From NCBI GenBank assembly GCA_000002435.2, contig CM018792.1: a stretch of DNA of 64,000 bases; one strand, 5' to 3'. This DNA comes from Giardia intestinalis (Eukaryota). How positions within the stretch are numbered: position 1 is the first letter of the stretch; every line of letters starts with the position of its first letter. Positions 1 through 64,000 of this stretch are shown piece by piece. Made by a program: the position numbers and the translations under genes. Under the pieces are notes generated by a model that saw only the letters and a program-made list of their open reading frames with translations, ran no database searches and had not been told where the DNA came from.

Positions 1-1275
1 CAAGAGCATACCATTGTATCCGGTCGGATCCCTGTCCCAGCGACCTCTTCCAGGTGTTTTCCCCAGTGCTACGAAGATGTAGAGCTTCATATGTTGGACT
101 ACTAGTTTCAAATTATTGACGAACCCATCAACTGCGTAATCTGCCACCTTCTCTAAATTGGAGTCGACACACCTCCATAACGAAACAAGACCGTGACAGC
201 CGGAGATAATAATATCGCCATTCGGAATGCAATCCAGGGCGGTCACCAATCTTCTACAGTAGTCTGTGGATGGTATAAATGTATGCCTTGCTGAATCACT
301 CTCAAGGAACCGCAAGCAGTCGTGGGGGTGCACTTGCATGACTGGCTTACGCTTCTCTAAAGTGTGCACTAGTAGCCCAAGGGCACATCCTGCAATGAAA
401 ACATCAGTTCTAATCCAACACACACACTCGAGTGAGACACCTGACGTAAAGATCAGTTGCGTCTGCTTGTTATAGTCGAAGAAACGCACTGACTTATCAA
501 CAGAACAAGTAATAACTGCATTGTGCTCTGCTCCCATGTCTGCACACCCCGTGATTTGATCTTCGTGTCCCCGTAAGGTGAACATCTCACAATGATCGTC
601 CAAGTTGAAGACCTTAAGAGTACTTTGCATACAGATAGTAAGTACGTGGCCAAAAATCCGCATTGATAACGCTACATTATCCAGAATGATGCTGAAGAGA
701 GATTTTCCCGTTCTCCCGTTGCGCACATTGACTAGGCAATCCAACCCTGTTGAAGCCACATATGCCCCATCGGCACTGGCAGCCAACGCAGTAATGCCTC
801 CAAAGTGTCCCTCGTGGTACGGATCCCGTATTCTTGAGGTTGAGTGTATGCTTGCGTAGGGGTGTCTGTTCAACCTGACCCCAATGATATCATAGCGAAA
901 CGGCTGTTTGCGGCCATGGACCCGGATTTTTGGCCTCCCCCGTACAATGAATAGCTGCTTCAGAGGCTTTTCTTCCGCGGAGATGTCTTCGATATTAGAT
1001 GGCTGCAGAGACCATGCAGAAACTGTCCCGTCACCAGACCCAAGGTAAATAGTATCATCGCTATGTGCTACGCAAGTAAATTCCATCTTGTGCCCGCCTC
1101 TGAGCATCAGTCGATCCTCTTTCGTTCCTCTGAAATGCGACAATATCTCCCTTGTGGCCACCTTGGAAAGAGCCTGAACCTGCTCCCGAAGAATTGACGC
1201 AACATCCCCACCAGCCTTTTTGATGACCTCTAGATCCTGAAGGGCAGATTGGCGTCGTAGAGCATCAGCACTCAT
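1..1275 (-). CDS. WD40-repeat protein, partial. The N-terminus is at 1275 and the reading frame runs off the window start. Possibly a U3-snoRNP/Rrp9-like protein.
   Basis: Reverse-strand translation from the ATG at 1273-1275 gives MSADALRRQSALQDLEVIKK followed by several WD40-like units (GHKMEFTCVAHSDDTIYLGSGDGTVSAWSL, TLRGHEDQITGCADM...SVDKSVRFFD). No stop codon occurs before position 1. The ORF track does not list it because it is open-ended. Confidence 0.55.
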   Translation of the reverse strand, partial: MSADALRRQSALQDLEVIKKAGGDVASILREQVQALSKVATREILSHFRGTKEDRLMLRGGHKMEFTCVAHSDDTIYLGSGDGTVSAWSLQPSNIEDISAEEKPLKQLFIVRGRPKIRVHGRKQPFRYDIIGVRLNRHPYASIHSTSRIRDPYHEGHFGGITALAASADGAYVASTGLDCLVNVRNGRTGKSLFSIILDNVALSMRIFGHVLTICMQSTLKVFNLDDHCEMFTLRGHEDQITGCADMGAEHNAVITCSVDKSVRFFDYNKQTQLIFTSGVSLECVCWIRTDVFIAGCALGLLVHTLEKRKPVMQVHPHDCLRFLESDSARHTFIPSTDYCRRLVTALDCIPNGDIIISGCHGLVSLWRCVDSNLEKVADYAVDGFVNNLKLVVQHMKLYIFVALGKTPGRGRWDRDPTGYNGMLL

Positions 1276-1307
1276 TTCAATTTATTGACTTGCTTTTTAA
1301 TTCTTTC

Positions 1308-2417
1308 ATGTGTCAATCTGAATGTGACCACCTGGAGCTGACGGTCGTTGAGAGGCAGCGGATAAGAGAGATGCTTCATCGTCCCCCCGTTTTACTCGTG
1401 ATAGGAATGGCTGGAGCAGGTAAGACGACCTTTATCCAGCGCTTGGCTGCTGAGCTCAACCAGCATCAGGCCGCGTATGCGTTAAAGCCACGAATACGGC
1501 AAGATATTGTTAGTAAGGTGCCTTATATCGTTAACCTGGATCCTGCTGTCTTGGACACTCCGTACATCCCCTCGGTCGACATCCGAGACACGTTTAACAT
1601 CGGAGACCTCATGAAGAAGCATCACTGGGGTCCCAACGGAGCCATCATGGCCACCCTTAACCTTTTCGCAACCAAGATCGATGAGCTGGACAACTTGATG
1701 CGTAAGAAGGCAGAGCGGACCTCTTGCTACGTCGTCGACACGCCTGGGCAGATAGAGGTATTTACTTGGAGCTCGTCAGGGGAGATAGTCTCTAAGTTCT
1801 TCGGCTCTGCATACCCCACCATTCTGCTCTATATCGTGGATAGCGAGCGTTGCCTTAATCCCATAACATTTGTAGCCTCTATGCTGTACTGCTGCAGCAT
1901 TATGGAGCGCCTTGAGCTCCCTGTAATCATAGTCTTTAACAAGAGCGATCTTATCGCTCCGTCTTTGAGTGTAGAGCCAGATACATTCAATAGGTGGGCA
2001 CCATGGGTCTATATGCGGAATAACGTTGCTCTCTCTGAGGCGTTTAGTGACTTCCAAGAGCGGAACGTTAATAGTATTGCTTATTCAGATATCTTCTACG
2101 AATCTCTGAGCACCATTCTGGAAGAGTTTTATAATGTAATAGATTACGTTAATGTAAGTAGCTACACAGGATTGGGATTTGAGGGGTTGCTGGACAAGAT
2201 TCGGAGAGTCAGTGCACAGTACATTGAGGAGTACCCGACCCGGTTGGATGAACATCGACGAGCTGTAGAACAAGAGAAGCAGCAAAAGGAACGCGAGAAA
2301 GAAGATCCCTACCAGAGTCTATTTGCAGATATGTCATTGCTGCCAACTCGCTATGTCTGTGGAGATGACGGGGTGGAGGTTCTAGAGGACTCGGCAAACC
2401 TGGATGGCGTTGACTAA
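1308..2417 (+). CDS. GPN-loop GTPase (XAB1/GPN1/Npa3 family).
   Basis: Walker A motif GMAGAGKTTF and the diagnostic GPN motif (HWGPNGAI) are present. Its length of ~370 aa with a charged C-terminal tail resembles GPN1. The track ORF begins at a TTG at 1290; the first ATG is at 1308. Confidence 0.8.
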   Translation: MCQSECDHLELTVVERQRIREMLHRPPVLLVIGMAGAGKTTFIQRLAAELNQHQAAYALKPRIRQDIVSKVPYIVNLDPAVLDTPYIPSVDIRDTFNIGDLMKKHHWGPNGAIMATLNLFATKIDELDNLMRKKAERTSCYVVDTPGQIEVFTWSSSGEIVSKFFGSAYPTILLYIVDSERCLNPITFVASMLYCCSIMERLELPVIIVFNKSDLIAPSLSVEPDTFNRWAPWVYMRNNVALSEAFSDFQERNVNSIAYSDIFYESLSTILEEFYNVIDYVNVSSYTGLGFEGLLDKIRRVSAQYIEEYPTRLDEHRRAVEQEKQQKEREKEDPYQSLFADMSLLPTRYVCGDDGVEVLEDSANLDGVD

Positions 2418-2441
2418 TAACTTGTAAGCTGCTGTGACAGA

Positions 2442-2448
2442 AGTAAAA
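2442..2448 (+). promoter_or_regulatory. Putative Giardia-type polyadenylation signal (AGTAAAA) about 25 nt after the GPN-loop GTPase stop codon.
   Basis: The Giardia AGTRAAY consensus is known to lie 10-30 nt downstream of stop codons. The motif is seen directly in the sequence. Confidence 0.35.
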
Positions 2449-2461
2449 CACACAAGGTGAT

Positions 2462-3115
2462 CTAATTTACGCACACTTCGACCTCACGGTCCTCCTCTAT
2501 CTCCACAGAGTCAGGCCTATCTTCGTTCTTATCTCTAACGGTGCCAATGGCCGCAGAATGGTGCACAGACGTATCAGTCAAGACCGGGTCGTGGCTAGGG
2601 ATTGCATTTATGTCTCGCTCGATAGTGATCTCGTCCATTAATTCGGCCATCATGTTATCGACCTCGTCTTTGTTTCCTGAGATGATCTGGTCTATCTCAT
2701 TTATGCTCGCCTTATCTGCTGCTACGTGCTGTTGAATCTCGTCCATCGTTTCTTTTAGCTTCTCCCCGTCAATCTGCATTTTGTTCAACAGCTCATTAGT
2801 CTTCTTCATGGCATCAACAAGGGATATCTGACTGACTCTCTCTTGAAGGAGACGCTTCTGGCGTGCTGCCTCGACGCAGGTCACCGAGAGGAGACTGGAG
2901 TACTTCTTTGCTTCCTTTTCGAGACACAAGTACATCTTTGCTAGATCAGTGTTGTGATCCTTAAGACTCTGAATGGCTTTCTTATGAAACTCGCTTGCAC
3001 GCGCAGAAGCCTGCTCGGCTTGTGTGTTTCGTCTGTCGCACTCATTCTGGAGTTTAAGAAGTGCTATGTCCAGCTCGTTGAACTTCTTGTTTGCCTTTTT
3101 TCCAAACAAGCCCAT
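2462..3115 (-). CDS. Snf7-family ESCRT-III subunit (CHMP/Vps60-like).
   Basis: It has an MGLFGKK N-terminus, a ~215 aa coiled-coil architecture and an acidic C-terminus typical of Snf7/CHMP proteins. Confidence 0.55.
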   Translation of the reverse strand: MGLFGKKANKKFNELDIALLKLQNECDRRNTQAEQASARASEFHKKAIQSLKDHNTDLAKMYLCLEKEAKKYSSLLSVTCVEAARQKRLLQERVSQISLVDAMKKTNELLNKMQIDGEKLKETMDEIQQHVAADKASINEIDQIISGNKDEVDNMMAELMDEITIERDINAIPSHDPVLTDTSVHHSAAIGTVRDKNEDRPDSVEIEEDREVEVCVN

Positions 3116-3241
3116 AGGTTTCTAGTGTAAGCTTCTAGCGTAAGTTTCTAGTGTAAGATGGGCTTTATTTTTGTTTCAGGGAAATGTATTCGAGAAATAT
3201 AAATTCTATGCATTAATATTTTTTGAAAGCAAGCTCCCCGC

Positions 3242-5083
3242 ATGAGGACATCTCCGAAGGCCCTGGAAAAGGGGTCAAAGCAAAAAATGATCGTGCAAAT
3301 AGGACCTTACTATATAAATGCAAGGCCGCGGGCAAAGGGCGGGTACAGCTATGTGTACCAGGGCTGGCATGAGAGCGACGAACGGATCCAGTTAGCATTC
3401 AAGCTTCTCCTTCTTCACGATCGCCGTGGTTTCCTTAGCAGGTCGCAGACAAGAGACATCGACAACATGGTGTCCTTGGTGGATGCTATGAGCAGGAGAC
3501 CGGGTGCAACCAGCAATCACCCGGATCTATATGTAGATTTTCCGTTTCTTCCCCTTCTAGATATCATCGATGTCAGTTCATCTACCAAAAGCAATGTACA
3601 TCGCTTAAAGGAGTACGAGAGCGAAGCGAATGCAGAACTTTCCCTCCTGCTTGTCTTCCCCTTTTGTGAGTTAGATCTTAAGACCTACCTCAAGCACGGC
3701 TCTCTTTATTCTGCAAAAGAAGAGGATGTGCTGCGTGTTGCTTATCAGATTCTTCGGGCCGTTGGAATTATGCATTCTTTAGGATGGTCGCACAGGGATC
3801 TCAAACCAGAGAATATGCTTATCTCCAGGGATGGCCAGCTGCTTCTCTGTGATTTTGGCATGGCACGCTGTGAAGTGACCTTTCTGCGACGGTTTGGAGT
3901 CAGCTACAACTATGATTACAGAGGAAATAGTTACACAGACACTAAGATGCCGATTAGAGAATACGACGAACGGTGTGCCGTTGCATATGATCCACTCGAG
4001 GGCTTAGACCGCACACAGCAGCCGGGGATCGTCTCGCGTCGCCTCCTCCCACCAGCTGGTGCCACATCCATCTGTGGGACCATATGGTGGCGAGCACCGG
4101 AGCAATCCTTCAGGAAGAACGTCAACTGCTCAGGGTTCATTGGTGACTCGTGGAGCCTCGGGTGCATTTTGATACAGTTGTTATTCGATTACCCCGCCTT
4201 TCACTCCAAGGACAGGGACGAGAATACTGGCTCAGGGGAAGTCCTTGCTTACGTCAACCAGCTCCGGCCACTGGCAGAGAATGAAGACTTCCTGGAGGCT
4301 ATAGTTTCTTTCAACGGTGTGTCTCGATCATTCATAGATTCCTTTAGGGCTGTCACAACGAAGCTGAATAAGGCTCGCGCAGCAGACCTGCAACGGATTT
4401 TAGCCATGCCACGCGAGCAAGTAGAGGCAGTATTGGCAAATGCACGCGACAGTAATGCTGGACGTGAAGACAGCAATTTACAGGAACCGCCAGTTAAACA
4501 CAGCGACGACCCACTGAAACAGATACCTTCACACATTAAGCAACTGATTATACTCAACAGACACGCTATACTATCGCCATACAGGGACTGCGACGCGATC
4601 TACTCCACAAGCAGATACACCTTGAAACAAGCATGCTTTTTAATGCTGGTTCTCCGGTTTGCACCCTTGCCAAAGGTTGTGGAGATGATGGACAAACCCG
4701 CCATCTCCGTGCAAGAGCTCACCATACTCCTAGAGCTGTCGCCGACAGCTATATGCTTCTACAATATGTACTCAGACCTGGTGTCCAAATTAATGAACCC
4801 TAACCCCCTTCGCCGCCTGATGCCCACAGAGGCCTTGACACATCCTATCTTTGACAACGTTCAGAACTCCTTTTTCTTCAAGCTGAATACCAGCAACTCT
4901 ACGTTTACCAAGCCCGACGAAACCAACAGCGCGAACAACTTCCTTCAGAAGATTAGCGCCATTCTAAACAGAAAGGTGGACTTCAACAAGGATTACCTGC
5001 CGGTTTTATTGAATGAAATCTCACACAGAACCCTCGACGAACTAGTCTTCACTTATTGTCCAAATTCACTAGACGACGTCTAG
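3242..5083 (+). CDS. Ser/Thr protein kinase, predicted active.
   Basis: The catalytic loop HRDLKPENML (about 3791-3820), DFG (LCDFGMA) and an APE-like segment (WWRAPEQ) are all present. A long C-terminal extension follows the kinase domain. Confidence 0.8.
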   Translation: MRTSPKALEKGSKQKMIVQIGPYYINARPRAKGGYSYVYQGWHESDERIQLAFKLLLLHDRRGFLSRSQTRDIDNMVSLVDAMSRRPGATSNHPDLYVDFPFLPLLDIIDVSSSTKSNVHRLKEYESEANAELSLLLVFPFCELDLKTYLKHGSLYSAKEEDVLRVAYQILRAVGIMHSLGWSHRDLKPENMLISRDGQLLLCDFGMARCEVTFLRRFGVSYNYDYRGNSYTDTKMPIREYDERCAVAYDPLEGLDRTQQPGIVSRRLLPPAGATSICGTIWWRAPEQSFRKNVNCSGFIGDSWSLGCILIQLLFDYPAFHSKDRDENTGSGEVLAYVNQLRPLAENEDFLEAIVSFNGVSRSFIDSFRAVTTKLNKARAADLQRILAMPREQVEAVLANARDSNAGREDSNLQEPPVKHSDDPLKQIPSHIKQLIILNRHAILSPYRDCDAIYSTSRYTLKQACFLMLVLRFAPLPKVVEMMDKPAISVQELTILLELSPTAICFYNMYSDLVSKLMNPNPLRRLMPTEALTHPIFDNVQNSFFFKLNTSNSTFTKPDETNSANNFLQKISAILNRKVDFNKDYLPVLLNEISHRTLDELVFTYCPNSLDDV

Positions 5084-5091
5084 TCAAAAAA

Positions 5092-5613
5092 ATGAATTTG
5101 CTTCTAAAGGTGAATTATTTCAGTGATCACGTCATAAAAACATTAAAATCCAATTTCCATGTTAACTTTAAAAGAGCAAAGCTAACTGAAACGACCATGC
5201 GTCCAAGAAATCCAGATATTGCACAAATAACGTGCAGGGCGGTCATTAAGCTGGAGTTATGCCCTCACAAGGCTGCTCGCATATTTGGTTTGCATCCTCG
5301 AACTCTATACCACTGGATGTCCCAGTACCGAGGCGGTACACTCATGGAGTCCCGCTCGAAAACCCCGCGACCTCTTCAGGAGGACGTTTGCAAGCTCTTC
5401 ATTGAGATGAAGGCTCAGTCCTCGTCTGTCCATCTCAAGGAGCTGAAGGACGCCCTCGCAGAAAGGCTAGGGATAAACGTTTGCCTATCAACAGTTCACA
5501 ATTGGTTGGCTAAGTGGGAGAGCTCGAACGCCATGGCAGACGGAAGCAATCGTGCTAGCCACAGTCAACATAACACGCACAACCCCCACAGTAGTCACAA
5601 TGCTCATTGCTAG
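5092..5613 (+). CDS. Small protein with a Tc1/mariner (IS630)-type bipartite paired-like HTH DNA-binding domain and no transposase catalytic (DDE/D) domain.
   Basis: First HTH: KAARIFGLHPRTLYHWMSQY. A basic linker (SRSKTPRPLQED) follows. Second HTH: LKELKDALAERLGINVCLSTVHNWLAKW. The protein ends in a His-rich tail and the ORF terminates at 5613. The track start at 5056 is a TTG; the first ATG is at 5092. Confidence 0.45.
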   Translation: MNLLLKVNYFSDHVIKTLKSNFHVNFKRAKLTETTMRPRNPDIAQITCRAVIKLELCPHKAARIFGLHPRTLYHWMSQYRGGTLMESRSKTPRPLQEDVCKLFIEMKAQSSSVHLKELKDALAERLGINVCLSTVHNWLAKWESSNAMADGSNRASHSQHNTHNPHSSHNAHC

Positions 5614-5657
5614 ACGATTGACTGGCTGCACCTCAGCTCGTCTCGGTCGCAGTTTGG

Positions 5658-6857
5658 CTACTTTGTAGTAAATGATAAGTCGTTTGCGATACTGACAAGT
5701 TCTGCGGCGTCCTCCAAGGCCAGACTAAGTTTGTAAATATCTCTGAGACGGCCAAGGAGACTGGACCCAAGTACTCTGTTGAAACACTCGTTCATGTTGA
5801 TCAGGCCCTTTGCCTCTTTGTGATACAACTGAACCTTTTGCTGGAGCTCTGGACCAACTCCTCCCAGAAGGTCTTCTATGCTTGCACGATCGGTAAGGAA
5901 CGTATGACGCTCTTCTACGACCGCGGCAATTCGCTCGAGAAGATTCTTCACGGCTCCATGGACTTCCGATATCTCCTGGGTGCGTGTGTGCAGCTTGTGT
6001 ACCAAAAGCTCATTATCTGTTTTGAGAGACTCGTGTTTGAGTAGCAGATCATCTAATGTAGCGTTCAGGTCAGCAACCTGTTGCTCTAGGGCAGAGACCA
6101 CCACCCTATGTGCGTTTTGTTTTTCTATGAGACTGCCCGCAGATGCATCATACTCCGCAGACAACGCCTGTTCAAGACTCAGCGAAGACGCTTCCTCCTT
6201 GGTCAGACGCGTGTAGACACCGGAAACATAGTCCATGGAGGCGCTCAGACTACGGAGGTTATCGTAGCTGCGCATCACCGGAGCACCCTCACTCCGGTCT
6301 GTAGGCCCCGACTCGAACGCGCTGTCTGTCAGAAGACGGTCGTGGGCAGCCTCGATAAATGAGCCGTACACGCCGTAGGTCTTGTTCCTCTCCATAAGAA
6401 TAGAGAGCAGGGCCGTCGCCCCCGCGATGGTGTCTGTGAGCCCCGACATCTCCTGCATGACACATGAGATTCCTTCGTAGCGCTTTGCTGTCAGCCGGAG
6501 ATTCTTGTTCTGCTTGTCCTTGCTACGCGAGACATATATGTCTATCTCGGCTTTGCGCCGCATAAGCTCCTGTCGCCGAATTTCTAGGGCTTTCTCTCTG
6601 GCCGCAAGCTGAGCCGAACGAGCTTCGTACTCTGCCTGTGTCTGTTTCAGGATGGCGGTGATCTCCGCAAGATTCTGCTCCTGTTCCTCTAGCTCTGTAT
6701 TATACACTCCAGTGGGCTGAGAAATCTCGTGCTCTGCAAGCCTGTACTTGACCGCCTGAATATCTGTATGAGTCAAGAAGGTCTTCTGGGCGTGACCTGT
6801 AGCTGAGAGTGAAAGCTTTGGTAGTGGTGCATTGACTGTGTTGCCATGTTTTCGCAT
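5658..6857 (-). CDS. Coiled-coil protein, hypothetical.
   Basis: A 399 aa ORF starting at an ATG, with long heptad-like E/K/L/Q-rich stretches. No recognisable catalytic motif. Confidence 0.5.
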   Translation of the reverse strand: MRKHGNTVNAPLPKLSLSATGHAQKTFLTHTDIQAVKYRLAEHEISQPTGVYNTELEEQEQNLAEITAILKQTQAEYEARSAQLAAREKALEIRRQELMRRKAEIDIYVSRSKDKQNKNLRLTAKRYEGISCVMQEMSGLTDTIAGATALLSILMERNKTYGVYGSFIEAAHDRLLTDSAFESGPTDRSEGAPVMRSYDNLRSLSASMDYVSGVYTRLTKEEASSLSLEQALSAEYDASAGSLIEKQNAHRVVVSALEQQVADLNATLDDLLLKHESLKTDNELLVHKLHTRTQEISEVHGAVKNLLERIAAVVEERHTFLTDRASIEDLLGGVGPELQQKVQLYHKEAKGLINMNECFNRVLGSSLLGRLRDIYKLSLALEDAAELVSIANDLSFTTK

Positions 6858-6882
6858 TTTAGTTTAACTTTAGATCCATCCC

Positions 6883-9879
6883 CTAGTTATCAAACAGGCT
6901 GAGATAGTTAGTCTCGATAGTTGCCTTCCGGTGCATCCACGCGTGCTTAAACCAGCTCACTATATTGATCATGCTCAGGACCATGACTGCAGTCAATACC
7001 CCCATCAAAAGAATCACTACTAAGAGCGAAGACATTGGTAAAATGCAGCTCAAACGATCACTGCTTACTCGGAAAAAGGGAGGACAGGTCTCCATTACGT
7101 TCCTGGCTTCATAGATTCCGCATGCCCCTGGATCTGCGAAGATTGAAAAGGGGAGAGGACTTGGGCACGCTGTACAGTTAATGATCGCTGTGCCGGAAGA
7201 AGATCCTCCAGTTGAGATGCAGTCAGATTGGCAGGCATCAGTACAGTTTCCTCCACTTACACTGAAAAACACATTCTGGCCTATTTTCATCTTGGGCGCC
7301 TCTACATACACGTTTCCCCCAGCCCCACTGCCGCCACAAACCACACGATTTGAGACATTGTCTAACTTGGAAGATCGTCCTTCCTCGCCATTTGCCACAA
7401 TGGACCCTAAGAGGGTAAGATGAACCGCTGCAACAATGTACGCAGTACCTCCTGCCCGACCACCCAGGACCCCGTCACATGTATCCCCCGGATTTCCCGA
7501 AATCTGACCCTTGTTGGAGTCGTGCAGTTTGTAAAGCCGTATGCTTGTATTGACTAGGGGCGCAGGGCTTCCTCGACTGCACCCGCCAAACAAGACATTT
7601 GAACCACCACAGCAATTAAATTGTCGCCGTGTTGACATGGGTCCGTGAAGAATAAGTGAGCCAAGGGAAACAAATGGTGCTTGAATGTACAAAGTAGGGT
7701 CCTTGTATGAATTAGAGGCTAAGAAAATATACCCGAGAAGCTCTACTGTTGAGGCTACCGCTTGAATTCTGTTTGCAACTATCAATCCAGCTTCAGATTG
7801 TTTCATGTATGTGCTCGAAATCCTCAACGATCCTTCTATCGCGGTGGCTTGGGTGAGCAGCTGTTTGCCATTAACTACCGAAAGGAGGCCCTCAAATGTG
7901 CTATCATGATCAATGAACAAGTTAGACATTACGGAGATAGGAAGCCCGTTAGCCTCTAGTGATCCCCATGTATGCTTAACGTGAACTTTGCCTCTAATAT
8001 CAAGAGAATTTATGGCTACAGACTTATAGGCCCTTACATAGATAGCTTTGCGGAGTGCATCGAACCTGGCATTTGCATCTGATGACGATAAGAGCAAGAG
8101 TGACATTGTGTATTGAGAAGACAGCGTGCCGGCGTAAAACAGGTTGTGCACATAGCAATCCAATGTATGGTGATACTGATTTGGCCCAGGCAGTCGCATG
8201 AGAGTGCCATAGTTGATCACAACGTTTGCATCTATTAGGGCAGCACCGAGTAGGTAGCCGCGTTCAACATATAGAGTTCCTGGCTCGAATAATAGATAAG
8301 TTAGGCAGTCATCCTCAGATAAGAACAGTTGGGTATTTGATTCATTAGATGGTGCTCCTATTGTCTGAATACAGGTCAAATAAAGGTTCTCATCGTCCAA
8401 TGGGACTTCAGTCATGGGTTGCAGGTATATGCTTTCTATGTACAGGCTACGGTTTATATTTTCGTTAATTAGGTATTCTGAAAGTATCTCCTTTCTTGAC
8501 TCACCCATAGAAGACTGACCCCCTGGATTGGTGTCTGCTAAGTGCTGTGTTTTGTTTGCAAGTGGCAAGCTGCGTACCTGGAGATAAGATGTCTTTGTGA
8601 CTGTTAGGTGGGCCAGCATTCCGCTGCTAATTATGGCACCGTCTTCAAAGTAAAGGTAGCTCAGATCAGCATATATATGCCCGACCAAAACGCGCATCTT
8701 GAAGACAGCAGACGCCACCCGTGAGAGTTTAAGAGAATTGACCACCAGCAGCCGGTGCTCAACAGTTAGATTATTAATGTTATAAAATGAATATTGCATT
8801 ATATTAATAGAAGAGGATTTGGAAGTAAATGATTCAAGGCCGTCTGCAACCAGAGTATCCCCTTCAAGAAGACTTCCTTCGTATAGGGTAACTGAATACA
8901 GATATGAGTAGTCGGATTGTGTAACATTGGGCGAGGTGCCGTCAGCTGGCTGTGGCTTATGTGTAGACTGCATTTGATAGTCTTGTTGGGCAAAGTAAAT
9001 GGTTTCGAATGATAAAGCACCTTTTATTTGTGTTCCAGCACTAAGTTCAATGGTATCTGCAGTGATGGTCCCGTACGTGTGTACCCAGGTATCGCCCTTA
9101 GCCCGCAGAGCATAGGCAACAACTGAGGCATTGGCTTTGATACTGTCTGTCGTGATGTTCTGTGTAACAGATATAAGAGCATGGCTATTTAAGCTTATCG
9201 CCTTGGCAAATAAAGAGCCAGAGATCGAAAGAATAGACTCGGTGCTTACCTCCAGCAACACCACATCTATGCCCTGGCAAGCTAGGGAGCTCTTGTCCCA
9301 TAACTCGAGGGTTCCTAGCTTGATGGGAATGGACGCGCGTATTATCGAGCCACGGGTCAAGACCAGCCTGTCTGAAACAGTGAACGAGGAGTCTATGGAT
9401 GACGACACATTCACCAGATGCAGTTGCAGCGCATCGAGGCCCAAGATTTGGGTGGGTCGAGAGGAGTGCAAGCTAAGATTAACGTCTGGGGCATAAACTG
9501 CAATGGGGCTGTTAATAAGCATTATAGCAGCGCTTATTACGTTAGTTCGCTTGCCCGGGGCTTGGCTTTCGCACGAATAGGTAACGGTGAGGGAAGCCTC
9601 GATGACCACAAAAGATAAATAGAGAGAATCCACCCTGTTAGCGGCATAGATACTGATGTTTGTAGGCGACGTAGCGATCAAGTCGCCATACTGGAACGCT
9701 TGCGTGCAGATTATCGACACATTATGTAAAATCTTAGTCGTGGTGACCCATGGCGGTGGGCAGCCGTAGCACGACTCCGTGAGCTGCTCGTCTGTCCATG
9801 TATTGATTTTTTCGCAGACAGACACCACAGAGAGCGTAGAGGGAAGACATAGAAGACATGTTAGCAACAATAGAGACAT
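6883..9879 (-). CDS. Large secreted, type-I membrane protein (signal peptide, ~950 aa ectodomain, C-terminal TM helix), hypothetical.
   Basis: The N-terminus MSLLLLTCLLCLPSTLSVVSV looks like a signal peptide. A Gly/Cys-rich segment lies near the C-terminus (CCGGSNVLFGGCSRG, GGSGAGGNVYVEA, SGGNCTDACQSDC). The hydrophobic stretch LLVVILLMGVLTAVMVLSMINIV is followed by a short basic tail. Confidence 0.55.
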   Translation of the reverse strand: MSLLLLTCLLCLPSTLSVVSVCEKINTWTDEQLTESCYGCPPPWVTTTKILHNVSIICTQAFQYGDLIATSPTNISIYAANRVDSLYLSFVVIEASLTVTYSCESQAPGKRTNVISAAIMLINSPIAVYAPDVNLSLHSSRPTQILGLDALQLHLVNVSSSIDSSFTVSDRLVLTRGSIIRASIPIKLGTLELWDKSSLACQGIDVVLLEVSTESILSISGSLFAKAISLNSHALISVTQNITTDSIKANASVVAYALRAKGDTWVHTYGTITADTIELSAGTQIKGALSFETIYFAQQDYQMQSTHKPQPADGTSPNVTQSDYSYLYSVTLYEGSLLEGDTLVADGLESFTSKSSSINIMQYSFYNINNLTVEHRLLVVNSLKLSRVASAVFKMRVLVGHIYADLSYLYFEDGAIISSGMLAHLTVTKTSYLQVRSLPLANKTQHLADTNPGGQSSMGESRKEILSEYLINENINRSLYIESIYLQPMTEVPLDDENLYLTCIQTIGAPSNESNTQLFLSEDDCLTYLLFEPGTLYVERGYLLGAALIDANVVINYGTLMRLPGPNQYHHTLDCYVHNLFYAGTLSSQYTMSLLLLSSSDANARFDALRKAIYVRAYKSVAINSLDIRGKVHVKHTWGSLEANGLPISVMSNLFIDHDSTFEGLLSVVNGKQLLTQATAIEGSLRISSTYMKQSEAGLIVANRIQAVASTVELLGYIFLASNSYKDPTLYIQAPFVSLGSLILHGPMSTRRQFNCCGGSNVLFGGCSRGSPAPLVNTSIRLYKLHDSNKGQISGNPGDTCDGVLGGRAGGTAYIVAAVHLTLLGSIVANGEEGRSSKLDNVSNRVVCGGSGAGGNVYVEAPKMKIGQNVFFSVSGGNCTDACQSDCISTGGSSSGTAIINCTACPSPLPFSIFADPGACGIYEARNVMETCPPFFRVSSDRLSCILPMSSLLVVILLMGVLTAVMVLSMINIVSWFKHAWMHRKATIETNYLSLFDN

Positions 9880-9884
9880 TTACT

Positions 9885-10583
9885 TTAAATATAGGGTAAG
9901 CCGCTCCTGGGACCCACGGGATCGCGAGTGTCGGGCCGTGCAGGCTCCCATATGGCATTTGGTGGAAGGTGCTTAGGTCTTTTGACTCCCTGGAGTGGAT
10001 CAGCAAAGTCGCCTAGCCCATCCGGAAAACAGGGGTCTGGACTCGGCTCGTTACTTTTATGAAACATAGGGTGATTAAGTCCGATTAAGTTTCCGTTTTT
10101 CTCCAAATCAAGAGGACCACTGAAAGCTGTTTTCTTCACAGGCAATTTTCCAATCACCGCGCTACCCTGTGGCAACTTGCTTTGAACTTGATTATTGGAC
10201 TGGAAGCCCATAGGGGCATCGCTAGTGCTACTGTTGACGGCGGAGGGCCTGTGTGAGAGAGACATCCCTGACATCCCAACGGCCTTCCAAGCCGATAGAA
10301 ACTCTTGTATTCGGTCCAGCATTGACTCGTCACGAGCTACGATGCATTGCATACTAGATGCATCCTTTTCAAGGAGCACAGTGACGGTATCCTTCTCCGG
10401 GTCTTCTGCGGCGGTGAGGTACGCAACGGCGAAGTTCGGCAGGCTGATCTTCTCCTTTTTGAGAGGCAAGGGTCCTATTTCCTTTAAGCCCAACGTGCTA
10501 GAGATAGCGCTGCAAATGGCATCGCTAGACATATTGGTTTTTTGCGGCAATCGACAGGCATAACAGTCTGCGAGTATACCCAT
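9885..10583 (-). CDS. Hypothetical protein (232 aa).
   Basis: An ATG-initiated ORF in a gene-dense context. No confident family assignment from the sequence alone. Confidence 0.4.
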   Translation of the reverse strand: MGILADCYACRLPQKTNMSSDAICSAISSTLGLKEIGPLPLKKEKISLPNFAVAYLTAAEDPEKDTVTVLLEKDASSMQCIVARDESMLDRIQEFLSAWKAVGMSGMSLSHRPSAVNSSTSDAPMGFQSNNQVQSKLPQGSAVIGKLPVKKTAFSGPLDLEKNGNLIGLNHPMFHKSNEPSPDPCFPDGLGDFADPLQGVKRPKHLPPNAIWEPARPDTRDPVGPRSGLPYI

Positions 10584-11216
10584 CTACGGCATAACACTAT
10601 GGCTATCTTCTGGATCTCCAGATTTGCTCATACATGCTTCAGGTCCCTCTCAGTCTTTCTCTTTCACTTTGTAAGAGATCTTAGACATCCTAAGGATCGG
10701 GTGAAGTGTAGACCATACACTTTCAATCACGAGTCATGCTTGCGTGAGCTTAGGTCAGTAGCCAACATCTATGTGGAGGTAGATAACTCTATGGGCCACG
10801 CAGACTTTGAGGATGAGGCAGACCAGTGTTGGATTCTCGCTGTGCCTTGGCTCCTGCAGCCCTGCCTTGTTCAACATAAGCGTCCCCTCGTGGCCATCAC
10901 ATCGTTGACTGCGCAGCTTGAGCATCTCCGCAGATGTTCGATAGAAGCCGGCCAGCAGTTAGCACTTTGTTTCCTCGGAGTCACATACAGTGCCACGGCC
11001 GATGGCAAGACAGATTAATCACGTCCCGGAATGCGCCACTCCTATGCCCGCTGCTCTCACAGCCGTCGCCGGCCCCCAGGTAGTCAACGACCGTGGTGAC
11101 ACCAGCATACATACTTCTGCCTTGTTTACTAGGAGAAGGGCTGTATTGTCCCAGCACGATAGAAACTGGGTACGCATACAAGCAAGGCAGACAGGAGAAG
11201 ACATTGATCTGCGCCG

Positions 11217-13253
11217 TCACAGAAGATCCGGCTCCTCTAGAAGGAACTCGTTGTGGCTCTCTGACCCGGAATTTATGCTGCGTAATTTGCTAACTCGGAC
11301 CCCCCGCTTCTTCGCAAGCTTGACGAGGAACGGAGTAGCCACGATGAAACCGACGATGATGAGGCCCAAGATAACAATCGTAGAGATGAGTCCTGCACCC
11401 CTGCTGGAGAAGTTAGAGTCCAGCTTACCGCAGTAGAGACCCATGACTGAGCTGATGGCGAAAACCTGGCCAGACGTGCACCGATCGCAAGAGACCAGCT
11501 TCTTGCTGTTTGCCATATAGGACGCACATTCGCTCGGACACGTTAGACACGTATCCCCTTCAGCGAAATAGTATCCCTGCACACACACGCCAGACTCACA
11601 AGTAGTGTCTGTGCACTCTCCCTTGCAGCCTTCCAAGCACGGGGAGCACCGATCTCCATCAACTGAAATGCCATAGCCGGCTAGGCACTCGCTGCATGCA
11701 GAGCCGTCATATGTATAGACCTTGCAATTCTCTACTTGTCCTTTCGCACACTTCTGATCATCAGGTGATATGTAAAATCCTAGTTTGCAAGTGCCGCAAT
11801 ACTTTGCTGTTTCTGCGCACAGCTCACAGTTGGGATCCTCACACTTTTCCAACGTATTCTTGTAGCTATCATACCGATAGCCATTGAATCCTAGTATGCA
11901 GTTCGAAATCTCCGGTCCCTTGCACAACTGACAGTTATCCACACACTTCTTGCACGCACCGTCAGCTACGTAAAAGCCGCCCCGACACGTGCTGCAGCCT
12001 TTGGTTGGATCTGTGGTATTATCCGCGTGGAGACAGTTCTCTATCACCAAGCCCACTTTAACGCATGTGCCATTCTGCAGGACAAAGCCATCATCGCAAT
12101 TGGTGCAGTTTGTCGCAGTGTTCTCACAAGCAAGGCAGTTGTCGTCGCACCGGACACAGAGGTTGTCGTACAAGTAGTAGCCAGGCAAGCATTCAGTGCA
12201 GCGGAAGCGGTCGCTGCATCCTATACAGTTCATGATGGCCCCGTAGCAGGGGACGCAAAAGCCGTTTTCTAAAAACTCGTTACTCTTACAACTTTTGGTC
12301 GGTAGATCAGAGCACCAAATGCCATATATCTTTGGTCCTACCGTGAGTTGGGACGAGTCCGTACACCGGGTACAAACAGGAATGCTGTGTGCCTCGTCGT
12401 AGTAGCAGTCGGCACAATTAGTTGGACACTTGGCACACACCTTTGCGTACGAATGGTAATAGTAACCTTGTGCGCAGCCAGTGGAGAGACATTTGCCAGG
12501 AAACTGGCGCTCATCATCGGCGCAGATAGCGCAGCCTTGCTGACACGCCTGGCAGGTACTGTCAGAAGTGAGGGCATAGCCGGGCATGCAGAAAGTGCAC
12601 TTGCTGGAATCGCACGTGCTGCAATTGCCAGTACAACTTACACATGTTGCTGATTGTGACGTTGTTGATGGCGTAGAAAGCCTATAACCTGGCTTGCAGA
12701 CAGTGCATGCTCCATCATCTGCGCAAGTGTCACAGTTAGTACCGGTACAGGCAGCTGGACTCTTCGTCGAGGGGTTAACATAGTACCCTGAGGCGGCCCT
12801 CGTGCACTCAGTGGCGCTCTTGCAGGATAGACAGTTATCAGCACACTTTGTGCAGGGGGTTGATCCCGCGCCCGAGTGGAAGTACCCCTCTGCGCAGGTC
12901 ATGCACTTTCCTGTGTCATGGACGCACTTGCTACACCCTGTATATAAGTCCTTGGGCTCCTTGCATGTCCCGTCCTGTGCTCTGCAGTGGGCCTCGCTGC
13001 ACGCCGTGCACTTCCCCGGGCCGGTGCAGCGCTCACAGGTGGGATCGCACGGCTTGCAGTACCCTCCCTCGAGATACGCCCCGGAAGCGCACCTCGTGCA
13101 CGCGCCTGCCCCGGTGCACTCCAGGCACCACTTTATCGCCGCAGCGCACTCAACACACATGCTCCCGGTCAGGTAGTGGTTTTTGGGGCAGCTCATCTTC
13201 CCTCCACGCGAAGGCGCGGTGGCCAGAGCGACGAGCACCACCAACGCATGCAT
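11217..13253 (-). CDS. High-cysteine membrane protein (HCMP, VSP-like but without a CRGKA tail).
   Basis: It has a signal peptide (MHALVVLVALATAPS), dozens of CXXC/CXC motifs and a GGYC motif. A single C-terminal TM (LISTIVILGLIIVGFIVA) is followed by a ~40 aa cytoplasmic tail that does not end in CRGKA. The track start is a TTG; the ATG is at 13251-13253. Confidence 0.75.
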   Translation of the reverse strand: MHALVVLVALATAPSRGGKMSCPKNHYLTGSMCVECAAAIKWCLECTGAGACTRCASGAYLEGGYCKPCDPTCERCTGPGKCTACSEAHCRAQDGTCKEPKDLYTGCSKCVHDTGKCMTCAEGYFHSGAGSTPCTKCADNCLSCKSATECTRAASGYYVNPSTKSPAACTGTNCDTCADDGACTVCKPGYRLSTPSTTSQSATCVSCTGNCSTCDSSKCTFCMPGYALTSDSTCQACQQGCAICADDERQFPGKCLSTGCAQGYYYHSYAKVCAKCPTNCADCYYDEAHSIPVCTRCTDSSQLTVGPKIYGIWCSDLPTKSCKSNEFLENGFCVPCYGAIMNCIGCSDRFRCTECLPGYYLYDNLCVRCDDNCLACENTATNCTNCDDGFVLQNGTCVKVGLVIENCLHADNTTDPTKGCSTCRGGFYVADGACKKCVDNCQLCKGPEISNCILGFNGYRYDSYKNTLEKCEDPNCELCAETAKYCGTCKLGFYISPDDQKCAKGQVENCKVYTYDGSACSECLAGYGISVDGDRCSPCLEGCKGECTDTTCESGVCVQGYYFAEGDTCLTCPSECASYMANSKKLVSCDRCTSGQVFAISSVMGLYCGKLDSNFSSRGAGLISTIVILGLIIVGFIVATPFLVKLAKKRGVRVSKLRSINSGSESHNEFLLEEPDLL

Positions 13254-13857
13254 CAACAGCTGTCTAAAAGTATTAATTTTTAATCTTAGATCGTGTTATC
13301 AGTGGAAGTAGTGTTCGGATTATATGAAAGAGGCTCGCACATGACACAATCACCAAGGAGCAGATCACATCTCGGGTGGTCGGTGACCGAGGCCTGTGCG
13401 AACCCATTACAGGGGCGGCCCTATAACGGATGGGCTGCTCTCGGACAAGTCGCCCCATGCTTCTAGTGTCAGGCAGCACGCTACTGTACTTTGTAAGGTA
13501 GCCTTGGCCACGCACTGGCACACTAAGACACGATAATCGCCTTTGACATTAACTACTCGCCTAGAAGGCACGGGTTGGATGCCCTGTGCGATAAGCGTGT
13601 GCAGATCTGAGTCATGGCGCCACAAGTGACGAGCCGGCCACGGAGGGCCTTTGCGGACAGAACGAGTCTGACCTGTCCAGGGCTAACCCCACAGCTTCTG
13701 CTTGCCGAACAGGGGTATCTACTGACTAGATAGTAGGTCAGGTATGCCGGTCGCGGTGCTGGCTCTCAGTCTGCAACTGGGAGGCCAGCGGCCAACAGAG
13801 AGACAGTCCGTACCATTTTAAAGTAAAATCGTCGGGGAAAATCTGCTGCGGCGACAG

Positions 13858-14229
13858 ATGCCCTTCAGCCCCATTTCCGCGCCCGAGTACGAGACAAACG
13901 ACTGGTATGAGCCGACCGCCTCTGCGCTGAAGAAGATCAACGAGGCCGGGGAGCTGGAGCTCATCACGTTCCACGGGCCGTGGTGCAAGGACTGCCAGTA
14001 CAGCATCCCCGTCTTCAACAGGATCATGACGTACGTGACGAACGACAAGATCAAGGTCACCGTCGCCACCGTCGACAAGGAGACCCGCACGGACAGCGCC
14101 GGCCTTTGCGAGAAGTACGGCGTCAAGAAGGTCCCGTCCTGGGTCGTCCTCCGCGGGGGGAAGGAGATCGGCCGGATCGTCGAGAACTTCACGGTCTCCT
14201 TCGACGAGGACGTGGCCGCCATGCTCTAG
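13858..14229 (+). CDS. Thioredoxin-fold protein with a WCxxC active site.
   Basis: The active site is WCKDC (13981-13995). A thioredoxin-like C-terminal block (YGVKKVPSWVVLRGGKEIGRIV) matches the VPT..FKNG..V.R..G pattern. The gene is extremely GC-rich (~70 %). Confidence 0.65.
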   Translation: MPFSPISAPEYETNDWYEPTASALKKINEAGELELITFHGPWCKDCQYSIPVFNRIMTYVTNDKIKVTVATVDKETRTDSAGLCEKYGVKKVPSWVVLRGGKEIGRIVENFTVSFDEDVAAML

Positions 14230-14270
14230 GCCTTCCACCAGGAGTGAATTCTTTTGGCGCTTGTACGCTC

Positions 14271-14615
14271 ATGGAGAGTCCTTGCGGTTCGGGGGCGCGG
14301 CGGCTGGACGTGCTTGCGTTCATGCCAGACGAGCGCACGCAGAGGCTCCTCGTGGCCCAGAGGCAGCAGGAGTTCTCGGCGGCCGTTGTAGCACATCAGC
14401 CGCGGATCGCCGAGGTGCGCGTCCAGATGCACAACCTGCGGGACAGAGAGGGCTACGCCGTAAGGTATGGGGTCACGGCGGTCCCCACTTGGGTCTTTCT
14501 GCGCGATGGACAAGAGCTCGGGAGAATTGTTTGTGAGCCCCGAGGCTCGTTTGCAGAAGAGATAGGAAGAATCCTGGCCGCATCCACCCAGGAGCAAGAC
14601 AGAGAGAACAGCTAG
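14271..14615 (+). CDS. Tandem paralog of the upstream thioredoxin-fold gene that has lost the CxxC cysteines (predicted redox-inactive).
   Basis: It aligns to the upstream copy (YGVTAVPTWVFLRDGQELGRIV versus YGVKKVPSWVVLRGGKEIGRIV). Where the first copy has FHGPWCKDCQ, this one has FMPDERTQ. The track ORF 13980..14615 is the same frame read back through the upstream gene. Confidence 0.5.
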   Translation: MESPCGSGARRLDVLAFMPDERTQRLLVAQRQQEFSAAVVAHQPRIAEVRVQMHNLRDREGYAVRYGVTAVPTWVFLRDGQELGRIVCEPRGSFAEEIGRILAASTQEQDRENS

Positions 14616-14648
14616 AGGGACCCGTGTCGGCCGCTCGTCAAAAAACAA

Positions 14649-17291
14649 ATGGCGTCTCTATGCTGCGTCGCATGCGCCAACCTTGTTCGCCCAGGAGCCC
14701 ATAGGATCCTGTGTCCGCTGTGTAAACTTGAATTGGAAACCCACGCACACAAACGCCAGGAATTAAAATGTCAGTCGTGCATCCTAACAGAGCACTTCGC
14801 AGACGACAAGCATAGCGCGGCCCACAAGAGCCTCATCTTAAAGGCGTACGTCTCAATGGAGCAAGCCCGGACCAAGGCGGAGGCTAGCCTGTACCTTGCA
14901 GAGAGCAAGAAGACGAGCATCGAGGAGAAGATCGATCGCAACGAGCTTGACAGGTTTGGCAGAGTGGCCACGACGATAGAACAGGCGCTCGAAGTCCAGA
15001 TCAGCAAGCTCGAAAAGATCACCGAGGAGAACTTCCTGGCGTCCGAGCTGTGGGTGCGGAACATGAAGGCCCGCCTGGCCTCCGTCTACCAGGGATGCAT
15101 AGCAAGCAATCAGGCAACGGTCGACTTCATTGCCCAGAGGGCTGGAAACCTGGTCTTCATGTCGACTGCGGCTGAGCTTCTCGCGTCCATGGAGGATCTC
15201 GCCACCAGACACATGCACCAGCTTGCCAGCTCCTCCACTGATCGCTCCGCACCAGCTGCCCATGCTCCCACTGGCCCTCTTATCTCGCTCATCCGCCAGA
15301 ATGTCATGGATACGCTCTCGGCGTCTTTACCGCTGTTCAAGTCTCACCACAACATCAAGGGCATCCTAGACTCCGTCGCCCTAGCAAAGAATATATACGT
15401 GGGCCACGCAGACCTATTCAAAATCCACATTCTCAAGACTGGTCTGTACGTCTTGCCTGCCGCATTGGTACTTCCCCCCAGAACAACCCTGGGCGGGGCT
15501 TCCAGCAGGGGCGGGACAGACGTCGCAGAGCAGAAGGCGCAGTGCAGGTTTGAGTCCCGCGTCACCCAGTCCCTTACCGCTAACAGGAAGCGTCGCTCTG
15601 TTGTGTACGGCACCGTCATACTCACAGACAATAGCACGATCTTCAACCTTCACATAATAGGGAGAGTGTACGTCATCGGAAGCAACGCGAACATCATCAA
15701 CTGCACGATCGAGTCCACGCCCGCCTACTCTTCAGAGTCCTTCACAGACCGGTACACGGGGCTACCCGGGTGTCCCATAGCGTCAAGGGACCGCTCCATG
15801 GCGTCGTCTGTCCCCCGGCTCCAGAAGCTGCTGAGGTCTTCGTCTCCCAACAACCTCTCGCTGGCAGCCATCTCGCAGGCTCTAGAAAGAGTGGGGGTGA
15901 CTCTAACTGCGGATTCGCTGGCGCACTTGGAGCGTGATCTTGCTACCATTAACCCGTGTCTCGTCGTGACCAACAGGTCTACGAGTACGCTACTGATTAA
16001 GTCCAGGATTAACTCGAATAGTTTGGCGAGCCTTCCATTCAGTCTGTCGCACAAGCTTCCCGAGAGCGAAAGCAGCCTGTATGTTGGGCCAAGGTGCCCC
16101 GTTCTTGTATCCTCGGCGTCCCAGCTGTACATTCATGGCTCCTCTGTCTTCTGCACACAAATCAACCCCCTCGCGATGACCACGAGCTTTCGAACCGTGG
16201 CGTTATCCCCCATCTTAGAACTCGACACGCAAAGAAGCTTGATGAACAGCGCTATCAGTCGCACACAGGGCTTTGGCGGACAAGGCAGCAGACATCCCAG
16301 GGAGTCCCGCAGCCTAGAGGCCGCCGAGGAGCCAGCCAAGAACCTTCCCTTCATGCTCACGCCAGACAGGTTTCTCAGGGATAGAGAGATGATTGTGAAG
16401 GGGTCCCTCATTGTCGTCAAGGAGGGCTCCCATCTAGCAATGAGTGATACTCACCTGTTCAACTCCTTTGTGGGGGTGTACACTTCCGATGGCTCCGTCC
16501 ACGCCAACACGTGCTTCATCAATAACTGCTGCGTGGGGGCGATTGTGGCGAACGACGCATACGATGCGCGGTTTGTCTACACTGTGTTTAGCGAAAATGG
16601 CATTGGTGTCATGATGCACAGGCTCAGGAACACATCAGCCCTCTACTTGTCGCGCTACGAGATGAGCTCCGTCTGCGGGCTTGTCATATCCAACACGGCC
16701 ATAGACACGAACATCAACTACAAGTACCGGGTGTCGGAGCAGAGAGCAGCCCCTGCTCCGGAAGCCCCTAGCCCAGCAGAGCAGGAGGAGGACAGCATCA
16801 TTGGGGGATCTCTAGTCTTCGACACAGTGCCCTCATCTGTGGTGCAGTCCCAATCAGGGGAGGCCACCGGAAAGCCCATGTACGGTACCCTGTCTCTTCG
16901 GACGTCCCCCGTTCTAACAAAGTCCACTCACCTCACGAGCGCAACGAAGCTGCCGGAGCACCATTGCATCCTCGTGAGCAAATGCGACTACCAAGCCTCG
17001 AACGTGTCCTCCCTTGCCATTGTCGAGGAGCATGCAGGCCACCACTCCATCAACACTGCGAGCTGCATACTGCTGCACAGGAACAGAATCGAAGTGACTC
17101 AGAAGCGAGCTCCTAGGAGATCCGTCATTCTTCAGGGGGAAAACGTTTCACAGTGGTTCACTAGCATTCCCGCGACAAACTGGATTATCCCCTCGGCAGA
17201 CCCCGGGGAGTACATAGAGATAATCCCGAGAGGGACCGACCTGGCGCAGATTCTGTCAACAAATCTAGTCAGCAATACGGCGACAATCTAG
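14649..17291 (+). CDS. Large protein with an N-terminal Cys/His zinc-finger-like motif, a coiled-coil and parallel beta-helix (PbH1/CASH-like) repeats; hypothetical.
   Basis: The N-terminus reads CCVACANLVRPGAHRILCPLC...C..C...H. An E/K-rich coiled-coil of ~100 aa follows. Further on are repetitive I/V/N/G-rich units (NTCFINNCCVGAIVANDAYDARFVYTVFSENGIGVMMHRLRNTSALYLS, VISNTAIDTNINY) typical of right-handed beta-helix repeats. Confidence 0.5.
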   Translation: MASLCCVACANLVRPGAHRILCPLCKLELETHAHKRQELKCQSCILTEHFADDKHSAAHKSLILKAYVSMEQARTKAEASLYLAESKKTSIEEKIDRNELDRFGRVATTIEQALEVQISKLEKITEENFLASELWVRNMKARLASVYQGCIASNQATVDFIAQRAGNLVFMSTAAELLASMEDLATRHMHQLASSSTDRSAPAAHAPTGPLISLIRQNVMDTLSASLPLFKSHHNIKGILDSVALAKNIYVGHADLFKIHILKTGLYVLPAALVLPPRTTLGGASSRGGTDVAEQKAQCRFESRVTQSLTANRKRRSVVYGTVILTDNSTIFNLHIIGRVYVIGSNANIINCTIESTPAYSSESFTDRYTGLPGCPIASRDRSMASSVPRLQKLLRSSSPNNLSLAAISQALERVGVTLTADSLAHLERDLATINPCLVVTNRSTSTLLIKSRINSNSLASLPFSLSHKLPESESSLYVGPRCPVLVSSASQLYIHGSSVFCTQINPLAMTTSFRTVALSPILELDTQRSLMNSAISRTQGFGGQGSRHPRESRSLEAAEEPAKNLPFMLTPDRFLRDREMIVKGSLIVVKEGSHLAMSDTHLFNSFVGVYTSDGSVHANTCFINNCCVGAIVANDAYDARFVYTVFSENGIGVMMHRLRNTSALYLSRYEMSSVCGLVISNTAIDTNINYKYRVSEQRAAPAPEAPSPAEQEEDSIIGGSLVFDTVPSSVVQSQSGEATGKPMYGTLSLRTSPVLTKSTHLTSATKLPEHHCILVSKCDYQASNVSSLAIVEEHAGHHSINTASCILLHRNRIEVTQKRAPRRSVILQGENVSQWFTSIPATNWIIPSADPGEYIEIIPRGTDLAQILSTNLVSNTATI

Positions 17292-18327
17292 GTCACAGGC
17301 GCGGATGTCGGAGGCCTAGAATGCTTTAGAGGGCACCAGAGGACAATCATCATTAGCTCTGAGTAGCAAGAACTGAGACTCTATTTAGGGCTGGTGCGTC
17401 TGGCGAAGGCATAGCAACAAGTGGTGTTTAGGTAAAGAATAACGCTCCCATCTCTGGACGGGTGTCTATGTCCATTTTGTATCTATAAAGGGCGTTGTCT
17501 GGCAGGAGGGAGAGGCGTCGATGAAGGAGGTTTGCATCTTGTACTCGCATAACACTAATCGTAGCCCTGGGCCCTCTTCTCAATTCGGAACGAATTAAGG
17601 AGTCTCTGCCGTAGGATGACCGAACTGGCCGTCATCTAAACCTCTGCATGAGCATAGCAGGTGCGAGCCAGTCAGCGCTTTTTCAGGGCATCCTCGTTGG
17701 GTCTGAGTGCTCACTAATAGTTTCTGCCTCTTCTTGTCTCGAGGTGTGTGTGCACTCGACAGCACCCGTGCAGGACGGCCGTCCCCACAGAGCTGCAGAC
17801 CCTGCCGCTCTGCGACGGGCCGGGCGGTGTGCCTGAGTGTGCCCCCGCTAAGGCTCTGGTTCCCGCAGTAGAGTCTGGGAGGGTGGTCCATGGGTCCAGA
17901 ACGAGCCTGCATACAAGGCAACTATCATGGCCGGCGGCACGAGGGGCCGTATCTCCCATCGAACCCTGCTGGGTGGTATCGTCATGGTGGATGAGTGAGG
18001 AGTAAGGATTCCAAAACTGGCTGAGACTTTTTGCAAAGTTTTATTCTCCTTAGTTGCTATTATGACTATTGAGACTGGTTCTTTAGATATCTGTATTTAA
18101 GTTTAAGGGTTGCATTTGTAAGTATCTACCGTATACTAGTAACTAGGTAATTATCATTAAGCGAGTGTTTGAAGTTTTCTTCTATAGAAAGAATTCTGCT
18201 TCGAGATTGGTTTTTGATTTTGCTAACAGATGCATTCAACGAAAACACTCTTTATTAGTTATAAAATCTAATATTATCTGTAATAGTCGGTATCATGATA
18301 TAATAAACACATCCAACCGAGACTTAA

Positions 18328-19047
18328 ATGTTGTTAGTGCCTCTCTACTTCATACTGGGCGTGCTTACAGCAACATGCACTGGCAGAGCACAGAATAACT
18401 GCGCAAATAATAAGTGCGAAATGCTCGGCGCTACCGAAATCTGCACCCAGTGTAACGCCGGGTATGTCCCCATCGGCGGCGTCTGCACTGCGCACAACGA
18501 TCAGGCCGTTGTCGCTGGGACCGGCGCCGGCTGCCAAAAGACAGGGGACACGGCTGTTGACGGGGGGTCCACCGTGTGTGAGAAGTGCACCGAGGCCAAC
18601 TACTTCCTCTTTATGGGCGGCTGCTACAAGACAGGCGAGGCCCCCGGAAATCTGATCTGCACGGCCGCAGCCTCTGGGAAGTGCAGCGCCTGTGTTGAGA
18701 ACGGGAATGTCTTCAAGAACAAGAATAGCAGCCCAACGCTCGGTACAGAGTGCATTCTGTGCTCAGACGACACAGGCTCGAATAACAACAAGGGCGTTGC
18801 TAACTGCGCGACGTGCACTGCCCCGTCGGCGGACTCGGGCACCGCCACCTGCAAGACGTGCTTGCCTGAGTTTGCTCTTGACGGGTCGGCGAATGCATGT
18901 ATATCTAACAGTGGTACTGGTGGAAACGTCAACAAGAGCGGCCTCTCCACTGGTGCTATTGCAGGAATCGCCGTGGCCGTTGTTATCGTCGTCGGGGGCC
19001 TTGTGGGCTTCCTCTGCTGGTGGTTCCTCTGCCGGGGAAAGGCGTAG
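18328..19047 (+). CDS. Variant-specific surface protein (VSP), short form (239 aa).
   Basis: It has a signal peptide, multiple CXXC motifs, a GGCY motif (FMGGCYKTG) and a C-terminal TM helix. The invariant VSP tail ...FLCWWFLCRGKA ends in CRGKA immediately before the stop codon. Confidence 0.85.
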   Translation: MLLVPLYFILGVLTATCTGRAQNNCANNKCEMLGATEICTQCNAGYVPIGGVCTAHNDQAVVAGTGAGCQKTGDTAVDGGSTVCEKCTEANYFLFMGGCYKTGEAPGNLICTAAASGKCSACVENGNVFKNKNSSPTLGTECILCSDDTGSNNNKGVANCATCTAPSADSGTATCKTCLPEFALDGSANACISNSGTGGNVNKSGLSTGAIAGIAVAVVIVVGGLVGFLCWWFLCRGKA

Positions 19048-19298
19048 ATTTAGATGTGACTTAGGTAGTAAACGTAGTATAGATGGATTCCGTGCTTGGC
19101 GACCGTCTGGCCACTGGGTCCCTGATGAAGATGAATTCATCTTATTTAAAAGGTGGCCATGCTCATCTCGAATGCTCTCCTGATCGTTTTCAGATGTTCG
19201 TTAGAGCAATCACCTAATATATGGAGCTTCAATAGGGACCTCATAAAAGTGATTCAGGGCAAAACAGGTCCAACTGAATTTCTTTTCAAACTTTCCAG

Positions 19299-21080
19299 AT
19301 GGACGTGTACATACCCCCAACTCTCATTCTAAAGCGCACAATGTCTACAAGGAATGAAGATTTTGTTTGTCTTGTCCGTTCTCAGCTGAGCAGCAAGCTG
19401 TTTGTGATCCGTGGGATCTATTTGCACTCCATGAATTCTGCCCAGTTGAATGCATTGGCACAGCTACGGAAACTTGTGGACCAGCTGGAGCATCCTGTGC
19501 TTCTTAGGCACTTCAAAATTGATCAAGGGATTGCCAATAAGTGTTTTGTTCACAGCGAGTACTGTGAGCTAGGATCTCTAGAATTGGAGCTTGTGCAGCG
19601 CCGCGAAGATGGGGAATATATCAATGAGCTTCTCATTTGGGAGTACATTGCCCAATTGGTTGATATAACACTTTTTATTGTCAGTCAAGTTGGCGTGGAA
19701 AATATGGATGGGCAGTTCTTTCTCTACCGGTTTTTCAAGCCATCCAACATCTTTCTGTGCGAGAATGGTTGTATTAAAACGGGCGATTATGGTTTCTTCA
19801 GCCCACCCACACGGCACACAGAGGTATTTCGCGTCGGGAAATGGATCAATTACGTAGCACCAGAGGTATTTCGAGGACAATCTCCAACTCTCCGATCAGC
19901 AATATTTTCGTTTGGTTGTGTAGTGTATGCATTGTGCACATGCACTGATCCGCACTTATTTGACGTTGGGGAGACAGAAATAGTGCCCCCAAGAGTGAGC
20001 CCGTCATTGGTGATACCAATCCAGTACTCTCTGGCGTTGCGGACATTAATGCATGATATGCTCAAAGTCAGCCCCAAAGATAGAATAACCTTTAGTAAGA
20101 TTGCACGCCACAAGTTGGTAGAGGAAGCACGGTATAGGGTGAGGGCTAAGCAACTTGGCCAGCAACAGTACAATCTGCCAGCAATAGCTGAGCCAATAAG
20201 ACCCGAATCAGCGGTGCATAATGAAACGTCTACTACTGAGTTAAACATCGTGAGCACCGAATCCCAACAACAACAGGCAGAAAGTCTTCCTACACTAAAG
20301 CACCGGATTATCAATCCTGTCATCACAGAGAAGGGCGTCATAAATTCACACGGACACCAGCTGTACTTTCTACGGACGGCAGGAATGCCCAAGAAGTACA
20401 TCCAGAAGTACAAGTCAACTACAAATGTGCTCCATTACGCTGCATCAACGCGCAATTTTGACCTTCTTGAACGGAGGCTCGATTTCGCCGGAGGGTTTGA
20501 CGATGACGGTCGGACTGCGTTGATGATATGTGTAGAAGTGGGGTTTATGAAGGGCCTCAAGGTACTACTTGAGTATGAGGCTAGAAAGCGGTGTAAAAAC
20601 ATCTACAAATACGAGCGTGTGATCTCCACACATCCCAACGCCCTTACCATTGCGGCAATACGAGGGTCTCTGGAGTTTGTTAAGGAACTTTATGACGTAG
20701 AGGGGGCAGACAAGAATCCAGACGGTTTGACGCCCCTTATGTGTGCCGCCATCAACGGAAAGCTGGATGTGGTAAAGTTCTTAGTGGTAAAACAGAGCCG
20801 ACTGCGATCTCCAGGAAACAAGACGGCGCTTATGCATGCTGCTGAGCACGGCCACACACGCTGCGTGGAGACTCTTTGTGCCTGGGAGATAGGGCTGCAA
20901 GATGACAATGGCATGACTGCACTGATGCTTGCAGCTATCAACGGACATTTGGGATGTGTTCGACAACTCTGCAACATGGAAGGCAACATGCGGAATAAGA
21001 ATAACTTGCTAGCTGTTGATCTGGTCAATGCAACACGCTACCAAAATATATATAAGGTGCTTTATGACGTCGAAGGTTGA
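19299..21080 (+). CDS. NEK-like pseudokinase domain fused to ankyrin repeats (Protein 21.1 family).
   Basis: A kinase-fold N-terminus carries YRFFKPSNIF in place of HRDLKPxN, so the catalytic Asp is missing. It has GDYGFF in the DFG position and a VAPEVF motif. Five or more ankyrin repeats follow (TALMHAAEHGHTRCVETL, MTALMLAAINGHLGCVRQL). Confidence 0.75.
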   Translation: MDVYIPPTLILKRTMSTRNEDFVCLVRSQLSSKLFVIRGIYLHSMNSAQLNALAQLRKLVDQLEHPVLLRHFKIDQGIANKCFVHSEYCELGSLELELVQRREDGEYINELLIWEYIAQLVDITLFIVSQVGVENMDGQFFLYRFFKPSNIFLCENGCIKTGDYGFFSPPTRHTEVFRVGKWINYVAPEVFRGQSPTLRSAIFSFGCVVYALCTCTDPHLFDVGETEIVPPRVSPSLVIPIQYSLALRTLMHDMLKVSPKDRITFSKIARHKLVEEARYRVRAKQLGQQQYNLPAIAEPIRPESAVHNETSTTELNIVSTESQQQQAESLPTLKHRIINPVITEKGVINSHGHQLYFLRTAGMPKKYIQKYKSTTNVLHYAASTRNFDLLERRLDFAGGFDDDGRTALMICVEVGFMKGLKVLLEYEARKRCKNIYKYERVISTHPNALTIAAIRGSLEFVKELYDVEGADKNPDGLTPLMCAAINGKLDVVKFLVVKQSRLRSPGNKTALMHAAEHGHTRCVETLCAWEIGLQDDNGMTALMLAAINGHLGCVRQLCNMEGNMRNKNNLLAVDLVNATRYQNIYKVLYDVEG

Positions 21081-21117
21081 TAAGTTTAGTGGAGATATGG
21101 AACACAAAAAATAAGTA

Positions 21118-22197
21118 ATGGATTGCGAAAGCAGATCTGCCGTACTCACTTCACCTACGGTATATGCTGATATTGGCGGCAGTTTGGTGAAGGTTGCACT
21201 GGTTACTCTGGTGCCCCAAGCGGAAGTCCCTCAGAAGACTCCAGTTCCGCCTCACAAAGTCTGCTCCAACGGAAGCTTTGACCGGTGCTTTTGCCCTCAC
21301 CTCACTATAGACTCTCCGCTTCTCGGCGGATCCATATTCTTCTATGTGTTTCCGACAACCCACAACCTGGAACTCTTTTTGAGCTTTCTGTCGGATGTGT
21401 GCTCTAGAAAGTCGTTGAAAGGAAGCTGCCTTCACTTTACTGGAGGCGGGGCTCTGAAGTATGTCGACCTCATCAAGACAGCGACGCTTGCTGACCGAGT
21501 GCAGTATCATGATGAACTACAGACAATTGTGGGTGGTCTAAAGCTTTTGTCGAAGCTTGGCTTAGAGGGCGAACTGCAGGAACTCACACCACATGGTTTA
21601 GAGTCGTTTAACGGTGTTCTCGATCATTTTCTTCTGGTGCAGATAGGGTCTGGGATATCCATTGTGGAGGTTACAGGAAATAAAACGACCAGGATTGATG
21701 GAAGCGCACTAGGTGGTGCCACATTCATGGGACTTAGTTCCTGCATATGTGGAGTCAATCAAGAGTTCAAGGACTTACTTGGAGCAGCACGAAAGGGGGC
21801 TGCTAACTCTGCAGACCTTTTGGTTGGAGACATTTGTAACTCCGAAACGTATTTAAATATGCTTGATCCAGACGTTCTAGCTGCATGTGGAGGGAAAATG
21901 CGAGACGGTGACATCGATACTAATTCTAAACTAGCATCTGTTCTACGAATGCTTGTGATAAACGCTATACACATATCTGTCTTGAATGCCCGCCTGACCA
22001 ATTCAACAATCATACTATTGTCTGGAGGTTTTATGGACTCCATAGAAGCAACCACAGAGTACTATGCAGAGGCTCTGTCTTGGTATGGCCAAGAGCGTTT
22101 AAAAGGACTCGTTGTAAGACATCACGGTTTCTTGGGTGTTCTAGGCATAATAACGGCTCTCAAAGGATGGTCTAGTGCAAATCTTCAGTTCAAGTAA
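21118..22197 (+). CDS. Type II (eukaryotic) pantothenate kinase.
   Basis: DIGGSLVKV matches the PanK DIGGTLVKL phosphate-1 motif. HFTGGGALKY matches the GGGAYKF motif. The size (359 aa) is also appropriate. Confidence 0.65.
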   Translation: MDCESRSAVLTSPTVYADIGGSLVKVALVTLVPQAEVPQKTPVPPHKVCSNGSFDRCFCPHLTIDSPLLGGSIFFYVFPTTHNLELFLSFLSDVCSRKSLKGSCLHFTGGGALKYVDLIKTATLADRVQYHDELQTIVGGLKLLSKLGLEGELQELTPHGLESFNGVLDHFLLVQIGSGISIVEVTGNKTTRIDGSALGGATFMGLSSCICGVNQEFKDLLGAARKGAANSADLLVGDICNSETYLNMLDPDVLAACGGKMRDGDIDTNSKLASVLRMLVINAIHISVLNARLTNSTIILLSGGFMDSIEATTEYYAEALSWYGQERLKGLVVRHHGFLGVLGIITALKGWSSANLQFK

Positions 22198-22200
22198 AAA

Positions 22201-25200
22201 ATGGCGCAAGAGCTCATCTCGGATGGCTACCGAGACGCGGTTTTCGTCGACCGGGGCTCCGCGGGGGCGCTGTTCCGCGCAGTGCGGGTACAGGACGGGG
22301 TCGTCGTCGCGGTGCGGGCCCTCGACCCGGAGCGGATCGGGGTTGCGCGCTGCGAGGAGCTCGCCCGAGAGCACACCGCGGCCGCAGCCCTCCCCCACCC
22401 CAGGCTCCTCGCCTGCGGGCCTGCGGTCTCGGAGCCTGACGCGGTCCTCCTTGAGACCGAGTGGTGCCCCGACGGGTCGCTCGCAGGGCTCCTCCGGCGG
22501 CAGCGGCGGGCAGGCCCCTTCTCTGAGGACCGCATCTGGGAGCTCGCGGCCCAGCTCGCAGAGGCGTTGGCGTTCCTCCACAGCCCGCTCAAGGCCCGGG
22601 GCGTCCTCGCCCACGGCCGCGTCTCACCCTCCGCCGTCCTCCTCGCCGGCCCGCGCGCGAAGCTCGGGGACTGTCTCCGTGCCCCGTCTCCACCGGGCCC
22701 GTACGCGGCACCAGAGGTCGCTCGGGGCGGCCCCCCGACACCTGCAGCAGACGTCTGGGCCCTGGGGTGCGTCCTCGTCGAGCTCTGCACCCTTCGCGCG
22801 CCCTGCTGGGACCCCGCTGCGCTCGCCGCAGACCCTGTGCCCGCTCTCGAGCGCTGCCCTGACACCCTCCGCGCCGCTGCCGCCGCGTGCCTCTGCGTCG
22901 ACCCCGCCCGCCGGATCTCCGCCGCGACCTTCGTGACCTTCCCGCCCGCCCTCTGGGCCCTCCACCGCGTCGAGCAGGCCGCACCCTCTGCGGTCCCTCG
23001 CGTTCAGTTATCATCCGCATTACTGAGATCCTCTGGAATTGCTCAAGGGTTTATGTCTCACCTCGGACAACAAGAAAACGTATTTTCTGCAGTTGCACAA
23101 AATGACCCCGAGATGCTCAAGTCGGCAATCCAGTCGCTCGGTGACACAGCTCCGCTAGCACAGCTACTAATGGAAGCGTGTGATAAAAAGGCGTACAAGG
23201 TAATGCCCCATCTTTGCAGACTGGTCGCTGCAACAAAGACTCCTATTACGTTGTCGTGGTGGAAGGGAAATCAGGTCACGAGAAAAACACTGCTTATGCT
23301 TGCTGTTGAGACACAGGCCATTGAAATGATTGAAAGAAACATGGATAGTCTATGTGCAATGTATGAGGATTGTACTGCGCTTATGATTGCGGCCAAAGAG
23401 GGAAAGTATCGGTGTTTGATGCATCTCCTTTGTGAGCTGGGTATTTCATCGTCTACGGGAAAGAGTGCCTTGATGTATGCAGCTGAGTATGGATTCTCTG
23501 ATTGTGTATCTCTCCTTCTGCCGGAAGTCGGAAAGGAAGATGACCATGGTTTAACGGCACATGCTTATGCGACTAAGAACGGACACGCAGGATGCATAGC
23601 TATTCTGTCTCAATACGAGTCAGAAACTGCGCACTCTAAAACTGACCTATGCAAACTTTCAGCGATTAGGCAGAGTGAAGATGGTAGCGAGCCAAGTGCT
23701 CCTGAACTTCCTGTGTTGGATGCCTCTAGATCATCTAGGTGTACCCAGTCAAAAAGCAGAATTCATAAGCCGGAACCCATGTTAGTGGAACCAGGCCCTG
23801 TCAATCAGCTCTTACTTAGCAAAACCACTGCCTCTACTGGACGTTTCATAGCTTCGACCTCTTTGAGCCCGGATGACCCCATCACAACGATACTATCTCC
23901 GATGAAGTCTCCAGACTCTAAGCAGCCACGACTAGTTAAAAGTGATACAATCAACGAACTACATGCGCTTGCTCGCGAGTCTCAAGATGAAGTTGTAAAG
24001 CCACTTTTGGCAACTCGCTCTGTAAGCCAGGCTAATCGTCAACCTCACCCGAAGACATCTTCTGATTACAAGAAGACATCTAAGCCCGGCAGTAGATCGC
24101 ACAGCAAAGAGCGAGACACTCTTGAAAATGCGATTCTACGCAACAATCCATCTGCTGTCGTCCTTCACCTTCATGATTTCGCCGCAAACCCACAGCCATA
24201 TGTGGACTTGGTATTCACAGAGAAAAAGTTCAAAGTCTTGCCAACTCTCTGCCGCTATCTTGCAAAAAAACACCTCAAGGCAAAAATACGCACCAGGGTT
24301 GCAACGCCCGTCGAAGAGTTAACATCTCTAATGCGAGCGGTGATAAATTGCGACCACCAGGGCGTGAAGGAGCATATAAGGGAGGCTGGTAATGAGTACG
24401 TGGGATGGCTAAGCTATACAGACACAACGGGCAAGGGATACATTCTGAGTAATTGCACAGCACTCATGATTGCAGCGGCAAGAGGAGACGCCGAGTGTAC
24501 AAAGCACCTCTTATGCGAAATGGGTGTATATTTAAACAGTAAGTGCACTTCTCTGACATATGCCATTCTCGGTGGGCACCATGAATGTGTCAGACTCCTG
24601 CTTCTGGAGTCTGACATCAGTGGCTGCACAATGCTTATGCGGTGCTGCTTCTTTAATAACCATAAGGAAATCCCTAATTATCTCACTGAAGCCAAGGCAG
24701 CTATAGGCCCCGGCCGCACAGCTCTTATGATTGCAGCGCAACTTGGAAACAAAGAAAGTGTAGAAGCTCTGGTTGACTACGAGGGCGGTCTGCAGGACAA
24801 AGATGGCATTACGGCTCTGTATCTGGCATCCAGTAACAATCAGCTGGATTGCATCAAGCTTCTTCTGGAAAAAGAAAAGCGGATCAAGACTAATGTCGGC
24901 TGGACAGCACTAATGGCAGCTGCGCAGAAGGGCCATGCAGATAGTGTGCAGCTCTTGTTGGAGGCAGAGAGTGGATACCAGAAAAGTGATGGCTGGACTG
25001 CCTTGATGCTGGCAGCGCAGGCTGGGCATGCGGATTGTGCATCCTTGCTAGCTTCCAAAGAGGCATGCATGACAAAGCCGGATGGGTGGACTGCCCTAAT
25101 GATCGCTGCTCAAGAAGGTCACCATCGGGTTGTCAAAGTCCTGATGAAGAGCGAAGCAGGACGGCAACAGAAGACAGGAATATCAGCCCTTATGTTGGCT

Positions 25201-25398
25201 GCACAGAGCGGGCACGATAGATGCGTCTTGCTCCTACGAGAGCTTGAGGCTCAGCTCGTGGACAAACGCGGATTGACTGCCCTAGATTATGCTTCCCAAC
25301 TAAAGGAAGATAACATCGATCGTGAACAGCAGGAAAAGCACGCTCTTTGTGTTTCATATTTACAAGCCGGCGGTTCTGGTAAGGACAAGACTAATTAG
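22201..25398 (+). CDS. Degenerate kinase-like domain (GC-rich, Ala/Pro/Arg-rich) fused to about 15 ankyrin repeats (Protein 21.1 family).
   Basis: The N-terminal ~270 aa keep kinase subdomain spacing (LHSPLKARGVLAHGRVSPSAVLL...LGDCL...APEVARG...DVWALGCVLVEL) but lack HRD and DFG. Many ankyrin units follow (TALMIAAQEGHHRVVKVLM, TALMLAAQAGHADCASLL). Confidence 0.7.
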   Translation: MAQELISDGYRDAVFVDRGSAGALFRAVRVQDGVVVAVRALDPERIGVARCEELAREHTAAAALPHPRLLACGPAVSEPDAVLLETEWCPDGSLAGLLRRQRRAGPFSEDRIWELAAQLAEALAFLHSPLKARGVLAHGRVSPSAVLLAGPRAKLGDCLRAPSPPGPYAAPEVARGGPPTPAADVWALGCVLVELCTLRAPCWDPAALAADPVPALERCPDTLRAAAAACLCVDPARRISAATFVTFPPALWALHRVEQAAPSAVPRVQLSSALLRSSGIAQGFMSHLGQQENVFSAVAQNDPEMLKSAIQSLGDTAPLAQLLMEACDKKAYKVMPHLCRLVAATKTPITLSWWKGNQVTRKTLLMLAVETQAIEMIERNMDSLCAMYEDCTALMIAAKEGKYRCLMHLLCELGISSSTGKSALMYAAEYGFSDCVSLLLPEVGKEDDHGLTAHAYATKNGHAGCIAILSQYESETAHSKTDLCKLSAIRQSEDGSEPSAPELPVLDASRSSRCTQSKSRIHKPEPMLVEPGPVNQLLLSKTTASTGRFIASTSLSPDDPITTILSPMKSPDSKQPRLVKSDTINELHALARESQDEVVKPLLATRSVSQANRQPHPKTSSDYKKTSKPGSRSHSKERDTLENAILRNNPSAVVLHLHDFAANPQPYVDLVFTEKKFKVLPTLCRYLAKKHLKAKIRTRVATPVEELTSLMRAVINCDHQGVKEHIREAGNEYVGWLSYTDTTGKGYILSNCTALMIAAARGDAECTKHLLCEMGVYLNSKCTSLTYAILGGHHECVRLLLLESDISGCTMLMRCCFFNNHKEIPNYLTEAKAAIGPGRTALMIAAQLGNKESVEALVDYEGGLQDKDGITALYLASSNNQLDCIKLLLEKEKRIKTNVGWTALMAAAQKGHADSVQLLLEAESGYQKSDGWTALMLAAQAGHADCASLLASKEACMTKPDGWTALMIAAQEGHHRVVKVLMKSEAGRQQKTGISALMLAAQSGHDRCVLLLRELEAQLVDKRGLTALDYASQLKEDNIDREQQEKHALCVSYLQAGGSGKDKTN

Positions 25399-25927
25399 AC
25401 ACACAGAAGAGCTCATTGCAAAGAGCTATGCTGACATTTGTAATCTCAGTAAATGGCAGTGGCGTAGCAAATAGCGCGTCTTCGTCTATCCGAGGGTCTA
25501 AGTACTTGCGCAGTTCTTGTTTGAAAAGCCTATTCCGCTCCTGTTCAGAAGCAACGGCTGCTCTTTCAGCTGTTCGAAGTCTGGCATATTCCCCGTTAGA
25601 TGCCAAGCCTTGAATAGATGCCAACTCTTCGCTAGCTAACGCTGCCTCCTGAAAGATTCGACGATCTCTTCCAGCCTCTGCCGAAGCGAGGAGAGCTCGA
25701 TGAATCTGATTAATCTGCTGTTGCTGCTGATATCTGTGACTGTCTGCAGGGATCCGGAAATGGCTATACTGCTGTATGGACGCCTCCACGGCGTTATTCT
25801 TCTCAGGCTTGATAACATACGGTAGCTTTATTGCTTCGGAGAGTGTCACACCGATGTTTGCCTGCTTCCTCGGCCTGCCTCTGCCGGTTTGTTTGCGCAC
25901 AATGAATGGAGCTGAGAACACCTCCAT
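25391..25927 (-). CDS. Hypothetical protein with an N-terminal AT-hook.
   Basis: RKQTGRGRPRKQ matches the AT-hook GRP core. The C-terminus overlaps the convergent kinase-ankyrin gene by 8 nt. Confidence 0.4.
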   Translation of the reverse strand: MEVFSAPFIVRKQTGRGRPRKQANIGVTLSEAIKLPYVIKPEKNNAVEASIQQYSHFRIPADSHRYQQQQQINQIHRALLASAEAGRDRRIFQEAALASEELASIQGLASNGEYARLRTAERAAVASEQERNRLFKQELRKYLDPRIDEDALFATPLPFTEITNVSIALCNELFCVSN

Positions 25928-26069
25928 ACCTTCTAGAAATGCTAGTTAAAAAATACAAACGACAACACGTCTAACAGTCTCGCGTTCAGAGACCCCTCAG
26001 CCCCTTCCGAGCGGTCTGTCTTGGGGCGAGGAGCGGAAGACACACGATCACGATCTTTCTCAGCGCTTT

Positions 26070-26669
26070 TTGGGCGGTGAGTTTTCTCCGACTCCACGCC
26101 CATCGAGATTGGCAACTAAGAGCCCACGGAAATCCCTGGAAGGATCATCTTCTCCCTGCTGCGCTGATACGCTGTTGCAAAGGGCATTAGATCGTATCTG
26201 CCCTAGTCCAGGTCCAGCTGCTTATGACACTTCGCGAAGCGCCACTGCCCTGAGCACTCGGTATACAAGCACAGCATCCATGTCCAAGGTTGGGCGAAGG
26301 TGGAGGGATGGTACACCAGGTCCTGGTCCAAAATACCTTCCAAATCTGATAAAGAGGTCTTCTCCGCAATACCGTTTCTCTACTACAAGCAGATTTCCTT
26401 GCCCAGAAGATGAGGAGAATCAAGTCAGTTCACTATCATATAGACCGAATCACTTTGCATGTAGCCAGTATGGCTTCGGGACGCTGTCTAATAACCCAAA
26501 ACTGTACGCAATCGACAGATTCAACGGAGTGCACCACACAAGCAATGGTCCGGGACCGGCTGGATACTTCCTAAATACCAAGTTTACGCTTGAGACCTCC
26601 GGAAAGTCCTACATGTCTAATTCGCCTGCCACACGCAACAGTTACATACTCAACAGTCCATTCTTCTAA
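26070..26669 (+). CDS. SHIPPO/STPGR-repeat protein (ODF3-like, flagellar-associated family).
   Basis: Three P-G-P-x-x-Y repeats are present (SPGPAAYD, TPGPGPKY, NGPGPAGY). The track start is a TTG, and the first in-frame ATG lies 70 codons downstream, after the first repeat. Confidence 0.45.
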   Translation: MGGEFSPTPRPSRLATKSPRKSLEGSSSPCCADTLLQRALDRICPSPGPAAYDTSRSATALSTRYTSTASMSKVGRRWRDGTPGPGPKYLPNLIKRSSPQYRFSTTSRFPCPEDEENQVSSLSYRPNHFACSQYGFGTLSNNPKLYAIDRFNGVHHTSNGPGPAGYFLNTKFTLETSGKSYMSNSPATRNSYILNSPFF

Positions 26670-26670
26670 A

Positions 26671-27471
26671 TTAATTAGTGCTCATATCTTCTACCTCGAG
26701 GGCCTCTGCTCTCTTTGACTTCTTGATTCTAAGAACCAGCAGGACCAAGAGAATGACCAACGCGACGATTTCTACTATGACGATTACTGTAAAGACAACT
26801 ATCTGCTGAGAGTAATTGGACACCACTTGACACTTATCGCCAGATACTCCTGGGAAGCAATTACATGAATATGTGTCAGAAAAACTTTCGTCGGGCAAGA
26901 AAGCCCTCTTGTACTCACAGATCCCGTAGTCCTTGCAATAGTGAATTGTATTATCTGGTGCTATGTACACATCGCATGCATTAATCTCACAGTACCTTCC
27001 ATTATATCCTGGAAAGCACTGGCACGTCGCGTTTTCCTGCGTTGCATAGCATATTCCATGACCACTACACGCCGTTGAGTTATAAACGCAGTTGTTGTGC
27101 ACGCACAGTAAACCAGAAACGTTCTGAGTAGCTTTGTTGCACAACTGACAGGTTGCTCCCGACCTGCTGACAACGCAAACGCACTTATGGGAGCCATCAT
27201 CTTGCAGCTCGCAAACTCCTACGGTGGAGTCCACGCAGCCCCCATCCTGCGTTGTGAGCCCACAGGTATCTGTTTGGCAGTCATCACCGCCGTAGCTGAA
27301 GGGGCAGCTACAGATCCCACTGATGCACTTCCGACCCGTTAGAGTCTTGCCATTAGCGGCCATGCTTGTACAATCACTATCACTGGTGCACTGCTTGAGA
27401 TCCGAAAGCTCAGGTTGGCCCCCCTCAAGAGTCCGTCTCAAAGGTTTTACGGGATAATTGACGAAGGTCAT
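26671..27471 (-). CDS. EGF-like cysteine-rich type-I membrane protein (tenascin/HCMP-like).
   Basis: EGF-type spacing appears in CQLC...C..N.C, CSGHGICY, CQCFPGYNGRYCEINAC. A C-terminal TM (IVVFTVIVIVEIVALVILLVLLVL) and a short charged tail follow. Confidence 0.65.
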   Translation of the reverse strand: MTFVNYPVKPLRRTLEGGQPELSDLKQCTSDSDCTSMAANGKTLTGRKCISGICSCPFSYGGDDCQTDTCGLTTQDGGCVDSTVGVCELQDDGSHKCVCVVSRSGATCQLCNKATQNVSGLLCVHNNCVYNSTACSGHGICYATQENATCQCFPGYNGRYCEINACDVYIAPDNTIHYCKDYGICEYKRAFLPDESFSDTYSCNCFPGVSGDKCQVVSNYSQQIVVFTVIVIVEIVALVILLVLLVLRIKKSKRAEALEVEDMSTN

Positions 27472-27488
27472 TTTTTGTTACGTTTACC

Positions 27489-28262
27489 TTACATATGAGC
27501 ATCTACATCTGCCCTGCTCATCATCTCTGCTTTGTATGCCTCAACTTCTGCGTCTGACATTATGGGAAGAGAAACGTCACCAATTCGTATCTGGTATATC
27601 GCTAAGTCTATCACCATCCGGTGCATCCGGAGAAAGGGCATGCCCAGCAGTGTCCCAACAACGTTCTCTACTACCATAAAATTGGTGGCAAAGTATTCGT
27701 CACCATACTTGAGCTGCACAAGATGGATCTTGCCTACTATCTTGCTGGACCCTATTCCCAGAGCTTTTCCCTCCTGCCGTTTGTCTATGTGGTCTTCCAG
27801 CCCGCAGCGGATTGCAGTTTCTAGGCTGATTGTTGAGAACTCCGCACCGGTATCGATTACAGCAATGTCTGGGTGTCCGTTCAACTCTATGTGAATATAC
27901 ACACTGTTGGTATTATTAACAAGAAGCTCAGGATAGTGATCATATACTTGTTTGATGTCTTCGTCAATAAGTCGCTGGACTGCTGGGGGGTTTGCACGTC
28001 CTCTCGCAAGAGCCTTCTGGATGGGGGCCGAGAAGGTGGCAGAAGGGTTCATGTAAATGAGGGTGGAATTAGGTTGGATGCTGCTGCACTTACTGTCATG
28101 GGTCAATGTTTGGCCATTTATCCGAACAATCGCATTGACAGCATGGCCAGGCATGCTGCACATCTTCATAAACCTTTCTATCAGCTGAAGAACCGTCTCA
28201 TCGGGAAGAATGTCTATGGTAGTCGATAGCTTGTGCCCATACACCACTGTCACTGTCGGCAT
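27489..28262 (-). CDS. DDI1: Ddi1-like protein: N-terminal ubiquitin-like domain plus retropepsin-type aspartyl protease.
   Basis: A UBL-like N-terminus (MPTVTVVYGHKLSTTIDILPDETVLQLIERF) is followed by the retroviral-protease active site IAVIDTGAEFSTIS (D-T-G-A) and a GMPFL flap-like segment. Confidence 0.75.
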   Translation of the reverse strand: MPTVTVVYGHKLSTTIDILPDETVLQLIERFMKMCSMPGHAVNAIVRINGQTLTHDSKCSSIQPNSTLIYMNPSATFSAPIQKALARGRANPPAVQRLIDEDIKQVYDHYPELLVNNTNSVYIHIELNGHPDIAVIDTGAEFSTISLETAIRCGLEDHIDKRQEGKALGIGSSKIVGKIHLVQLKYGDEYFATNFMVVENVVGTLLGMPFLRMHRMVIDLAIYQIRIGDVSLPIMSDAEVEAYKAEMMSRADVDAHM

Positions 28263-28371
28263 TTTATTTTGTCAATCTTCAAACTGTTATTAAGTATTTA
28301 CAATTTATAAGTAATTGGATTTAGGTTCGCTATCGAAAGTCAGGATCCTTCTTGGACAAACTTGCAGCAAC

Positions 28372-29829
28372 CTAGTCCAAATAGTCTACAGTATCTTTAT
28401 CCTTAATGGTAGTGCGGCAGTATGGACAACTATCCTTGAGTGTCTCAAGACAATCGAGACATACCACAACATGCTTGCAAGGATACAGTATAACGTTCCG
28501 CAGTTTGTCCAGACAAATGCAACAAACGAGAGAGTCAGAGTCGTCGCTGAGAAACTCTTCAATCTCCTGGAAAAGAGTGTCCATCATGCGGTTGGCACTA
28601 TTCGTGAAGTCGGCGTCTTGCTTGTCTTTAGCAACGGGGACCCCAAGGGTGAGGCTGACGTAATAAAACGGAGTGATGAAGTCTACCACAAACGAAGTCA
28701 TTACATCTAGTAGTCTGTCGCAAAAGTCTACGATCTCGTCATAGCCTCGATACTCATCTTTATACGACTGAAAAGCACGAACGAGAAAGTCGACAATGGA
28801 TCTAAAGGTCTTGCTCGTGGGGATGAAGGCGTGCTGGAGAGATTCATTGAACAGGAAGATGGACAGAGGGCTTATTTCTTGCACATGCTGAGTAGCCAAG
28901 TCTTTGTTTTCAGGCTTCATAGTCGCGGTTGCGATGTCCGCATATTGTAAATTGGCATACTGGAGAGCTGTTCGTCCGTTCTTGTCTTTGAGAGGCACCT
29001 CATCCTTGAGGATCTTTGCTGCATCCAACTTTGAGTGGGAGGCAGCGTACATAAGGGCAGTCATCCCCCGGTTATCCTGCATGTTCTTTTCGTACTTGAT
29101 CAGCGCGGAAATAGACTGGATATGTCCTCGTTCTGCAGCACTCATCAGCGCAGTCTTACCCTCAACATCCTTTTTCCCTGCTTGCCCCTTTGAGATGAAG
29201 AAATCTATGAGATCAACCTTATTTTCCCTAGCTGCTGTCATGAGCGGAGTCTCCCCGTTCAAGCCGGTAATTGATCCCTCTTTGTCCCACAGCTTCTTGA
29301 CGAAATCTATGCACCCTGACATAGTAGCAAAAAGAAGAGCAGTGAAGCCACAATTGTCCTGACGCCCACACTCTGACAGAAGAAGCTCGCAGAGGTCTGT
29401 GTGCTTGTAGCGCGCAGCCTGCATCAACGCGGTCATGCCACGATATTGGGTGAGTCCCTGCTCCTCCTTGAGCAGAAGGGTCACAGCATCTTTGTGCCCC
29501 TTCCACACTGCGTACATCAAGGCCGTTGTTTTATCATGTGTCTGCTTCTTAGCCATATAGGGCATGAGAAAGGATATCACGGACGTATGGCCGTTCTCCG
29601 CGGCGTACATTAAAGGGGTCTTCCCCCGGGAATCTACTATGTCTTTCTCGCTCTCAAAGAGGATCTTAACCATTTCTAAGTCTCCGGCAGCTGCCGCCTT
29701 GCAAAGGCCCGTCGTCCCCATGAAATTGGAAATGCCGGCCATGTTTTTAACGTTCTCGCGTACAAAGTCATAATTTCGGCCGACAACCGCGTCGAACCAG
29801 GTGTCCATCTGGGGATGATACGACCGCAT
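28372..29829 (-). CDS. Ankyrin-repeat protein with a C-terminal C3HC4 RING finger (putative E3 ubiquitin ligase).
   Basis: About eight ankyrin repeats (KTPLMYAAENGHTSVISFL, TALMYAVWKGHKDAVTLLL, ...). The C-terminus reads CCICLDKLRNVILYPCKHVVVCLDCLETLKDSCPYCR. Confidence 0.75.
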   Translation of the reverse strand: MRSYHPQMDTWFDAVVGRNYDFVRENVKNMAGISNFMGTTGLCKAAAAGDLEMVKILFESEKDIVDSRGKTPLMYAAENGHTSVISFLMPYMAKKQTHDKTTALMYAVWKGHKDAVTLLLKEEQGLTQYRGMTALMQAARYKHTDLCELLLSECGRQDNCGFTALLFATMSGCIDFVKKLWDKEGSITGLNGETPLMTAARENKVDLIDFFISKGQAGKKDVEGKTALMSAAERGHIQSISALIKYEKNMQDNRGMTALMYAASHSKLDAAKILKDEVPLKDKNGRTALQYANLQYADIATATMKPENKDLATQHVQEISPLSIFLFNESLQHAFIPTSKTFRSIVDFLVRAFQSYKDEYRGYDEIVDFCDRLLDVMTSFVVDFITPFYYVSLTLGVPVAKDKQDADFTNSANRMMDTLFQEIEEFLSDDSDSLVCCICLDKLRNVILYPCKHVVVCLDCLETLKDSCPYCRTTIKDKDTVDYLD

Positions 29830-29868
29830 TACGATTTTTTGGGTTTATGTGGAAATTTACATTTTTTA

Positions 29869-32802
29869 CTATTTGGAGAGCAGTAAATTTATCCGACAAT
29901 CGTCCCCAACACCTATTTCCAGTTTGGGATGCATACTGTCCTGCACTCTGGAGCCCAATAATGCCGACTGCTGCGTACTATAAATGTTGGTGGCATCCAT
30001 GTTCTCAGTAGTTGAGGCGGTAGTGAGCTCGATAATGGAACGTAGAGGATCGGCAAGCATGTCCTTTGATTGGTGGAAAGGTCCCCTTTGTGGATGATTG
30101 GTTTCAAGTATTTGAAGTGGGGGCTTTAGGTTGGCTGATCTGAGGTCTCCTTGGGGTGCTTGGCTGGCGCCTAATTGTCCCAAGAACTGGGGTGGCTGTA
30201 CAGCTGGAAGTGCTGGCTCAAGAGTTGGGGGCCCAACAGCAGGAGCTGGATGTGCCTCTTGCTGATACGGAGTGAGTTGCTGTGTTAAGGACATCTGAAG
30301 CATTTGCTGATGCAGGTGCTCCTGTTGCCTTTGTGTGAAGATCTTTTCGGAGGCAGGTTTAGATAACTCTTCCTTGATATTGGGCCTATCAGCATCCTGA
30401 GTAGCCTTATATAAGCTTGATGCAGTGTTATTCTTTCTGGAAATGGTTTTCCGTAGAAAATCAAGCCATGCTGTCTTGGGCGTAAGTGCTGTTGCATCAC
30501 TGTTTGTAGAACCAAATATTACAGTATTAGACTGTTTTGATCTCATCAGTGCGAGCTCCTTAGAGAAGCTTTCTGTTGCAATCAGTAAGTCCTTCATTAA
30601 GAATTTAAAGGTAGGATCCTTTGATAAGAGCTCTATGATCTCGTCAACTGTGTAGTCAGTCAGCTCATCTAATCGCTTCTTGAGTGCAGCTCCTTGTTCT
30701 GGTTCAGATAGAAGGGCCAGTGGTACATCATTGATCTTGTTGAGGTTCTCTTGACTCAAGAGATTATCTCTAGATAGCATCTCCGATATGTCTCGTTTTA
30801 GATTGATAGCGTTTTCATTGCTCTTTTCAGGACTAAAGTTAATGAATCCACTCAAGCTGGCATTGTTTGCTGCAGGTTGACTATCCACATAATGTATGAC
30901 ACTACGGACCGAGGGAGTTGCAATCGCAGTGGCGTGTGGTGGTGCATCGGAAGGCCCGTGAGAGTAGTTCTCAGACGTCTCTCTGGACCTCTGTTGATCG
31001 TAGGACATAAACGTATTCTTGTGCATTTTATCCATATTCTTTTTCAGAGCTAGCATGGACGCATCTGACTTTTTCTTAGTGTTGCTCAAGAGGTCTACGA
31101 CACTGAATGCCGTATCAGCATCGTTAGTAGTATGTATAGGGAGGTTAGATGATTGCAAATTAGAAACATCTTTGAGCCTAGCAGAATACCTTACCGCTTG
31201 GGCCAGATCATTCCGAGGTTCTGTCATTCCTCCAACGCTAGATCCGCTTGCTCCTCGCTTGGAGCTGTAGTTGCGCTGCCGCTCTTGCCGCATGGGTTGA
31301 GCTGTCTGCCGCATGGGGCTCGGGGATCTTAGCCTATTTGCATAGTCAAACCGAGCCATCAAGGGTTCCATATTTGGTAGTAGGTCAGCAGCCACCACTG
31401 GCTTTCTGTGAGCGGGTTTGCTCTTACCTGCAAGCCCGGGTTGCGCAGAAGTAATGGCAGGGCTCCTTGGTGTAGAGCTAATTGAATTGAATGCGTTTAA
31501 GTAGTCCATGGTGTTGCCAAAGCTGTCTTCAGAAGAGTGCTGTGGAGCAACTGCAGTGGCTGGAGGTACTTCAGCTCTTGTGTCCACCAGCCACTGGAGA
31601 GCGGCACTCTTTGGGGTCTGCTGGAGCCCAGATGAAAGAGACGTATCCCTTGGGTTATTAAGTGCACCACTGGCCGACATTTTACGAGGATCAGTGAAGG
31701 GAATCGGATAGAACTCTGCTTCGTTATAGAACTCAGCATCATCATAAGAGGCAACATCGTCTCCCAAGGCGTATTCTTGATCGAGGAACTCATGGAGCTC
31801 GATATCTGGGTAAGTGCCGATGGGCATATAGTTGTTGAGAAGCCTTACACGCTGCTCGATTCGAGCCCGGTTGCTTGCTCGCCTAGCCATTGAGTTTAGT
31901 CTTGACGACCTAGGATCTGTTAAGTTGGCAGTTCTACGGGCCAGTCGTCCAGGTGAATCGGCAGGATAGAGGTGCAGAACAACGCGCTTAAGCGCGTCGT
32001 CTATTTTATTGGCAAGTATCTCTCGTAGCTTATCGTCTGTTGAGATATGACAGTACCGGGCGCTGGCCTTGTAGGCATTCAAGGCATTGCGGTCCTGACC
32101 AAGACTCTCGTAATGACATCCCAGGTTATAGGAGATAACGCACGCCAGTGAGTAGATTCGATCGTTGACTTCGTCCTTAGTCATTTGGCCGAACTTGTGA
32201 TCGACGTTCTTGGTAATTACCTTGAGGGCGAGATGGCAGTTTTCAATTGCATTATGGTAGTGACCCAGCTGTGCTTGCGCCGCTGCAATGTTACTGTGAA
32301 GAGCTGCAATAGCGTGTATCTTGTTGTATCTAGTAATACAGCTACCCTTCTCCGTAGGGAACAGGTGACACACCGTGTAGGCATATGAGCTTAGAACACT
32401 CTGCTCTGCAACGAGCGCAGTGTTGAAGTCTTTCAGTGCTATACGCGGATTTCCAGAGCTTGCATTGAGAGATCCCCTATATGTTAGGAACTGAGCAGTG
32501 CAGCGAAAGAAAAGTTGAGGATTGGCAAAATATGAAGAGCAGCGGCTGAGAAAGTTAAGCATGGAAAGCGCCTCTGCTTGCGAGGGGTCTTTATCAGTGT
32601 ACGGGTGCTCGACGCAATAGCCAGTAATAAGATTCATCAGTGAACAGGCTGCTGCATCAAAGTTGTCTGTCCGCTTGTCAGGATATTCTTCCATTGTGAT
32701 TTTATTCAGTCGTCTACTTAGGCTCTTGATCGCTAACATTTTCTTTCCGTCAATGTAACGAGAAACACAATTTGCAGTGAAGGATGGCAGGTCCTCCGAC
32801 AT
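29869..32802 (-). CDS. TPR-repeat-containing large protein, hypothetical.
   Basis: The N-terminal third has TPR-like helical pairs (AQAQLGHYHNAIENCHLALKV, NLGCHYESLGQDRNALNAYKASARY). The remainder is S/P/Q-rich low complexity. The track start is a GTG; the first ATG is at 32802. Confidence 0.5.
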   Translation of the reverse strand: MSEDLPSFTANCVSRYIDGKKMLAIKSLSRRLNKITMEEYPDKRTDNFDAAACSLMNLITGYCVEHPYTDKDPSQAEALSMLNFLSRCSSYFANPQLFFRCTAQFLTYRGSLNASSGNPRIALKDFNTALVAEQSVLSSYAYTVCHLFPTEKGSCITRYNKIHAIAALHSNIAAAQAQLGHYHNAIENCHLALKVITKNVDHKFGQMTKDEVNDRIYSLACVISYNLGCHYESLGQDRNALNAYKASARYCHISTDDKLREILANKIDDALKRVVLHLYPADSPGRLARRTANLTDPRSSRLNSMARRASNRARIEQRVRLLNNYMPIGTYPDIELHEFLDQEYALGDDVASYDDAEFYNEAEFYPIPFTDPRKMSASGALNNPRDTSLSSGLQQTPKSAALQWLVDTRAEVPPATAVAPQHSSEDSFGNTMDYLNAFNSISSTPRSPAITSAQPGLAGKSKPAHRKPVVAADLLPNMEPLMARFDYANRLRSPSPMRQTAQPMRQERQRNYSSKRGASGSSVGGMTEPRNDLAQAVRYSARLKDVSNLQSSNLPIHTTNDADTAFSVVDLLSNTKKKSDASMLALKKNMDKMHKNTFMSYDQQRSRETSENYSHGPSDAPPHATAIATPSVRSVIHYVDSQPAANNASLSGFINFSPEKSNENAINLKRDISEMLSRDNLLSQENLNKINDVPLALLSEPEQGAALKKRLDELTDYTVDEIIELLSKDPTFKFLMKDLLIATESFSKELALMRSKQSNTVIFGSTNSDATALTPKTAWLDFLRKTISRKNNTASSLYKATQDADRPNIKEELSKPASEKIFTQRQQEHLHQQMLQMSLTQQLTPYQQEAHPAPAVGPPTLEPALPAVQPPQFLGQLGASQAPQGDLRSANLKPPLQILETNHPQRGPFHQSKDMLADPLRSIIELTTASTTENMDATNIYSTQQSALLGSRVQDSMHPKLEIGVGDDCRINLLLSK

Positions 32803-32861
32803 TTTAAAATTTGTTCGCTGCACTTCATAGCCTGCTCCTCAGAGTTGGCTAGCAGAGGGGC

Positions 32862-35744
32862 ATGGATTTTCCACTGTCTCTTTTGGACGCAAATGTCAGC
32901 AAGGCTATTTTCATCTTGCTTCAAGGGGAGCCCGAGCAAGCCTCCCTATGGTCACTTATCCTTCAACTGCGAACCCCCGGCCAGGGGTCCAGCTTCGCTT
33001 CTTGCGCATCGCTGATTTACAAAGACCTCAAGGGACTTAGCTCCTGGATTACCGAGGCTGCTTTTATTCCCTTTCTCAGACGTTTGGGATTTTGTTCATT
33101 GTATCTAAGTTATGGGCACGATGTTCTGCTCGAGCTTTTCAAGTACCCTATCGTTCTCACTTCGACTGTTTCAGGGAAGCGGGTGCTCCTTTCAGAGCCC
33201 CAGATGCCTCTTGCTTTCCCACCTTGCCTCCATGACAAATCTGTATCATCTATGGTTCGAGCTTCCACTGTGCAGTATGCTTCTAACTGTCTTGAGGAAT
33301 TCATTTCTATGATTCAAGAGCACCCCATGAACGTACGATTCATATTCTTCTGCAAGACCCGGCCCTACATCCGAGCATTCCACAGCTTGGCATTACTAGG
33401 ATCAGCAACGGCCATCTGGCACCTTTCTCTTCTTCCTTCACAGTGCCTTACTGCCTTTTATCAAGCCAATCCATTAGTCACATTTAAGTTCCCGTACAAT
33501 GCCTTTTCCACGCGCTCGTTTTCATCTTTGCTACAGCTATGCACATCCCGTGGTCGGCTGATGCCGAACAATGCTATTAATTCAAATGCTAAAGCTAGAA
33601 TAACAAGACTCATTTCCATTTTTCGTAGTAAGATGAAACGGTTAAGCCACAATCTTACGTTTCTGAAAGACAAGAAACCCCAATCTCTTTTGCAATCATT
33701 TGGCTTTGATACGCATTTTAGGGTATTCTTAGATGAAACAGGCACCCTTCGTCACGCCCCTCTGCCCTTATCTGTGCACAAAATAACTCTTTATCTCATG
33801 TTATATTGCAAGTCCATCAGCGCATTTTCTATTCTTGGCAAAAGGAACGCTCGAACATTTCACTCACATCTCTTTCGCTTTATTTCTCAGCCAATGAACG
33901 GGTTTATGACCTTGCAAGAGCTCACCTCTAGTATCTCTACAAAAGAATTCCTTCTCCCAGCAACCACAGTCAGCAAGGCCGAGGGAGAGGTGCGACATCA
34001 CCTTTTAGCGTACTTCGTTGTCTATCTCATGGACTTCGTCATACTTCCCGCCCTCTATCAGTCGTTTTCTGCTGTTTCTATGCACACGGAGCTTTCCAAT
34101 CGGATCGAGACGGCCAACTCTATGGTTCCTGCATTGCTTTCCCGCTCACTTTGGGTCAGCTACAAGAATTACTTGATTAAATCGTCTGCTCGTCTAGAAA
34201 TAGCGGCCACTTATGAATTTGTCTGCTCATTATCCAATTTGCACTCTATCCCTCTAACCAACGAAGATGCTGTGAACCGTATATTTTGGAAGCAAGTCTC
34301 TCCCGGTAGGCTATCGTTTGTCTATAAATCTAATGGAAGGGTGCGGCCCCTATGTAACTTTAGTTTTTGTAGCCGACGACACAGGGTCTCACTTAATTCC
34401 TTTCTTCGAAGCGCGCTCCAGGTCATCATATTTGAGCTAGAGCGCCCACGCAATAGGTACTTGCAAGCACATCTAGCCAAGAATCTAGGCCACATAGCAG
34501 TGGACTATGCTGCTTGGCTCGATGCGACGTACACAGAAAACCCCGAGGCGCAGATATACATGGTCACAACCGATATGATAACTGCTTTTGAAAGCGTCTC
34601 CGTTCCTCGCTTACTCTACTACATATCCCATTACATCGTTACTGGGAATGCTTACGTTGTCTTGACTTACAAGGAGATTGCTCCCAGTAAGATGCCTAAG
34701 ATTAGGACCGTTGCGCTGCCCTGCCAGCATAATGGGTGTGTATCCATGGATTCTATTTCCCGCTACCTTCTCTGCAAGGAGACCCCTAAAAAACAGCCTA
34801 ATTCTATGCTGTGTCCCATGCATGCACGAATCTATAAGCGAGAGGACATTATCAAGATGCTAGAGCTTCATCTTCTCAATCCCCTCGTTATTCACGAAGG
34901 AGGAGTATACCGTCTGACATCTGGGATACCCCAGGGCAGTGTCGTAAGCACTGTCCTTTTCAATTGCTATTCGTCTCTCCTGCACGTGCAACTACTAAAT
35001 ACAGGGATTGTTTCGTCCCGTCTCTTCTTTTACAGGACCTTTGTTGACGACTGGCTGCTATTAACTACGTCCATAGCATTACTTGACGCATATATCGAGT
35101 ACCTGAACATCATGCGTGATCATGGAGCCTACTTCAGATTGTCCTGCTTCACGAAGCCACACAAAAACAGCCCATTCGCTCCCATAGCTACATTAGACTG
35201 TTCTAGAGAACCCATACCAAAGAAAAGTCTTTACACACCCAATCTCAATCAAGATATGTACAAACTAGACGTTCCACGATATTGTGGATATATATTTCTT
35301 GAAAATGTTGCCATAATAGACGTACTGAAGTGGTTTTCATCAACGCGAACCAATGGCAGTCCGTCCTATCCCATGATTTTTGGATCTGGGATATCTGTCA
35401 TGCAGAGACTCAGGTTGGTTTTCAAAAAGAGAATCCGGGATCTCCGCTGTTTCATTGAGAGAAGCATACAGGCACCCGATCCGCGTATAAAAGTGGACGG
35501 CTCTATTCTTTATGCGTATATACGTGCTGTTACGTTTTGCATACTTTGCTACACACGAAACATAAGATACTCTGAGTCCTTGCGCACCCTTTTAAGGAGC
35601 ACATTCTGTTCTCTTAAGGCGACCGTGTGGAGACATTCTACATCCCGTGCTATATTTATCCACGTATCCAAACGCATTATTCTACATGTCTATGGTCACA
35701 ATCCCCGCATCAGAGGGCTTCTTCTGGGAATGCTAAGCAGGTAG
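32862..35744 (+). CDS. TERT: Telomerase reverse transcriptase (catalytic subunit).
   Basis: RT motif A is YMVTTDMITAFESV. Motif B' is YRLTSGIPQGSVVSTVLFNCY (about 34915-34980). Motif C is FFYRTFVDDWLLLTT (about 35030-35075). The 960 aa size is consistent with TERT. Confidence 0.75.
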   Translation: MDFPLSLLDANVSKAIFILLQGEPEQASLWSLILQLRTPGQGSSFASCASLIYKDLKGLSSWITEAAFIPFLRRLGFCSLYLSYGHDVLLELFKYPIVLTSTVSGKRVLLSEPQMPLAFPPCLHDKSVSSMVRASTVQYASNCLEEFISMIQEHPMNVRFIFFCKTRPYIRAFHSLALLGSATAIWHLSLLPSQCLTAFYQANPLVTFKFPYNAFSTRSFSSLLQLCTSRGRLMPNNAINSNAKARITRLISIFRSKMKRLSHNLTFLKDKKPQSLLQSFGFDTHFRVFLDETGTLRHAPLPLSVHKITLYLMLYCKSISAFSILGKRNARTFHSHLFRFISQPMNGFMTLQELTSSISTKEFLLPATTVSKAEGEVRHHLLAYFVVYLMDFVILPALYQSFSAVSMHTELSNRIETANSMVPALLSRSLWVSYKNYLIKSSARLEIAATYEFVCSLSNLHSIPLTNEDAVNRIFWKQVSPGRLSFVYKSNGRVRPLCNFSFCSRRHRVSLNSFLRSALQVIIFELERPRNRYLQAHLAKNLGHIAVDYAAWLDATYTENPEAQIYMVTTDMITAFESVSVPRLLYYISHYIVTGNAYVVLTYKEIAPSKMPKIRTVALPCQHNGCVSMDSISRYLLCKETPKKQPNSMLCPMHARIYKREDIIKMLELHLLNPLVIHEGGVYRLTSGIPQGSVVSTVLFNCYSSLLHVQLLNTGIVSSRLFFYRTFVDDWLLLTTSIALLDAYIEYLNIMRDHGAYFRLSCFTKPHKNSPFAPIATLDCSREPIPKKSLYTPNLNQDMYKLDVPRYCGYIFLENVAIIDVLKWFSSTRTNGSPSYPMIFGSGISVMQRLRLVFKKRIRDLRCFIERSIQAPDPRIKVDGSILYAYIRAVTFCILCYTRNIRYSESLRTLLRSTFCSLKATVWRHSTSRAIFIHVSKRIILHVYGHNPRIRGLLLGMLSR

Positions 35745-38462
35745 CTACTTAACTTGTGTTAGAAACGAGCTTATAATATTATTGGTAGATGTAGAGTCAA
35801 AGGTTGCTGCTTCAAACTCTCCCTGAAGATCTGAGGACACTTTGCTTCTCTGGCTCAGTGCAGATAGAGACAGATGCCCATCAACCTCCTCTAGTAGCGC
35901 AGCGAAGCATTCATAGATCGCACTAGACACTATCCTGACAAGGTTAGATATCAGGGCCTCAGAGGCCATCAGAATAACTTCCTTCATTGCTTCCTCTGGG
36001 ATGCTTCCTTGTTCTGCCTTTCTTAGTGTCAACATAAACATCTCAAAACAGGTATCTACCTGGCAGTAAGCCTCTGAAAAAGCATCCATTCTTAGTTGTT
36101 CATAGTTATAGGAGGTTAGCGTTGACTCCTTTTTTAATTTATAGACAAGAACCTTGTAATCGGTGGAATCTTCTACCTGGATACTCCTATACTTAGGGTT
36201 TCCCAAGCATATAAGGCGCGCCAATATGGTGTAAAACGTATCTAAGCACAATGTGCTATGGGCCAGTGTGTTCAGCTCAAATCCTTTTGTTTCCAGTATT
36301 TCATTGCAAACAACGGCTATCAGATACGTTGTATTTGTTTTCTTGTTTGTTTTGTCCATCGTTGACAGATTTAGCGACGACTTACGGAGAAGAATATTAG
36401 ATTCCTCAAGCATATCCAAGACATTATGTGAGGACTCTTTGGCCAAGGGCTTAGTATACTCTTTGGACGATACGTCAGGAAATGACTTGTGGAGCTGCAT
36501 TCCTTTCGCCACTCCAAGAGGAAGATGTATCTGTGTTTTGCGTAAAGAGGACTCATAGATGCTCCAGATACTAGGCGAGTCGTCTCTGTCTTCTCTCTCG
36601 AGTTGCCCATCGGAGACATCATTCCTTGGTGAATCAGTTTGCATTGACGTTTCTACAGCATTGGGTCCGCGATCCTCGACAGCTGGTGCCTCTCTGGCCT
36701 GGTCTCCTATCTGGGCATCCAAGCCATACAACAGTGACGCAACAGAGATAAGTTGGGCAGACGGATCAACGGGCTGAATCTCTTGGGTGACAATGTCTAT
36801 GGCAGAAATCGGCCGCACTCGGACACCATCTGAGGTGGTACTTTCCACTTTGCTGCTTGTCCAACAAGGTTCAGATTTGTCGCCACTACTACCAGTTGCA
36901 CTGTCATCGGCTGCAAGCGGTCTATAAGCCTCTTGATTCAAACGATTAGATGTAAGTATATTCCTATTCAGGTTATGAACCGCTGAAAAGCTGACAGGAT
37001 CACACTGTGCGCAAGCGCGTCCAGATATGTTCTCCAAGGTATGACGCGGAGTGCCCTTGACTCTAAGAGACTCCACCCCATCTGGTACAGATGCACCTTC
37101 ACTGGCACTGTCCGATTCTCTCTTGTGACAAAAAGACTCATCGGTCTCTGACAAGGTGCCTATTTCGTTTCCACAGAACTTACAAAACAGAATGGAGGGA
37201 TATCTTTCTGCGCCAAAAGAGCCGCGAAATACCCTTCTGAGGCAGTCTTGGCAAATGCAGTTCGTATTCTGATATGTCTTTGAGGCGACGGATTGAGCCT
37301 TAGTGAATGTGATGCGTCTCGTTATGCATGCATAGTCTAAGGTCCGCTTAGTCTCCGTGGTGTTAGATGCGTTGACAGTGGCAAGAAAGGTAACATATCC
37401 ATTCTCAAATGGTGTGCGAAGAATTTTCGTGAGCATGGAGGCTCTGTAGGGGACGTGGTTCTTACGGGAGGCTAAGTCTTCCAATACTTTACGGAGAGTA
37501 AGAAGGCTCTTATTTATGTCTATGCCCTCTGCCAAACGTCGTTCTTCTCTGGCCTTATGACCGGGTGAATGTATGACAGAGGATCCAACGGCTCCAAAGG
37601 CATTGAACCGCTCAGAGCCCGCTAGATCACAAAAATAAATTTTCCCTAGAGGAGAGTAGCCGCCAGCAAGATTGGGGGGTTTGCAAAGAATTGTGATAAT
37701 GGCGAGAAAGTGGGAGCGCGACGAAACGTCGTTACGGACCGTCGACGCCGTCATCCGCTGCTTGCAGGCACTTTTAAGACAGGAGAATGCCTGCTGCAGT
37801 GTGTCGCAAACAGTCTCGGTGAGATTTTTGAAGGTACCTGTTGTTTGTTGAAGCTGGGGCATGGAGCCCGTATTAAGCTGAGCTAGTAGTGAAGAGAAAG
37901 AAGAGGTGTGGTAGAAACTCCTATCAGGATTGCTACTGTGGTCGATCATGACTGAATAGGGAGTATTGCTAGTTTGCAAGTCATAGAGTCTTTCGCAATA
38001 GACTTCAAGGAAGCTTAACTTTACCATGAAGCCGAGGTTATAAATGCGACGCAAACCCTGTATGATGAGTCCTTCTTTGTTAGACTGGAGCAGAGTAGGG
38101 TCCCAATCATTCCCTGGCTCAATGGGGGAGCTTTTCTTGGCAGAGAACCCTCGTTTGCGCCGAGTATCGCTCAGAAAAAGATGCTCATCTCCCAGAATGG
38201 TATATGTTTTGCCAGAGTTTGTCTGGCCATAAGCAATAACAGCAGATATGCATCCGCCGATGGCCTTATCAATCACAGGTGGTAAAATAGAGTCAGCTAC
38301 CTCTCCATTAGTAACTTCTTCGCTGAATAACTGGGGAATACCAAACAGTAGTTTGGCTCCATTATATGCCAGTCCTATCTGCCTGCCCTCGCTGACAAGC
38401 TCACAAGAGCGCTTTTCGGTGGAGAACAACGGTCTTGCACGAACAGCAACATGAATAGGCAT
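35745..38462 (-). CDS. Kinesin-like motor protein with an N-terminal motor domain.
   Basis: It carries the P-loop GQTNSGKTYTI, switch I SSRSHF and switch II DLAGSER. A tail of ~550 aa contains a CxxC...CxxC segment. Confidence 0.85.
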   Translation of the reverse strand: MPIHVAVRARPLFSTEKRSCELVSEGRQIGLAYNGAKLLFGIPQLFSEEVTNGEVADSILPPVIDKAIGGCISAVIAYGQTNSGKTYTILGDEHLFLSDTRRKRGFSAKKSSPIEPGNDWDPTLLQSNKEGLIIQGLRRIYNLGFMVKLSFLEVYCERLYDLQTSNTPYSVMIDHSSNPDRSFYHTSSFSSLLAQLNTGSMPQLQQTTGTFKNLTETVCDTLQQAFSCLKSACKQRMTASTVRNDVSSRSHFLAIITILCKPPNLAGGYSPLGKIYFCDLAGSERFNAFGAVGSSVIHSPGHKAREERRLAEGIDINKSLLTLRKVLEDLASRKNHVPYRASMLTKILRTPFENGYVTFLATVNASNTTETKRTLDYACITRRITFTKAQSVASKTYQNTNCICQDCLRRVFRGSFGAERYPSILFCKFCGNEIGTLSETDESFCHKRESDSASEGASVPDGVESLRVKGTPRHTLENISGRACAQCDPVSFSAVHNLNRNILTSNRLNQEAYRPLAADDSATGSSGDKSEPCWTSSKVESTTSDGVRVRPISAIDIVTQEIQPVDPSAQLISVASLLYGLDAQIGDQAREAPAVEDRGPNAVETSMQTDSPRNDVSDGQLEREDRDDSPSIWSIYESSLRKTQIHLPLGVAKGMQLHKSFPDVSSKEYTKPLAKESSHNVLDMLEESNILLRKSSLNLSTMDKTNKKTNTTYLIAVVCNEILETKGFELNTLAHSTLCLDTFYTILARLICLGNPKYRSIQVEDSTDYKVLVYKLKKESTLTSYNYEQLRMDAFSEAYCQVDTCFEMFMLTLRKAEQGSIPEEAMKEVILMASEALISNLVRIVSSAIYECFAALLEEVDGHLSLSALSQRSKVSSDLQGEFEAATFDSTSTNNIISSFLTQVK

Positions 38463-39132
38463 AAAAAGCTCGGGTTGCGCTTATCTCTTGGTTTTGCGTC
38501 GCTGAATGAGTCTTGTTAAAATAATTGAATAGGTTGGAAAATGTCGTTTTTTGGGGCGCTCAAACGCTGAGGGCATTCTACAATGCTCTTCCATAATTTG
38601 ACTTCTGTCACAGAGGAGACTGCCAGCAGCGTAGTTAGCAATGTTGAAAAGTGGCACGACATCTTTGGGTCCATAGCTTCCGTAGTAACAATAGATAATG
38701 CTAGCACGGCCCCCTGTGCACGGCGCTGTGGAGGGGTCATGGATGGGCGCTATAGTGATCTAGAAACCTATTATGCCTGTAGAGTAGCCCGCAACTCAAC
38801 CAGGACACCTGATCTGCACAATATGCAGCGCAGAAAAAGGGCGTGCTTACTTTTTTAAGGGAGGCCCGGCCACTGGAAGGAAGCACTTTCTTCGATGCCA
38901 CAAGAGTATTGCAACGATGTATCCAATGGTGGATGAGGCGTCCCGGAAGGAGCGTGAAATGGCGTTGAGATACTTTATAGATGAAGCAAGGCAAAAGAAA
39001 CAGTGTGCATGGCCCAAAGGCTCTAGTGCTGATCCAGTTGGTAGATGTTTATGCGATGCAATTCTCGCCCACGGGCTTGCTTATTCTCAAGGCCCAGTCA
39101 TTAAGTAGCTACTCACAAAGGTTATCAATGTT

Positions 39133-40818
39133 GTGGCTAGGATCGAAGGGTATTCTCCTGAGCTTCAGGATAAGCTGCTGCGAGCAGTTTCTGTGGCACG
39201 GATATCTAGAAGCACCATCCAGCGACGTGGAATGAAGCAATATGCCCTCCATAAGGAACTGGTTCAGAAAGCAGTAGAAGGTGCAGACGGATATAGTATC
39301 ATTTTAGGAATAGTGTCATGTGGAGAGGGGCTGCGTCTTCTTGTAGCAATGAATTGTCTTTGGCCAGGAGCTGGCTCAATTCAAACCCTATTGTGTGGTC
39401 TTCCTAGCCTCCCGCCTTGTCCGGAATCAAGGGATATATTACGTGCACTCTTTCAAAGCATAGGTGCAGCGGATTGCATGCCAGATATGGCCCAACGACA
39501 CCATACTTTTCTTCATAAACTGACCTTGATATCTATTTATGAAAGCTCTAATTTGAAATACGATGAGGTTAAGCAAGCATTAAGGAAAGCAAGACAGGAC
39601 GTTGTGGAAGATGTGCCTCTCCCAGTCTTTAAGGTTATCTTATTTCCTCAACTTTCCTTTCTTAGAGACGCTTTAAGTGTGCACTGTGATTTGTTTACCG
39701 TCGTCACCGTACTCTTAGAGAGCTTGGTTGACACTGCACCAGATGGATGGCATCTTGATGCTGCGGAAGCTGATTGCTCCACTAATGCCTTTAACTTTGA
39801 TAGTGGCGAGGTCAAAGAGGATCGTTTATGGGGTGAAATGCGCACTCTAATCACTAAGTTTTCTGAAGCACAACATCAGCTGGATTATTTGTCGTTGATT
39901 GATCTGAAGGCAATCTTAAGATTGATTCGGGAGCATAAAGAAACACTCATTCACACAATGATGGCCGTATCCGTGACTAATCCTCTGTCGCAGCAATGCA
40001 TACCTAGTCTTACTGACTCCAAGTGGCTCCAACATGCACACTTTATAGAGGGCCTTGTAACGCTGTTAGCTCCGTTTGAAAGCATGCTGACCGCACCGAA
40101 TGCATGCGCCTTTGATGTATATGCCCACCTTGATAGACTTCGCTCGATTCTCCGTGACGCTCGCGACATGCTGCCATGTGCTGTACCCGACTTTCTATCC
40201 ATGGATCGGAAGTGTGCCAGAGCGCTCCACAGCGATAATATAGCGCCAGAAGAGGCGCATTTTTACTTTACTATACTGTCAATCTACATAGATGAGATAG
40301 ACTCAATCCTGGATTGCTACTCTCCATATGTTTCCGGCTTCAAGTTATGCACATTCACGCTAGGCACTGTCACTCTTAGCGAGATAACAAGCAGCTTAAG
40401 TAGCCTTCCCTGCAAACTAACCAACTTAGCCCAGATAGCGGAGGAATATTATTTTATATACCAATCCGAACAGATTGCAGATTGCCTTAGTACACTACAA
40501 AGTGTCAACCGATGTGAAGATGTATATGAGCATTGGAAGACTCTTGTTACTTTCTGGTCTAGGTTGTTACGTGAGTACTCATTGGCTAGCAGGCTTATGT
40601 TACTTCTGCTGACCGCATTTTCCACCCCGGCCATCTTCCTTGCTTCGAAGACTGTAATAAGCAGCGCTTTGTCTGCCCAGCGGTCCTGTCTAACAGAAGC
40701 GAACTCAGAGGCTGCTCTTCTTTTGCATCTAAAACATGGCTTCATAGTAAAAACATTGTTCAAATTTATATTAAAACAGCCAATTGGAGGCGGCTTACTT
40801 AGAGATGGAGCCGAATAG
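39133..40818 (+). CDS. Hypothetical protein. The frame continues upstream to 38917 through one in-frame TAG at 39106-39108; the first downstream ATG is at 39232.
   Basis: The track ORF 38917..39108 (63 aa, ATG start) and ORF 39133..40818 (GTG start) are in the same frame, separated only by TAG. No family was recognised. Confidence 0.45.
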   Translation: MARIEGYSPELQDKLLRAVSVARISRSTIQRRGMKQYALHKELVQKAVEGADGYSIILGIVSCGEGLRLLVAMNCLWPGAGSIQTLLCGLPSLPPCPESRDILRALFQSIGAADCMPDMAQRHHTFLHKLTLISIYESSNLKYDEVKQALRKARQDVVEDVPLPVFKVILFPQLSFLRDALSVHCDLFTVVTVLLESLVDTAPDGWHLDAAEADCSTNAFNFDSGEVKEDRLWGEMRTLITKFSEAQHQLDYLSLIDLKAILRLIREHKETLIHTMMAVSVTNPLSQQCIPSLTDSKWLQHAHFIEGLVTLLAPFESMLTAPNACAFDVYAHLDRLRSILRDARDMLPCAVPDFLSMDRKCARALHSDNIAPEEAHFYFTILSIYIDEIDSILDCYSPYVSGFKLCTFTLGTVTLSEITSSLSSLPCKLTNLAQIAEEYYFIYQSEQIADCLSTLQSVNRCEDVYEHWKTLVTFWSRLLREYSLASRLMLLLLTAFSTPAIFLASKTVISSALSAQRSCLTEANSEAALLLHLKHGFIVKTLFKFILKQPIGGGLLRDGAE

Positions 40819-43800
40819 GCGCTTGCGATACTTCAGGTCTGAAATACCACAGCCCGTCACGGAGCACCGCTTTCCCAAGCGCGTGGAGAAGCTTGTTTTC
40901 TCAGTGTTGTCATCGAATGCCCTCATGAAGTTGTCCGAGGTTCAAATCACAACACCGATTCTTTACGAGCACTACCCCTCCCCAGCAACCAACGGGGTGC
41001 TGGACAAAAGGCTTGGTCTATCGGACAAAGTTGGAAAGTGCGCGACTTGCGGCAAGGACACGAAAATGTGCATAGGACACTTTGGAACAATTTCCCTGGC
41101 CCTTCCTGTCTTCCATCCTGGCCTAATCAACGATGCAAGAACTATGCTCTCTATTGTCTGTCCGTTTTGCAGCCGCGTAAAGATCTCTGAAGCCGACAGA
41201 CTCAAGTACAAGGTTCTAAACCACAAGTTTTCTCTTGCCATTGTCAAAGAAGCCCAGGAGCAGGCGAAGAAGCAGGTGAACTGCCCGTTCTGCCATGCCC
41301 CAAGCACAATTTGCAAGAAATCACAGGGATTCCGGGTTCTAAGAGAGATGCATTACGAAGAGCGTGCTACTAAGATTCTTGCAGACGTCATCAAGCACCA
41401 GAAGGATATTGAAAAGATCCAAGAGCTTGACCAGCGGCTTCGGAATCACGTTGTGGATCCAATACAAGCACTTCACATCCTCCAGAAGGTTCCCGAGTGC
41501 GACTATCCCTACCTAGGAATACCCTGGCAGTCAAGAAACGTGTATGCGTCCCAGCAAACCCCTGATTCTATTGCCAGCAATGACGCTAGCCAGTTATTTT
41601 CCAGAGGCTCGTCCAAGCTACTCGCAAGAACGGCGAGTCGCTTTATTGCACAGCATCAGGGGATAAGCGATCGTGCCACACGTTTAACATCTCATGCCTT
41701 CCTGACCAGGCCTCAAGACGTTATTTTGACTCATATCCCTGTGCCTCCGTCTTGCCTCCGCCCCTCTGTACAATCAGGGTCTGGTGCTGGAACAACAGAA
41801 GACAACCTCACTTCCCACCTTGTTCGCATTTTAACCATTAACGACAAACTGAAGGAAGCGATGGTCTCCGGGGCCGTAGCAACCTCAAAAGTGTATGCAA
41901 AATGGGATCAGCTTAATATGGACGTTTCTCTACTATATATAGGGAAAATCCCAGGCGGCGTGCAGCCTGTGAAGAATAAGACGGATTCTGGCACCAAAGA
42001 GGGAACGGGGATTATTGATAGGCTGAAGGGAAAAGCAGGAAGATTTAGGTCTAACCTCAGCGGAAAACGGGTCAACTTCAGTGGGAGGACTGTCATTTCT
42101 CCAAACCCATACCTTTCTATGCAGCAGGTGGCAATTCCCCGCCTCATCGCCCAAAACCTTACCTTTCCAGAGATAGTAACGTCTCGGAATATTCGCTTTT
42201 TACGTGAGCTTATTCTTAATGGGAAGACCTATCCGGGAGCCAATGAAGTTCTTCTATTGAACGACACCATTAGATACAATCCAGCACTCAAGCGGCTCGG
42301 AATTGACGTGAAGCAAAGCCGAGATATGGAGGCAAAGGCTATGGAACTGGTTTCGCGCTGTGTTGACACGTTTAATCTCAATTCGCTTTGTGCAGACCTC
42401 CCAGAGCTCCAGGCTGCCATTCAGCACCTTGTTAGCGAGTCCAGTAACGCAATAAATAGTGAGCTCAAGGCAGAAGATCTGCCACAGAACCAGCCGCTTT
42501 TTGCCAAGGAGGTGTATGATCCAGCACAGAAAGGTGAATCAAACAATATAGACAACAACGTTTGTGAGATAGATGAGCTGAAGCTTGAAGACACAGCTGA
42601 TTATCAGGTAGGTGAGTCAGCTGGCCAAGCTTCAACTGTTGCAGTCGAGCAGCCACCGGAGTCAAGGACCGTTCTAAAATTGAACTCAATCGCATCGTTG
42701 CAGCTTACCAACGCGTCGTCACAGCACCTATCGACCTTCAAATTAAACACTGTTTCTCTGCTCCAAAAAGATCGCCGTGGGCGCCAGGCTATTGCCAATA
42801 GTCTCAGGCCCAACGACATAGTTTATCGGCATTTGCTTCCCAACGATACTTTACTCTTTAACCGTCAGCCGTCCCTTCACAGAATGTCAATCATGCAATT
42901 TAATGCAGTTATACACGAAAACCGTACTTTTTCTTTCAATCCAGTTGTCTGCTCTCCATTTAATGCAGATTTCGACGGGGACGAGATGAATATCTTTTAC
43001 ATGCAAGGCCAGGAGGCGCGTGCTGAAGCGGGGATCCTCATGGGCTCTCACGAAAACATTATTTCGCCACGACATGGAGAATGCATGATTGGGCTCACGC
43101 AGGATTTTCTAACAGGAATCTACCTTCTCAGCGGCAAGGGCATCTTCATGACACGCCAAGAGTACTGCCAGCATGTGTCCTATGGCTGTGATGGCTTTGG
43201 GGATGCCACATATGGTGTTAGTTTGTACAACTATGGTCGCGAGTTCATTAAAAGCATTCATGACAGGAGAGGTACAGAGGAAGACACCGTTGGGTTTGTT
43301 AAGGTCCCCTGTCTTTCACAGCCATGCATAGTGTACCCTCGACAGCTCTATAGCGGAAAGCAGGTGCTCTCTGTTCTCATGAAGGGAAACGATTTTGACT
43401 CTGTGAACATCAATCTAGAGCACGGTGACAAGACATACAAGAAAGACAGTGACAGGCGTGCACTCTCCGTCAACGATGACTATATCATCATCCAGAATTC
43501 AGAGCACCTCGTAGGGCGTCTCACCAAAACGTTCTTGGCATCGTCCAAGAATTGCATATTCTATTTTTTGGTACAGAACTATGGTCCTGTTTCAGCAGCT
43601 CGCATCATGCTCCGCTTCGCCAAGGTGGCTGCTAGATTTCTTATGAACTATGGCTTCACCATAGGCATAGATGATGTAATGCCATCCCAGCGAGTGCTGG
43701 GTAAGAAGGAGGTAATAGTTCAGGAAGGTTATGAGAAGGCGCAGGAAAAGATCCGTGACTACGAAAGCGGAAAGCTAGAGGCTATACCTGGGTCTACTGT

Positions 43801-46030
43801 GCAAGAGACGCTTGAAGCAACACTTAATCAGATCCTGTCCAACGTCCGCGAGTCCTGCGCCCAAATAGCTCTCAAGGAGCTTCACTTCACCAATAAGCCT
43901 CTCATCATGTCACTCTGTGGGAGCAAGGGAAGCCCCATCAACATCGCCCAGATGATTATTATTCTTGGACAACAATCCTTTGGAGGATCTAGGGCGCCTG
44001 ATGACTTCTACACTCGCTCAACTCCATATTTCTATCATTATTCAAAAGAGCCGAACGCAAAAGGGTTTATCCTGAACAGCTTTTATACTGGCTTGCTTCC
44101 ATTTGAATTCTTAGCGCACGCACGAGCAGGCCGAGATGGGGTCATTGACTCTGCCTGCAAAACAGCAGATACAGGGTATTTGCAGCGACGGCTTGTTAAG
44201 TGTCTAGAGGATCTTAGTGTGTCATATGATTTTACCGTGCGCAACAGCAAGAAGAGCGTGGTGCAATTCCGGTTTGGACACGATGGGTTTGATCCAATAA
44301 AGCTCGAAGTTGGGACTGGGCAGTGCTTCGATCTAGACACTTTGCTCAGACATATAATCTTGCTTAACAGATCACAAGATCTGGCCGAGGGGGCCTTCCC
44401 TGTTCTTCTGGATCGGTACAAGGCAGAGGCAGAGCTAGACGTCCTCCTGAACAAAGACTTTTACGGCCAGGAGGCTTGTTTGATTGAAAGAAGCAATGTC
44501 ACTAGCTATTTCCAGCAGAGCATATTGCCAAAATTAACTACGAACACACACATCGCCACTACTGTGGCCCCAGCACTTGCAGCATCATTCCTCCAAACAA
44601 CCCTTACCAAAAAGGACATAGATGATTTTCTAAGGCAGGTTCGGCGAAAGTACATTCGCCTGAATCTGGAACCGGGATCTCCATGCGGTGCGGTGGCCGC
44701 CCAGTCAGTCGGGGAGCCCTCCACTCAGATGACACTGAAGTCATTTCACCACGCAGGCTTAGCTTCCATGAACATAACGCAAGGGGTCCCACGGCTGAAA
44801 GAAATTGTCGATGGTGTGGTAAAGATATCCACACCAATCACAACCGTGGAGCTCCATGTAGATGTAGATAAGGAGGAACTGGCAGCAACGGTGACAGAAA
44901 AATATCTTGAAAAAGCGCGCATGATGAAGAACATCATCGAATGCACGTACCTTGGCCAGATATCTGCATCCATTATCGAGTGCTACAGCCAATCAGTTTG
45001 CCACATTGAAGTCAATTTGGATATGAAAATAATCGCAGACATGGGGCTTGCTGGGATCATAACGGTAGAGACGGTGGTAGCGTCCATCTTACACAACGAT
45101 AAGGCGAAAAAGCTAGTAGGACAGGACCAATCTTCTGGATCGGTAAGCATACACAGTGCCACAAGGTTCTCTGTCCGCCCCTTGACGCAGTCCAGAGACG
45201 ACTTGCTCTTCGACATTCAGAGCTTGAAGTTACTCCTTCCAATGATACCCGTTTCTGGCATATCTACTTGTAGTCGCGCGGTGATCAATGAGTATAAAGA
45301 GTTCTGCCAAGGCGCCACAAGCAGTGCACCGCTAACTAAGTACAATCTCCTTGTGGAGGGTATTGGGTTACAAAACATCCTAAATGTCAGTGGAATTGAC
45401 TTTACACGCACTCTGTCCAATAATATCGTAGAGGTAGCAAATACTCTTGGGATAGAGGCTGCAGTGGCCACAATATCCAACGAGATAAAGGCCTGTATGG
45501 ATAGCCATGGTATGGCCGTAGATATGCGACATATCCGCCTTCTTGCAGACATTATGTGCTTCAGGGGCCGAGTGCTAGGCTTTACAAGGTTTGGCTTGAC
45601 AAAGATGAAGGCCGATTCCGTAATCATGCTTGCAAGCTTCGAAAAGACTGGTGAGCACCTGTTTAATGCTGCACTAGGGAATAAGGTTGACGAAGCAAAC
45701 GGTGTTACAGAGTCTATCATACTAGGGAAACCGATGAGTATGGGAACAGGATCATTCTCGCTATTGCAGGCACCGTACTTTGATGAAAAAACGGGCAAGA
45801 CGATTGAGTACCAGCCTAAGCAGACAACCCGCTTTCTAGGGGAGGTCCTAAATAAACAGTACGATGAAGAGGTGGACGCTATAGTTAACGCGTTTTGGTA
45901 CGACGAAAAGCTTTATCTAACGGGTGCGGAGGCTAAGGCAAAGCTTCTTCGTGGAAGGCGGCATGCAAATAAGCGCTCCTGGTCGCGGGGAAAAGAAAGA
46001 CACGCTAGTTTGAAGCCAAAGAATCGATAA
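40805..46030 (+). CDS. RPC1: DNA-directed RNA polymerase III largest subunit (RPC1/C160 ortholog).
   Basis: The clamp zinc motif is CATCGKDTKMCIGHFG...LALPVFH. The catalytic motif NADFDGDEMN is at about 42962-42991. Blocks nearly identical to Pol III C160 include YGPVSAARIMLRFAKVAARFLMNYGFTIGIDDV, LCGSKGSPINIAQM...GFILNSFYTGL and RFGLTKMKADSVIMLASFEKTGEHLF. There is no heptad CTD. The track start is a TTG; the first ATG is at 40805. Confidence 0.8.
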   Translation: MEPNRRLRYFRSEIPQPVTEHRFPKRVEKLVFSVLSSNALMKLSEVQITTPILYEHYPSPATNGVLDKRLGLSDKVGKCATCGKDTKMCIGHFGTISLALPVFHPGLINDARTMLSIVCPFCSRVKISEADRLKYKVLNHKFSLAIVKEAQEQAKKQVNCPFCHAPSTICKKSQGFRVLREMHYEERATKILADVIKHQKDIEKIQELDQRLRNHVVDPIQALHILQKVPECDYPYLGIPWQSRNVYASQQTPDSIASNDASQLFSRGSSKLLARTASRFIAQHQGISDRATRLTSHAFLTRPQDVILTHIPVPPSCLRPSVQSGSGAGTTEDNLTSHLVRILTINDKLKEAMVSGAVATSKVYAKWDQLNMDVSLLYIGKIPGGVQPVKNKTDSGTKEGTGIIDRLKGKAGRFRSNLSGKRVNFSGRTVISPNPYLSMQQVAIPRLIAQNLTFPEIVTSRNIRFLRELILNGKTYPGANEVLLLNDTIRYNPALKRLGIDVKQSRDMEAKAMELVSRCVDTFNLNSLCADLPELQAAIQHLVSESSNAINSELKAEDLPQNQPLFAKEVYDPAQKGESNNIDNNVCEIDELKLEDTADYQVGESAGQASTVAVEQPPESRTVLKLNSIASLQLTNASSQHLSTFKLNTVSLLQKDRRGRQAIANSLRPNDIVYRHLLPNDTLLFNRQPSLHRMSIMQFNAVIHENRTFSFNPVVCSPFNADFDGDEMNIFYMQGQEARAEAGILMGSHENIISPRHGECMIGLTQDFLTGIYLLSGKGIFMTRQEYCQHVSYGCDGFGDATYGVSLYNYGREFIKSIHDRRGTEEDTVGFVKVPCLSQPCIVYPRQLYSGKQVLSVLMKGNDFDSVNINLEHGDKTYKKDSDRRALSVNDDYIIIQNSEHLVGRLTKTFLASSKNCIFYFLVQNYGPVSAARIMLRFAKVAARFLMNYGFTIGIDDVMPSQRVLGKKEVIVQEGYEKAQEKIRDYESGKLEAIPGSTVQETLEATLNQILSNVRESCAQIALKELHFTNKPLIMSLCGSKGSPINIAQMIIILGQQSFGGSRAPDDFYTRSTPYFYHYSKEPNAKGFILNSFYTGLLPFEFLAHARAGRDGVIDSACKTADTGYLQRRLVKCLEDLSVSYDFTVRNSKKSVVQFRFGHDGFDPIKLEVGTGQCFDLDTLLRHIILLNRSQDLAEGAFPVLLDRYKAEAELDVLLNKDFYGQEACLIERSNVTSYFQQSILPKLTTNTHIATTVAPALAASFLQTTLTKKDIDDFLRQVRRKYIRLNLEPGSPCGAVAAQSVGEPSTQMTLKSFHHAGLASMNITQGVPRLKEIVDGVVKISTPITTVELHVDVDKEELAATVTEKYLEKARMMKNIIECTYLGQISASIIECYSQSVCHIEVNLDMKIIADMGLAGIITVETVVASILHNDKAKKLVGQDQSSGSVSIHSATRFSVRPLTQSRDDLLFDIQSLKLLLPMIPVSGISTCSRAVINEYKEFCQGATSSAPLTKYNLLVEGIGLQNILNVSGIDFTRTLSNNIVEVANTLGIEAAVATISNEIKACMDSHGMAVDMRHIRLLADIMCFRGRVLGFTRFGLTKMKADSVIMLASFEKTGEHLFNAALGNKVDEANGVTESIILGKPMSMGTGSFSLLQAPYFDEKTGKTIEYQPKQTTRFLGEVLNKQYDEEVDAIVNAFWYDEKLYLTGAEAKAKLLRGRRHANKRSWSRGKERHASLKPKNR

Positions 46031-48041
46031 TATTGCGTTTCTGTTCATCACTTAAGCTACACGTGCACAGAATCTTTTCTGCGTGAGCAACTGTAACTCT
46101 CTCGTATGGAAGAAGCCTTGTGATCACGTCTATGTGCCCCTTCTTGAGGGCGAGCTCTATGGCAAGTTCACCGCTCTTTGATCGCATCCCTGCTTCCCTG
46201 GTCGCCAAAGCTGCCACACACTCCGGCTTGTTGTGTATAGCAGCCAGAATGAGAGCTGTATAGCCAGACTTATTAGCCATTCCTCCCTCTTCCTCCAGTA
46301 AGCAGTGGACAACGTGTGGATGGCCGCCCATGGCTGCTGCCATGAGTGCTGTTTTAAAGCTGTGTGTGTCACGATAGCGAGCCTCGTACGGCAGGAGAAT
46401 CTGAACAACCTCCTTATATCCATGGTATGCCGCAATCATCATTGCAGTGGCATTTTCAAAGCTAAGTCCATAGAAAACCCTGCTCTGCATGCGCATTCCG
46501 GCCTCATACTTGGCCAAATAGCGAACGCTTTCTACATTATTACAGCGAGCCGCAAGCATTAACGCAGACATGGATTGGCAGTTGAGCCTTCCCAAGAATC
46601 TATGGAAGAGCCCTAGGCTCTTATATTTGTTATGATAAGCTAGCTCATGGAGAGGAGTGTTGCCGCTATCATCTGAAATTGTCTCTAGGGGCACCAGTAT
46701 CCTGTAAGCGTCTTGGTTGTTAAACTTGATGGCATAGTTAATAGCAGCGAGCCCATCGAGGTCGCGAAGGCCGGATTCTATGGACACTAGCAACTGCACC
46801 GCCTGCGAGTCCCCTACTATAACTGCCATCATCAATGCAGTAAGGTTTCTGTGGGTCAATCGCAAGTGGTGACTGTCGACCAAGTTTTGCAGTAGGTCAC
46901 GGCGTTCAGGACTATGAAAGTAGGCAGAGTCATAGTCATATCTCATGATATGCATCATAAGCTCTGTGTACCCTGCAAAGCTTAGAGCCAGGCGTTCTAG
47001 AGGTAGCAATGCTCTGACTAGCTCCAACCTACCTGATAAAAGAGCATGCTCAGTGGCACAGCACCCATGCATATCAACATGCCCCGCCTCACACGCTGCT
47101 AGCGCGTAGCAAGAACAATAGTTTCCGTTGGTCACTGCTTCCATCAGGGCTGTAGTACCGCGATCGGTCTTAACTCCAGCATCGAAAAGTCTGCGAAGGA
47201 GCACGTTACAAACATCATCATTTGTAGCAGCTTCTATTAACTGTGTCTTGTGCTTCTGCGGAAAGTCGCTCATATGCAGATGCAGACAGAGTCGCTTATA
47301 CCGCTCTTCCACAGTCCTTGCTGCTTTAAGCTCAAGCAGACCAGTTCTTTCAGCGGAGCTGTGCTCCATTGCTAGACATATCTCCTGCACAACAACTTTC
47401 GGGAGCTTGGTGAAGGAAACAAGGGCTAAGTAGTTATCTCGTCGGTCCGATGAGTAAACCTCCGGATACGGACCAGAAAGAGCTACGCTGAAAACTGTTG
47501 CAGCTACAATCCAGGGCACGGTGTCTGGACAGAAAAAATCTCTAGAGGATACATCGAGAGGTGCATTATCTGCCTCAATTCCCAACTCGGTCAGCATTTG
47601 GAGAGTCGCCAAAGAGGCAGAGCAGTCACCTGGGCCTGTCCAATTCCTAAAGCACAATCGGAAGACGATTCTCCCTATCCTGGTAACATACATTTTAGAA
47701 AGACAAAAGAGCCTGGTAAACACGTCATGCTGCCATTCTTCGGGGACGCTTTCTACCAGATAATTAGCGAGAATGACGAGTTGACAAAACAAGTCTTCGA
47801 CAAACGCGGAGTCCGGAGGCTCACAGATGTTAATGCACGTTTTACAATACTCCGCGAGAGACTGCTCCCCGCCCCACATGCACGAAACAACAATACAGCT
47901 ACTCCCAGCCTCGTCATCTAGCACGTCTTGAATCGGCACCAGGTGGCAGCATCGTAGCCTACCAAGGCATGAGATAGCCTCCATGAATGCATCCAGTGAT
48001 GTGTCTGTCATGTGATGATAAGAGCTTATCTCCCCCCACAT
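46005..48041 (-). CDS. Ankyrin-repeat protein (Protein 21.1 family).
   Basis: The C-terminal half contains at least eight ankyrin units (TALMAAAMGGHPHVVHCLL, TALILAAIHNKPECVAAL, ...). The N-terminal ~250 aa are non-repeat. It overlaps the Pol III 3' end by 26 nt. The track start is a TTG; the first ATG is at 48041. Confidence 0.7.
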   Translation of the reverse strand: MWGEISSYHHMTDTSLDAFMEAISCLGRLRCCHLVPIQDVLDDEAGSSCIVVSCMWGGEQSLAEYCKTCINICEPPDSAFVEDLFCQLVILANYLVESVPEEWQHDVFTRLFCLSKMYVTRIGRIVFRLCFRNWTGPGDCSASLATLQMLTELGIEADNAPLDVSSRDFFCPDTVPWIVAATVFSVALSGPYPEVYSSDRRDNYLALVSFTKLPKVVVQEICLAMEHSSAERTGLLELKAARTVEERYKRLCLHLHMSDFPQKHKTQLIEAATNDDVCNVLLRRLFDAGVKTDRGTTALMEAVTNGNYCSCYALAACEAGHVDMHGCCATEHALLSGRLELVRALLPLERLALSFAGYTELMMHIMRYDYDSAYFHSPERRDLLQNLVDSHHLRLTHRNLTALMMAVIVGDSQAVQLLVSIESGLRDLDGLAAINYAIKFNNQDAYRILVPLETISDDSGNTPLHELAYHNKYKSLGLFHRFLGRLNCQSMSALMLAARCNNVESVRYLAKYEAGMRMQSRVFYGLSFENATAMMIAAYHGYKEVVQILLPYEARYRDTHSFKTALMAAAMGGHPHVVHCLLEEEGGMANKSGYTALILAAIHNKPECVAALATREAGMRSKSGELAIELALKKGHIDVITRLLPYERVTVAHAEKILCTCSLSDEQKRNIIDSLASN

Positions 48042-48281
48042 AGGCGCACCTGTCACCCGAGAGAGGAGGACGCACGATCCTTCTTCCGGGCCACTCAAAA
48101 TAAGCACATAGCTCTCCAAAGGAGAGACTCTTTTGATCGTCTCCCCCCTTGCTTCTGCAGTGCGACTTACGGCAGGCTCCAGTGCTGAGGGATGAAGAGA
48201 CTACAATCAACACCCAGTGGCAAAAATAAACGATATTAATTTCACTTTTGTAACTCAAAAAGACACCCTCTCGAACTAGCA

Positions 48282-48476
48282 ATGCCTGAGCCAATAAATG
48301 CGCGTGTGATCGAAGTCCTGGGAAGGACGAGCTCCCGCGGAGGAATAACACAGGTGAAGGTTGAATTCATGACAGGGGAGAAGCGCCAGATCATCCGTAA
48401 CGTTATAGGGCCGGTTAGGAAGGATGACATCCTTGTGTTGATGGAGTCGGAGCGTGAAGCGCGCCGCCTCAGGTAA
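48282..48476 (+). CDS. RPS28: 40S ribosomal protein eS28.
   Basis: [24 protein letters not shown]...[28 protein letters not shown] is near-identical to the eS28 consensus. The 64 aa size fits. Confidence 0.9.
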
Positions 48477-48505
48477 ATGGCTGGGCATGCAGAGATCAAA
48501 GTTAA

Positions 48506-48512
48506 AGTAAAC
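48506..48512 (+). promoter_or_regulatory. Putative polyadenylation signal AGTAAAC, 30 nt after the eS28 stop codon.
   Basis: Matches the Giardia AGTRAAY consensus. Seen directly in the sequence. Confidence 0.35.
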
Positions 48513-48525
48513 TGAGCCCAGCCGA

Positions 48526-51500
48526 CTACTGTCGCAGGCTAGAAATTCCAAGAGTGTGAGCGACCCGGTCTGTCTTTTCGGAGGTCGTGGTGGGGATGGC
48601 CTGGGGGCGCGTAGAGGACAGAATGAGTGACTTTCCTTGGGATTCTACAGAGAGAATTGCCCGACTTCTCCGTCCAAAGGCACCCCTTATCACTGATATC
48701 ATGCGGGTGAACATCCCACCTCTCTCCTTTCTTTGCTCCGACGATTCTGCACTCGCCTTTCCGGCCTCAAGCCTTGCCATCTCGACCGATCGAAACTTTG
48801 CTAAGTCCTGAAGTGTTCCGTGGACAGCATCCTCTGCGGTTAATTGCTCTGGGTTTGCTCCCAAAAGGATAAGGGTTGCAAGGTCCGAGTTGGGGACTAT
48901 TGCGTTCGCTGCATTCCTTATGTCTTCCAAGAAGCGATTGGACGCGTAGTAGATGTCTATTTCATTCATTGTCTGCAGGATGAGCTCATTGATATCTTCT
49001 ATGGTGGTCCCAGAGTTGTGGGCGATAGTGGCCATGAGCTTCATCTTCTCCTGAGCATTCATCTTCTCAACAAGGGAGTATGTAAGCATGTCCTCCAGAG
49101 AGATAGAGGACTCCGAGCCAAATGAGCCTGAGCTGCGTGTGGAGCGCCCACCAAGAGACACTAGAGATCTAGTCCGTATGCTAGGATCTTGCTGAGCTGG
49201 CTTTTGAAGTGGTGGCTCACCGTCACTCTCCGAGGTTCCTCCAGACCTATATGTCATGTGGCTCAGGTCTACCTTTCTATCAAAAAGAAGCTTGCGCAGA
49301 CGCTCTTCAATGCTGACCGGGGGATTGATGCATGAATCATTGATAGAATCTGCAGACAGGTTAGCCGTTAAAACCATTGCAGGTGCAGCTGCCACAAATT
49401 CGTTGCCGGAACCATCCACGTTATCTTCCTGATTGTAATTATGTATAGGCCCCAGAGCGCTTCCTGAGCGCGTAAGATTGGACAGGAGCAGAACGCCGTC
49501 CTTCGGCTGTGAGAAGACTGGCACTGACTTGGTTGAACGACGAGAGAATGGCTGCGTCCCTTTTAAGGACATGATCAAGGAGTCAGTAATCGATCGCCCT
49601 GCTGGCATAACAGGCGACTTCAAGTGCATAATCTTCTCTCTCTCCGACCTAGCCCCAGAGAATTTTTCTGGGCTGACAAGAGTGGTTCCGACAAAGGAGT
49701 GAGGCTCCAGAATAGGTATCTTCGATGTGATATCTTCAAATGTATCCAGTTCGTTGACAAACTCCTCTGGTAGCCGTTTCAGTTCTCTTCTATCCACTGC
49801 AATCTTCCTTCCCCCAGATGCAGTCAAGGGTCTGTCTATGGCTGTATTGATGCTGTGGTTCACATCGCTGAGCGTAAGTGGATGATCTATTGCTGTTTGC
49901 AGAGTGGCACCAGTTGGAAGATAGACAGTGTTGTTCTGTTGGCTTGCCATCAGCTGAGAGCTCAGGATGGCCCTGCTTCCTGCCACCATAGAGTGTCCCA
50001 TAAAGCGGCTAGTTGCTAGTGAGCTGAAAACGGAGCTGTGAGAGCGCGAAGCTAGTTCGTGCTGGTGTTGCGTATCATTGAGCTGCAACATCAGGTTTTG
50101 TATGGCTTCCGATTGCATGTTTGCTATGTCGTGCATATTACTTAGAAGAGTCTTGACCCGTGAATCAAGAAAGTATATCTTGCTCAGCAGATCCCAGTCT
50201 AAATACTTGGAAGGAACAAGGTCCCGTAAGATGTTGGAAAGATCGGCTACCTCTGCATGCCTCTCAAAGCTTTCACCCTTGGAAAACACTGATGTGCGAA
50301 GAAAGTATGATTGTATGGAGCTGGTCCAGACCAGAACCTTAGAAAGCTGCTCTTCTAGCATATCCTGCAGTTCTGTTAGACGTTGAGACGGTCTAAATCC
50401 AACTGTGAACTGGCTTGCCTCATCTATTACTTCTCGTAGAAGCTTCAGGTCGAACTTGCTATTAAAACTTTTGTCTACTATGTCAGTGGCTACCTGCTTT
50501 TGAAATTCTTGATACAATGATAATAGTAGCCTGGCAATCAGGCCAATCTGGTAGAATTTAAACTCCTCGCTATTCATCTCACAACGCCGTCCATTTGACT
50601 CTTCATCGTCGACGTTTTCTGGCATGGTTCCATAGAGCTCCCCAGAAGGAGCCGCGCTCTTCAGTAGCTCATCTATAAAGGCCTTGTCAGGACTTGGCAG
50701 AATACACACCTCCAACATCTTGCATATCGTGGAGTGGTTGTTGGCAACATCAACCTCAAATGTGTAGAGAATAGAAGACACTGGTTCTGCTTGATGTTCG
50801 CTATGCTTGAGAGGATGAGACGTGAGATAGTACCCTGGCAGATGACCATCTCGTGAGGTAATGTAGTAACACCAGAGCTCGAGTATTAGAAAAGCGGCGT
50901 AGAAATTGATGCAGTACTTAAAAAGCCGTTCGAGAATGTGCAGCTCAACTTCAAGGTAGAACTCTCTGGGCCGTCCAGAAGACCGAATGTGGTTGTTGAT
51001 GATTTTATCCAGGACTTTGCACTCAATATCTGTTGGCTCTTTAGAAACGAAGCCATTAATCTTTAAATTCTTAATCTCAAGTGGCGAAATATCTGAATTA
51101 TCGAGTAGAAATGGGGTAGATTGCTTGGTACCGTCAGTAGCATTTATAATAGAACTGGCAAGATAATATTGGTTATTATTGTAGTCTGAGCCCAAATCCA
51201 GCGCTATCCTATGTGTTGTATTACTAAGTGCTTCCGCAGTACATGTGTCTGGATAGGGCTCGCGGACTTGGAGTGAGGGGTCAGGCGGATGATCAAATGG
51301 TGTAGTACCTACAGAGCCTATATCTAGCGAGCTCGCACCATCCTTTGGTGCAATTTCGGTGCGTAAGCTCTCCAGCTCCGCCTTGAGCATGTTGTCAAGA
51401 TGACTCTCTGTGACAGCAACAGTACCAGCCAGATCGGGCGCTAATTTGTTTGCCTCTAGTTCCAGTTGTTCAACACTGCTCTGATCCTGTCCTTGATCTA

Positions 51501-53637
51501 CGTGGTTGATCATCTTTAGTGATACTGTACTAAGATCGACAACAGGGAGTTCAGATGACATAACATCGGAGATGCCCACAAGGGTGCCTACAGCGGTAGG
51601 AGCATCCTCCACCCGAGAGTCTATGTTTTCTATGTTAGAAGTAAGCGTTGCAACCACATTGGATGGGTCTTTAGCTGGTAGGTTTGGCATGCAAAAGGAT
51701 CCGTAATGATGCTTGCAAAATAGGTCCACAGGTCGGAACTGCATCTTAAGACTCAGAGGCACGGCAGCGTCGTTTTCAGATAGCTTGTCTAGTCCAGCAA
51801 TAACTATGTTGGTTGAATCGGACGAGACAAGGTCCTTGTAAGAAAATGTAAAGACGGTGTCTTCTACTGTGGTTACAATGACCCAGAGAGAGGTAATTGC
51901 AATTGCAGCAACGGCCACGCGGGTGGGGGTGACAATCTTATGACGGAGCTTCAACGCCATTTTATTGAATGTCTTGCTATGAACAAGCTCACAGATGTGA
52001 ACTTCAGCTGACTCAGTGGACCCAATGAATAAGTAATCTGACGACATGCTCATGGCAAGCACATTAGGGATGAATGGTGCGTTATATGCGCCAACAAGCT
52101 TCTTTCCATTGTAGAGAAATACATTATTCTGCCTGTAAACTCGATGGTCTGTCTTGACCATATCGTCGCGGAGCCCTGAAATGACTGCGGACGTGAATGA
52201 CCCTGGAGACGTAGCTGACCCGGATGTGCTGTTGGACCTAACGCAATCTGAAGATTGACTCCCAGGGGGTGCTGCCTTGCGCTTATCTGAAGGATAAGTT
52301 TTTTCCGGGCGTGGGGGTTGCGCTGTAGAAGTGGGTGTCTTCCCTCGGACGTGGGGCGGAGCAGTTGTTTCTTCAAGAATGGTAAAATTCAGAGAGGAGA
52401 TCATCGTACTGTTGGTGCTAGTAGTGCTAGTAGTGCTGAAAGTGCTGTTGGTAGCGTTGGCGCTTGCACTTCGAGCAGAAGCTCCCGTGGAGCACATGGA
52501 GAGGAAGTTCATTCCATAAATTACACAGAAGTGATACTGTTTCTGGTTCTTGCTGGACATCTCCTCATCTAGAATACTCCTTGCCAAGGCAGAAGCGATC
52601 AAGTTTCGCTCGCCAATCCTAAAGGACGGGTCCTGCTCCAGCAGAAGACCAATAGGATACACAGAGTACAGATAAGAGAACTCATTTTCTATATAGTTTC
52701 CTGATTCTTCTGCGTGAACCCGTAATCGTAGTACCTTGTCTTTGTAACAGAGAGTAAAGAGCTCGACTGCTGCCAGCCGTTTGTGAACAAATAGTATGAA
52801 AGAGTTCTGCTTAACATTTATCAGCGACTGATCACTGGCCATCTTCATGCTCCGCTGATCGACTAAAATCATATCTGGCTCTCTTATAATTTTATAGTGC
52901 ACGAGCACGTGCTGAGTCTCACTGTGCGGTTTAAGGTTTGGCGCAATTATTACGCCGCTCTTTGTCCTCCTGCTATACCCGACCATGTAGCCTGCTTGCA
53001 AGCAGTGGATGCGCGAAAAGTCCTGAAAGTCTAGCTTGTGGCGCGATAGTTTGGAAAGAATATCATGCTGATCCATCAAAAACGTAACGCCTTCCACTGT
53101 TACGCTCTTGGGGTGCCTTGCTGGAGGAGACATCTGTGTGGAGACAGTAGGGATCTTGCTTCCGCTTTTAGTGTCTGACACATTCACCTCAACCGAGAAT
53201 TGGTTAAGTGGCACCTTGAAGAACCACAGATCGACGCCATCTGTCCCCAGAATATACATGGTCTCAGAAATAATGACTGATGAGTTTAGGCCTAGAAGTT
53301 CTACTATCTCTATACTCCCGAGAGAGTACTGATCATTGTGAAGCTCAATGAGAAAGTCCCTGTCGGACAGAGGTGTAAACACGAGAGAGGAAGAAGGAGA
53401 AGGCGTGTGAGATGCACGAGCATCGCTTGACACATCTTCCTGAAGACCTAAAGTTGGAGTGACTGCTCTGAGAAATAGCTTATTGGATGAAAAGTATGCC
53501 ATGAAGGGGAGATGCTTATAAGTAGCACTGCCAGTCACCGGAATCTGCACGAGATATATGCTTTTCTTAATGTCCTTATACATATCTTGGAGAAGAGTTT
53601 CCGACCGTCTGCTCAAGATGCCTGCCACAACAGCCAT
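48526..53637 (-). CDS. Very large hypothetical protein (about 1700 aa) with internal Ser/Thr-rich low-complexity tracts.
   Basis: The ORF is continuous. The track start is a GTG and the first ATG is at 53637. A region NATNSTFSTTSTTSTNST is low complexity. No catalytic motif was recognised. Confidence 0.5.
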   Translation of the reverse strand: MAVVAGILSRRSETLLQDMYKDIKKSIYLVQIPVTGSATYKHLPFMAYFSSNKLFLRAVTPTLGLQEDVSSDARASHTPSPSSSLVFTPLSDRDFLIELHNDQYSLGSIEIVELLGLNSSVIISETMYILGTDGVDLWFFKVPLNQFSVEVNVSDTKSGSKIPTVSTQMSPPARHPKSVTVEGVTFLMDQHDILSKLSRHKLDFQDFSRIHCLQAGYMVGYSRRTKSGVIIAPNLKPHSETQHVLVHYKIIREPDMILVDQRSMKMASDQSLINVKQNSFILFVHKRLAAVELFTLCYKDKVLRLRVHAEESGNYIENEFSYLYSVYPIGLLLEQDPSFRIGERNLIASALARSILDEEMSSKNQKQYHFCVIYGMNFLSMCSTGASARSASANATNSTFSTTSTTSTNSTMISSLNFTILEETTAPPHVRGKTPTSTAQPPRPEKTYPSDKRKAAPPGSQSSDCVRSNSTSGSATSPGSFTSAVISGLRDDMVKTDHRVYRQNNVFLYNGKKLVGAYNAPFIPNVLAMSMSSDYLFIGSTESAEVHICELVHSKTFNKMALKLRHKIVTPTRVAVAAIAITSLWVIVTTVEDTVFTFSYKDLVSSDSTNIVIAGLDKLSENDAAVPLSLKMQFRPVDLFCKHHYGSFCMPNLPAKDPSNVVATLTSNIENIDSRVEDAPTAVGTLVGISDVMSSELPVVDLSTVSLKMINHVDQGQDQSSVEQLELEANKLAPDLAGTVAVTESHLDNMLKAELESLRTEIAPKDGASSLDIGSVGTTPFDHPPDPSLQVREPYPDTCTAEALSNTTHRIALDLGSDYNNNQYYLASSIINATDGTKQSTPFLLDNSDISPLEIKNLKINGFVSKEPTDIECKVLDKIINNHIRSSGRPREFYLEVELHILERLFKYCINFYAAFLILELWCYYITSRDGHLPGYYLTSHPLKHSEHQAEPVSSILYTFEVDVANNHSTICKMLEVCILPSPDKAFIDELLKSAAPSGELYGTMPENVDDEESNGRRCEMNSEEFKFYQIGLIARLLLSLYQEFQKQVATDIVDKSFNSKFDLKLLREVIDEASQFTVGFRPSQRLTELQDMLEEQLSKVLVWTSSIQSYFLRTSVFSKGESFERHAEVADLSNILRDLVPSKYLDWDLLSKIYFLDSRVKTLLSNMHDIANMQSEAIQNLMLQLNDTQHQHELASRSHSSVFSSLATSRFMGHSMVAGSRAILSSQLMASQQNNTVYLPTGATLQTAIDHPLTLSDVNHSINTAIDRPLTASGGRKIAVDRRELKRLPEEFVNELDTFEDITSKIPILEPHSFVGTTLVSPEKFSGARSEREKIMHLKSPVMPAGRSITDSLIMSLKGTQPFSRRSTKSVPVFSQPKDGVLLLSNLTRSGSALGPIHNYNQEDNVDGSGNEFVAAAPAMVLTANLSADSINDSCINPPVSIEERLRKLLFDRKVDLSHMTYRSGGTSESDGEPPLQKPAQQDPSIRTRSLVSLGGRSTRSSGSFGSESSISLEDMLTYSLVEKMNAQEKMKLMATIAHNSGTTIEDINELILQTMNEIDIYYASNRFLEDIRNAANAIVPNSDLATLILLGANPEQLTAEDAVHGTLQDLAKFRSVEMARLEAGKASAESSEQRKERGGMFTRMISVIRGAFGRRSRAILSVESQGKSLILSSTRPQAIPTTTSEKTDRVAHTLGISSLRQ

Positions 53638-53922
53638 TGAGCCGTCCGGTTTAATAAATGACACCCAAAATCTCCATTTTTTGAATTGTTAATCTGGTAT
53701 GCCATGAAGTGAAGCTACAGAACATGATGATATAATTTATTCTACCTTGTACTTTATCATCTAGCGCCTTTGGTATCAAAATCTGAGAGCAAAAGCACGC
53801 AAGAGTCTAGGCTCTTCTGGGAAGTCAAGTATGGTTGCATACATAAGTGGTGTTGAGCCTCAACTGTCATGCATGGAGAGCTCAATCAGTAGCAGCTATA
53901 CACATCCTACGTGACCATGGCT

Positions 53923-54627
53923 CAAAGCGGGCATGAACGCCGTTGCACCAGATAGGTCTTGTATCCCTACTTCACACAAAAGCTGAAGAACATAGTCGGC
54001 TCAGCCCGCAGAAGCTGCCATCATCAGCGCAGAGCGACCTCTGAAGCCCAAGCCAGCATCTTCCATATACTGCTCAACGCTCTGAAACTCTTCGTTTCGA
54101 ACAGCCGTCATAAGCAACGTCTCACCATAAGTATCTTTTCCTATGCGCAGAGGTAGATTATATTGGATTTTGCTCGCAACTGAGTACTGACAGAGTACCG
54201 GTGATGACTTGATTCTCCTAGAATTGCACGCAAAGTGCAGGGATTCGGTTGCAGCTGAACTGGTGGCAATGCTTGAAATACCGTCACGGAGTAAATCTAC
54301 ATTGTCTTGGACAGTAAGGTTCAGTACCTCTTTCTGCGTAAGCTCTGCGTAAGCATGGATTGCACGACGAACATCGAAGAAGTAAGTACAACACGAGGAA
54401 CCATGCCTCTTATTCCAGAGACACACTGACGAGTCTAGATCATCTGCGCTAGTAGACAGCTTGGTATAAGAGAGGTTACGGCTGGATGACCTCCAGTTGC
54501 ATGTTGCGGATTGATTGGAGAATGAATGGATAAGTGAGTGGAAGATAGAAGCTCTGATTCTGCAGAGGCACGTGGCGGCGGCGTCCCACAGCCGTCCTAG
54601 ATGAGCTCCTGCACCAGTCGTTCTCAC
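53923..54627 (-). pseudogene. Decayed ankyrin-repeat (Protein 21.1-like) gene remnant.
   Basis: The 208-codon ORF starts at a GTG and has no ATG for about 170 codons. It ends in 1.5 ankyrin units (GETLLMTAVRNEEF...GRSALMMAASAG) and then a TGA. Ankyrin-like sequence continues in frame after that stop (ADYVLQLLCEVGIQDLSGATAF) until a second stop. Confidence 0.45.
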
Positions 54628-54837
54628 GCTACTACCTATCTACAGACGCACATCTGTCGTGATACCGTGCAATATACTAATAACACGGGTTGCCACCTGT
54701 CTGGACCAACTGGATTGAGTTAACAAACAAGTAATCAGACCCATCGTGTTGTCGTCTCAACAAGGGAATCGGTGGAGGCTTCAACAGGACGCGTGGCATG
54801 CTCATCAGTCGTTGCCAATTAAGTTACTTAAAACCAA

Positions 54838-55368
54838 ATGGCCACTCCATCGGCGGAAAAGGCAGACACACTCAAGGAAACAGTGGATTATGTGACAGAG
54901 GCGATTAAGCAATTAGAGATGGAGCAGGAGCAAGTCGCAAATGACAAGCACCCAGAGTTTCAGCGCCTACTTGCGACTTTGGATGCCACACGTCTTCGCC
55001 TCTTGTCCATAGCAGAGATACAGTATCAGCTATCTATTCAGCATGCTAAGCACACCATGGAGTATACAAAAGCGCAAATTGAGGCCGATTTCCTCGTCGC
55101 CAGGGACGATGTAAAAGACAAGCTCTACAATGATCTGCGGAGACGCCGGAAGGAAATCAAGGATCTGATAGACAAATTAGCTCAGCACGGGGTCTCGGTT
55201 GAGCAGGAGTTAGTTGACAAGCTTGACACGCGTTTTCCTGCACGAAAGAGGACCCGTGAAAATTCGCGGTCCCAGCGCCCAGAGTTCAACCTCAAGCTCT
55301 CTGAGCACGAGATCCGCGAGGACACCGTGTACATCCAGTCCTTGCGACAGGAGAACTCTAGTAAATAA
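54838..55368 (+). CDS. Coiled-coil protein, tentatively Sds3/BRMS1-like (Sin3-HDAC corepressor component).
   Basis: The pattern HPEFQRLLATL..RL..IAEIQYQLSIQHAKHTMEYTKAQIEADF...LYNDL...KEIKDL resembles the Sds3-like domain. The match is weak. Confidence 0.35.
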   Translation: MATPSAEKADTLKETVDYVTEAIKQLEMEQEQVANDKHPEFQRLLATLDATRLRLLSIAEIQYQLSIQHAKHTMEYTKAQIEADFLVARDDVKDKLYNDLRRRRKEIKDLIDKLAQHGVSVEQELVDKLDTRFPARKRTRENSRSQRPEFNLKLSEHEIREDTVYIQSLRQENSSK

Positions 55369-55378
55369 CAGAGCAGAT

Positions 55379-55774
55379 TCACTTTATGCTCATGGCGATC
55401 CTCTTCATGGCCATCTTGCGCTCCCTTCTGAGCTTGGCAATCTTGCCCATGTCCTCGAACGTCGCCTTAGCACGGAGACGCTGCTGCTGAATCTTCTTGC
55501 CCCAGACGGAGTTCATGAACGTGTCGATGGCAGGAGATGCTTCTATCTCTTTCTTAAGCTGCTCTGTCGTCGGCTTTTCAGAGATGTTTATCACCTGGTC
55601 CGTGAGCATGGCCCATCGGAGGGAAACGACCTGGCGCTTGACGCCCGTTGTGGGACCATCGATCAGGACTGCCGCTGTGCTCAGGATGTCCACTATGACC
55701 GCCAGCTTCCCCTTATCGGGCCCGTCGCCGAGATAAACGAGCCTTCCCGCCTCCACAAACCTATGGTAGGACAT
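55379..55774 (-). CDS. RPL14: 60S ribosomal protein eL14.
   Basis: MSYHRFVEAGRLVYLGDGPDKGKLAVIVDILSTAAVLIDGP matches the eL14 N-terminal KOW-like domain, and a basic C-terminal tail is present. The second codon is an ATG; the first is a TTG. Confidence 0.85.
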   Translation of the reverse strand: MSYHRFVEAGRLVYLGDGPDKGKLAVIVDILSTAAVLIDGPTTGVKRQVVSLRWAMLTDQVINISEKPTTEQLKKEIEASPAIDTFMNSVWGKKIQQQRLRAKATFEDMGKIAKLRRERKMAMKRIAMSIK

Positions 55775-55839
55775 CAAGAAAATTCATTTTGAATACTTTT
55801 TAAAATCAGGCAAACATGATCATTTACAAAAGGCCCCAC

Positions 55840-56232
55840 TCAGATCTCGTAGTCGTGGATGTTGTCCATGTGGAGTGGAAACACCCACTCGCGGGAGGCG
55901 ATGTGTAGAAAAGCGTATCCGACAAACGTACAACTGAGAAACAGCCCAGCGATGACGCTCCGAGAGTTATGATAGTTTGCAGCAGCAACCCCCGTCACGG
56001 TAGTAACAGTCACAGCGCAGAGTAGCACATAAAGAAGCTTCTGGTGGTGTGTGTAGCGCGTAATGAGACAGTACAGGAAGCATAGCGCACATATGGCCGC
56101 CTGGCCCTGGACGATGGAGGCAAGCTTCCGATCCAAGGCTGTATGGCGGCCGAAGAGCAGGGGGAGGGCTTTGCGAATGGCGTCCATCATATATTTTTTG
56201 TGCAGATGACTCGCCGCCACGTGTTTACTCAT
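55840..56232 (-). CDS. Small multi-pass membrane protein, hypothetical.
   Basis: About 130 aa with 3-4 hydrophobic helices (AICALCFLYCLITRY, LLYVLLCAVTVTTVTGVAAA, IAGLFLSCTFVGYAFL). The start overlaps the uS10 stop codon by 8 nt; an alternative ATG lies at 56190. Confidence 0.4.
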   Translation of the reverse strand: MSKHVAASHLHKKYMMDAIRKALPLLFGRHTALDRKLASIVQGQAAICALCFLYCLITRYTHHQKLLYVLLCAVTVTTVTGVAAANYHNSRSVIAGLFLSCTFVGYAFLHIASREWVFPLHMDNIHDYEI

Positions 56233-56605
56233 TATCCGGCTCTTCCACCTCAACGGTTACCTGGATCCCAGGTATGACCACTGTCTTGGACAAAATTGTG
56301 CTAATGTCATTCCCTCCGCAGGTAACCCAGAATGTGCGCTTGTACATGCGTAGCTCAAAACGGTGCCAGGTGTTGGTGCCCTCTCCGCACGGGGATTTTC
56401 GGGTTGTAATGGTCAGCCTCCTGACTGGGGCGCGGCACGGGCCAGATATCCCAAACGCTCTGCCCTCCTTCACTATGCTCTTGACGTACCTCTCGACCAG
56501 CTTAAGGTCCTTCCCGACCACAATGATGGTGTACTTCTGGTGCATATCCTTTCCATCCTTGTGATCTGCAAGATTCACGCCTCCAGTCGACACGCTCTCT
56601 GCCAT
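56225..56605 (-). CDS. RPS20: 40S ribosomal protein uS10 (S20e).
   Basis: GPCRAPVRRLTITTRKSPCGEGTNTWHRFELRMYKRTF...VEVEVE is near-identical to the eukaryotic S20 core ([36 protein letters not shown]). Confidence 0.85.
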   Translation of the reverse strand: MAESVSTGGVNLADHKDGKDMHQKYTIIVVGKDLKLVERYVKSIVKEGRAFGISGPCRAPVRRLTITTRKSPCGEGTNTWHRFELRMYKRTFWVTCGGNDISTILSKTVVIPGIQVTVEVEEPDNE

Positions 56606-56683
56606 AGCCTCGGTGGCCGCGTTTTCGTACTTAAAGAATTCATTTTAATTCTGTTAAATTTTTGTTTAATGACCACCACGAGC

Positions 56684-59566
56684 CTATGACAATAAACGTA
56701 TAAATGCGTCCCGCAGTTGAGGGTTGGTAGAGCCAGAGTACCTTTTAAGCCTCTCCAAAGCAGAAAGACCGCGAGTGTCCTCTAGGGCTTTTTCCCGTGG
56801 TGCTAGGATCTCTGCACACTCAAAGTTCTGGAACTCTACAGCATAGATTAGGGCTGTGCAGTTGTCGTCTTGTGCGTTTTGGACTCCTGCTTCATATGGA
56901 GCTAACAGCCTCACCATAGTTACGTCTCCTGCTACCGCTGCCCACATAAGCGCGGTGTACCCCTTGCCATCTTGGCGCCTCTTTTCGTGGTCTATCAGGA
57001 GAAGGCAGCATTCCACATTGCCGTTCTTAGCTGCGCGTATCAACGCTGTTTCACCCTTCTTGTTGTGGAGGCCTGCCTCTGTCGTGCACAGCAGTTTTAC
57101 TGCGGAGAGGTTGTTGTTGGAAACTGCGTGAATAAGAGACGTGTTGCCATCCTCATCCTTTTCACGGCTTTGGTACGGCAAAAGGCAAAAGATTTTCAGT
57201 ACATCCCCCTCTATTGCATACCTCATCATCTCCGTGCGCGGGCCTTTCCGAGATGTGCCACTTTCTGTAATATTAGTGGGCATCTGTGTTATGTTCTGAA
57301 CATCACAGTAGCTAGACTCCAGGCCCCGGAGAAGCTCTGCTGTCTCGAAATGCTCACTCCGTAGCGCTAGTATTAGAGCTGTATCCCCGTTGTCTAAACA
57401 CATCCCACACTCCAGAGGCGCAAGTATCGAGACAGCACCCTTATTATCTCTTTCACAGGCAAACATAAGAGCCGTGTAGCCGTTAGTTAAGGCACACCCT
57501 GCATATTCCATGTGTCGAGGTATGTCATGGTTATGCCGAAAGAGAACAGCGTCCATCAAGGGTGTATGTGTCGACCACCTTTTAGAGGATGCCCTATTCT
57601 TCGATGCAATCAGCATCCATTCATCTAAAGGCGACCTGGCGTCTTCTCTCTCATGATTGGGAGTAGTGTCCAGCATTCTCCGCGTACCTCTGGGCCCTGG
57701 TGAGGGCTGTACCTTTGGTGATTGAGTAGCAGGAGGTCTGATGTTGGAAGATTTCAGCCTCGTACTGGTATGGACTACGGACCGTGTTGGTGTTGGCAAT
57801 GTGTGGGCCCTTTCTATGGGCCTGGAGACTTGTGGGGTGCCTGGACTTGCCTTGCTCCCTCTGCCTCTGGAGAGTACGCTGTTCTCTGAGAGAGGTGATG
57901 CGATTGACCTCCGAATCGGAGTAGATGATTTTGGTTTGCTAGTTGTCACTCCCAACGTATTCTGCGGAGTATTCTGCAACAGAATTCCTGGGTTCAATAC
58001 GTGTGGAGACCGTATCAAATTATCCACCGTTGTGTTACACAAAGATATAGAGTTTTCATAACTTTGGATAGTTCTTTTCAACTCTTCATTTTGCCGTGTC
58101 AGCGCCTTTATTTGCTCATCCCTTTGTGTTATATTGGCTTGCAGTGAGCTAATAAGCTGTGCTTGCTGTACGCATTTTTGTGATATCACGTCTATCTCAT
58201 GTAGTCTATTTTGTTCTAGTGACATCTCTGTGGAGTCTGCATCGCTCTGTCTTGAGTACACACTGCTATTTCGATTAGGTGTGATGCTGTCTGCTCTCTC
58301 TGTGATGTGGATTGATGGAAGTTCAGACTTCACCAGTTGCTGTGCCGCCGCAAGCAATGTGGAAAGGTTTTCAAAAGGTGCGGACTGGCACAGCACGGCA
58401 ATCTCTTCTCCTAGTGAAGCATTAATAGCTCGGAGAGATGCATTTTCCTTTTGAAGTGTCTCTCTTTCAACACCGTGAGCCTTTGTGATTTCAGCCATCT
58501 TCACCTCCAAATTCTCTATTTTGGACACGAAGATTGTCGCTTGCTCTTCATTCTGACGCTGCTGTGCTTCTAGCTCACGCTGCCGGGCAGCTACTTCTGT
58601 TCGGAGGGCTTCGATATTGCTATTCTTCTCCGCCATCTGGGCCTCTGTGAATATTGGATAGAGCGTTTGGATGTGCTCATTTTTGTTGTGTACTGCAGAG
58701 TCACGAATGCAGCCGAGTAAGTCGGCATTGGTTTGTCGAGGTTCTGGTGTTGCAAATCTGTCAGAACAGCGGGGCCTGTGGGGCTCGTGAATAGTGGCAT
58801 CGTGACCAGAAATGTTGCTACTAGATTCGCTGGTTACCAGCTGAGCACTTTGAAGAAAAGACAATGAGTAAGTATCCTCTTCAATCCCCGAAAGTTGGCA
58901 AGTGGAGGTGGGGTCGGGGTGGGCAGTGCCCCTGCAAGGCTGCTGCTCTACAGTCGAAGCATCCCAAATGCTAACATTGGGGGTCAAGGAGAGCTCTAAG
59001 CCATGGTTCTGGTTAGACTCTGTCACACAGATCTCTTGGTTGGTGGCCAGGCTTTCTGATTTTAAAGACTGCTTTTTCACTTCACAGTGTACCCCTCTAG
59101 TACTTAGTTCGTGTAGAATAAGGTGCTGGATGGGCTCAGATGTTGTAGGGATCATGCGGTCGTACACACATTGAAGATCTTCGAGAGCCAGGCCAGGATG
59201 CCGGAGAAGAATCCTTAAGGACGGTACATCCTCTCGTTGGACAGCGATATCCAGGGCTGTTAGCCCTGCTTTGGTATGTCGAATACTCGTGTAAGCCAAC
59301 AGAAGTGCCAAGGCCTTACATGCTCCAGATTGAGCAGCAAATATGAGGGCATCTTCATTGTTATCCGTGCAGACATCAACCTCTGAAGGTATCAAAATGC
59401 TCGCGAGATTGGCATTGTTCATTCGGCACGCAATCATGAGTGCGGTTTCTCCTGCCTCTGTGCGGGTTCTAGCATGAATTTTTATCATTTCACTCACAAG
59501 TGAGATGTCGCCGCACTTAACTGCGTTGAACCAATCGTGCTGGGCCGGATCTAAAGGAGCATCCAT
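56684..59566 (-). CDS. Ankyrin - coiled-coil - ankyrin protein (Protein 21.1 family).
   Basis: N-terminal ankyrin units (ETALMIACRMNNANLASIL). A central ~250 aa coiled-coil (AQMAEKNSNIEALRTEVAARQRELEAQQRQNEEQA...). C-terminal ankyrin units (TALMWAAVAGDVTMVRLL, TALIYAVEFQNFECAEIL). The first ATG is at 59566; the track start is a TTG. Confidence 0.7.
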   Translation of the reverse strand: MDAPLDPAQHDWFNAVKCGDISLVSEMIKIHARTRTEAGETALMIACRMNNANLASILIPSEVDVCTDNNEDALIFAAQSGACKALALLLAYTSIRHTKAGLTALDIAVQREDVPSLRILLRHPGLALEDLQCVYDRMIPTTSEPIQHLILHELSTRGVHCEVKKQSLKSESLATNQEICVTESNQNHGLELSLTPNVSIWDASTVEQQPCRGTAHPDPTSTCQLSGIEEDTYSLSFLQSAQLVTSESSSNISGHDATIHEPHRPRCSDRFATPEPRQTNADLLGCIRDSAVHNKNEHIQTLYPIFTEAQMAEKNSNIEALRTEVAARQRELEAQQRQNEEQATIFVSKIENLEVKMAEITKAHGVERETLQKENASLRAINASLGEEIAVLCQSAPFENLSTLLAAAQQLVKSELPSIHITERADSITPNRNSSVYSRQSDADSTEMSLEQNRLHEIDVISQKCVQQAQLISSLQANITQRDEQIKALTRQNEELKRTIQSYENSISLCNTTVDNLIRSPHVLNPGILLQNTPQNTLGVTTSKPKSSTPIRRSIASPLSENSVLSRGRGSKASPGTPQVSRPIERAHTLPTPTRSVVHTSTRLKSSNIRPPATQSPKVQPSPGPRGTRRMLDTTPNHEREDARSPLDEWMLIASKNRASSKRWSTHTPLMDAVLFRHNHDIPRHMEYAGCALTNGYTALMFACERDNKGAVSILAPLECGMCLDNGDTALILALRSEHFETAELLRGLESSYCDVQNITQMPTNITESGTSRKGPRTEMMRYAIEGDVLKIFCLLPYQSREKDEDGNTSLIHAVSNNNLSAVKLLCTTEAGLHNKKGETALIRAAKNGNVECCLLLIDHEKRRQDGKGYTALMWAAVAGDVTMVRLLAPYEAGVQNAQDDNCTALIYAVEFQNFECAEILAPREKALEDTRGLSALERLKRYSGSTNPQLRDAFIRLLS

Positions 59567-60158
59567 AAGAAATTTTAGAGCGTGCCCGGAAATAATACTT
59601 AGACGCAATTTACATGTCTGCTTCAGCCACCAAGTTGTTCACATGCGCCAGGCAATTGTCTAGGGCACCCCTTGTCTTCGCAATAATGGTTATTTGGAGC
59701 TTCTCACCCTTACTCTCCCCCGGGCGAAGCACCGTAGCATCGAAGGCTTGGCTGAGATACTCAATTGTCTGTGCCTTAAGCAACTGGCGCTTGGCACTTG
59801 CAGAGAGATTGCTTATATCCAGCACAACTTGGGCTCCTGGAAGGTCGCAGATCCCAAGAGCCGCAGCCGTCCGCACTGCAGAATGATACTCGGGAGGTAA
59901 GGAATACTGGGCCGACAACGGGTATATGAAGTTTGGAGACAGAATGTGGAGAGTGGGGTGGAGTGATGGTTGTACCTCTTCTCTGCCATTCTCACTAGCT
60001 AAACCGGTGTTGCGTAGGTTCTTTATGTTAGCCAGGCCATGTCCCGTCCGTACTAGAGGAACAAATGGGGGGTGCTGGCCAAGTTTCTGTTGCGCTAAGT
60101 AGACTGTGTGTTAGTGTTTGCAGGTCCCTCCTTTTTTTGCTGTTTCCCCAACCTCAAA

Positions 60159-60569
60159 ATGGCTTCCAGGACTATGTGCACCTGCCACGGAACCATCCAT
60201 CCCCTAATCCCCGCGCGGACAGGGGCACTCATGTGTCTCAACTGTGGGAACATCGTCTGCCAAGCACAGGGCTTGGGGCCGTGTCTCTTCTGTGGTGCTT
60301 CCTGCAGCAATGAGCAGTTTGCAGTCACCGAGGAGCTGGTCACACAGCAATCAGCTAGCTCTGCCTCGCCCGCAGCTCGCCAAATGAACGAAAACCTGAA
60401 ACGCCTCGTCCGACGAAATCCTTGTGAGCCCCTCACTGAGGCTGAAGAAAAAACTGCTGAGTTATTCAGGCAGACAATACTGAAGAACATAGAAGATGCG
60501 GCAGAGATAGATCCTGTGTTGGCCATCAAGGATGATCAAGATGGGCTCCTCGGGCTTCTTGGGGATTAA
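60159..60569 (+). CDS. Small protein with a C2HC5-type zinc finger (TRIP4/ASC-1-like) and no ASCH domain.
   Basis: CTCHGTIHPLIPARTGALMCLNCGNIVCQAQGLGPCLFCG matches the C2HC5 pattern C.C..H.L.....C..CG.I.C...G.GPC.FCG. The track start is a GTG; the first ATG is at 60159. Confidence 0.5.
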   Translation: MASRTMCTCHGTIHPLIPARTGALMCLNCGNIVCQAQGLGPCLFCGASCSNEQFAVTEELVTQQSASSASPAARQMNENLKRLVRRNPCEPLTEAEEKTAELFRQTILKNIEDAAEIDPVLAIKDDQDGLLGLLGD

Positions 60570-60687
60570 GCTCAGAAGCAAATCATCGCTTCTATCATGT
60601 GGCTGCTGAATATGCTGAACCTTTTTGTGCATAGAGAGATGGAGGCATCTTTGCATCACTACTAATGAACGAGGTACAAAAAATCAT

Positions 60688-62208
60688 ATGAGTGAATTGC
60701 GTACTCTGCACACGCAAATAACCATTATTGGGGGACACACGAAGCCAATCCGTGGTTTGTATGTGGGAAGCAATTTTCTGATAGTCGCAGACGAAGCCCA
60801 GGTGTACTACTACAAACGACCCTATGAAGACGAGGATTCATATGGGATTGAGTGTACCTTTAAGGATAAATTTGGAGGCCCTATCTCTTGCATGGCCTAC
60901 AGTATAGCCTATGGCGTTGAGCTTCTCTACTTGGGCACCACCCTTGGGTGCCTAAACGTTGTTCGCCTGAAGACAGCGAACGGACGGAGAACGATGCATC
61001 TAGACCACTTCTTCTATGTTGGGAGGGCTGCAATTCGAAAGCTACAGTGGCTAACTATGGCTAAAATCTTAGTGATAACTGCTGCATCTCCTGACATTTA
61101 TATGTATGTGCCTCTGCTCGGGCAAGTTTTCTCCCGAAGGGTCTCGAATAAGCCCCTCACGCATAGTTTTCTGGACGAGCTCACAGAGGCACTTTATATT
61201 TCTGATTCACGGGACTATGTGAGGGTCTTCAACATACCTCTTAGCAATCCAGGAATTATCAATCAGAATGCGGCAGTACGAGGATCGTCCTTGTTTGTTT
61301 CTTTGTACGACGGTACATCATACACTCCGACAACCTCCATTTTCGCCTCTGGGATGGGCTCTACTAAAGCACAGACTTTTAATAGAAAATTCCACGAATC
61401 AAGTAGTACTAAGCAAACGACAGACAAGCAAACGACAGACGAGCTTTCCACAATCAAGATTAGAAACAACACTAACTTTAGCATATCAATGGTTCCTAAG
61501 ACCACTGCGCCATCCACTATCTATTCACTTAAGCCAAAGAAGCACCGTGGCAAGAAAGTTTTAGCTAAACTTTCTAATTTCTTTAAACGGTTTTCTAAGC
61601 ATACCAGCCAGGCAAGGCGTGTAGAGTCATCGGAGCTTGGTGTGTGTGCTTTGCAAATAGAGGGTCTGGGGGAGAATGCTATCGATACTAGTACCAGAGC
61701 TGTCTCAATTGTGACAAGCTGCACTGGGCAGGACGCCGTCTACGTACCCAAACTAGTTGCTGCGTTAGGAATGAACTCGGCTCGACGGCTAGTGCAATCT
61801 GCGCACAAGAAATCTATCCGAACCTTTCTGATCGACCCCGTCAACGGGCTAATATTTACTGGAGGAGATGACAAGGTCATTGCCATATGGAACATCGAGT
61901 CGCTGTTTGTGTCTGGTGAATCATACATAATCGATACCAGCAACTTCAACTACAAAAAAGTCACAACACTGGCCTTTTCACCTTTGCGTCTTGTGCTTTT
62001 CAGTGCAGACGAAAGCGGGGCTATTAACGTGTTTGATGCCAACAACCTCCTTATTGTTAACACCTGGCTTGCACACAGCGGTCCCATCAATGGAATCTTT
62101 CTTGATGACGAGGCAGGGCTACTCTACACATATGGCAACGACGGACTTATTAAGGTCTGGCGCGTTTGGATAGACGAGTCTGAGTGCCTTGTCGCTAAGA
62201 GGAAGTAG
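60688..62208 (+). CDS. WD40-repeat protein, hypothetical.
   Basis: C-terminal WD units (FTGGDDKVIAIWNIES, LFSADESGAINVFDANN, YGNDGLIKVWRV). An S/T/K-rich linker lies in the middle. The first ATG is at 60688. Confidence 0.55.
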   Translation: MSELRTLHTQITIIGGHTKPIRGLYVGSNFLIVADEAQVYYYKRPYEDEDSYGIECTFKDKFGGPISCMAYSIAYGVELLYLGTTLGCLNVVRLKTANGRRTMHLDHFFYVGRAAIRKLQWLTMAKILVITAASPDIYMYVPLLGQVFSRRVSNKPLTHSFLDELTEALYISDSRDYVRVFNIPLSNPGIINQNAAVRGSSLFVSLYDGTSYTPTTSIFASGMGSTKAQTFNRKFHESSSTKQTTDKQTTDELSTIKIRNNTNFSISMVPKTTAPSTIYSLKPKKHRGKKVLAKLSNFFKRFSKHTSQARRVESSELGVCALQIEGLGENAIDTSTRAVSIVTSCTGQDAVYVPKLVAALGMNSARRLVQSAHKKSIRTFLIDPVNGLIFTGGDDKVIAIWNIESLFVSGESYIIDTSNFNYKKVTTLAFSPLRLVLFSADESGAINVFDANNLLIVNTWLAHSGPINGIFLDDEAGLLYTYGNDGLIKVWRVWIDESECLVAKRK

Positions 62209-62214
62209 TTCTAT

Positions 62215-63810
62215 TCACGCTTGGATGGTGAGTATAACGTTGTATGCTATACTATTAACTATTACTAAGCCAAGGACAGCAAAGAATAGGCTCATGTAGC
62301 TTTTCATTGCAAAGAAGGGCTTGGTGTCTCCTGATGTCAGTACGAACGGAGCTGGAGTTGGAGCCGAAGCCGGCTCGGGGCAAATGGTAGAATTGTTGTT
62401 ACTGGTGTCCAAGACGTGAGTAGAAGGCTGTTGAAGCGGCCCGGTATATATTGCGGATACGGTGGCAGGCGCAACGCTCTTCGTGACGAAACGTGTTTGA
62501 TCATAGAGAGAGCTTTCATTGGGAGACAGAATAGACAGCTGCTGAGGACCCTCTCCACAAACGCTGGCAGACATGCTATTCAACTTGGCATTTGGCTCTC
62601 CAGCGCACACAACTACAGGCTCATCGGTATTGCGAGGCAGAGCGAATGGTTGCACTCTACCATCTGCAATAACGCTAGATGGAGTGGCAGCTGAATAGTT
62701 CCCTGTTTCTGAGCGGTCCCGGCTGCTTTTCTCTTGTAACATGAACATGGTTAAGGTCTGTTGGGTCTTCATGATATGCTCAATCTGTTCATTGTGTCCA
62801 GTTATGAGCGTCGTTATCTTCTCAAACCCACTTGAAAGAGACGCACAATGTTCTGTATTTTGTTTTGTCAGAGCATCAAGTCGTTCTATTTTTTCGCTTA
62901 TGCCTGCTAAGAGAGTTGATAAGGATTTTTCTACCCCCTCGAAACTTCCATCACCTCTGGGAGAGTACTTGCTCGGGCGATTAGTTGCCCCTGGTGTGAT
63001 GTTTGCACTCCCTGCATTCGGCACAGCACACTTGGCAAGAAGCTTAAAGCAGTCTTCATGCCCAGGACTGTTAACGTCTTCTTGTGCGCCACCTGCGCCG
63101 GAATTGTGGATCGATAGTTCTTCACTGGAAACCTTAGTTTGGCTGAAGAGATGAGCTGCTTCGTCTGTGATATCTGCCCTTTCATGTGCAACCCCAATAG
63201 AAACACACGGTAATGATAGATCCTTCGGCGAAGTATTCTCTTCTGTCCGCTCACTGATCGTGCGGCAATTATCAGAGGTGCAGATAGACACCAGTTCTTG
63301 GCTTATATTCTGTGCATTAGCCTTTTGAACAGATTCCTTTACCAACTTTGAGATTGCTGGAATTTGTCCTTTATTAGCAATTTTTGGCCGTACAACATGG
63401 GGCTCAGAGTCATAGGGCCCTACCTTACTGAATGATTTGCGGGAGATATTGCGGCCGACATCTGACGAGCCTGCCCGCCGAGGGACGGACCTGGAAGCCG
63501 ACGAGGACCTGCTGCCCGAGCGCATTGTCCTGATAGACTCTTTAGAAGGTGTCTGCTTCATTGGAGTAGTCATGGGCCCAACGTCCTTGTGGATTGCTAA
63601 CCTCTCAGTAGACCTACTTCTATTTGGTCCCGGAGAGATGGTGTCCCGTGACACGCCCCTGGGTTCTTTGCTCTTAGGCCTGCGAGCCTCCTGTGGAGTG
63701 GTTCGCGTATTGGCAGCACGCAACGGTATTGGCTTGGTATTGGGGATCGTCAGGCGAGGGGTTGCGTGAAGCAAACTAACAGTAGAGACAGGCCTCTTGG
63801 CTTCTTCCAT
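62215..63810 (-). CDS. Ser/Arg-rich tail-anchored membrane protein, hypothetical. The frame stays open upstream to the window end, so the N-terminus may lie beyond 64000.
   Basis: The basic S/R/P-rich N-terminal half is followed by a coiled-coil-like middle and a C-terminal TM (FFAVLGLVIVNSIAYNVILTI) just before the stop. Reverse-strand codons 63811-63999 contain no stop in frame. Confidence 0.45.
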   Translation of the reverse strand: MEEAKRPVSTVSLLHATPRLTIPNTKPIPLRAANTRTTPQEARRPKSKEPRGVSRDTISPGPNRSRSTERLAIHKDVGPMTTPMKQTPSKESIRTMRSGSRSSSASRSVPRRAGSSDVGRNISRKSFSKVGPYDSEPHVVRPKIANKGQIPAISKLVKESVQKANAQNISQELVSICTSDNCRTISERTEENTSPKDLSLPCVSIGVAHERADITDEAAHLFSQTKVSSEELSIHNSGAGGAQEDVNSPGHEDCFKLLAKCAVPNAGSANITPGATNRPSKYSPRGDGSFEGVEKSLSTLLAGISEKIERLDALTKQNTEHCASLSSGFEKITTLITGHNEQIEHIMKTQQTLTMFMLQEKSSRDRSETGNYSAATPSSVIADGRVQPFALPRNTDEPVVVCAGEPNAKLNSMSASVCGEGPQQLSILSPNESSLYDQTRFVTKSVAPATVSAIYTGPLQQPSTHVLDTSNNNSTICPEPASAPTPAPFVLTSGDTKPFFAMKSYMSLFFAVLGLVIVNSIAYNVILTIQA

Positions 63811-64000
63811 TTGATCTGGAAAGCTGCTGATCTCGGCATCCTGCTGACAGGTATCTATAGTTTCCTGGGCAGCAGCGTGCGTTGTAGTCGGAAGTGTAGC
63901 CGAGGGTTCAGTGGTTGCAAGAAGGCCAGGGGCAGCGGAGGCTAGTTGCTTAGAGAGGCTGGCAGATGAGCCAATAATGATGTCCTTGAACGCAGTATCT

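Follow-up and report, generated by a model that had tools for sequence, protein, structure and literature searches.

A Conserved Gene for a Stand-Alone, Transposase-Type Helix-Turn-Helix Protein in Giardia intestinalis

The GL50803_29140 Locus and Its Gene Model

The window, the whole 64,000-nt stretch of DNA that was analysed, came from Giardia intestinalis WB. An open reading frame (ORF) at 5092–5613 on the plus strand was present as initially annotated, with both of the helix-turn-helix (HTH) motifs quoted for it and a His-rich tail, and its 173-aa product exactly matched XP_001709550.1/GL50803_0029140 (hereafter GL50803_29140). The gene is annotated as a "hypothetical protein" and is uncharacterised across all annotations; no paper discussing it was found, and the main texts made no mention of it. 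Downstream lies a convergent gene encoding a 399-aa DUF4200 protein (5658–6857, minus strand). The gap between the two genes, estimated before at about 45 nt, measured 44 nt from stop to stop (5614–5657), and the frame closed at 5613 with no DDE/D domain in it. The splice donor GTATGT was found neither within nor after the ORF, so nothing pointed to splicing onto an exon further downstream.

The reading frame itself stood, but its coordinates did not, as the 173-aa model is 35 codons too long. Orthologues from six G. intestinalis lineages all begin with MRPRNPD, which corresponds to the ATG at 5197 in WB, and the gene models of assemblages B and E start at the same residues. In the N-terminal extension (5092–5196, plus strand), the ATG at 5092 was absent in assemblage B, the frame was broken by indels in assemblages B and E, and 19–20 nt were deleted in two further lineages (L009, L011). 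The GC3 of the extension was 0.37 (GC 30–32%), and that of 5197–5613 was 0.576, equal to the neighbouring genes. Since the extension was not conserved as coding sequence and was low in GC3, and the other models start at the ATG at 5197, the conserved coding sequence was placed at 5197–5613 (plus strand, 138 aa plus stop). The available part of a published RNA-seq table (PMC3610916, Table S1) gives the same 417-nt gene, starting at MRPRNPD. Judging from sequence comparison, the first 35 codons of the WB model are promoter and 5′ flank, not coding sequence, and the model should lose them. The resulting real gene encodes a basic protein of 15.7 kDa with a pI of 9.5.

Flanking Signals and Expression

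Most of the non-coding extension falls in a strongly conserved block (5128–5196, plus strand), a putative promoter that was delimited from the identity between assemblages A and B and from the six-lineage alignment. Nucleotide identity between A and B was 95–98% in this block versus 75–88% in the flanking coding sequence, and GCAAAGCTAACT at 5176–5187 was invariant in all six lineages. In the 5′ coding sequence, synonymous sites of codons 1–35 were likewise frozen. When both strands of the block were folded, the z-scores were 0.04 and 0.23, and thus gave no RNA structure signal; an Rfam scan of 4700–5900 returned no RNA family at E ≤ 1. A C/D-box snoRNA was considered for the same block and rejected, as the C-box-like GTGATCA was not conserved in assemblage B. 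A bacterial promoter and terminator scan, a type of scan not relevant to Giardia, gave no match.

The polyadenylation signal of Giardia is AGTRAAY, and a candidate AGTAAAT was located at 5667–5673 (plus strand) from the sequence and the mapped 3′ UTR lengths. The poly(A) site would lie near 5681, within the 3′ end of the convergent gene. Mapped 3′ UTRs were 68, 68, 69, and 67 nt in four isolates (PMC3610916, Table S1, available part).

Expression, proposed for checking in the initial annotation, was evident in published RNA-seq data, at FPKM values of roughly 500–1050 in four isolates. The available part of the same table lists 1053, 494, 796, and 875 for WB, AS175, P15, and GS, respectively, together with mapped poly(A) sites, and there the gene falls in the first eighth of the FPKM-sorted rows. 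It was also expressed in the data sets of PMC4670223 and PMC8866875, and was not listed in the available portions of the supplements to two encystation RNA-seq papers. A gene-specific transcription factor would not usually reach the FPKM values of the four isolates, so the protein may instead be abundant in an architectural or other role.

Protein Architecture and Fold

The AF2 model, which was built from a 13-sequence alignment and is of moderate confidence (pLDDT 69.8), comprised six helices in a 3+3 arrangement. The first three-helix HTH subdomain spans residues 6–43 (5212–5325, plus strand), with helices at 6–18, 23–30, and 34–43 (pLDDT 85–87) and the recognition helix PRTLYHWMSQ; it was delimited from the model, from its invariance, and from matches to the Pfam models HTH_23, HTH_28, and HTH_Tnp_1. 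It is followed by a basic linker at residues 44–60, YRGGTLMESRSKTPRPL (5326–5376, plus strand), which was of low pLDDT (~53) in the model and invariant in the alignment of six lineages. The second three-helix HTH subdomain, assigned from AF2 and Pfam, spans residues 61–112 (5377–5532, plus strand), with helices at 61–74, 80–91, and 97–112 and the recognition helix LSTVHNWLAKWE. The HTH_32 match covered both subdomains, and HTH_33 matched as well. Residues 113–138 (5533–5610, plus strand) form a disordered His-rich tail (pLDDT < 50) made of a period-3 HxxH repeat. This tail differs in length between lineages, the orthologues being 126–141 aa long, and ends in Cys in all of them.

Foldseek placed the model among bipartite DNA-binding domains (DBDs). 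The top eight matches, each with an alignment of about 112–129 columns, were Pax6, Pax5, the SETMAR DBD, the CENP-B DBD, Prd, Mos1 (two chains), and the Tc3 bipartite DBD. Rank 1 was Pax6 (6pax_A, probability 1.0, E = 6e-3, 121 columns), with 1k78 and 1pdn near the top. A PDB sequence search with the single protein gave no match at E ≤ 10, and a PDB profile search gave weak matches only (Mos1, E = 0.19; 6pax, E = 0.25).

Family Affinity

Transposase HTH families were matched significantly and above the Pfam cut-offs (in brackets), with 31.7 bits (24.6) for HTH_23, 27.3 (25) for HTH_28, and 25.1 (24.1) for HTH_Tnp_1. The NCBIfam model for IS630 transposase (NF033545) was matched at E = 3.3e-9 over profile positions 14–116 of 299, its N-terminal third, and no catalytic-domain family was found in the Pfam scan of the ORF. 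Pfam, NCBIfam, profile–profile alignment (hhalign), the six-helix model, and Foldseek all supported the earlier description of a stand-alone, bipartite transposase-type HTH protein without a catalytic domain. Of the Tc1/mariner label that came with this description, the transposase-type part held, but nothing specific to Tc1/mariner was recovered: the Tc3-, Tc5-, mariner-, and CENP-B-specific HTH models (HTH_Tnp_Tc3_1/2, HTH_Tnp_Tc5, HTH_48, and CENP-B_N) gave no match at E ≤ 10. An affinity to IS630 was clearer than one to Tc1/mariner proper. The case for ancestry from a transposase depends on similarity to HTH families of a kind also seen in non-transposase regulators.

The clearest full-length relatives were bacterial, namely the OrfA proteins of split-ORF IS630 elements, and those found came from gut bacterial MAGs, such as Mailhella. 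In hhalign, the Giardia orthologues aligned with the OrfA family (probability 97.4%, E = 1.1e-11) over residues 1–109, both HTH subdomains and the linker being covered in 101 columns at 35% identity. OrfA is 121 aa long versus 138 aa for GL50803_29140. The linker between the two HTH motifs of IS630/Tc1-mariner (ITm) transposases carries a GRPR-like or AT-hook motif. The GRP of the OrfA linker aligned with TPRP in Giardia (SKTPRP against ST-GRP-CKF); the Giardia version is a basic stretch with a proline that differs from a canonical GRPR. A DDE_3 ORF follows the OrfA gene (L019), whereas none follows GL50803_29140. The Giardia gene further differs from IS630 in being a eukaryotic host gene that is single-copy and subject to strong purifying selection, with an added His-repeat tail and no terminal inverted repeats. 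Two phmmer hits (P0003 and P0004), which had the top scores after the Giardia orthologue, were discarded as repeat artefacts and not relatives.

The Foldseek ranking, with the Pax6, Pax5, and Prd paired domains among its top matches, raised the question of whether GL50803_29140 truly belongs to the Pax (paired-box) family, as the third such gene in Giardia and an orthologue of animal paired domains. Two paired-like factors, Pax1 (ORF 32686) and Pax2 (ORF 16640), have already been published from Giardia; they are nuclear proteins that bind to AT-rich initiator elements and switch on the cwp and myb2 genes (PMC3280250). Pax1 and Pax2, likewise described as bipartite PAI+RED-type HTH proteins, offer the best functional analogy, being from the same organism, and their publication lowers the novelty of GL50803_29140. 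Pax2, at 302 aa, carries its paired domain at the C-terminal end (residues 172–299), behind a Pro-rich N-terminal region, whereas the DBD of GL50803_29140 begins at residue 6 and is followed by the His tail. An identification with Pax1 or Pax2 was rejected on the ORF number, 29140, and the published description of Pax2 also sets the protein apart from that factor. An exhaustive phmmer search of protein libraries found no Giardia paralogue.

The metazoan paired domains (Pax6, 6PAX; Pax5, 1K78; Prd, 1PDN), as the best Foldseek matches over about 112–121 columns, have the same two three-helix subdomains and linker, at 12–18% identity to the Giardia protein. The SETMAR DBD (7S03), CENP-B (1HLV), Mos1, and Tc3, however, share the bipartite fold (Foldseek ranks 3–8) and scored about equal to Pax. 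The PAI+RED bipartite fold is present but common to transposase DBDs, and therefore does not discriminate. Furthermore, the Pfam PAX model (PF00292) was unmatched at E ≤ 10 while transposase-type HTH models scored above their cut-offs, the profile match to 6pax was weak, and the AF2 model lacked the N-terminal beta-hairpin of the Pax family, since helix 1 starts at residue 6. We consider Pax membership very unlikely.

Conservation, Selection, and Transposon Features

GL50803_29140 was single-copy, syntenic, and intact in frame in six G. intestinalis lineages, and the gene order of kinase, HTH gene, and convergent DUF4200 gene was kept in all lineages sampled. In the core (codons 1–108), lineage pairs differed by 0–5 nonsynonymous versus 23–63 synonymous changes. 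Between assemblages A and B there were 0 nonsynonymous and 31 synonymous differences, and between A and the most divergent lineage 3 and 45, respectively (omega 0.01). Core omega was 0.00–0.01 overall, at dS values from 0.4 to above 1, and 104 of the 108 core residues were invariant across the six lineages. Core dN between A and the other lineages was 0.000–0.012, with neighbouring genes reaching 0.044–0.106. The core is under extreme purifying selection and evolves more slowly than either neighbouring gene. Every residue of both recognition helices, whose conservation among orthologues had been singled out for checking, was invariant in all six lineages, as was the basic linker.

Transposon ends were sought near the gene, and a search for inverted and direct repeats revealed no such ends, with no inverted repeats in 4600–6100. 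A tblastn search for DDE_3 in the 64,000-nt window gave no match at E ≤ 1, and blastn and tblastn detected no second copy within the window at the DNA or protein level. GL50803_29140 is thus without transposon features within the window, where it has neither a DDE domain nor terminal inverted repeats nor a further copy. The searches covered this window and protein libraries, and a DDE remnant may lie elsewhere in the genome.

The initial annotation had left two readings side by side, a domesticated DNA-binding module and the last remnant of an otherwise unrecorded Tc1-like element. On the second reading the ORF would be a pseudogene or a degenerating piece of such a DNA transposon, devoid of host function; this would suit an ORF that matches only a transposase N-terminus, has no DDE domain, and ends 44 nt before the next gene. 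Its core, however, shows an omega of about 0.01 at these synonymous distances, its frame is intact at the same syntenic position in six lineages, it is highly transcribed with mapped poly(A) sites, and no inverted repeats or other copies were found in the window. We regard the remnant reading as refuted by the selection and expression data, and its residual probability as negligible. Selection, synteny, single-copy status, expression, and the lack of transposon features instead support the domesticated module.

The similarity to 121-aa OrfA proteins of split-ORF elements also allows for an OrfA-type regulator of a still-mobile IS630-like element, with its DDE ORF elsewhere in the genome. Against mobility stand the single syntenic site in six lineages at dS above 1, the missing inverted repeats, a window with no DDE_3 similarity, a GC3 equal to that of neighbouring host genes, and the absence of Giardia paralogues in phmmer. 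Such an element is extremely improbable.

Origin and Proposed Function

GL50803_29140 is likely a host gene that arose from a transposase of the IS630/Tc1-mariner superfamily, specifically from its N-terminal DNA-binding module. The DDE domain and transposon ends would have been lost, or may never have been present in Giardia. SETMAR and CENP-B represent the same evolutionary route, in which a transposase DBD is retained as a host gene; they differ in having a catalytic-domain remnant or a fusion to other domains, whereas GL50803_29140 consists of the DBD only.

By analogy with paired domains and the Tc3, Mos1, and CENP-B DBDs, the protein is predicted to bind a bipartite DNA site. Helix 3 (PRTLYHWMSQ) and helix 6 (LSTVHNWLAKWE) would each occupy a segment of the major groove, with the linker SRSKTPRP lying in the minor groove. 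A nuclear location and DNA targets are likewise predicted, and in trophozoites the protein may regulate transcription or chromatin in a sequence-specific manner. Alternatively, the HTH fold could serve a purpose other than sequence-specific DNA binding, the product being an abundant protein–protein adaptor, an RNA-binding protein, or a protein that coats chromatin non-specifically. This is unlikely, given the invariance of both recognition helices and of the basic linker, the basic charge of the protein, and close sequence relatives that are all DNA-binding transposase modules.

In G. muris, 5 nt separate the convergent orthologues of the kinase and DUF4200 genes; the 11-kb locus contained no HTH-like sequence, and the gene is missing from this slot. 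Tentatively, and with considerable doubt, we suggest that the gene was gained after the split from G. muris from an IS630-like element, possibly horizontally from gut bacteria, and landed between two convergent genes. The module would then have become a regulator of chromatin or transcription, abundant, essentially invariant, and restricted to the G. intestinalis species complex, and may autoregulate via the unusually conserved block of promoter and 5′ coding sequence.

To our knowledge, the transposable elements described from Giardia so far are all non-LTR retrotransposons. GL50803_29140 indicates that coding material once reached the Giardia genome from an element of IS630/Tc1-mariner type or from a bacterial IS. 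If the gain proposed above is true, the gene would provide the first molecular evidence of a DNA transposon in this organism and would be a lineage-specific regulator. Few Giardia transcription factors have been characterised. The gene ranks high in the available part of the trophozoite transcript tables and probably encodes an important DNA-binding factor that is restricted to the G. intestinalis complex. Small and tractable, the protein lends itself to ChIP, SELEX, and knock-down. The His-rich tail, which may serve metal binding or partner binding, had a dN of 0.15–0.28.

Gene Model and Locus

The 173-aa open reading frame (ORF) at 5092–5613 (plus strand; stop codon ending at 5613) was found, with the two quoted helix-turn-helix (HTH) motifs and a His-rich C-terminus. 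The convergent 399-aa gene on the minus strand, which contains a DUF4200 domain, ends at 5658, and the gap to the ORF stop, initially put at about 45 nt, was counted as 44 nt. On the opposite strand, 5092–5613 holds no ORF of ≥50 aa. A protein identical to the 173-aa translation is deposited for G. intestinalis WB as "hypothetical protein GL50803_0029140" (XP_001709550.1, KAE8303652.1, UniProt A8B4B9).

Alignment of the window with five other lineages of the G. intestinalis complex showed that the start at ATG 5092 is not conserved: this codon is missing in assemblage B, frame-breaking indels lie between 5092 and 5197 in assemblages B and E, and 19–20 nt of this region have been lost in two further lineages. 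The ATG at 5197 (MRPRNPD...) was kept in all lineages aligned, and the deposited gene models of assemblages B and E begin there. WB gene coordinates in a published RNA-seq table (PMC3610916) span 417 nt. The N-terminal extension has a GC content of 30–32% and a GC3 of 0.37; GC3 is 0.576 in the HTH coding sequence (CDS) and 0.57 in the two neighbouring genes. The real gene is 5197–5613, encoding 138 aa (15.7 kDa, pI 9.46), and the WB reference model is 35 codons too long compared with the start conserved in the B and E annotations (over-extended N-terminus at 5092–5196, plus strand).

Homology to Transposase DNA-Binding Modules

Pfam profiles of the transposase HTH type exceeded their gathering scores, specifically HTH_23 (31.7 bits vs. 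24.6), HTH_28 (27.3 vs. 25), and HTH_Tnp_1 (25.1 vs. 24.1). HTH_32 fell just below (29.4 vs. 33.7), with all 73 positions aligned at residues 71–139 (numbered on the 173-aa model, as are all Pfam coordinates here), and HTH_Tnp_IS630 was sub-threshold. No PAX, CENP-B_N, or Tc3-, Tc5- or mariner-specific HTH models were recovered at E ≤ 10. The top NCBIfam model was an IS630-family transposase (E = 3.3e-9, profile positions 14–116 of 299), followed by IS481 and then IS3.

When 1.84 billion representative proteins were searched exhaustively with phmmer, only 15 matched at E ≤ 1e-3, one being a Giardia orthologue. P0003 and P0004 (an Ig_7 repeat protein) were discarded as repeat artefacts; the interpretable rest were transposase-type HTH proteins, among them a 121-aa protein (P0016), a 213-aa fragment carrying "IIWLDETNYNLY" after its HTH module (P0011), and multi-HTH proteins (P0006, P0008, P0010, and P0013). 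A DDE_3 ORF lies 95 nt downstream of P0016 on its contig, which identifies P0016 as the OrfA of a split-ORF IS630 element; this family was found in gut bacterial MAGs (Mailhella and an alphaproteobacterium). Profile-profile comparison of six Giardia orthologues with ten OrfA proteins gave 97.4% probability (E = 1.1e-11, 35% identity over 101 columns), covering residues 1–109, which comprise both HTH subdomains and the linker. The linker motif SRSKTPRP aligns with GRP of the OrfA proteins. A side observation concerned P0005 (397 aa, encoded on a 604-kb ENA contig), which is made up of at least five tandem repeat units, the unit resembling the second HTH and the start of the tail (…LENELGVTCSEHTMRTWIANWKSRNEGDA… beside …LAERLGINVCLSTVHNWLAKWESSNAMADG…).

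Because of these Pfam, NCBIfam, phmmer, and OrfA profile matches, the protein is homologous to IS630/Tc1-mariner superfamily transposases in their DNA-binding module; what has been demonstrated within this superfamily is an affinity of IS630-like type. The initial interpretation is partly supported in this respect: the HTH is of transposase type, IS630-like instead of demonstrably Tc1/mariner, with no match to the Tc3-, Tc5- or mariner-specific HTH models.

AlphaFold2, run on a 13-sequence alignment, produced a moderate model (mean pLDDT 69.8; 75–87 within helical parts). Predicted helices span residues 6–18, 23–30, and 34–43 in the first subdomain and 61–74, 80–91, and 97–112 in the second, joined by a low-confidence linker (44–60) and followed by a disordered tail (113–138). 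The top eight Foldseek matches in the PDB were all bipartite DNA-binding domains aligned over ~112–129 columns each: in order, 6pax (Pax6; probability 1.0, E = 6e-3), 1k78 (Pax5), 7s03 (SETMAR DBD), 1hlv (CENP-B), 1pdn (Prd), 5hoo (Mos1, two chains at ranks 6–7), and 1u78 (Tc3).

Conservation and Selection

Orthologues were compared from assemblages A (window), E (P15), and B (one genomic locus plus GS and BAH15c1 proteins) and from three divergent lineages (L008, L009, and L011). The gene order of kinase (+), HTH gene (+), and DUF4200 gene (−) was kept in every sufficiently long contig. Nei-Gojobori counts over the core (codons 1–108) for all 15 lineage pairs showed 0 nonsynonymous and 23 synonymous differences between A and E (dS 0.40), 0 and 31 between A and B (dS 0.61), 3 and 45 between A and L008 (dS 1.2, omega 0.01), and at most 5 and 63 across all pairs. 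The core is under very strong constraint, with 104 of 108 residues invariant in the six lineages, including the linker and both recognition helices in full; non-conservation of the latter had been named in the initial annotation as grounds against its reading. Both neighbours evolved faster at the protein level than the core in the same lineage pairs (dN 0.044 for A vs. B and 0.051 for A vs. L009 in DUF4200, 0.106 for A vs. L009 in the kinase; core, 0.000 for A vs. B and 0.008 for A vs. L009). Tail dN (0.15–0.28) was above that of the core, and variation in tail length leads to total proteins of 126–141 aa. The strict period-3 HxxH repeat (5533–5610, plus strand, and orthologues) and a terminal Cys were always kept, with a lineage-dependent repeat number, so that the tail resembles a loosely constrained microsatellite at the codon level.

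At the nucleotide level, 5128–5310 (the first ~35 codons and the ~70 nt preceding ATG 5197) is 95–98% identical between A and B; the surrounding coding sequence is 75–88% identical. Synonymous variation is depleted in codons 1–35 compared with codons 36–108, with variable codons at 4/35 vs. 40/73 among A, E, and B (p = 2e-5) and 18/35 vs. 64/73 among all six lineages (p = 8e-5). GCAAAGCTAACT (5176–5187) is invariant in 6/6 lineages. The block matched no Rfam family and gave no thermodynamic RNA-structure signal, and the simplest reading is a putative promoter or other DNA-level element reaching into the CDS.

Expression and Host Function

The gene is abundantly transcribed and unusually highly expressed. 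Franzén et al. 2013 (PMC3610916), whose Table S1 lists GL50803_29140 / AS175_2211 / GLP15_4671 / GL50581_3226, give FPKM values of 1053 in WB, 494 in AS175, 796 in P15, and 875 in GS, with poly(A)-tag-mapped 3′ UTRs of 68, 68, 69, and 67 nt, respectively; rows are ordered by WB FPKM, and this one falls in the first eighth of those covered. Expression was also recorded in trophozoite time-course data (ranks 360–503; PMC4670223) and metronidazole-resistance transcriptomes (PMC8866875). A 68-nt 3′ UTR places the poly(A) site near 5681, so that the transcript runs ~24 nt into the 3′ end of the DUF4200 CDS opposite (5658–6857, minus strand). AGTAAAT at 5667–5673, ~8 nt before this site, presumably represents the Giardia AGTRAAY polyadenylation signal. 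This candidate signal, within the 3′ UTR span (5614–5681), is located inside the DUF4200 CDS.

The initial annotation had offered either a domesticated transposase DNA-binding module or the last remnant of a Tc1-like element, both lacking a catalytic domain. That lack was borne out, as the ORF stops 44 nt from the next gene and no DDE_3 similarity occurs in the window. Searches also revealed no inverted repeats in 4600–6100, no other DNA or protein copy within the 64-kb window, no GTATGT splice donor at the gene, and no Giardia paralogue by phmmer. The remnant reading is refuted by the 0–5 nonsynonymous vs. 23–63 synonymous core differences, by synteny, and by expression. Domestication is supported, since the gene is single-copy, syntenic, expressed, and under purifying selection, the usual marks of domesticated transposase-derived genes; it functions as a gene of the host and is no relic, and the initial observation stands with corrected coordinates.

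The basic protein, with two HTH subdomains homologous to transposase DNA-binding modules, is by analogy a paired-like, transposase-derived DNA-binding factor, with DNA binding predicted. DNA-bound structures of Pax6, Prd, Tc3, Mos1, and CENP-B are the basis for its likely binding mode: helices 3 and 6 would read two major-groove half-sites and the basic linker would follow the minor groove, together giving bipartite-site recognition. More speculatively, metal or partner binding may be the role of the HxxH-repeat tail. Given how abundant the transcript is, the protein could also act in a more architectural way, like CENP-B. Within Giardia itself, Pax1 and Pax2 offer the best functional analogy; according to PMC3280250, both are nuclear proteins that bind AT-rich initiators and activate the cwp1-3 and myb2 genes. 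These are separate genes, and phmmer similarity to them appears to be lacking, both presumably being within the library searched. With no DDE domain, terminal inverted repeats, or further copies in the window, the protein is not an ITm transposase in the full sense; with no PAX profile match and no beta-hairpin, it falls outside the Pax family.

Domesticated transposase genes are well known, and two paired-like factors have already been published from Giardia. The points of interest here are a gene that no paper named in a main-text literature search for GL50803_29140, that is unusually conserved and highly expressed, and that is apparently confined to the G. intestinalis complex.

Age and Origin

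The gene is the trace that an IS630/Tc1-mariner-type element has left in Giardia. To our knowledge, only non-LTR retrotransposons (GilM, GilT, and GilD) are known from this genus, reportedly described by Arkhipova and Morrison in 2001.

In G. muris (CM016925.1; 5001–7900 of the 11-kb locus L014), the DUF4200 orthologue GMRT_15373 (59% identity) and the kinase orthologue (36% identity over 560 aa, E = 6e-104) are convergent with a gap of 5 nt and no HTH gene between them. A tblastn search with the HTH protein (E ≤ 1) found nothing in this locus or in two loci of more distant relatives. Two histories would account for this: insertion between the two genes in the G. intestinalis lineage, or deletion in G. 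muris. Gain is tentatively favoured, because conservation of the protein within G. intestinalis is so strong and the exhaustive phmmer search found no orthologue outside the complex. The G. muris kinase–DUF4200 pair is also inverted with respect to the WD40, ATP_bind_1, and 210-aa genes upstream, with an ankyrin gene interposed.

The nearest full-length relatives of the Giardia protein are 121-aa IS630 OrfA proteins of gut bacteria, which are compatible with a horizontal origin and, at ~30–35% identity, are no evidence for one. The corresponding loci (L020–L024) come from mouse-gut MAGs, assigned to an uncultured Mailhella sp. or alphaproteobacterial, and each MAG carries several 121-aa OrfA copies.

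Follow-up and report, generated by a model that had tools for sequence, protein, structure and literature searches.

Codons 1 to ~268 of GL50803_94927, a Giardia intestinalis WB gene that encodes a Nek kinase domain predicted to be catalytically dead and, after it, ankyrin repeats, form a tract of extreme GC content that is real, orthologous, and old, with the same edges in assemblages A and B, a bias at all codon positions, and a directional pattern of change. We regard the locus as a conserved, gene-specific compositional island that rewrote a pseudokinase domain, not as a recent chimera. Our preferred, still tentative reading is that these codons have been under a long-lived, local GC-favoring regime, most likely through a stable hotspot of gene conversion or mismatch repair. 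An exact-sequence match equates the gene with XP_001709561.1, KAE8303663.1, and UniProt A8B4D0; its gene ID, with the kinome name GK189, comes from Table S1 of Manning et al. 2011 (PMC3218828). That kinome paper makes no mention of GC content, and our literature search found no paper naming GL50803_94927 or its accessions. The identical protein is carried on 69 contigs, including a 2.76-Mb chromosome-scale WB record. Features are listed in Table 1 by their positions in the window, the whole 64-kb stretch of DNA that was analyzed. The upstream pantothenate kinase gene (PanK) is a conserved syntenic neighbor and served to locate the onset of the tract in other lineages; the junction AAGTAAAAAATG, in which the stop codon of PanK is separated by 3 nt from the start codon of the Nek gene, presumably contains, as is general for Giardia, the Nek promoter or initiator and the PanK poly(A) signal.

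Table 1. Features at and around the GC-rich tract of GL50803_94927
Feature	Position	Strand	Basis or remark
GL50803_94927, whole gene (Nek pseudokinase + ankyrin repeats)	22201..25398	+	single ORF, 1065 aa
GC-rich tract, predicted catalytically dead Nek kinase domain, codons 1 to ~268	22201..23005	+	composition, Pfam Pkinase
ORF remainder, linker regions and ankyrin repeats, normal composition	23006..25398	+	48% GC, GC3 0.46
Tract 3' edge	22985..23010	+	third-position S/W strings, 40-nt GC windows
Tract 5' edge, AT-rich junction AAGTAAAAAATG	22190..22203	+	sequence
Pantothenate kinase 4 (Fumble, PanK), upstream gene	21118..22197	+	GC 0.47, normal
Alternative-frame ORF	22175..22936	+	by-product, not a gene
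Alternative-frame ORFs	22141..22614, 22227..22865, 22589..23020, 22624..22965	-	by-products, not genes

Our compositional analysis revealed that GC content in 200-nt steps rose from 0.42 (22000-22199) to 0.73-0.78 (22200-22999) and fell back to 0.48 (23000-23199), against a mean of 0.491 (sd 0.058) across the 64 kb, where the tract is the sole stretch above 0.70 GC and lies 4 to 5 sd out over 800 nt. The first-pass annotation had described a sharp switch inside the ORF, from ~75% GC in the first ~800 nt to ~45% in the remainder; the switch and the 75% (22201-23005) were reproduced, and the second figure proved slightly low (48% measured). All three codon positions were shifted, with GC1/GC2/GC3 of 0.813/0.590/0.854 in codons 1-268 versus 0.554/0.429/0.464 in the rest of the ORF. 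In 40-nt windows, the rise occurred at ~22201-22230 and the fall at ~22990-23010, and at the 3' edge the third positions passed from all G/C to mostly A/T in about 8 codons (~262-268), some 17 codons beyond the kinase-domain end annotated in Manning Table S1. The effect is one-sided, the 3' end of PanK, 4 nt upstream of the tract, having a GC content of 42-47%. A search of the tract for repeats and low-complexity sequence returned just two minor 2-copy repeats of 8-9 nt. All 26 optimal codons of Giardia end in G or C (PMC8393687). The tract is not a product of codon selection, because GC1 (0.81) and GC2 (0.59) are raised and because, for Ala, Arg, and Gly, G-ending codons were about as frequent as C-ending ones (GCG/GCC, CGG/CGC, GGG/GGC); its confinement to codons 1-268 of the gene, together with the shift in GC1 and GC2, is also unlike translational codon-usage selection. 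Leu and Val codons were strongly C-ending (27 CTC versus 2 CTG; 16 GTC versus 4 GTG). A general 5' GC gradient of Giardia genes was rejected as the cause, as the other 24 window genes show a merely borderline GC3 shift in their first 100 codons (+0.035, p = 0.05) versus +0.41 here.

The tract, or at least its onset, recurs outside assemblage A. Across the corresponding codons, the assemblage B ortholog KWX11950.1 has a GC content of 0.80 and a GC3 of 0.955; in this assemblage every third position is G/C starting from codon 1, and A and B have in common both the kinase-ankyrin architecture and the switch at matching codons 262-268. The contig of P15 (assemblage E) shows the same onset as in A, with a first 140 nt that look GC-rich, and on our reading the tract was already extreme when A, B, and E diverged. 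The PanK-to-Nek synteny was also retained in five Logan contigs, which represent four additional lineages (70-89% identity in PanK) and each stop 28-73 nt beyond the PanK stop, where the tract starts. Breaks in or at the tract affect the 454 and short-read assemblies of P15, GS_B, and BAH15c1, as well as eight Logan contigs, as expected from GC coverage bias. The resulting dropout accounts for the absence of the kinase domain from the GS and P15 entries of the 2011 kinome alignment and for the annotation of ESU41264.1 as 'partial'. The three best-matching G. muris Neks (P0100, P0101, P0110) had a flat GC content of 0.50-0.57, and none of them has a Fumble/PanK neighbor, while a PanK search did not extend to G. 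muris; the Nek gene adjacent to ours (19299..21080) had 47% GC throughout. It had been considered that all Giardia NEK-21.1 paralogs might display the same split, which these genes contradict. With the tract in the orthologs and absent from the examined paralogs, it is a feature of the gene and not of the family.

Synonymous divergence (dS) between A and B was 0.29 in the tract and 1.3-1.7 outside it; because the latter is saturated and the tract is common to both assemblages, the feature is old. At fourfold sites with G or C in both assemblages, C<->G differences amounted to 8.7% in the tract versus 12.2% outside (p = 0.57), so that the tract is of the same age as the rest of the gene; recent introgression between A and B was rejected on this ground as the source of the low dS. 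A lowered mutation rate was likewise rejected, since divergence between AI and AII reached 1.7% in the tract versus 1.0-1.4% in its flanks. The tract is actively held, as its GC3 of 0.85-0.96 despite the divergence time and its low dS relative to the rest of the gene attest. With W denoting A/T and S denoting G/C bases, the polarized changes within assemblage A comprised 12 S>W, no W>S, and one S>S in the tract (a small count of 13 sites), compared with 10 S>W and 17 W>S in the remainder of the ORF. As only S>W was found among the weak/strong changes of the tract in both sublineages, assemblage A is losing the tract by erosion, and the GC process is not active there now. Among unpolarized A-B differences in the tract, B had S and A had W at 43 sites, with the reverse at 11, and GC3 of the tract was 0.96 in B, 0.87 in AII, and 0.85 in AI. 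Assemblage B may have reached equilibrium and no longer be gaining GC. GS (B) has an allelic heterozygosity of 0.53%, compared with <0.01% for WB (A) (PMC2723961); AI has been reported as a recent asexual lineage, and genes within called AI:AII gene-conversion events as GC-enriched relative to other genes (PMC12669663). A 2025 gene-conversion paper lists 89 conversion-event genes.

The bias extends into the protein. Pfam Pkinase (PF00069) matched residues 18-242 with 75.3 bits (cutoff 31.7), and Ank_2 matched with 289 bits; by this arrangement of a Nek-like kinase domain and then ankyrin repeats, GL50803_94927 belongs to the Giardia Nek-ankyrin family. The first 268 residues include 54 Ala, 28 Pro, 26 Arg, and 17 Gly, along with 2 Lys, 1 Met, and no Asn, in agreement with the Ala/Pro/Arg-rich kinase-like domain recognized at first pass, and the combined Gly/Ala/Arg/Pro (GARP) fraction is 0.47, unlike the 0.20-0.31 of the related Giardia and G. 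muris Nek domains examined. Manning et al. (PMC3218828) classified GK189 in Table S1 as 'Dead Nek - missing K72, D166', Nek-Unclassified, with ankyrin repeats, and gave its orthologs as 1:1:1. In our alignment to the active GL50803_2483, VAVK is replaced by VAVR and HRDLKPDN by HGRVSPSA, and the DFG aspartate is apparently retained (LGD). The loss of K72 and D166 predicts an inactive kinase, and the earlier statement that the domain has no catalytic residues is correct for these two but apparently not for the DFG aspartate. Where the tract and its nearest paralog differ in residue, the codon was GC-richer in 106 cases and GC-poorer in 17 (p = 7e-17). The protein has been reshaped by GC, which shifted its kinase domain in favor of Ala, Pro, Arg, and Gly.

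Under the long-lived GC-favoring regime that we propose, a stable recombination or repair hotspot would be anchored at the 5' end of GL50803_94927, and GC-biased gene conversion (gBGC) or mismatch repair there would drive third positions to nearly 100% G/C. First and second positions would be pushed as well, converting the dead kinase domain to Ala, Pro, Arg, and Gly. The tract would still be kept near GC saturation in assemblage B, while in assemblage A the force would have weakened or stopped, leaving AT-biased mutation to erode it. A gBGC tract is expected to have GC raised at all codon positions, not just in preferred codons, and this one does. Gene conversion as the molecular mechanism is an inference, and so is any account of why the 3' edge is sharp. 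The dependence on lineage, with A eroding and B holding, is consistent with a process relying on recombination or on heterozygosity. It is conceivable, although we would not presume it, that the tract both records past gBGC driven by recombination and serves as a gauge of it. A hotspot fixed at the promoter, stable from a time before the assemblages separated, would have saturated about 260 codons with G/C, with decay setting in once heterozygosity or sex was lost. If this were true, sequence alone would reveal, through such tracts, the times and places of recombination in Giardia lineages, and gBGC would have recoded a domain of a protein in an early-diverging eukaryote without observed meiosis.

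Several observations run against conversion. The 3' edge is a step ~25 nt wide and equal in A and B, and tracts radiating from a hotspot are expected to grade; the one-sidedness at the PanK end points in the same direction. P15 has very low heterozygosity, and yet its first 140 nt look GC-rich. The C-ending preference of the Leu and Val codons is not predicted by a plain G/C-favoring process.

Local GC-biased mutation without gene conversion, whether from error-prone or transcription-coupled repair at the transcription start or from a replication-origin effect, is an unlikely alternative that accommodates several features of the tract. The onset of the tract coincides precisely with the start codon and transcription-unit junction, from which it extends in a single direction into the gene; it involves every codon position, and CpG is not depleted (observed/expected 1.04 versus 0.69 outside). 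The coding strand is skewed toward C and T (339 C versus 267 G; 122 T versus 77 A), an asymmetry seen more typically with mutation linked to transcription or replication than with conversion. However, a bias tied to the site should persist, and the assemblage A changes in the tract are AT-biased; given the small GC3 shift in the 24 other window genes, transcription in general also has no effect of such magnitude.

We consider it quite improbable that selection on the GC-rich sequence itself maintains the tract, be it through properties of the DNA or chromatin, the stability or localization of the mRNA, avoidance of cryptic signals, or a protein surface rich in Ala/Pro/Arg. Cryptic promoters and poly(A) signals, both AT-rich, are common in Giardia, and the sharp edges at matching codons in A and B would suit such selection. 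The same holds for conservation: identity between the A and B proteins was 90% in the tract versus 79% in the rest of the gene, with dN of 0.051 versus 0.119, and synonymous sites are strongly constrained. Against this, the tract mRNA was no more structured than shuffled controls (MFE z = -0.02), G-quadruplexes were not enriched in the tract (one canonical motif, on the template strand), and an Rfam search of the tract gave nothing above threshold and no rRNA similarity. The Rfam and folding results also ruled out an rRNA-derived or structured-RNA tract. A GC3 of 0.96 is not explicable by selection on the protein, and a translational form of selection would cover the whole gene and only optimal codons. 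Compensation for the erosion in assemblage A was not seen, and the neighboring Nek, GL50803_2483 and its relatives, and the three G. muris Neks lack such a tract.

A chimeric origin, in which the kinase segment came from a GC-rich source (horizontal transfer, a paralog, or an rDNA-like compartment) and has not yet decayed, is very improbable. The step-like junctions at both ends are in its favor, as are the ~75% GC content of Giardia rDNA (PMC10123126) and a word-index homolog search with the 275-aa domain, which returned only GC-rich grass kinases, MAPKKK17/18, at 33-40% identity. That search missed the query's own cluster, and relatedness was judged instead from an exhaustive HMMER scan of 1.84 billion representative proteins. 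The grass kinases were not counted as evidence of relatedness; their scores were weaker, and matches of this type are expected from a common Ala/Arg/Pro-rich composition. The best single-domain HMMER match was the Giardia Nek GL50803_2483 (E 7e-33, 35-37% identity, Nek-specific motifs in common), which a direct alignment confirmed at 35% identity (E 3e-47). Several other Giardia and G. muris Neks were among the top matches, and a multi-kinase protein, P0094, outscored GL50803_2483 overall through four matched stretches. With a Giardia Nek as its closest single-domain relative, the segment is probably not foreign. The scan found no donor or paralog closer than 35-37% identity, and the tract has no similarity to rRNA. 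GL50803_2483 and the nearest Giardia Neks have a normal amino-acid composition. Without a maintaining force, moreover, a GC3 of 0.85-0.96 could not have survived for as long as it took the synonymous sites in the rest of the gene to become saturated, so that even a pasted origin would still require a local GC-favoring force. Of the origins offered by the first-pass annotation, a recent domain fusion is contradicted by the same architecture, tract, and boundary codon in B, the same onset in E, and the saturated dS outside the tract, and gene conversion from a GC-rich paralog by the lack of a close donor and the ordinary composition of the nearest Giardia Neks. Its third proposal, a localized mutational or recombinational regime, is favored by our data, as a long-standing condition and not a recent event. 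An assembly or sequencing artifact or a mis-joined contig can virtually be discounted: 454 and short-read assemblies do break in or at the tract, but GC coverage bias yields such breaks, the tract is in frame with a recognizable kinase domain, its sequence is identical in the old and chromosome-scale WB records, and independent AII assemblies of 66-141 kb and, in assemblage B, a BAH15c1 contig span it.

The tract resembles gBGC hotspots and the 5'-3' GC3 gradients of grass genes in being a ~1-kb GC peak at the 5' end of a gene with GC3 near 100%, and it further resembles GC-rich grass genes in the spill-over to first and second positions, the Gly/Ala/Arg/Pro-rich protein, and the persistence across species splits. 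Unlike the grass gradients, it is a step in a lone outlier gene of the 64-kb window and not part of a genome-wide class; unlike at gBGC hotspots, conversion at the Giardia locus is only a putative cause. gBGC has been reported in rice (PMC13473671). The 'hidden' ultra-GC-rich genes of birds (PMC6792250, PMC9516821) offer another parallel in that they are missing from short-read assemblies, just as extreme GC content makes the tract drop out of 454 and Illumina assemblies, although here the effect is limited to one portion of a gene, about the size of a domain, and the genome is otherwise of 49% GC. Giardia rDNA, spacers included, has a GC content of ~75%, and gBGC near telomeres has been put forward to explain it (PMC10123126). 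The GC level, the genome, and the proposed cause are those of the tract, whereas the tract is a single-copy protein-coding segment in an ordinary gene neighborhood, with no similarity to rRNA.

The locus bears on the long-running question of whether and how Giardia recombines, with GC held in B and decaying in A, and offers a cheap, concrete test of gBGC and of recombination loss in AI. To our knowledge, meiosis has never been observed in Giardia. On a practical level, several published Giardia gene sets, like the kinome alignment, lack the kinase domain or label it 'partial', and its composition seems to draw spurious homologs such as the grass MAPKKKs. The tract also contains open frames of 253 aa in a second forward frame and of 157, 212, 143, and 113 aa on the reverse strand. 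Multiple open frames had been pointed out before, and they are present, but they carry no extra meaning: 1000 sequences simulated with the same protein and the same codon usage contained a mean of 4.3 alternative frames of at least 113 codons versus 4 observed. Overlapping or antisense genes in the tract were rejected by this codon-usage-matched simulation, the alternative frames arising because stop codons are scarce at 75% GC.

GK189 (GL50803_94927) of Giardia intestinalis WB (assemblage A) is the Nek pseudokinase gene whose first 268 codons form the GC-rich tract (Table). Table S1 of Manning et al. (2011) assigns it to the class Nek-Unclassified, gives it 1:1:1 orthologs across WB, GS, and P15, and carries the entry 'Dead Nek - missing K72, D166'. 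Its product carries a Pfam protein kinase domain (75 bits against a cutoff of 31.7) followed by ankyrin repeats. Only 3 nt separate its start from the end of the pantothenate kinase 4 (PanK) gene, upstream of which lies a second Nek. The WB sequence of the tract is secure, since the same protein was present on 69 contigs, a 2.76-Mb chromosome record among them, and the tract was also spanned by AII assemblies made independently (66-141 kb).

Table. Coordinates of GK189, its neighbors, and other GC-rich features
Feature	Coordinates	Strand	Remarks
PanK gene	21118..22197	+	pantothenate kinase 4 (Fumble)
GK189 gene	22201..25398	+	1065 aa; identical to XP_001709561.1, KAE8303663.1 and UniProt A8B4D0, 'Kinase, NEK'
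GC-rich tract	22201-23005		codons 1-268 of GK189
Cys-rich VSP/HCMP-like gene	11217-13253	-	first 100 codons GC3 0.81, GC 0.66; rest GC3 ~0.57
Overlapping-ORF region	13738-14615		0.66 GC; long overlapping ORFs, 166 aa (-) and 211 aa (+)
880-aa gene	14649..17291
ORF-poor interval	17300-18328		~1 kb without an ORF of at least 110 aa; no Rfam match
GC island	17651-18000		350 nt, 0.675 GC
VSP-like gene	18328..19047
P15 thioredoxin gene (contig L005)	4811-5182		123 aa
G. muris GC spike (L007, CM016928.1)	7776-7975		~150 nt, 0.70-0.75 GC

The sharp GC switch inside this reading frame, recorded in the first-pass annotation, was real and statistically extreme. In 200-nt windows, GC moved from 0.42 to 0.73-0.78 over 22200-22999 and then to 0.48, the only values above 0.70 in 64 kb (mean 0.491, sd 0.058), and 40-nt windows placed the edges at ~22201-22230 and ~22990-23010. 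GC1/GC2/GC3 were 0.81/0.59/0.85 in codons 1-268 and 0.55/0.43/0.46 in the remaining ORF, and of 26 long ORFs across the window, GK189 alone contained a 100-codon block above 0.66 GC. The GC3 excess of its first 100 codons was +0.41; the excess in 24 other genes of the window was a marginal +0.035 (17/24 genes; Wilcoxon p = 0.05). CpG was not depleted (observed/expected 1.04 in the tract vs 0.69 outside). Gly, Ala, Arg, and Pro made up 47% of the encoded domain and Phe, Tyr, Met, Ile, Asn, and Lys 5.6% (Asn 0, Lys 2), the corresponding ranges in 11 related Nek kinase domains being 20-31% and 18-29%. The open frames seen in several registers do exist (253 aa in another plus frame; 157, 212, 143, and 113 aa on the minus strand) and carry no extra meaning: 4 alternative frames open for at least 113 codons were observed vs a mean of 4.3 in 1000 simulated sequences with the same protein and codon usage, and such frames stay open because stop codons are few at 75% GC.

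HMMER, run exhaustively against 1.84 billion representative proteins, revealed no relative above ~43% identity, and that over partial stretches, so conversion from a GC-rich paralog, one of the origins proposed earlier, does not hold. GL50803_2483, an active Giardia Nek, ranked first among the single-domain matches (E 7e-33; in pairwise alignment, 35% identity over 252 aa, E 3e-47) and shares the motifs RATRVQDxVVVAV, CPDGSL, and APEVARG with GK189; a multi-kinase protein (P0094) outscored it overall by way of four matched stretches, and further top matches were Giardia and G. muris Neks of normal composition. On the single-domain matches, a foreign origin was rejected. A word-index search returned grass MAPKKK17/18, GC-rich genes with similarly Ala/Arg/Pro-rich proteins, matches that we read as driven by composition. 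At mismatched aligned residues, GK189 codons were GC-richer than those of GL50803_2483 in 106 cases and GC-poorer in 17 (p = 7e-17), including the changes of the catalytic Lys to Arg and of HRDLKPDN to HGRVSPSA. Nor is the GC split a feature of the Nek family, as the adjacent Nek was 47% GC throughout and three G. muris Neks were flat at 0.50-0.57; in the portion of the Manning et al. Nek alignment covered here, the rarity of Ala-run motifs outside GK189 points weakly the same way.

Comparison with other lineages overturned the suggestion of a recent fusion. In assemblage B, the full-length ortholog (BAH15c1, KWX11950.1) retained an even richer tract (GC 0.80, GC3 0.955), with G or C at all but a few of its first ~262 third codon positions, and the shift to mostly A/T third positions spanned ~8 codons (262-268) at the same site in B and WB. 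The P15 (assemblage E) contig displayed the same onset, with low-quality N bases, before breaking off 143 nt beyond the PanK stop codon and so ~140 nt inside the Nek gene, and the GS_B contig started inside the tract. A search via PanK yielded five Logan contigs representing four additional lineages (PanK identity 89, 73, 72, and 70%). All kept the PanK-to-Nek order, with the Nek starting MTQELISD, MAQELISD, or MTHELISG, and all terminated 28-73 nt beyond the stop codon of PanK, that is, at the onset of the tract. These breaks point indirectly to the occurrence of the tract throughout the G. duodenalis complex.

Between A and B, dS was 0.29 and dN 0.051 in the tract (codons 1-268; 90% protein identity), compared with a saturated dS of 1.3-1.7 and a dN of 0.12 in the rest of the gene (79%). 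The low dS does not reflect younger age or a lower mutation rate, because C<->G differences at fourfold sites with G or C in both A and B were similar (8.7% in the tract vs 12.2% outside, p = 0.57) and AI-AII divergence was 1.7% in the tract and 1.0-1.4% in the flanks; by both controls, synonymous sites of the tract mutate normally but are held to G/C over long spans. A GC3 of 0.85-0.96 after divergence that saturated neighboring synonymous sites would thus require a maintaining force. The localized mutational or recombinational regime suggested in the first-pass annotation was correct, albeit in an ancient form.

Within assemblage A, this force appears to have weakened or lapsed. When AI/AII differences were polarized with B (one additional tract site was not polarizable), the tract showed 12 changes from G/C to A/T, none in reverse, and one G<->C change, with eight of the 12 and the G<->C change on the AI branch and four on AII; the rest of the gene showed 17 changes toward G/C and 10 toward A/T. 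The 12:0 ratio departs from the equal classes expected at compositional equilibrium (two-sided binomial p ~0.0005) and, by a rough calculation, is compatible with unopposed AT-biased mutation on ~80% GC sequence. Of the tract sites at which AI and AII agree with each other but not with B, 43 had G/C in B and A/T in A, and 11 had A/T in B and G/C in A; P15 agreed mostly with B over the first 140 nt. By these sequence comparisons, the tract is eroding in assemblage A, and its GC content before the A/E split was no lower than that of B.

A stable local GC-favoring fixation bias fits these data best, most plausibly GC-biased gene conversion (gBGC) or mismatch repair acting from a hotspot tied to the 5' end of the GK189 transcription unit. 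Such a bias would work on all codon positions, would last through lineage splits, and would depend on some factor differing among lineages. Gene conversion would bias composition only where copies differ, so that under gBGC the force would be expected to be lost in assemblage A; allelic heterozygosity is 0.53% in GS (B) and <0.01% in WB (PMC2723961), and AI is reported as a recently asexual lineage, with the 89 genes in called AI:AII gene-conversion events being GC-enriched relative to other genes (PMC12669663). Against gBGC stand the step-like 3' edge, the one-sided enrichment, with the PanK 3' end not raised, and the small number of polarized sites (13 in the tract). A site-specific mutational bias is unlikely. 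Leu and Val codons of the tract were nearly all C-ending (CTC 27 vs CTG 2; GTC 16 vs GTG 4) and the coding strand displayed a C and T skew over 22201-23005, a context or strand asymmetry that a simple G/C-favoring process does not explain. Selection on the sequence itself is improbable: the tract held one canonical G-quadruplex motif, neither it nor the whole window gave an Rfam match, and its mRNA folded on a par with dinucleotide-shuffled controls (z = -0.02). The tract contained no meaningful repeats. Translational selection appears unlikely, with G- and C-ending codons for Ala, Arg, and Gly about equal (GCG ~ GCC, CGG ~ CGC, GGG ~ GGC). An ancient pasted segment is highly improbable, and a maintaining force would be needed all the same.

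As an intragenic, locally GC-biased stretch, the tract is a fresh example of a known phenomenon and resembles the gBGC-driven GC peaks and the 5' GC3 enrichment seen in grass, bird, and mammalian genes. Its GC level equals that of Giardia rDNA, where gBGC has been proposed (PMC10123126) and to which it is unrelated in sequence. Short-read assembly fails on it, as on the ultra-GC-rich 'missing' genes of birds: all 454 or short-read assemblies examined broke at or inside it (P15 contig L005 at 12962-12976; the starts of L001 and of the BAH15c1 contig L006; the ends of L002-L004 and L012-L016). These breaks account for ortholog kinase domains that are absent or 'partial' in public gene sets, as in the 2011 Nek alignment (Manning et al.), where the P15 row for the GK189 kinase domain is empty and a GS row is missing, and in ESU41264.1, annotated 'partial'. 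We found no description of the tract in the published literature. Further extreme cases probably exist in the Giardia genome, because WB coding sequences span 39.1-81.1% GC with GC3s up to 99% (PMC8393687). The tract is evolutionarily informative, offering a testable marker for gene conversion and recombination loss in Giardia, and a caution for assembly and annotation.

Other GC-rich features were observed in the window. The Cys-rich VSP/HCMP-like gene showed a 5' GC enrichment milder than that of the tract; the GS genome paper places VSP regions in islands of higher GC. The ORF-poor interval with its GC island, between the 880-aa and VSP-like genes, may represent either the remnant of a VSP gene or an RNA that lacks annotation. 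In P15, annotation of the syntenic stretch puts a thioredoxin gene within the overlapping-ORF region. In G. muris, an unannotated gene that adjoins a Nek and encodes 362 aa rich in Pro, Ala, Arg, and Ser carries at its 5' end a GC spike far smaller than the GK189 tract.
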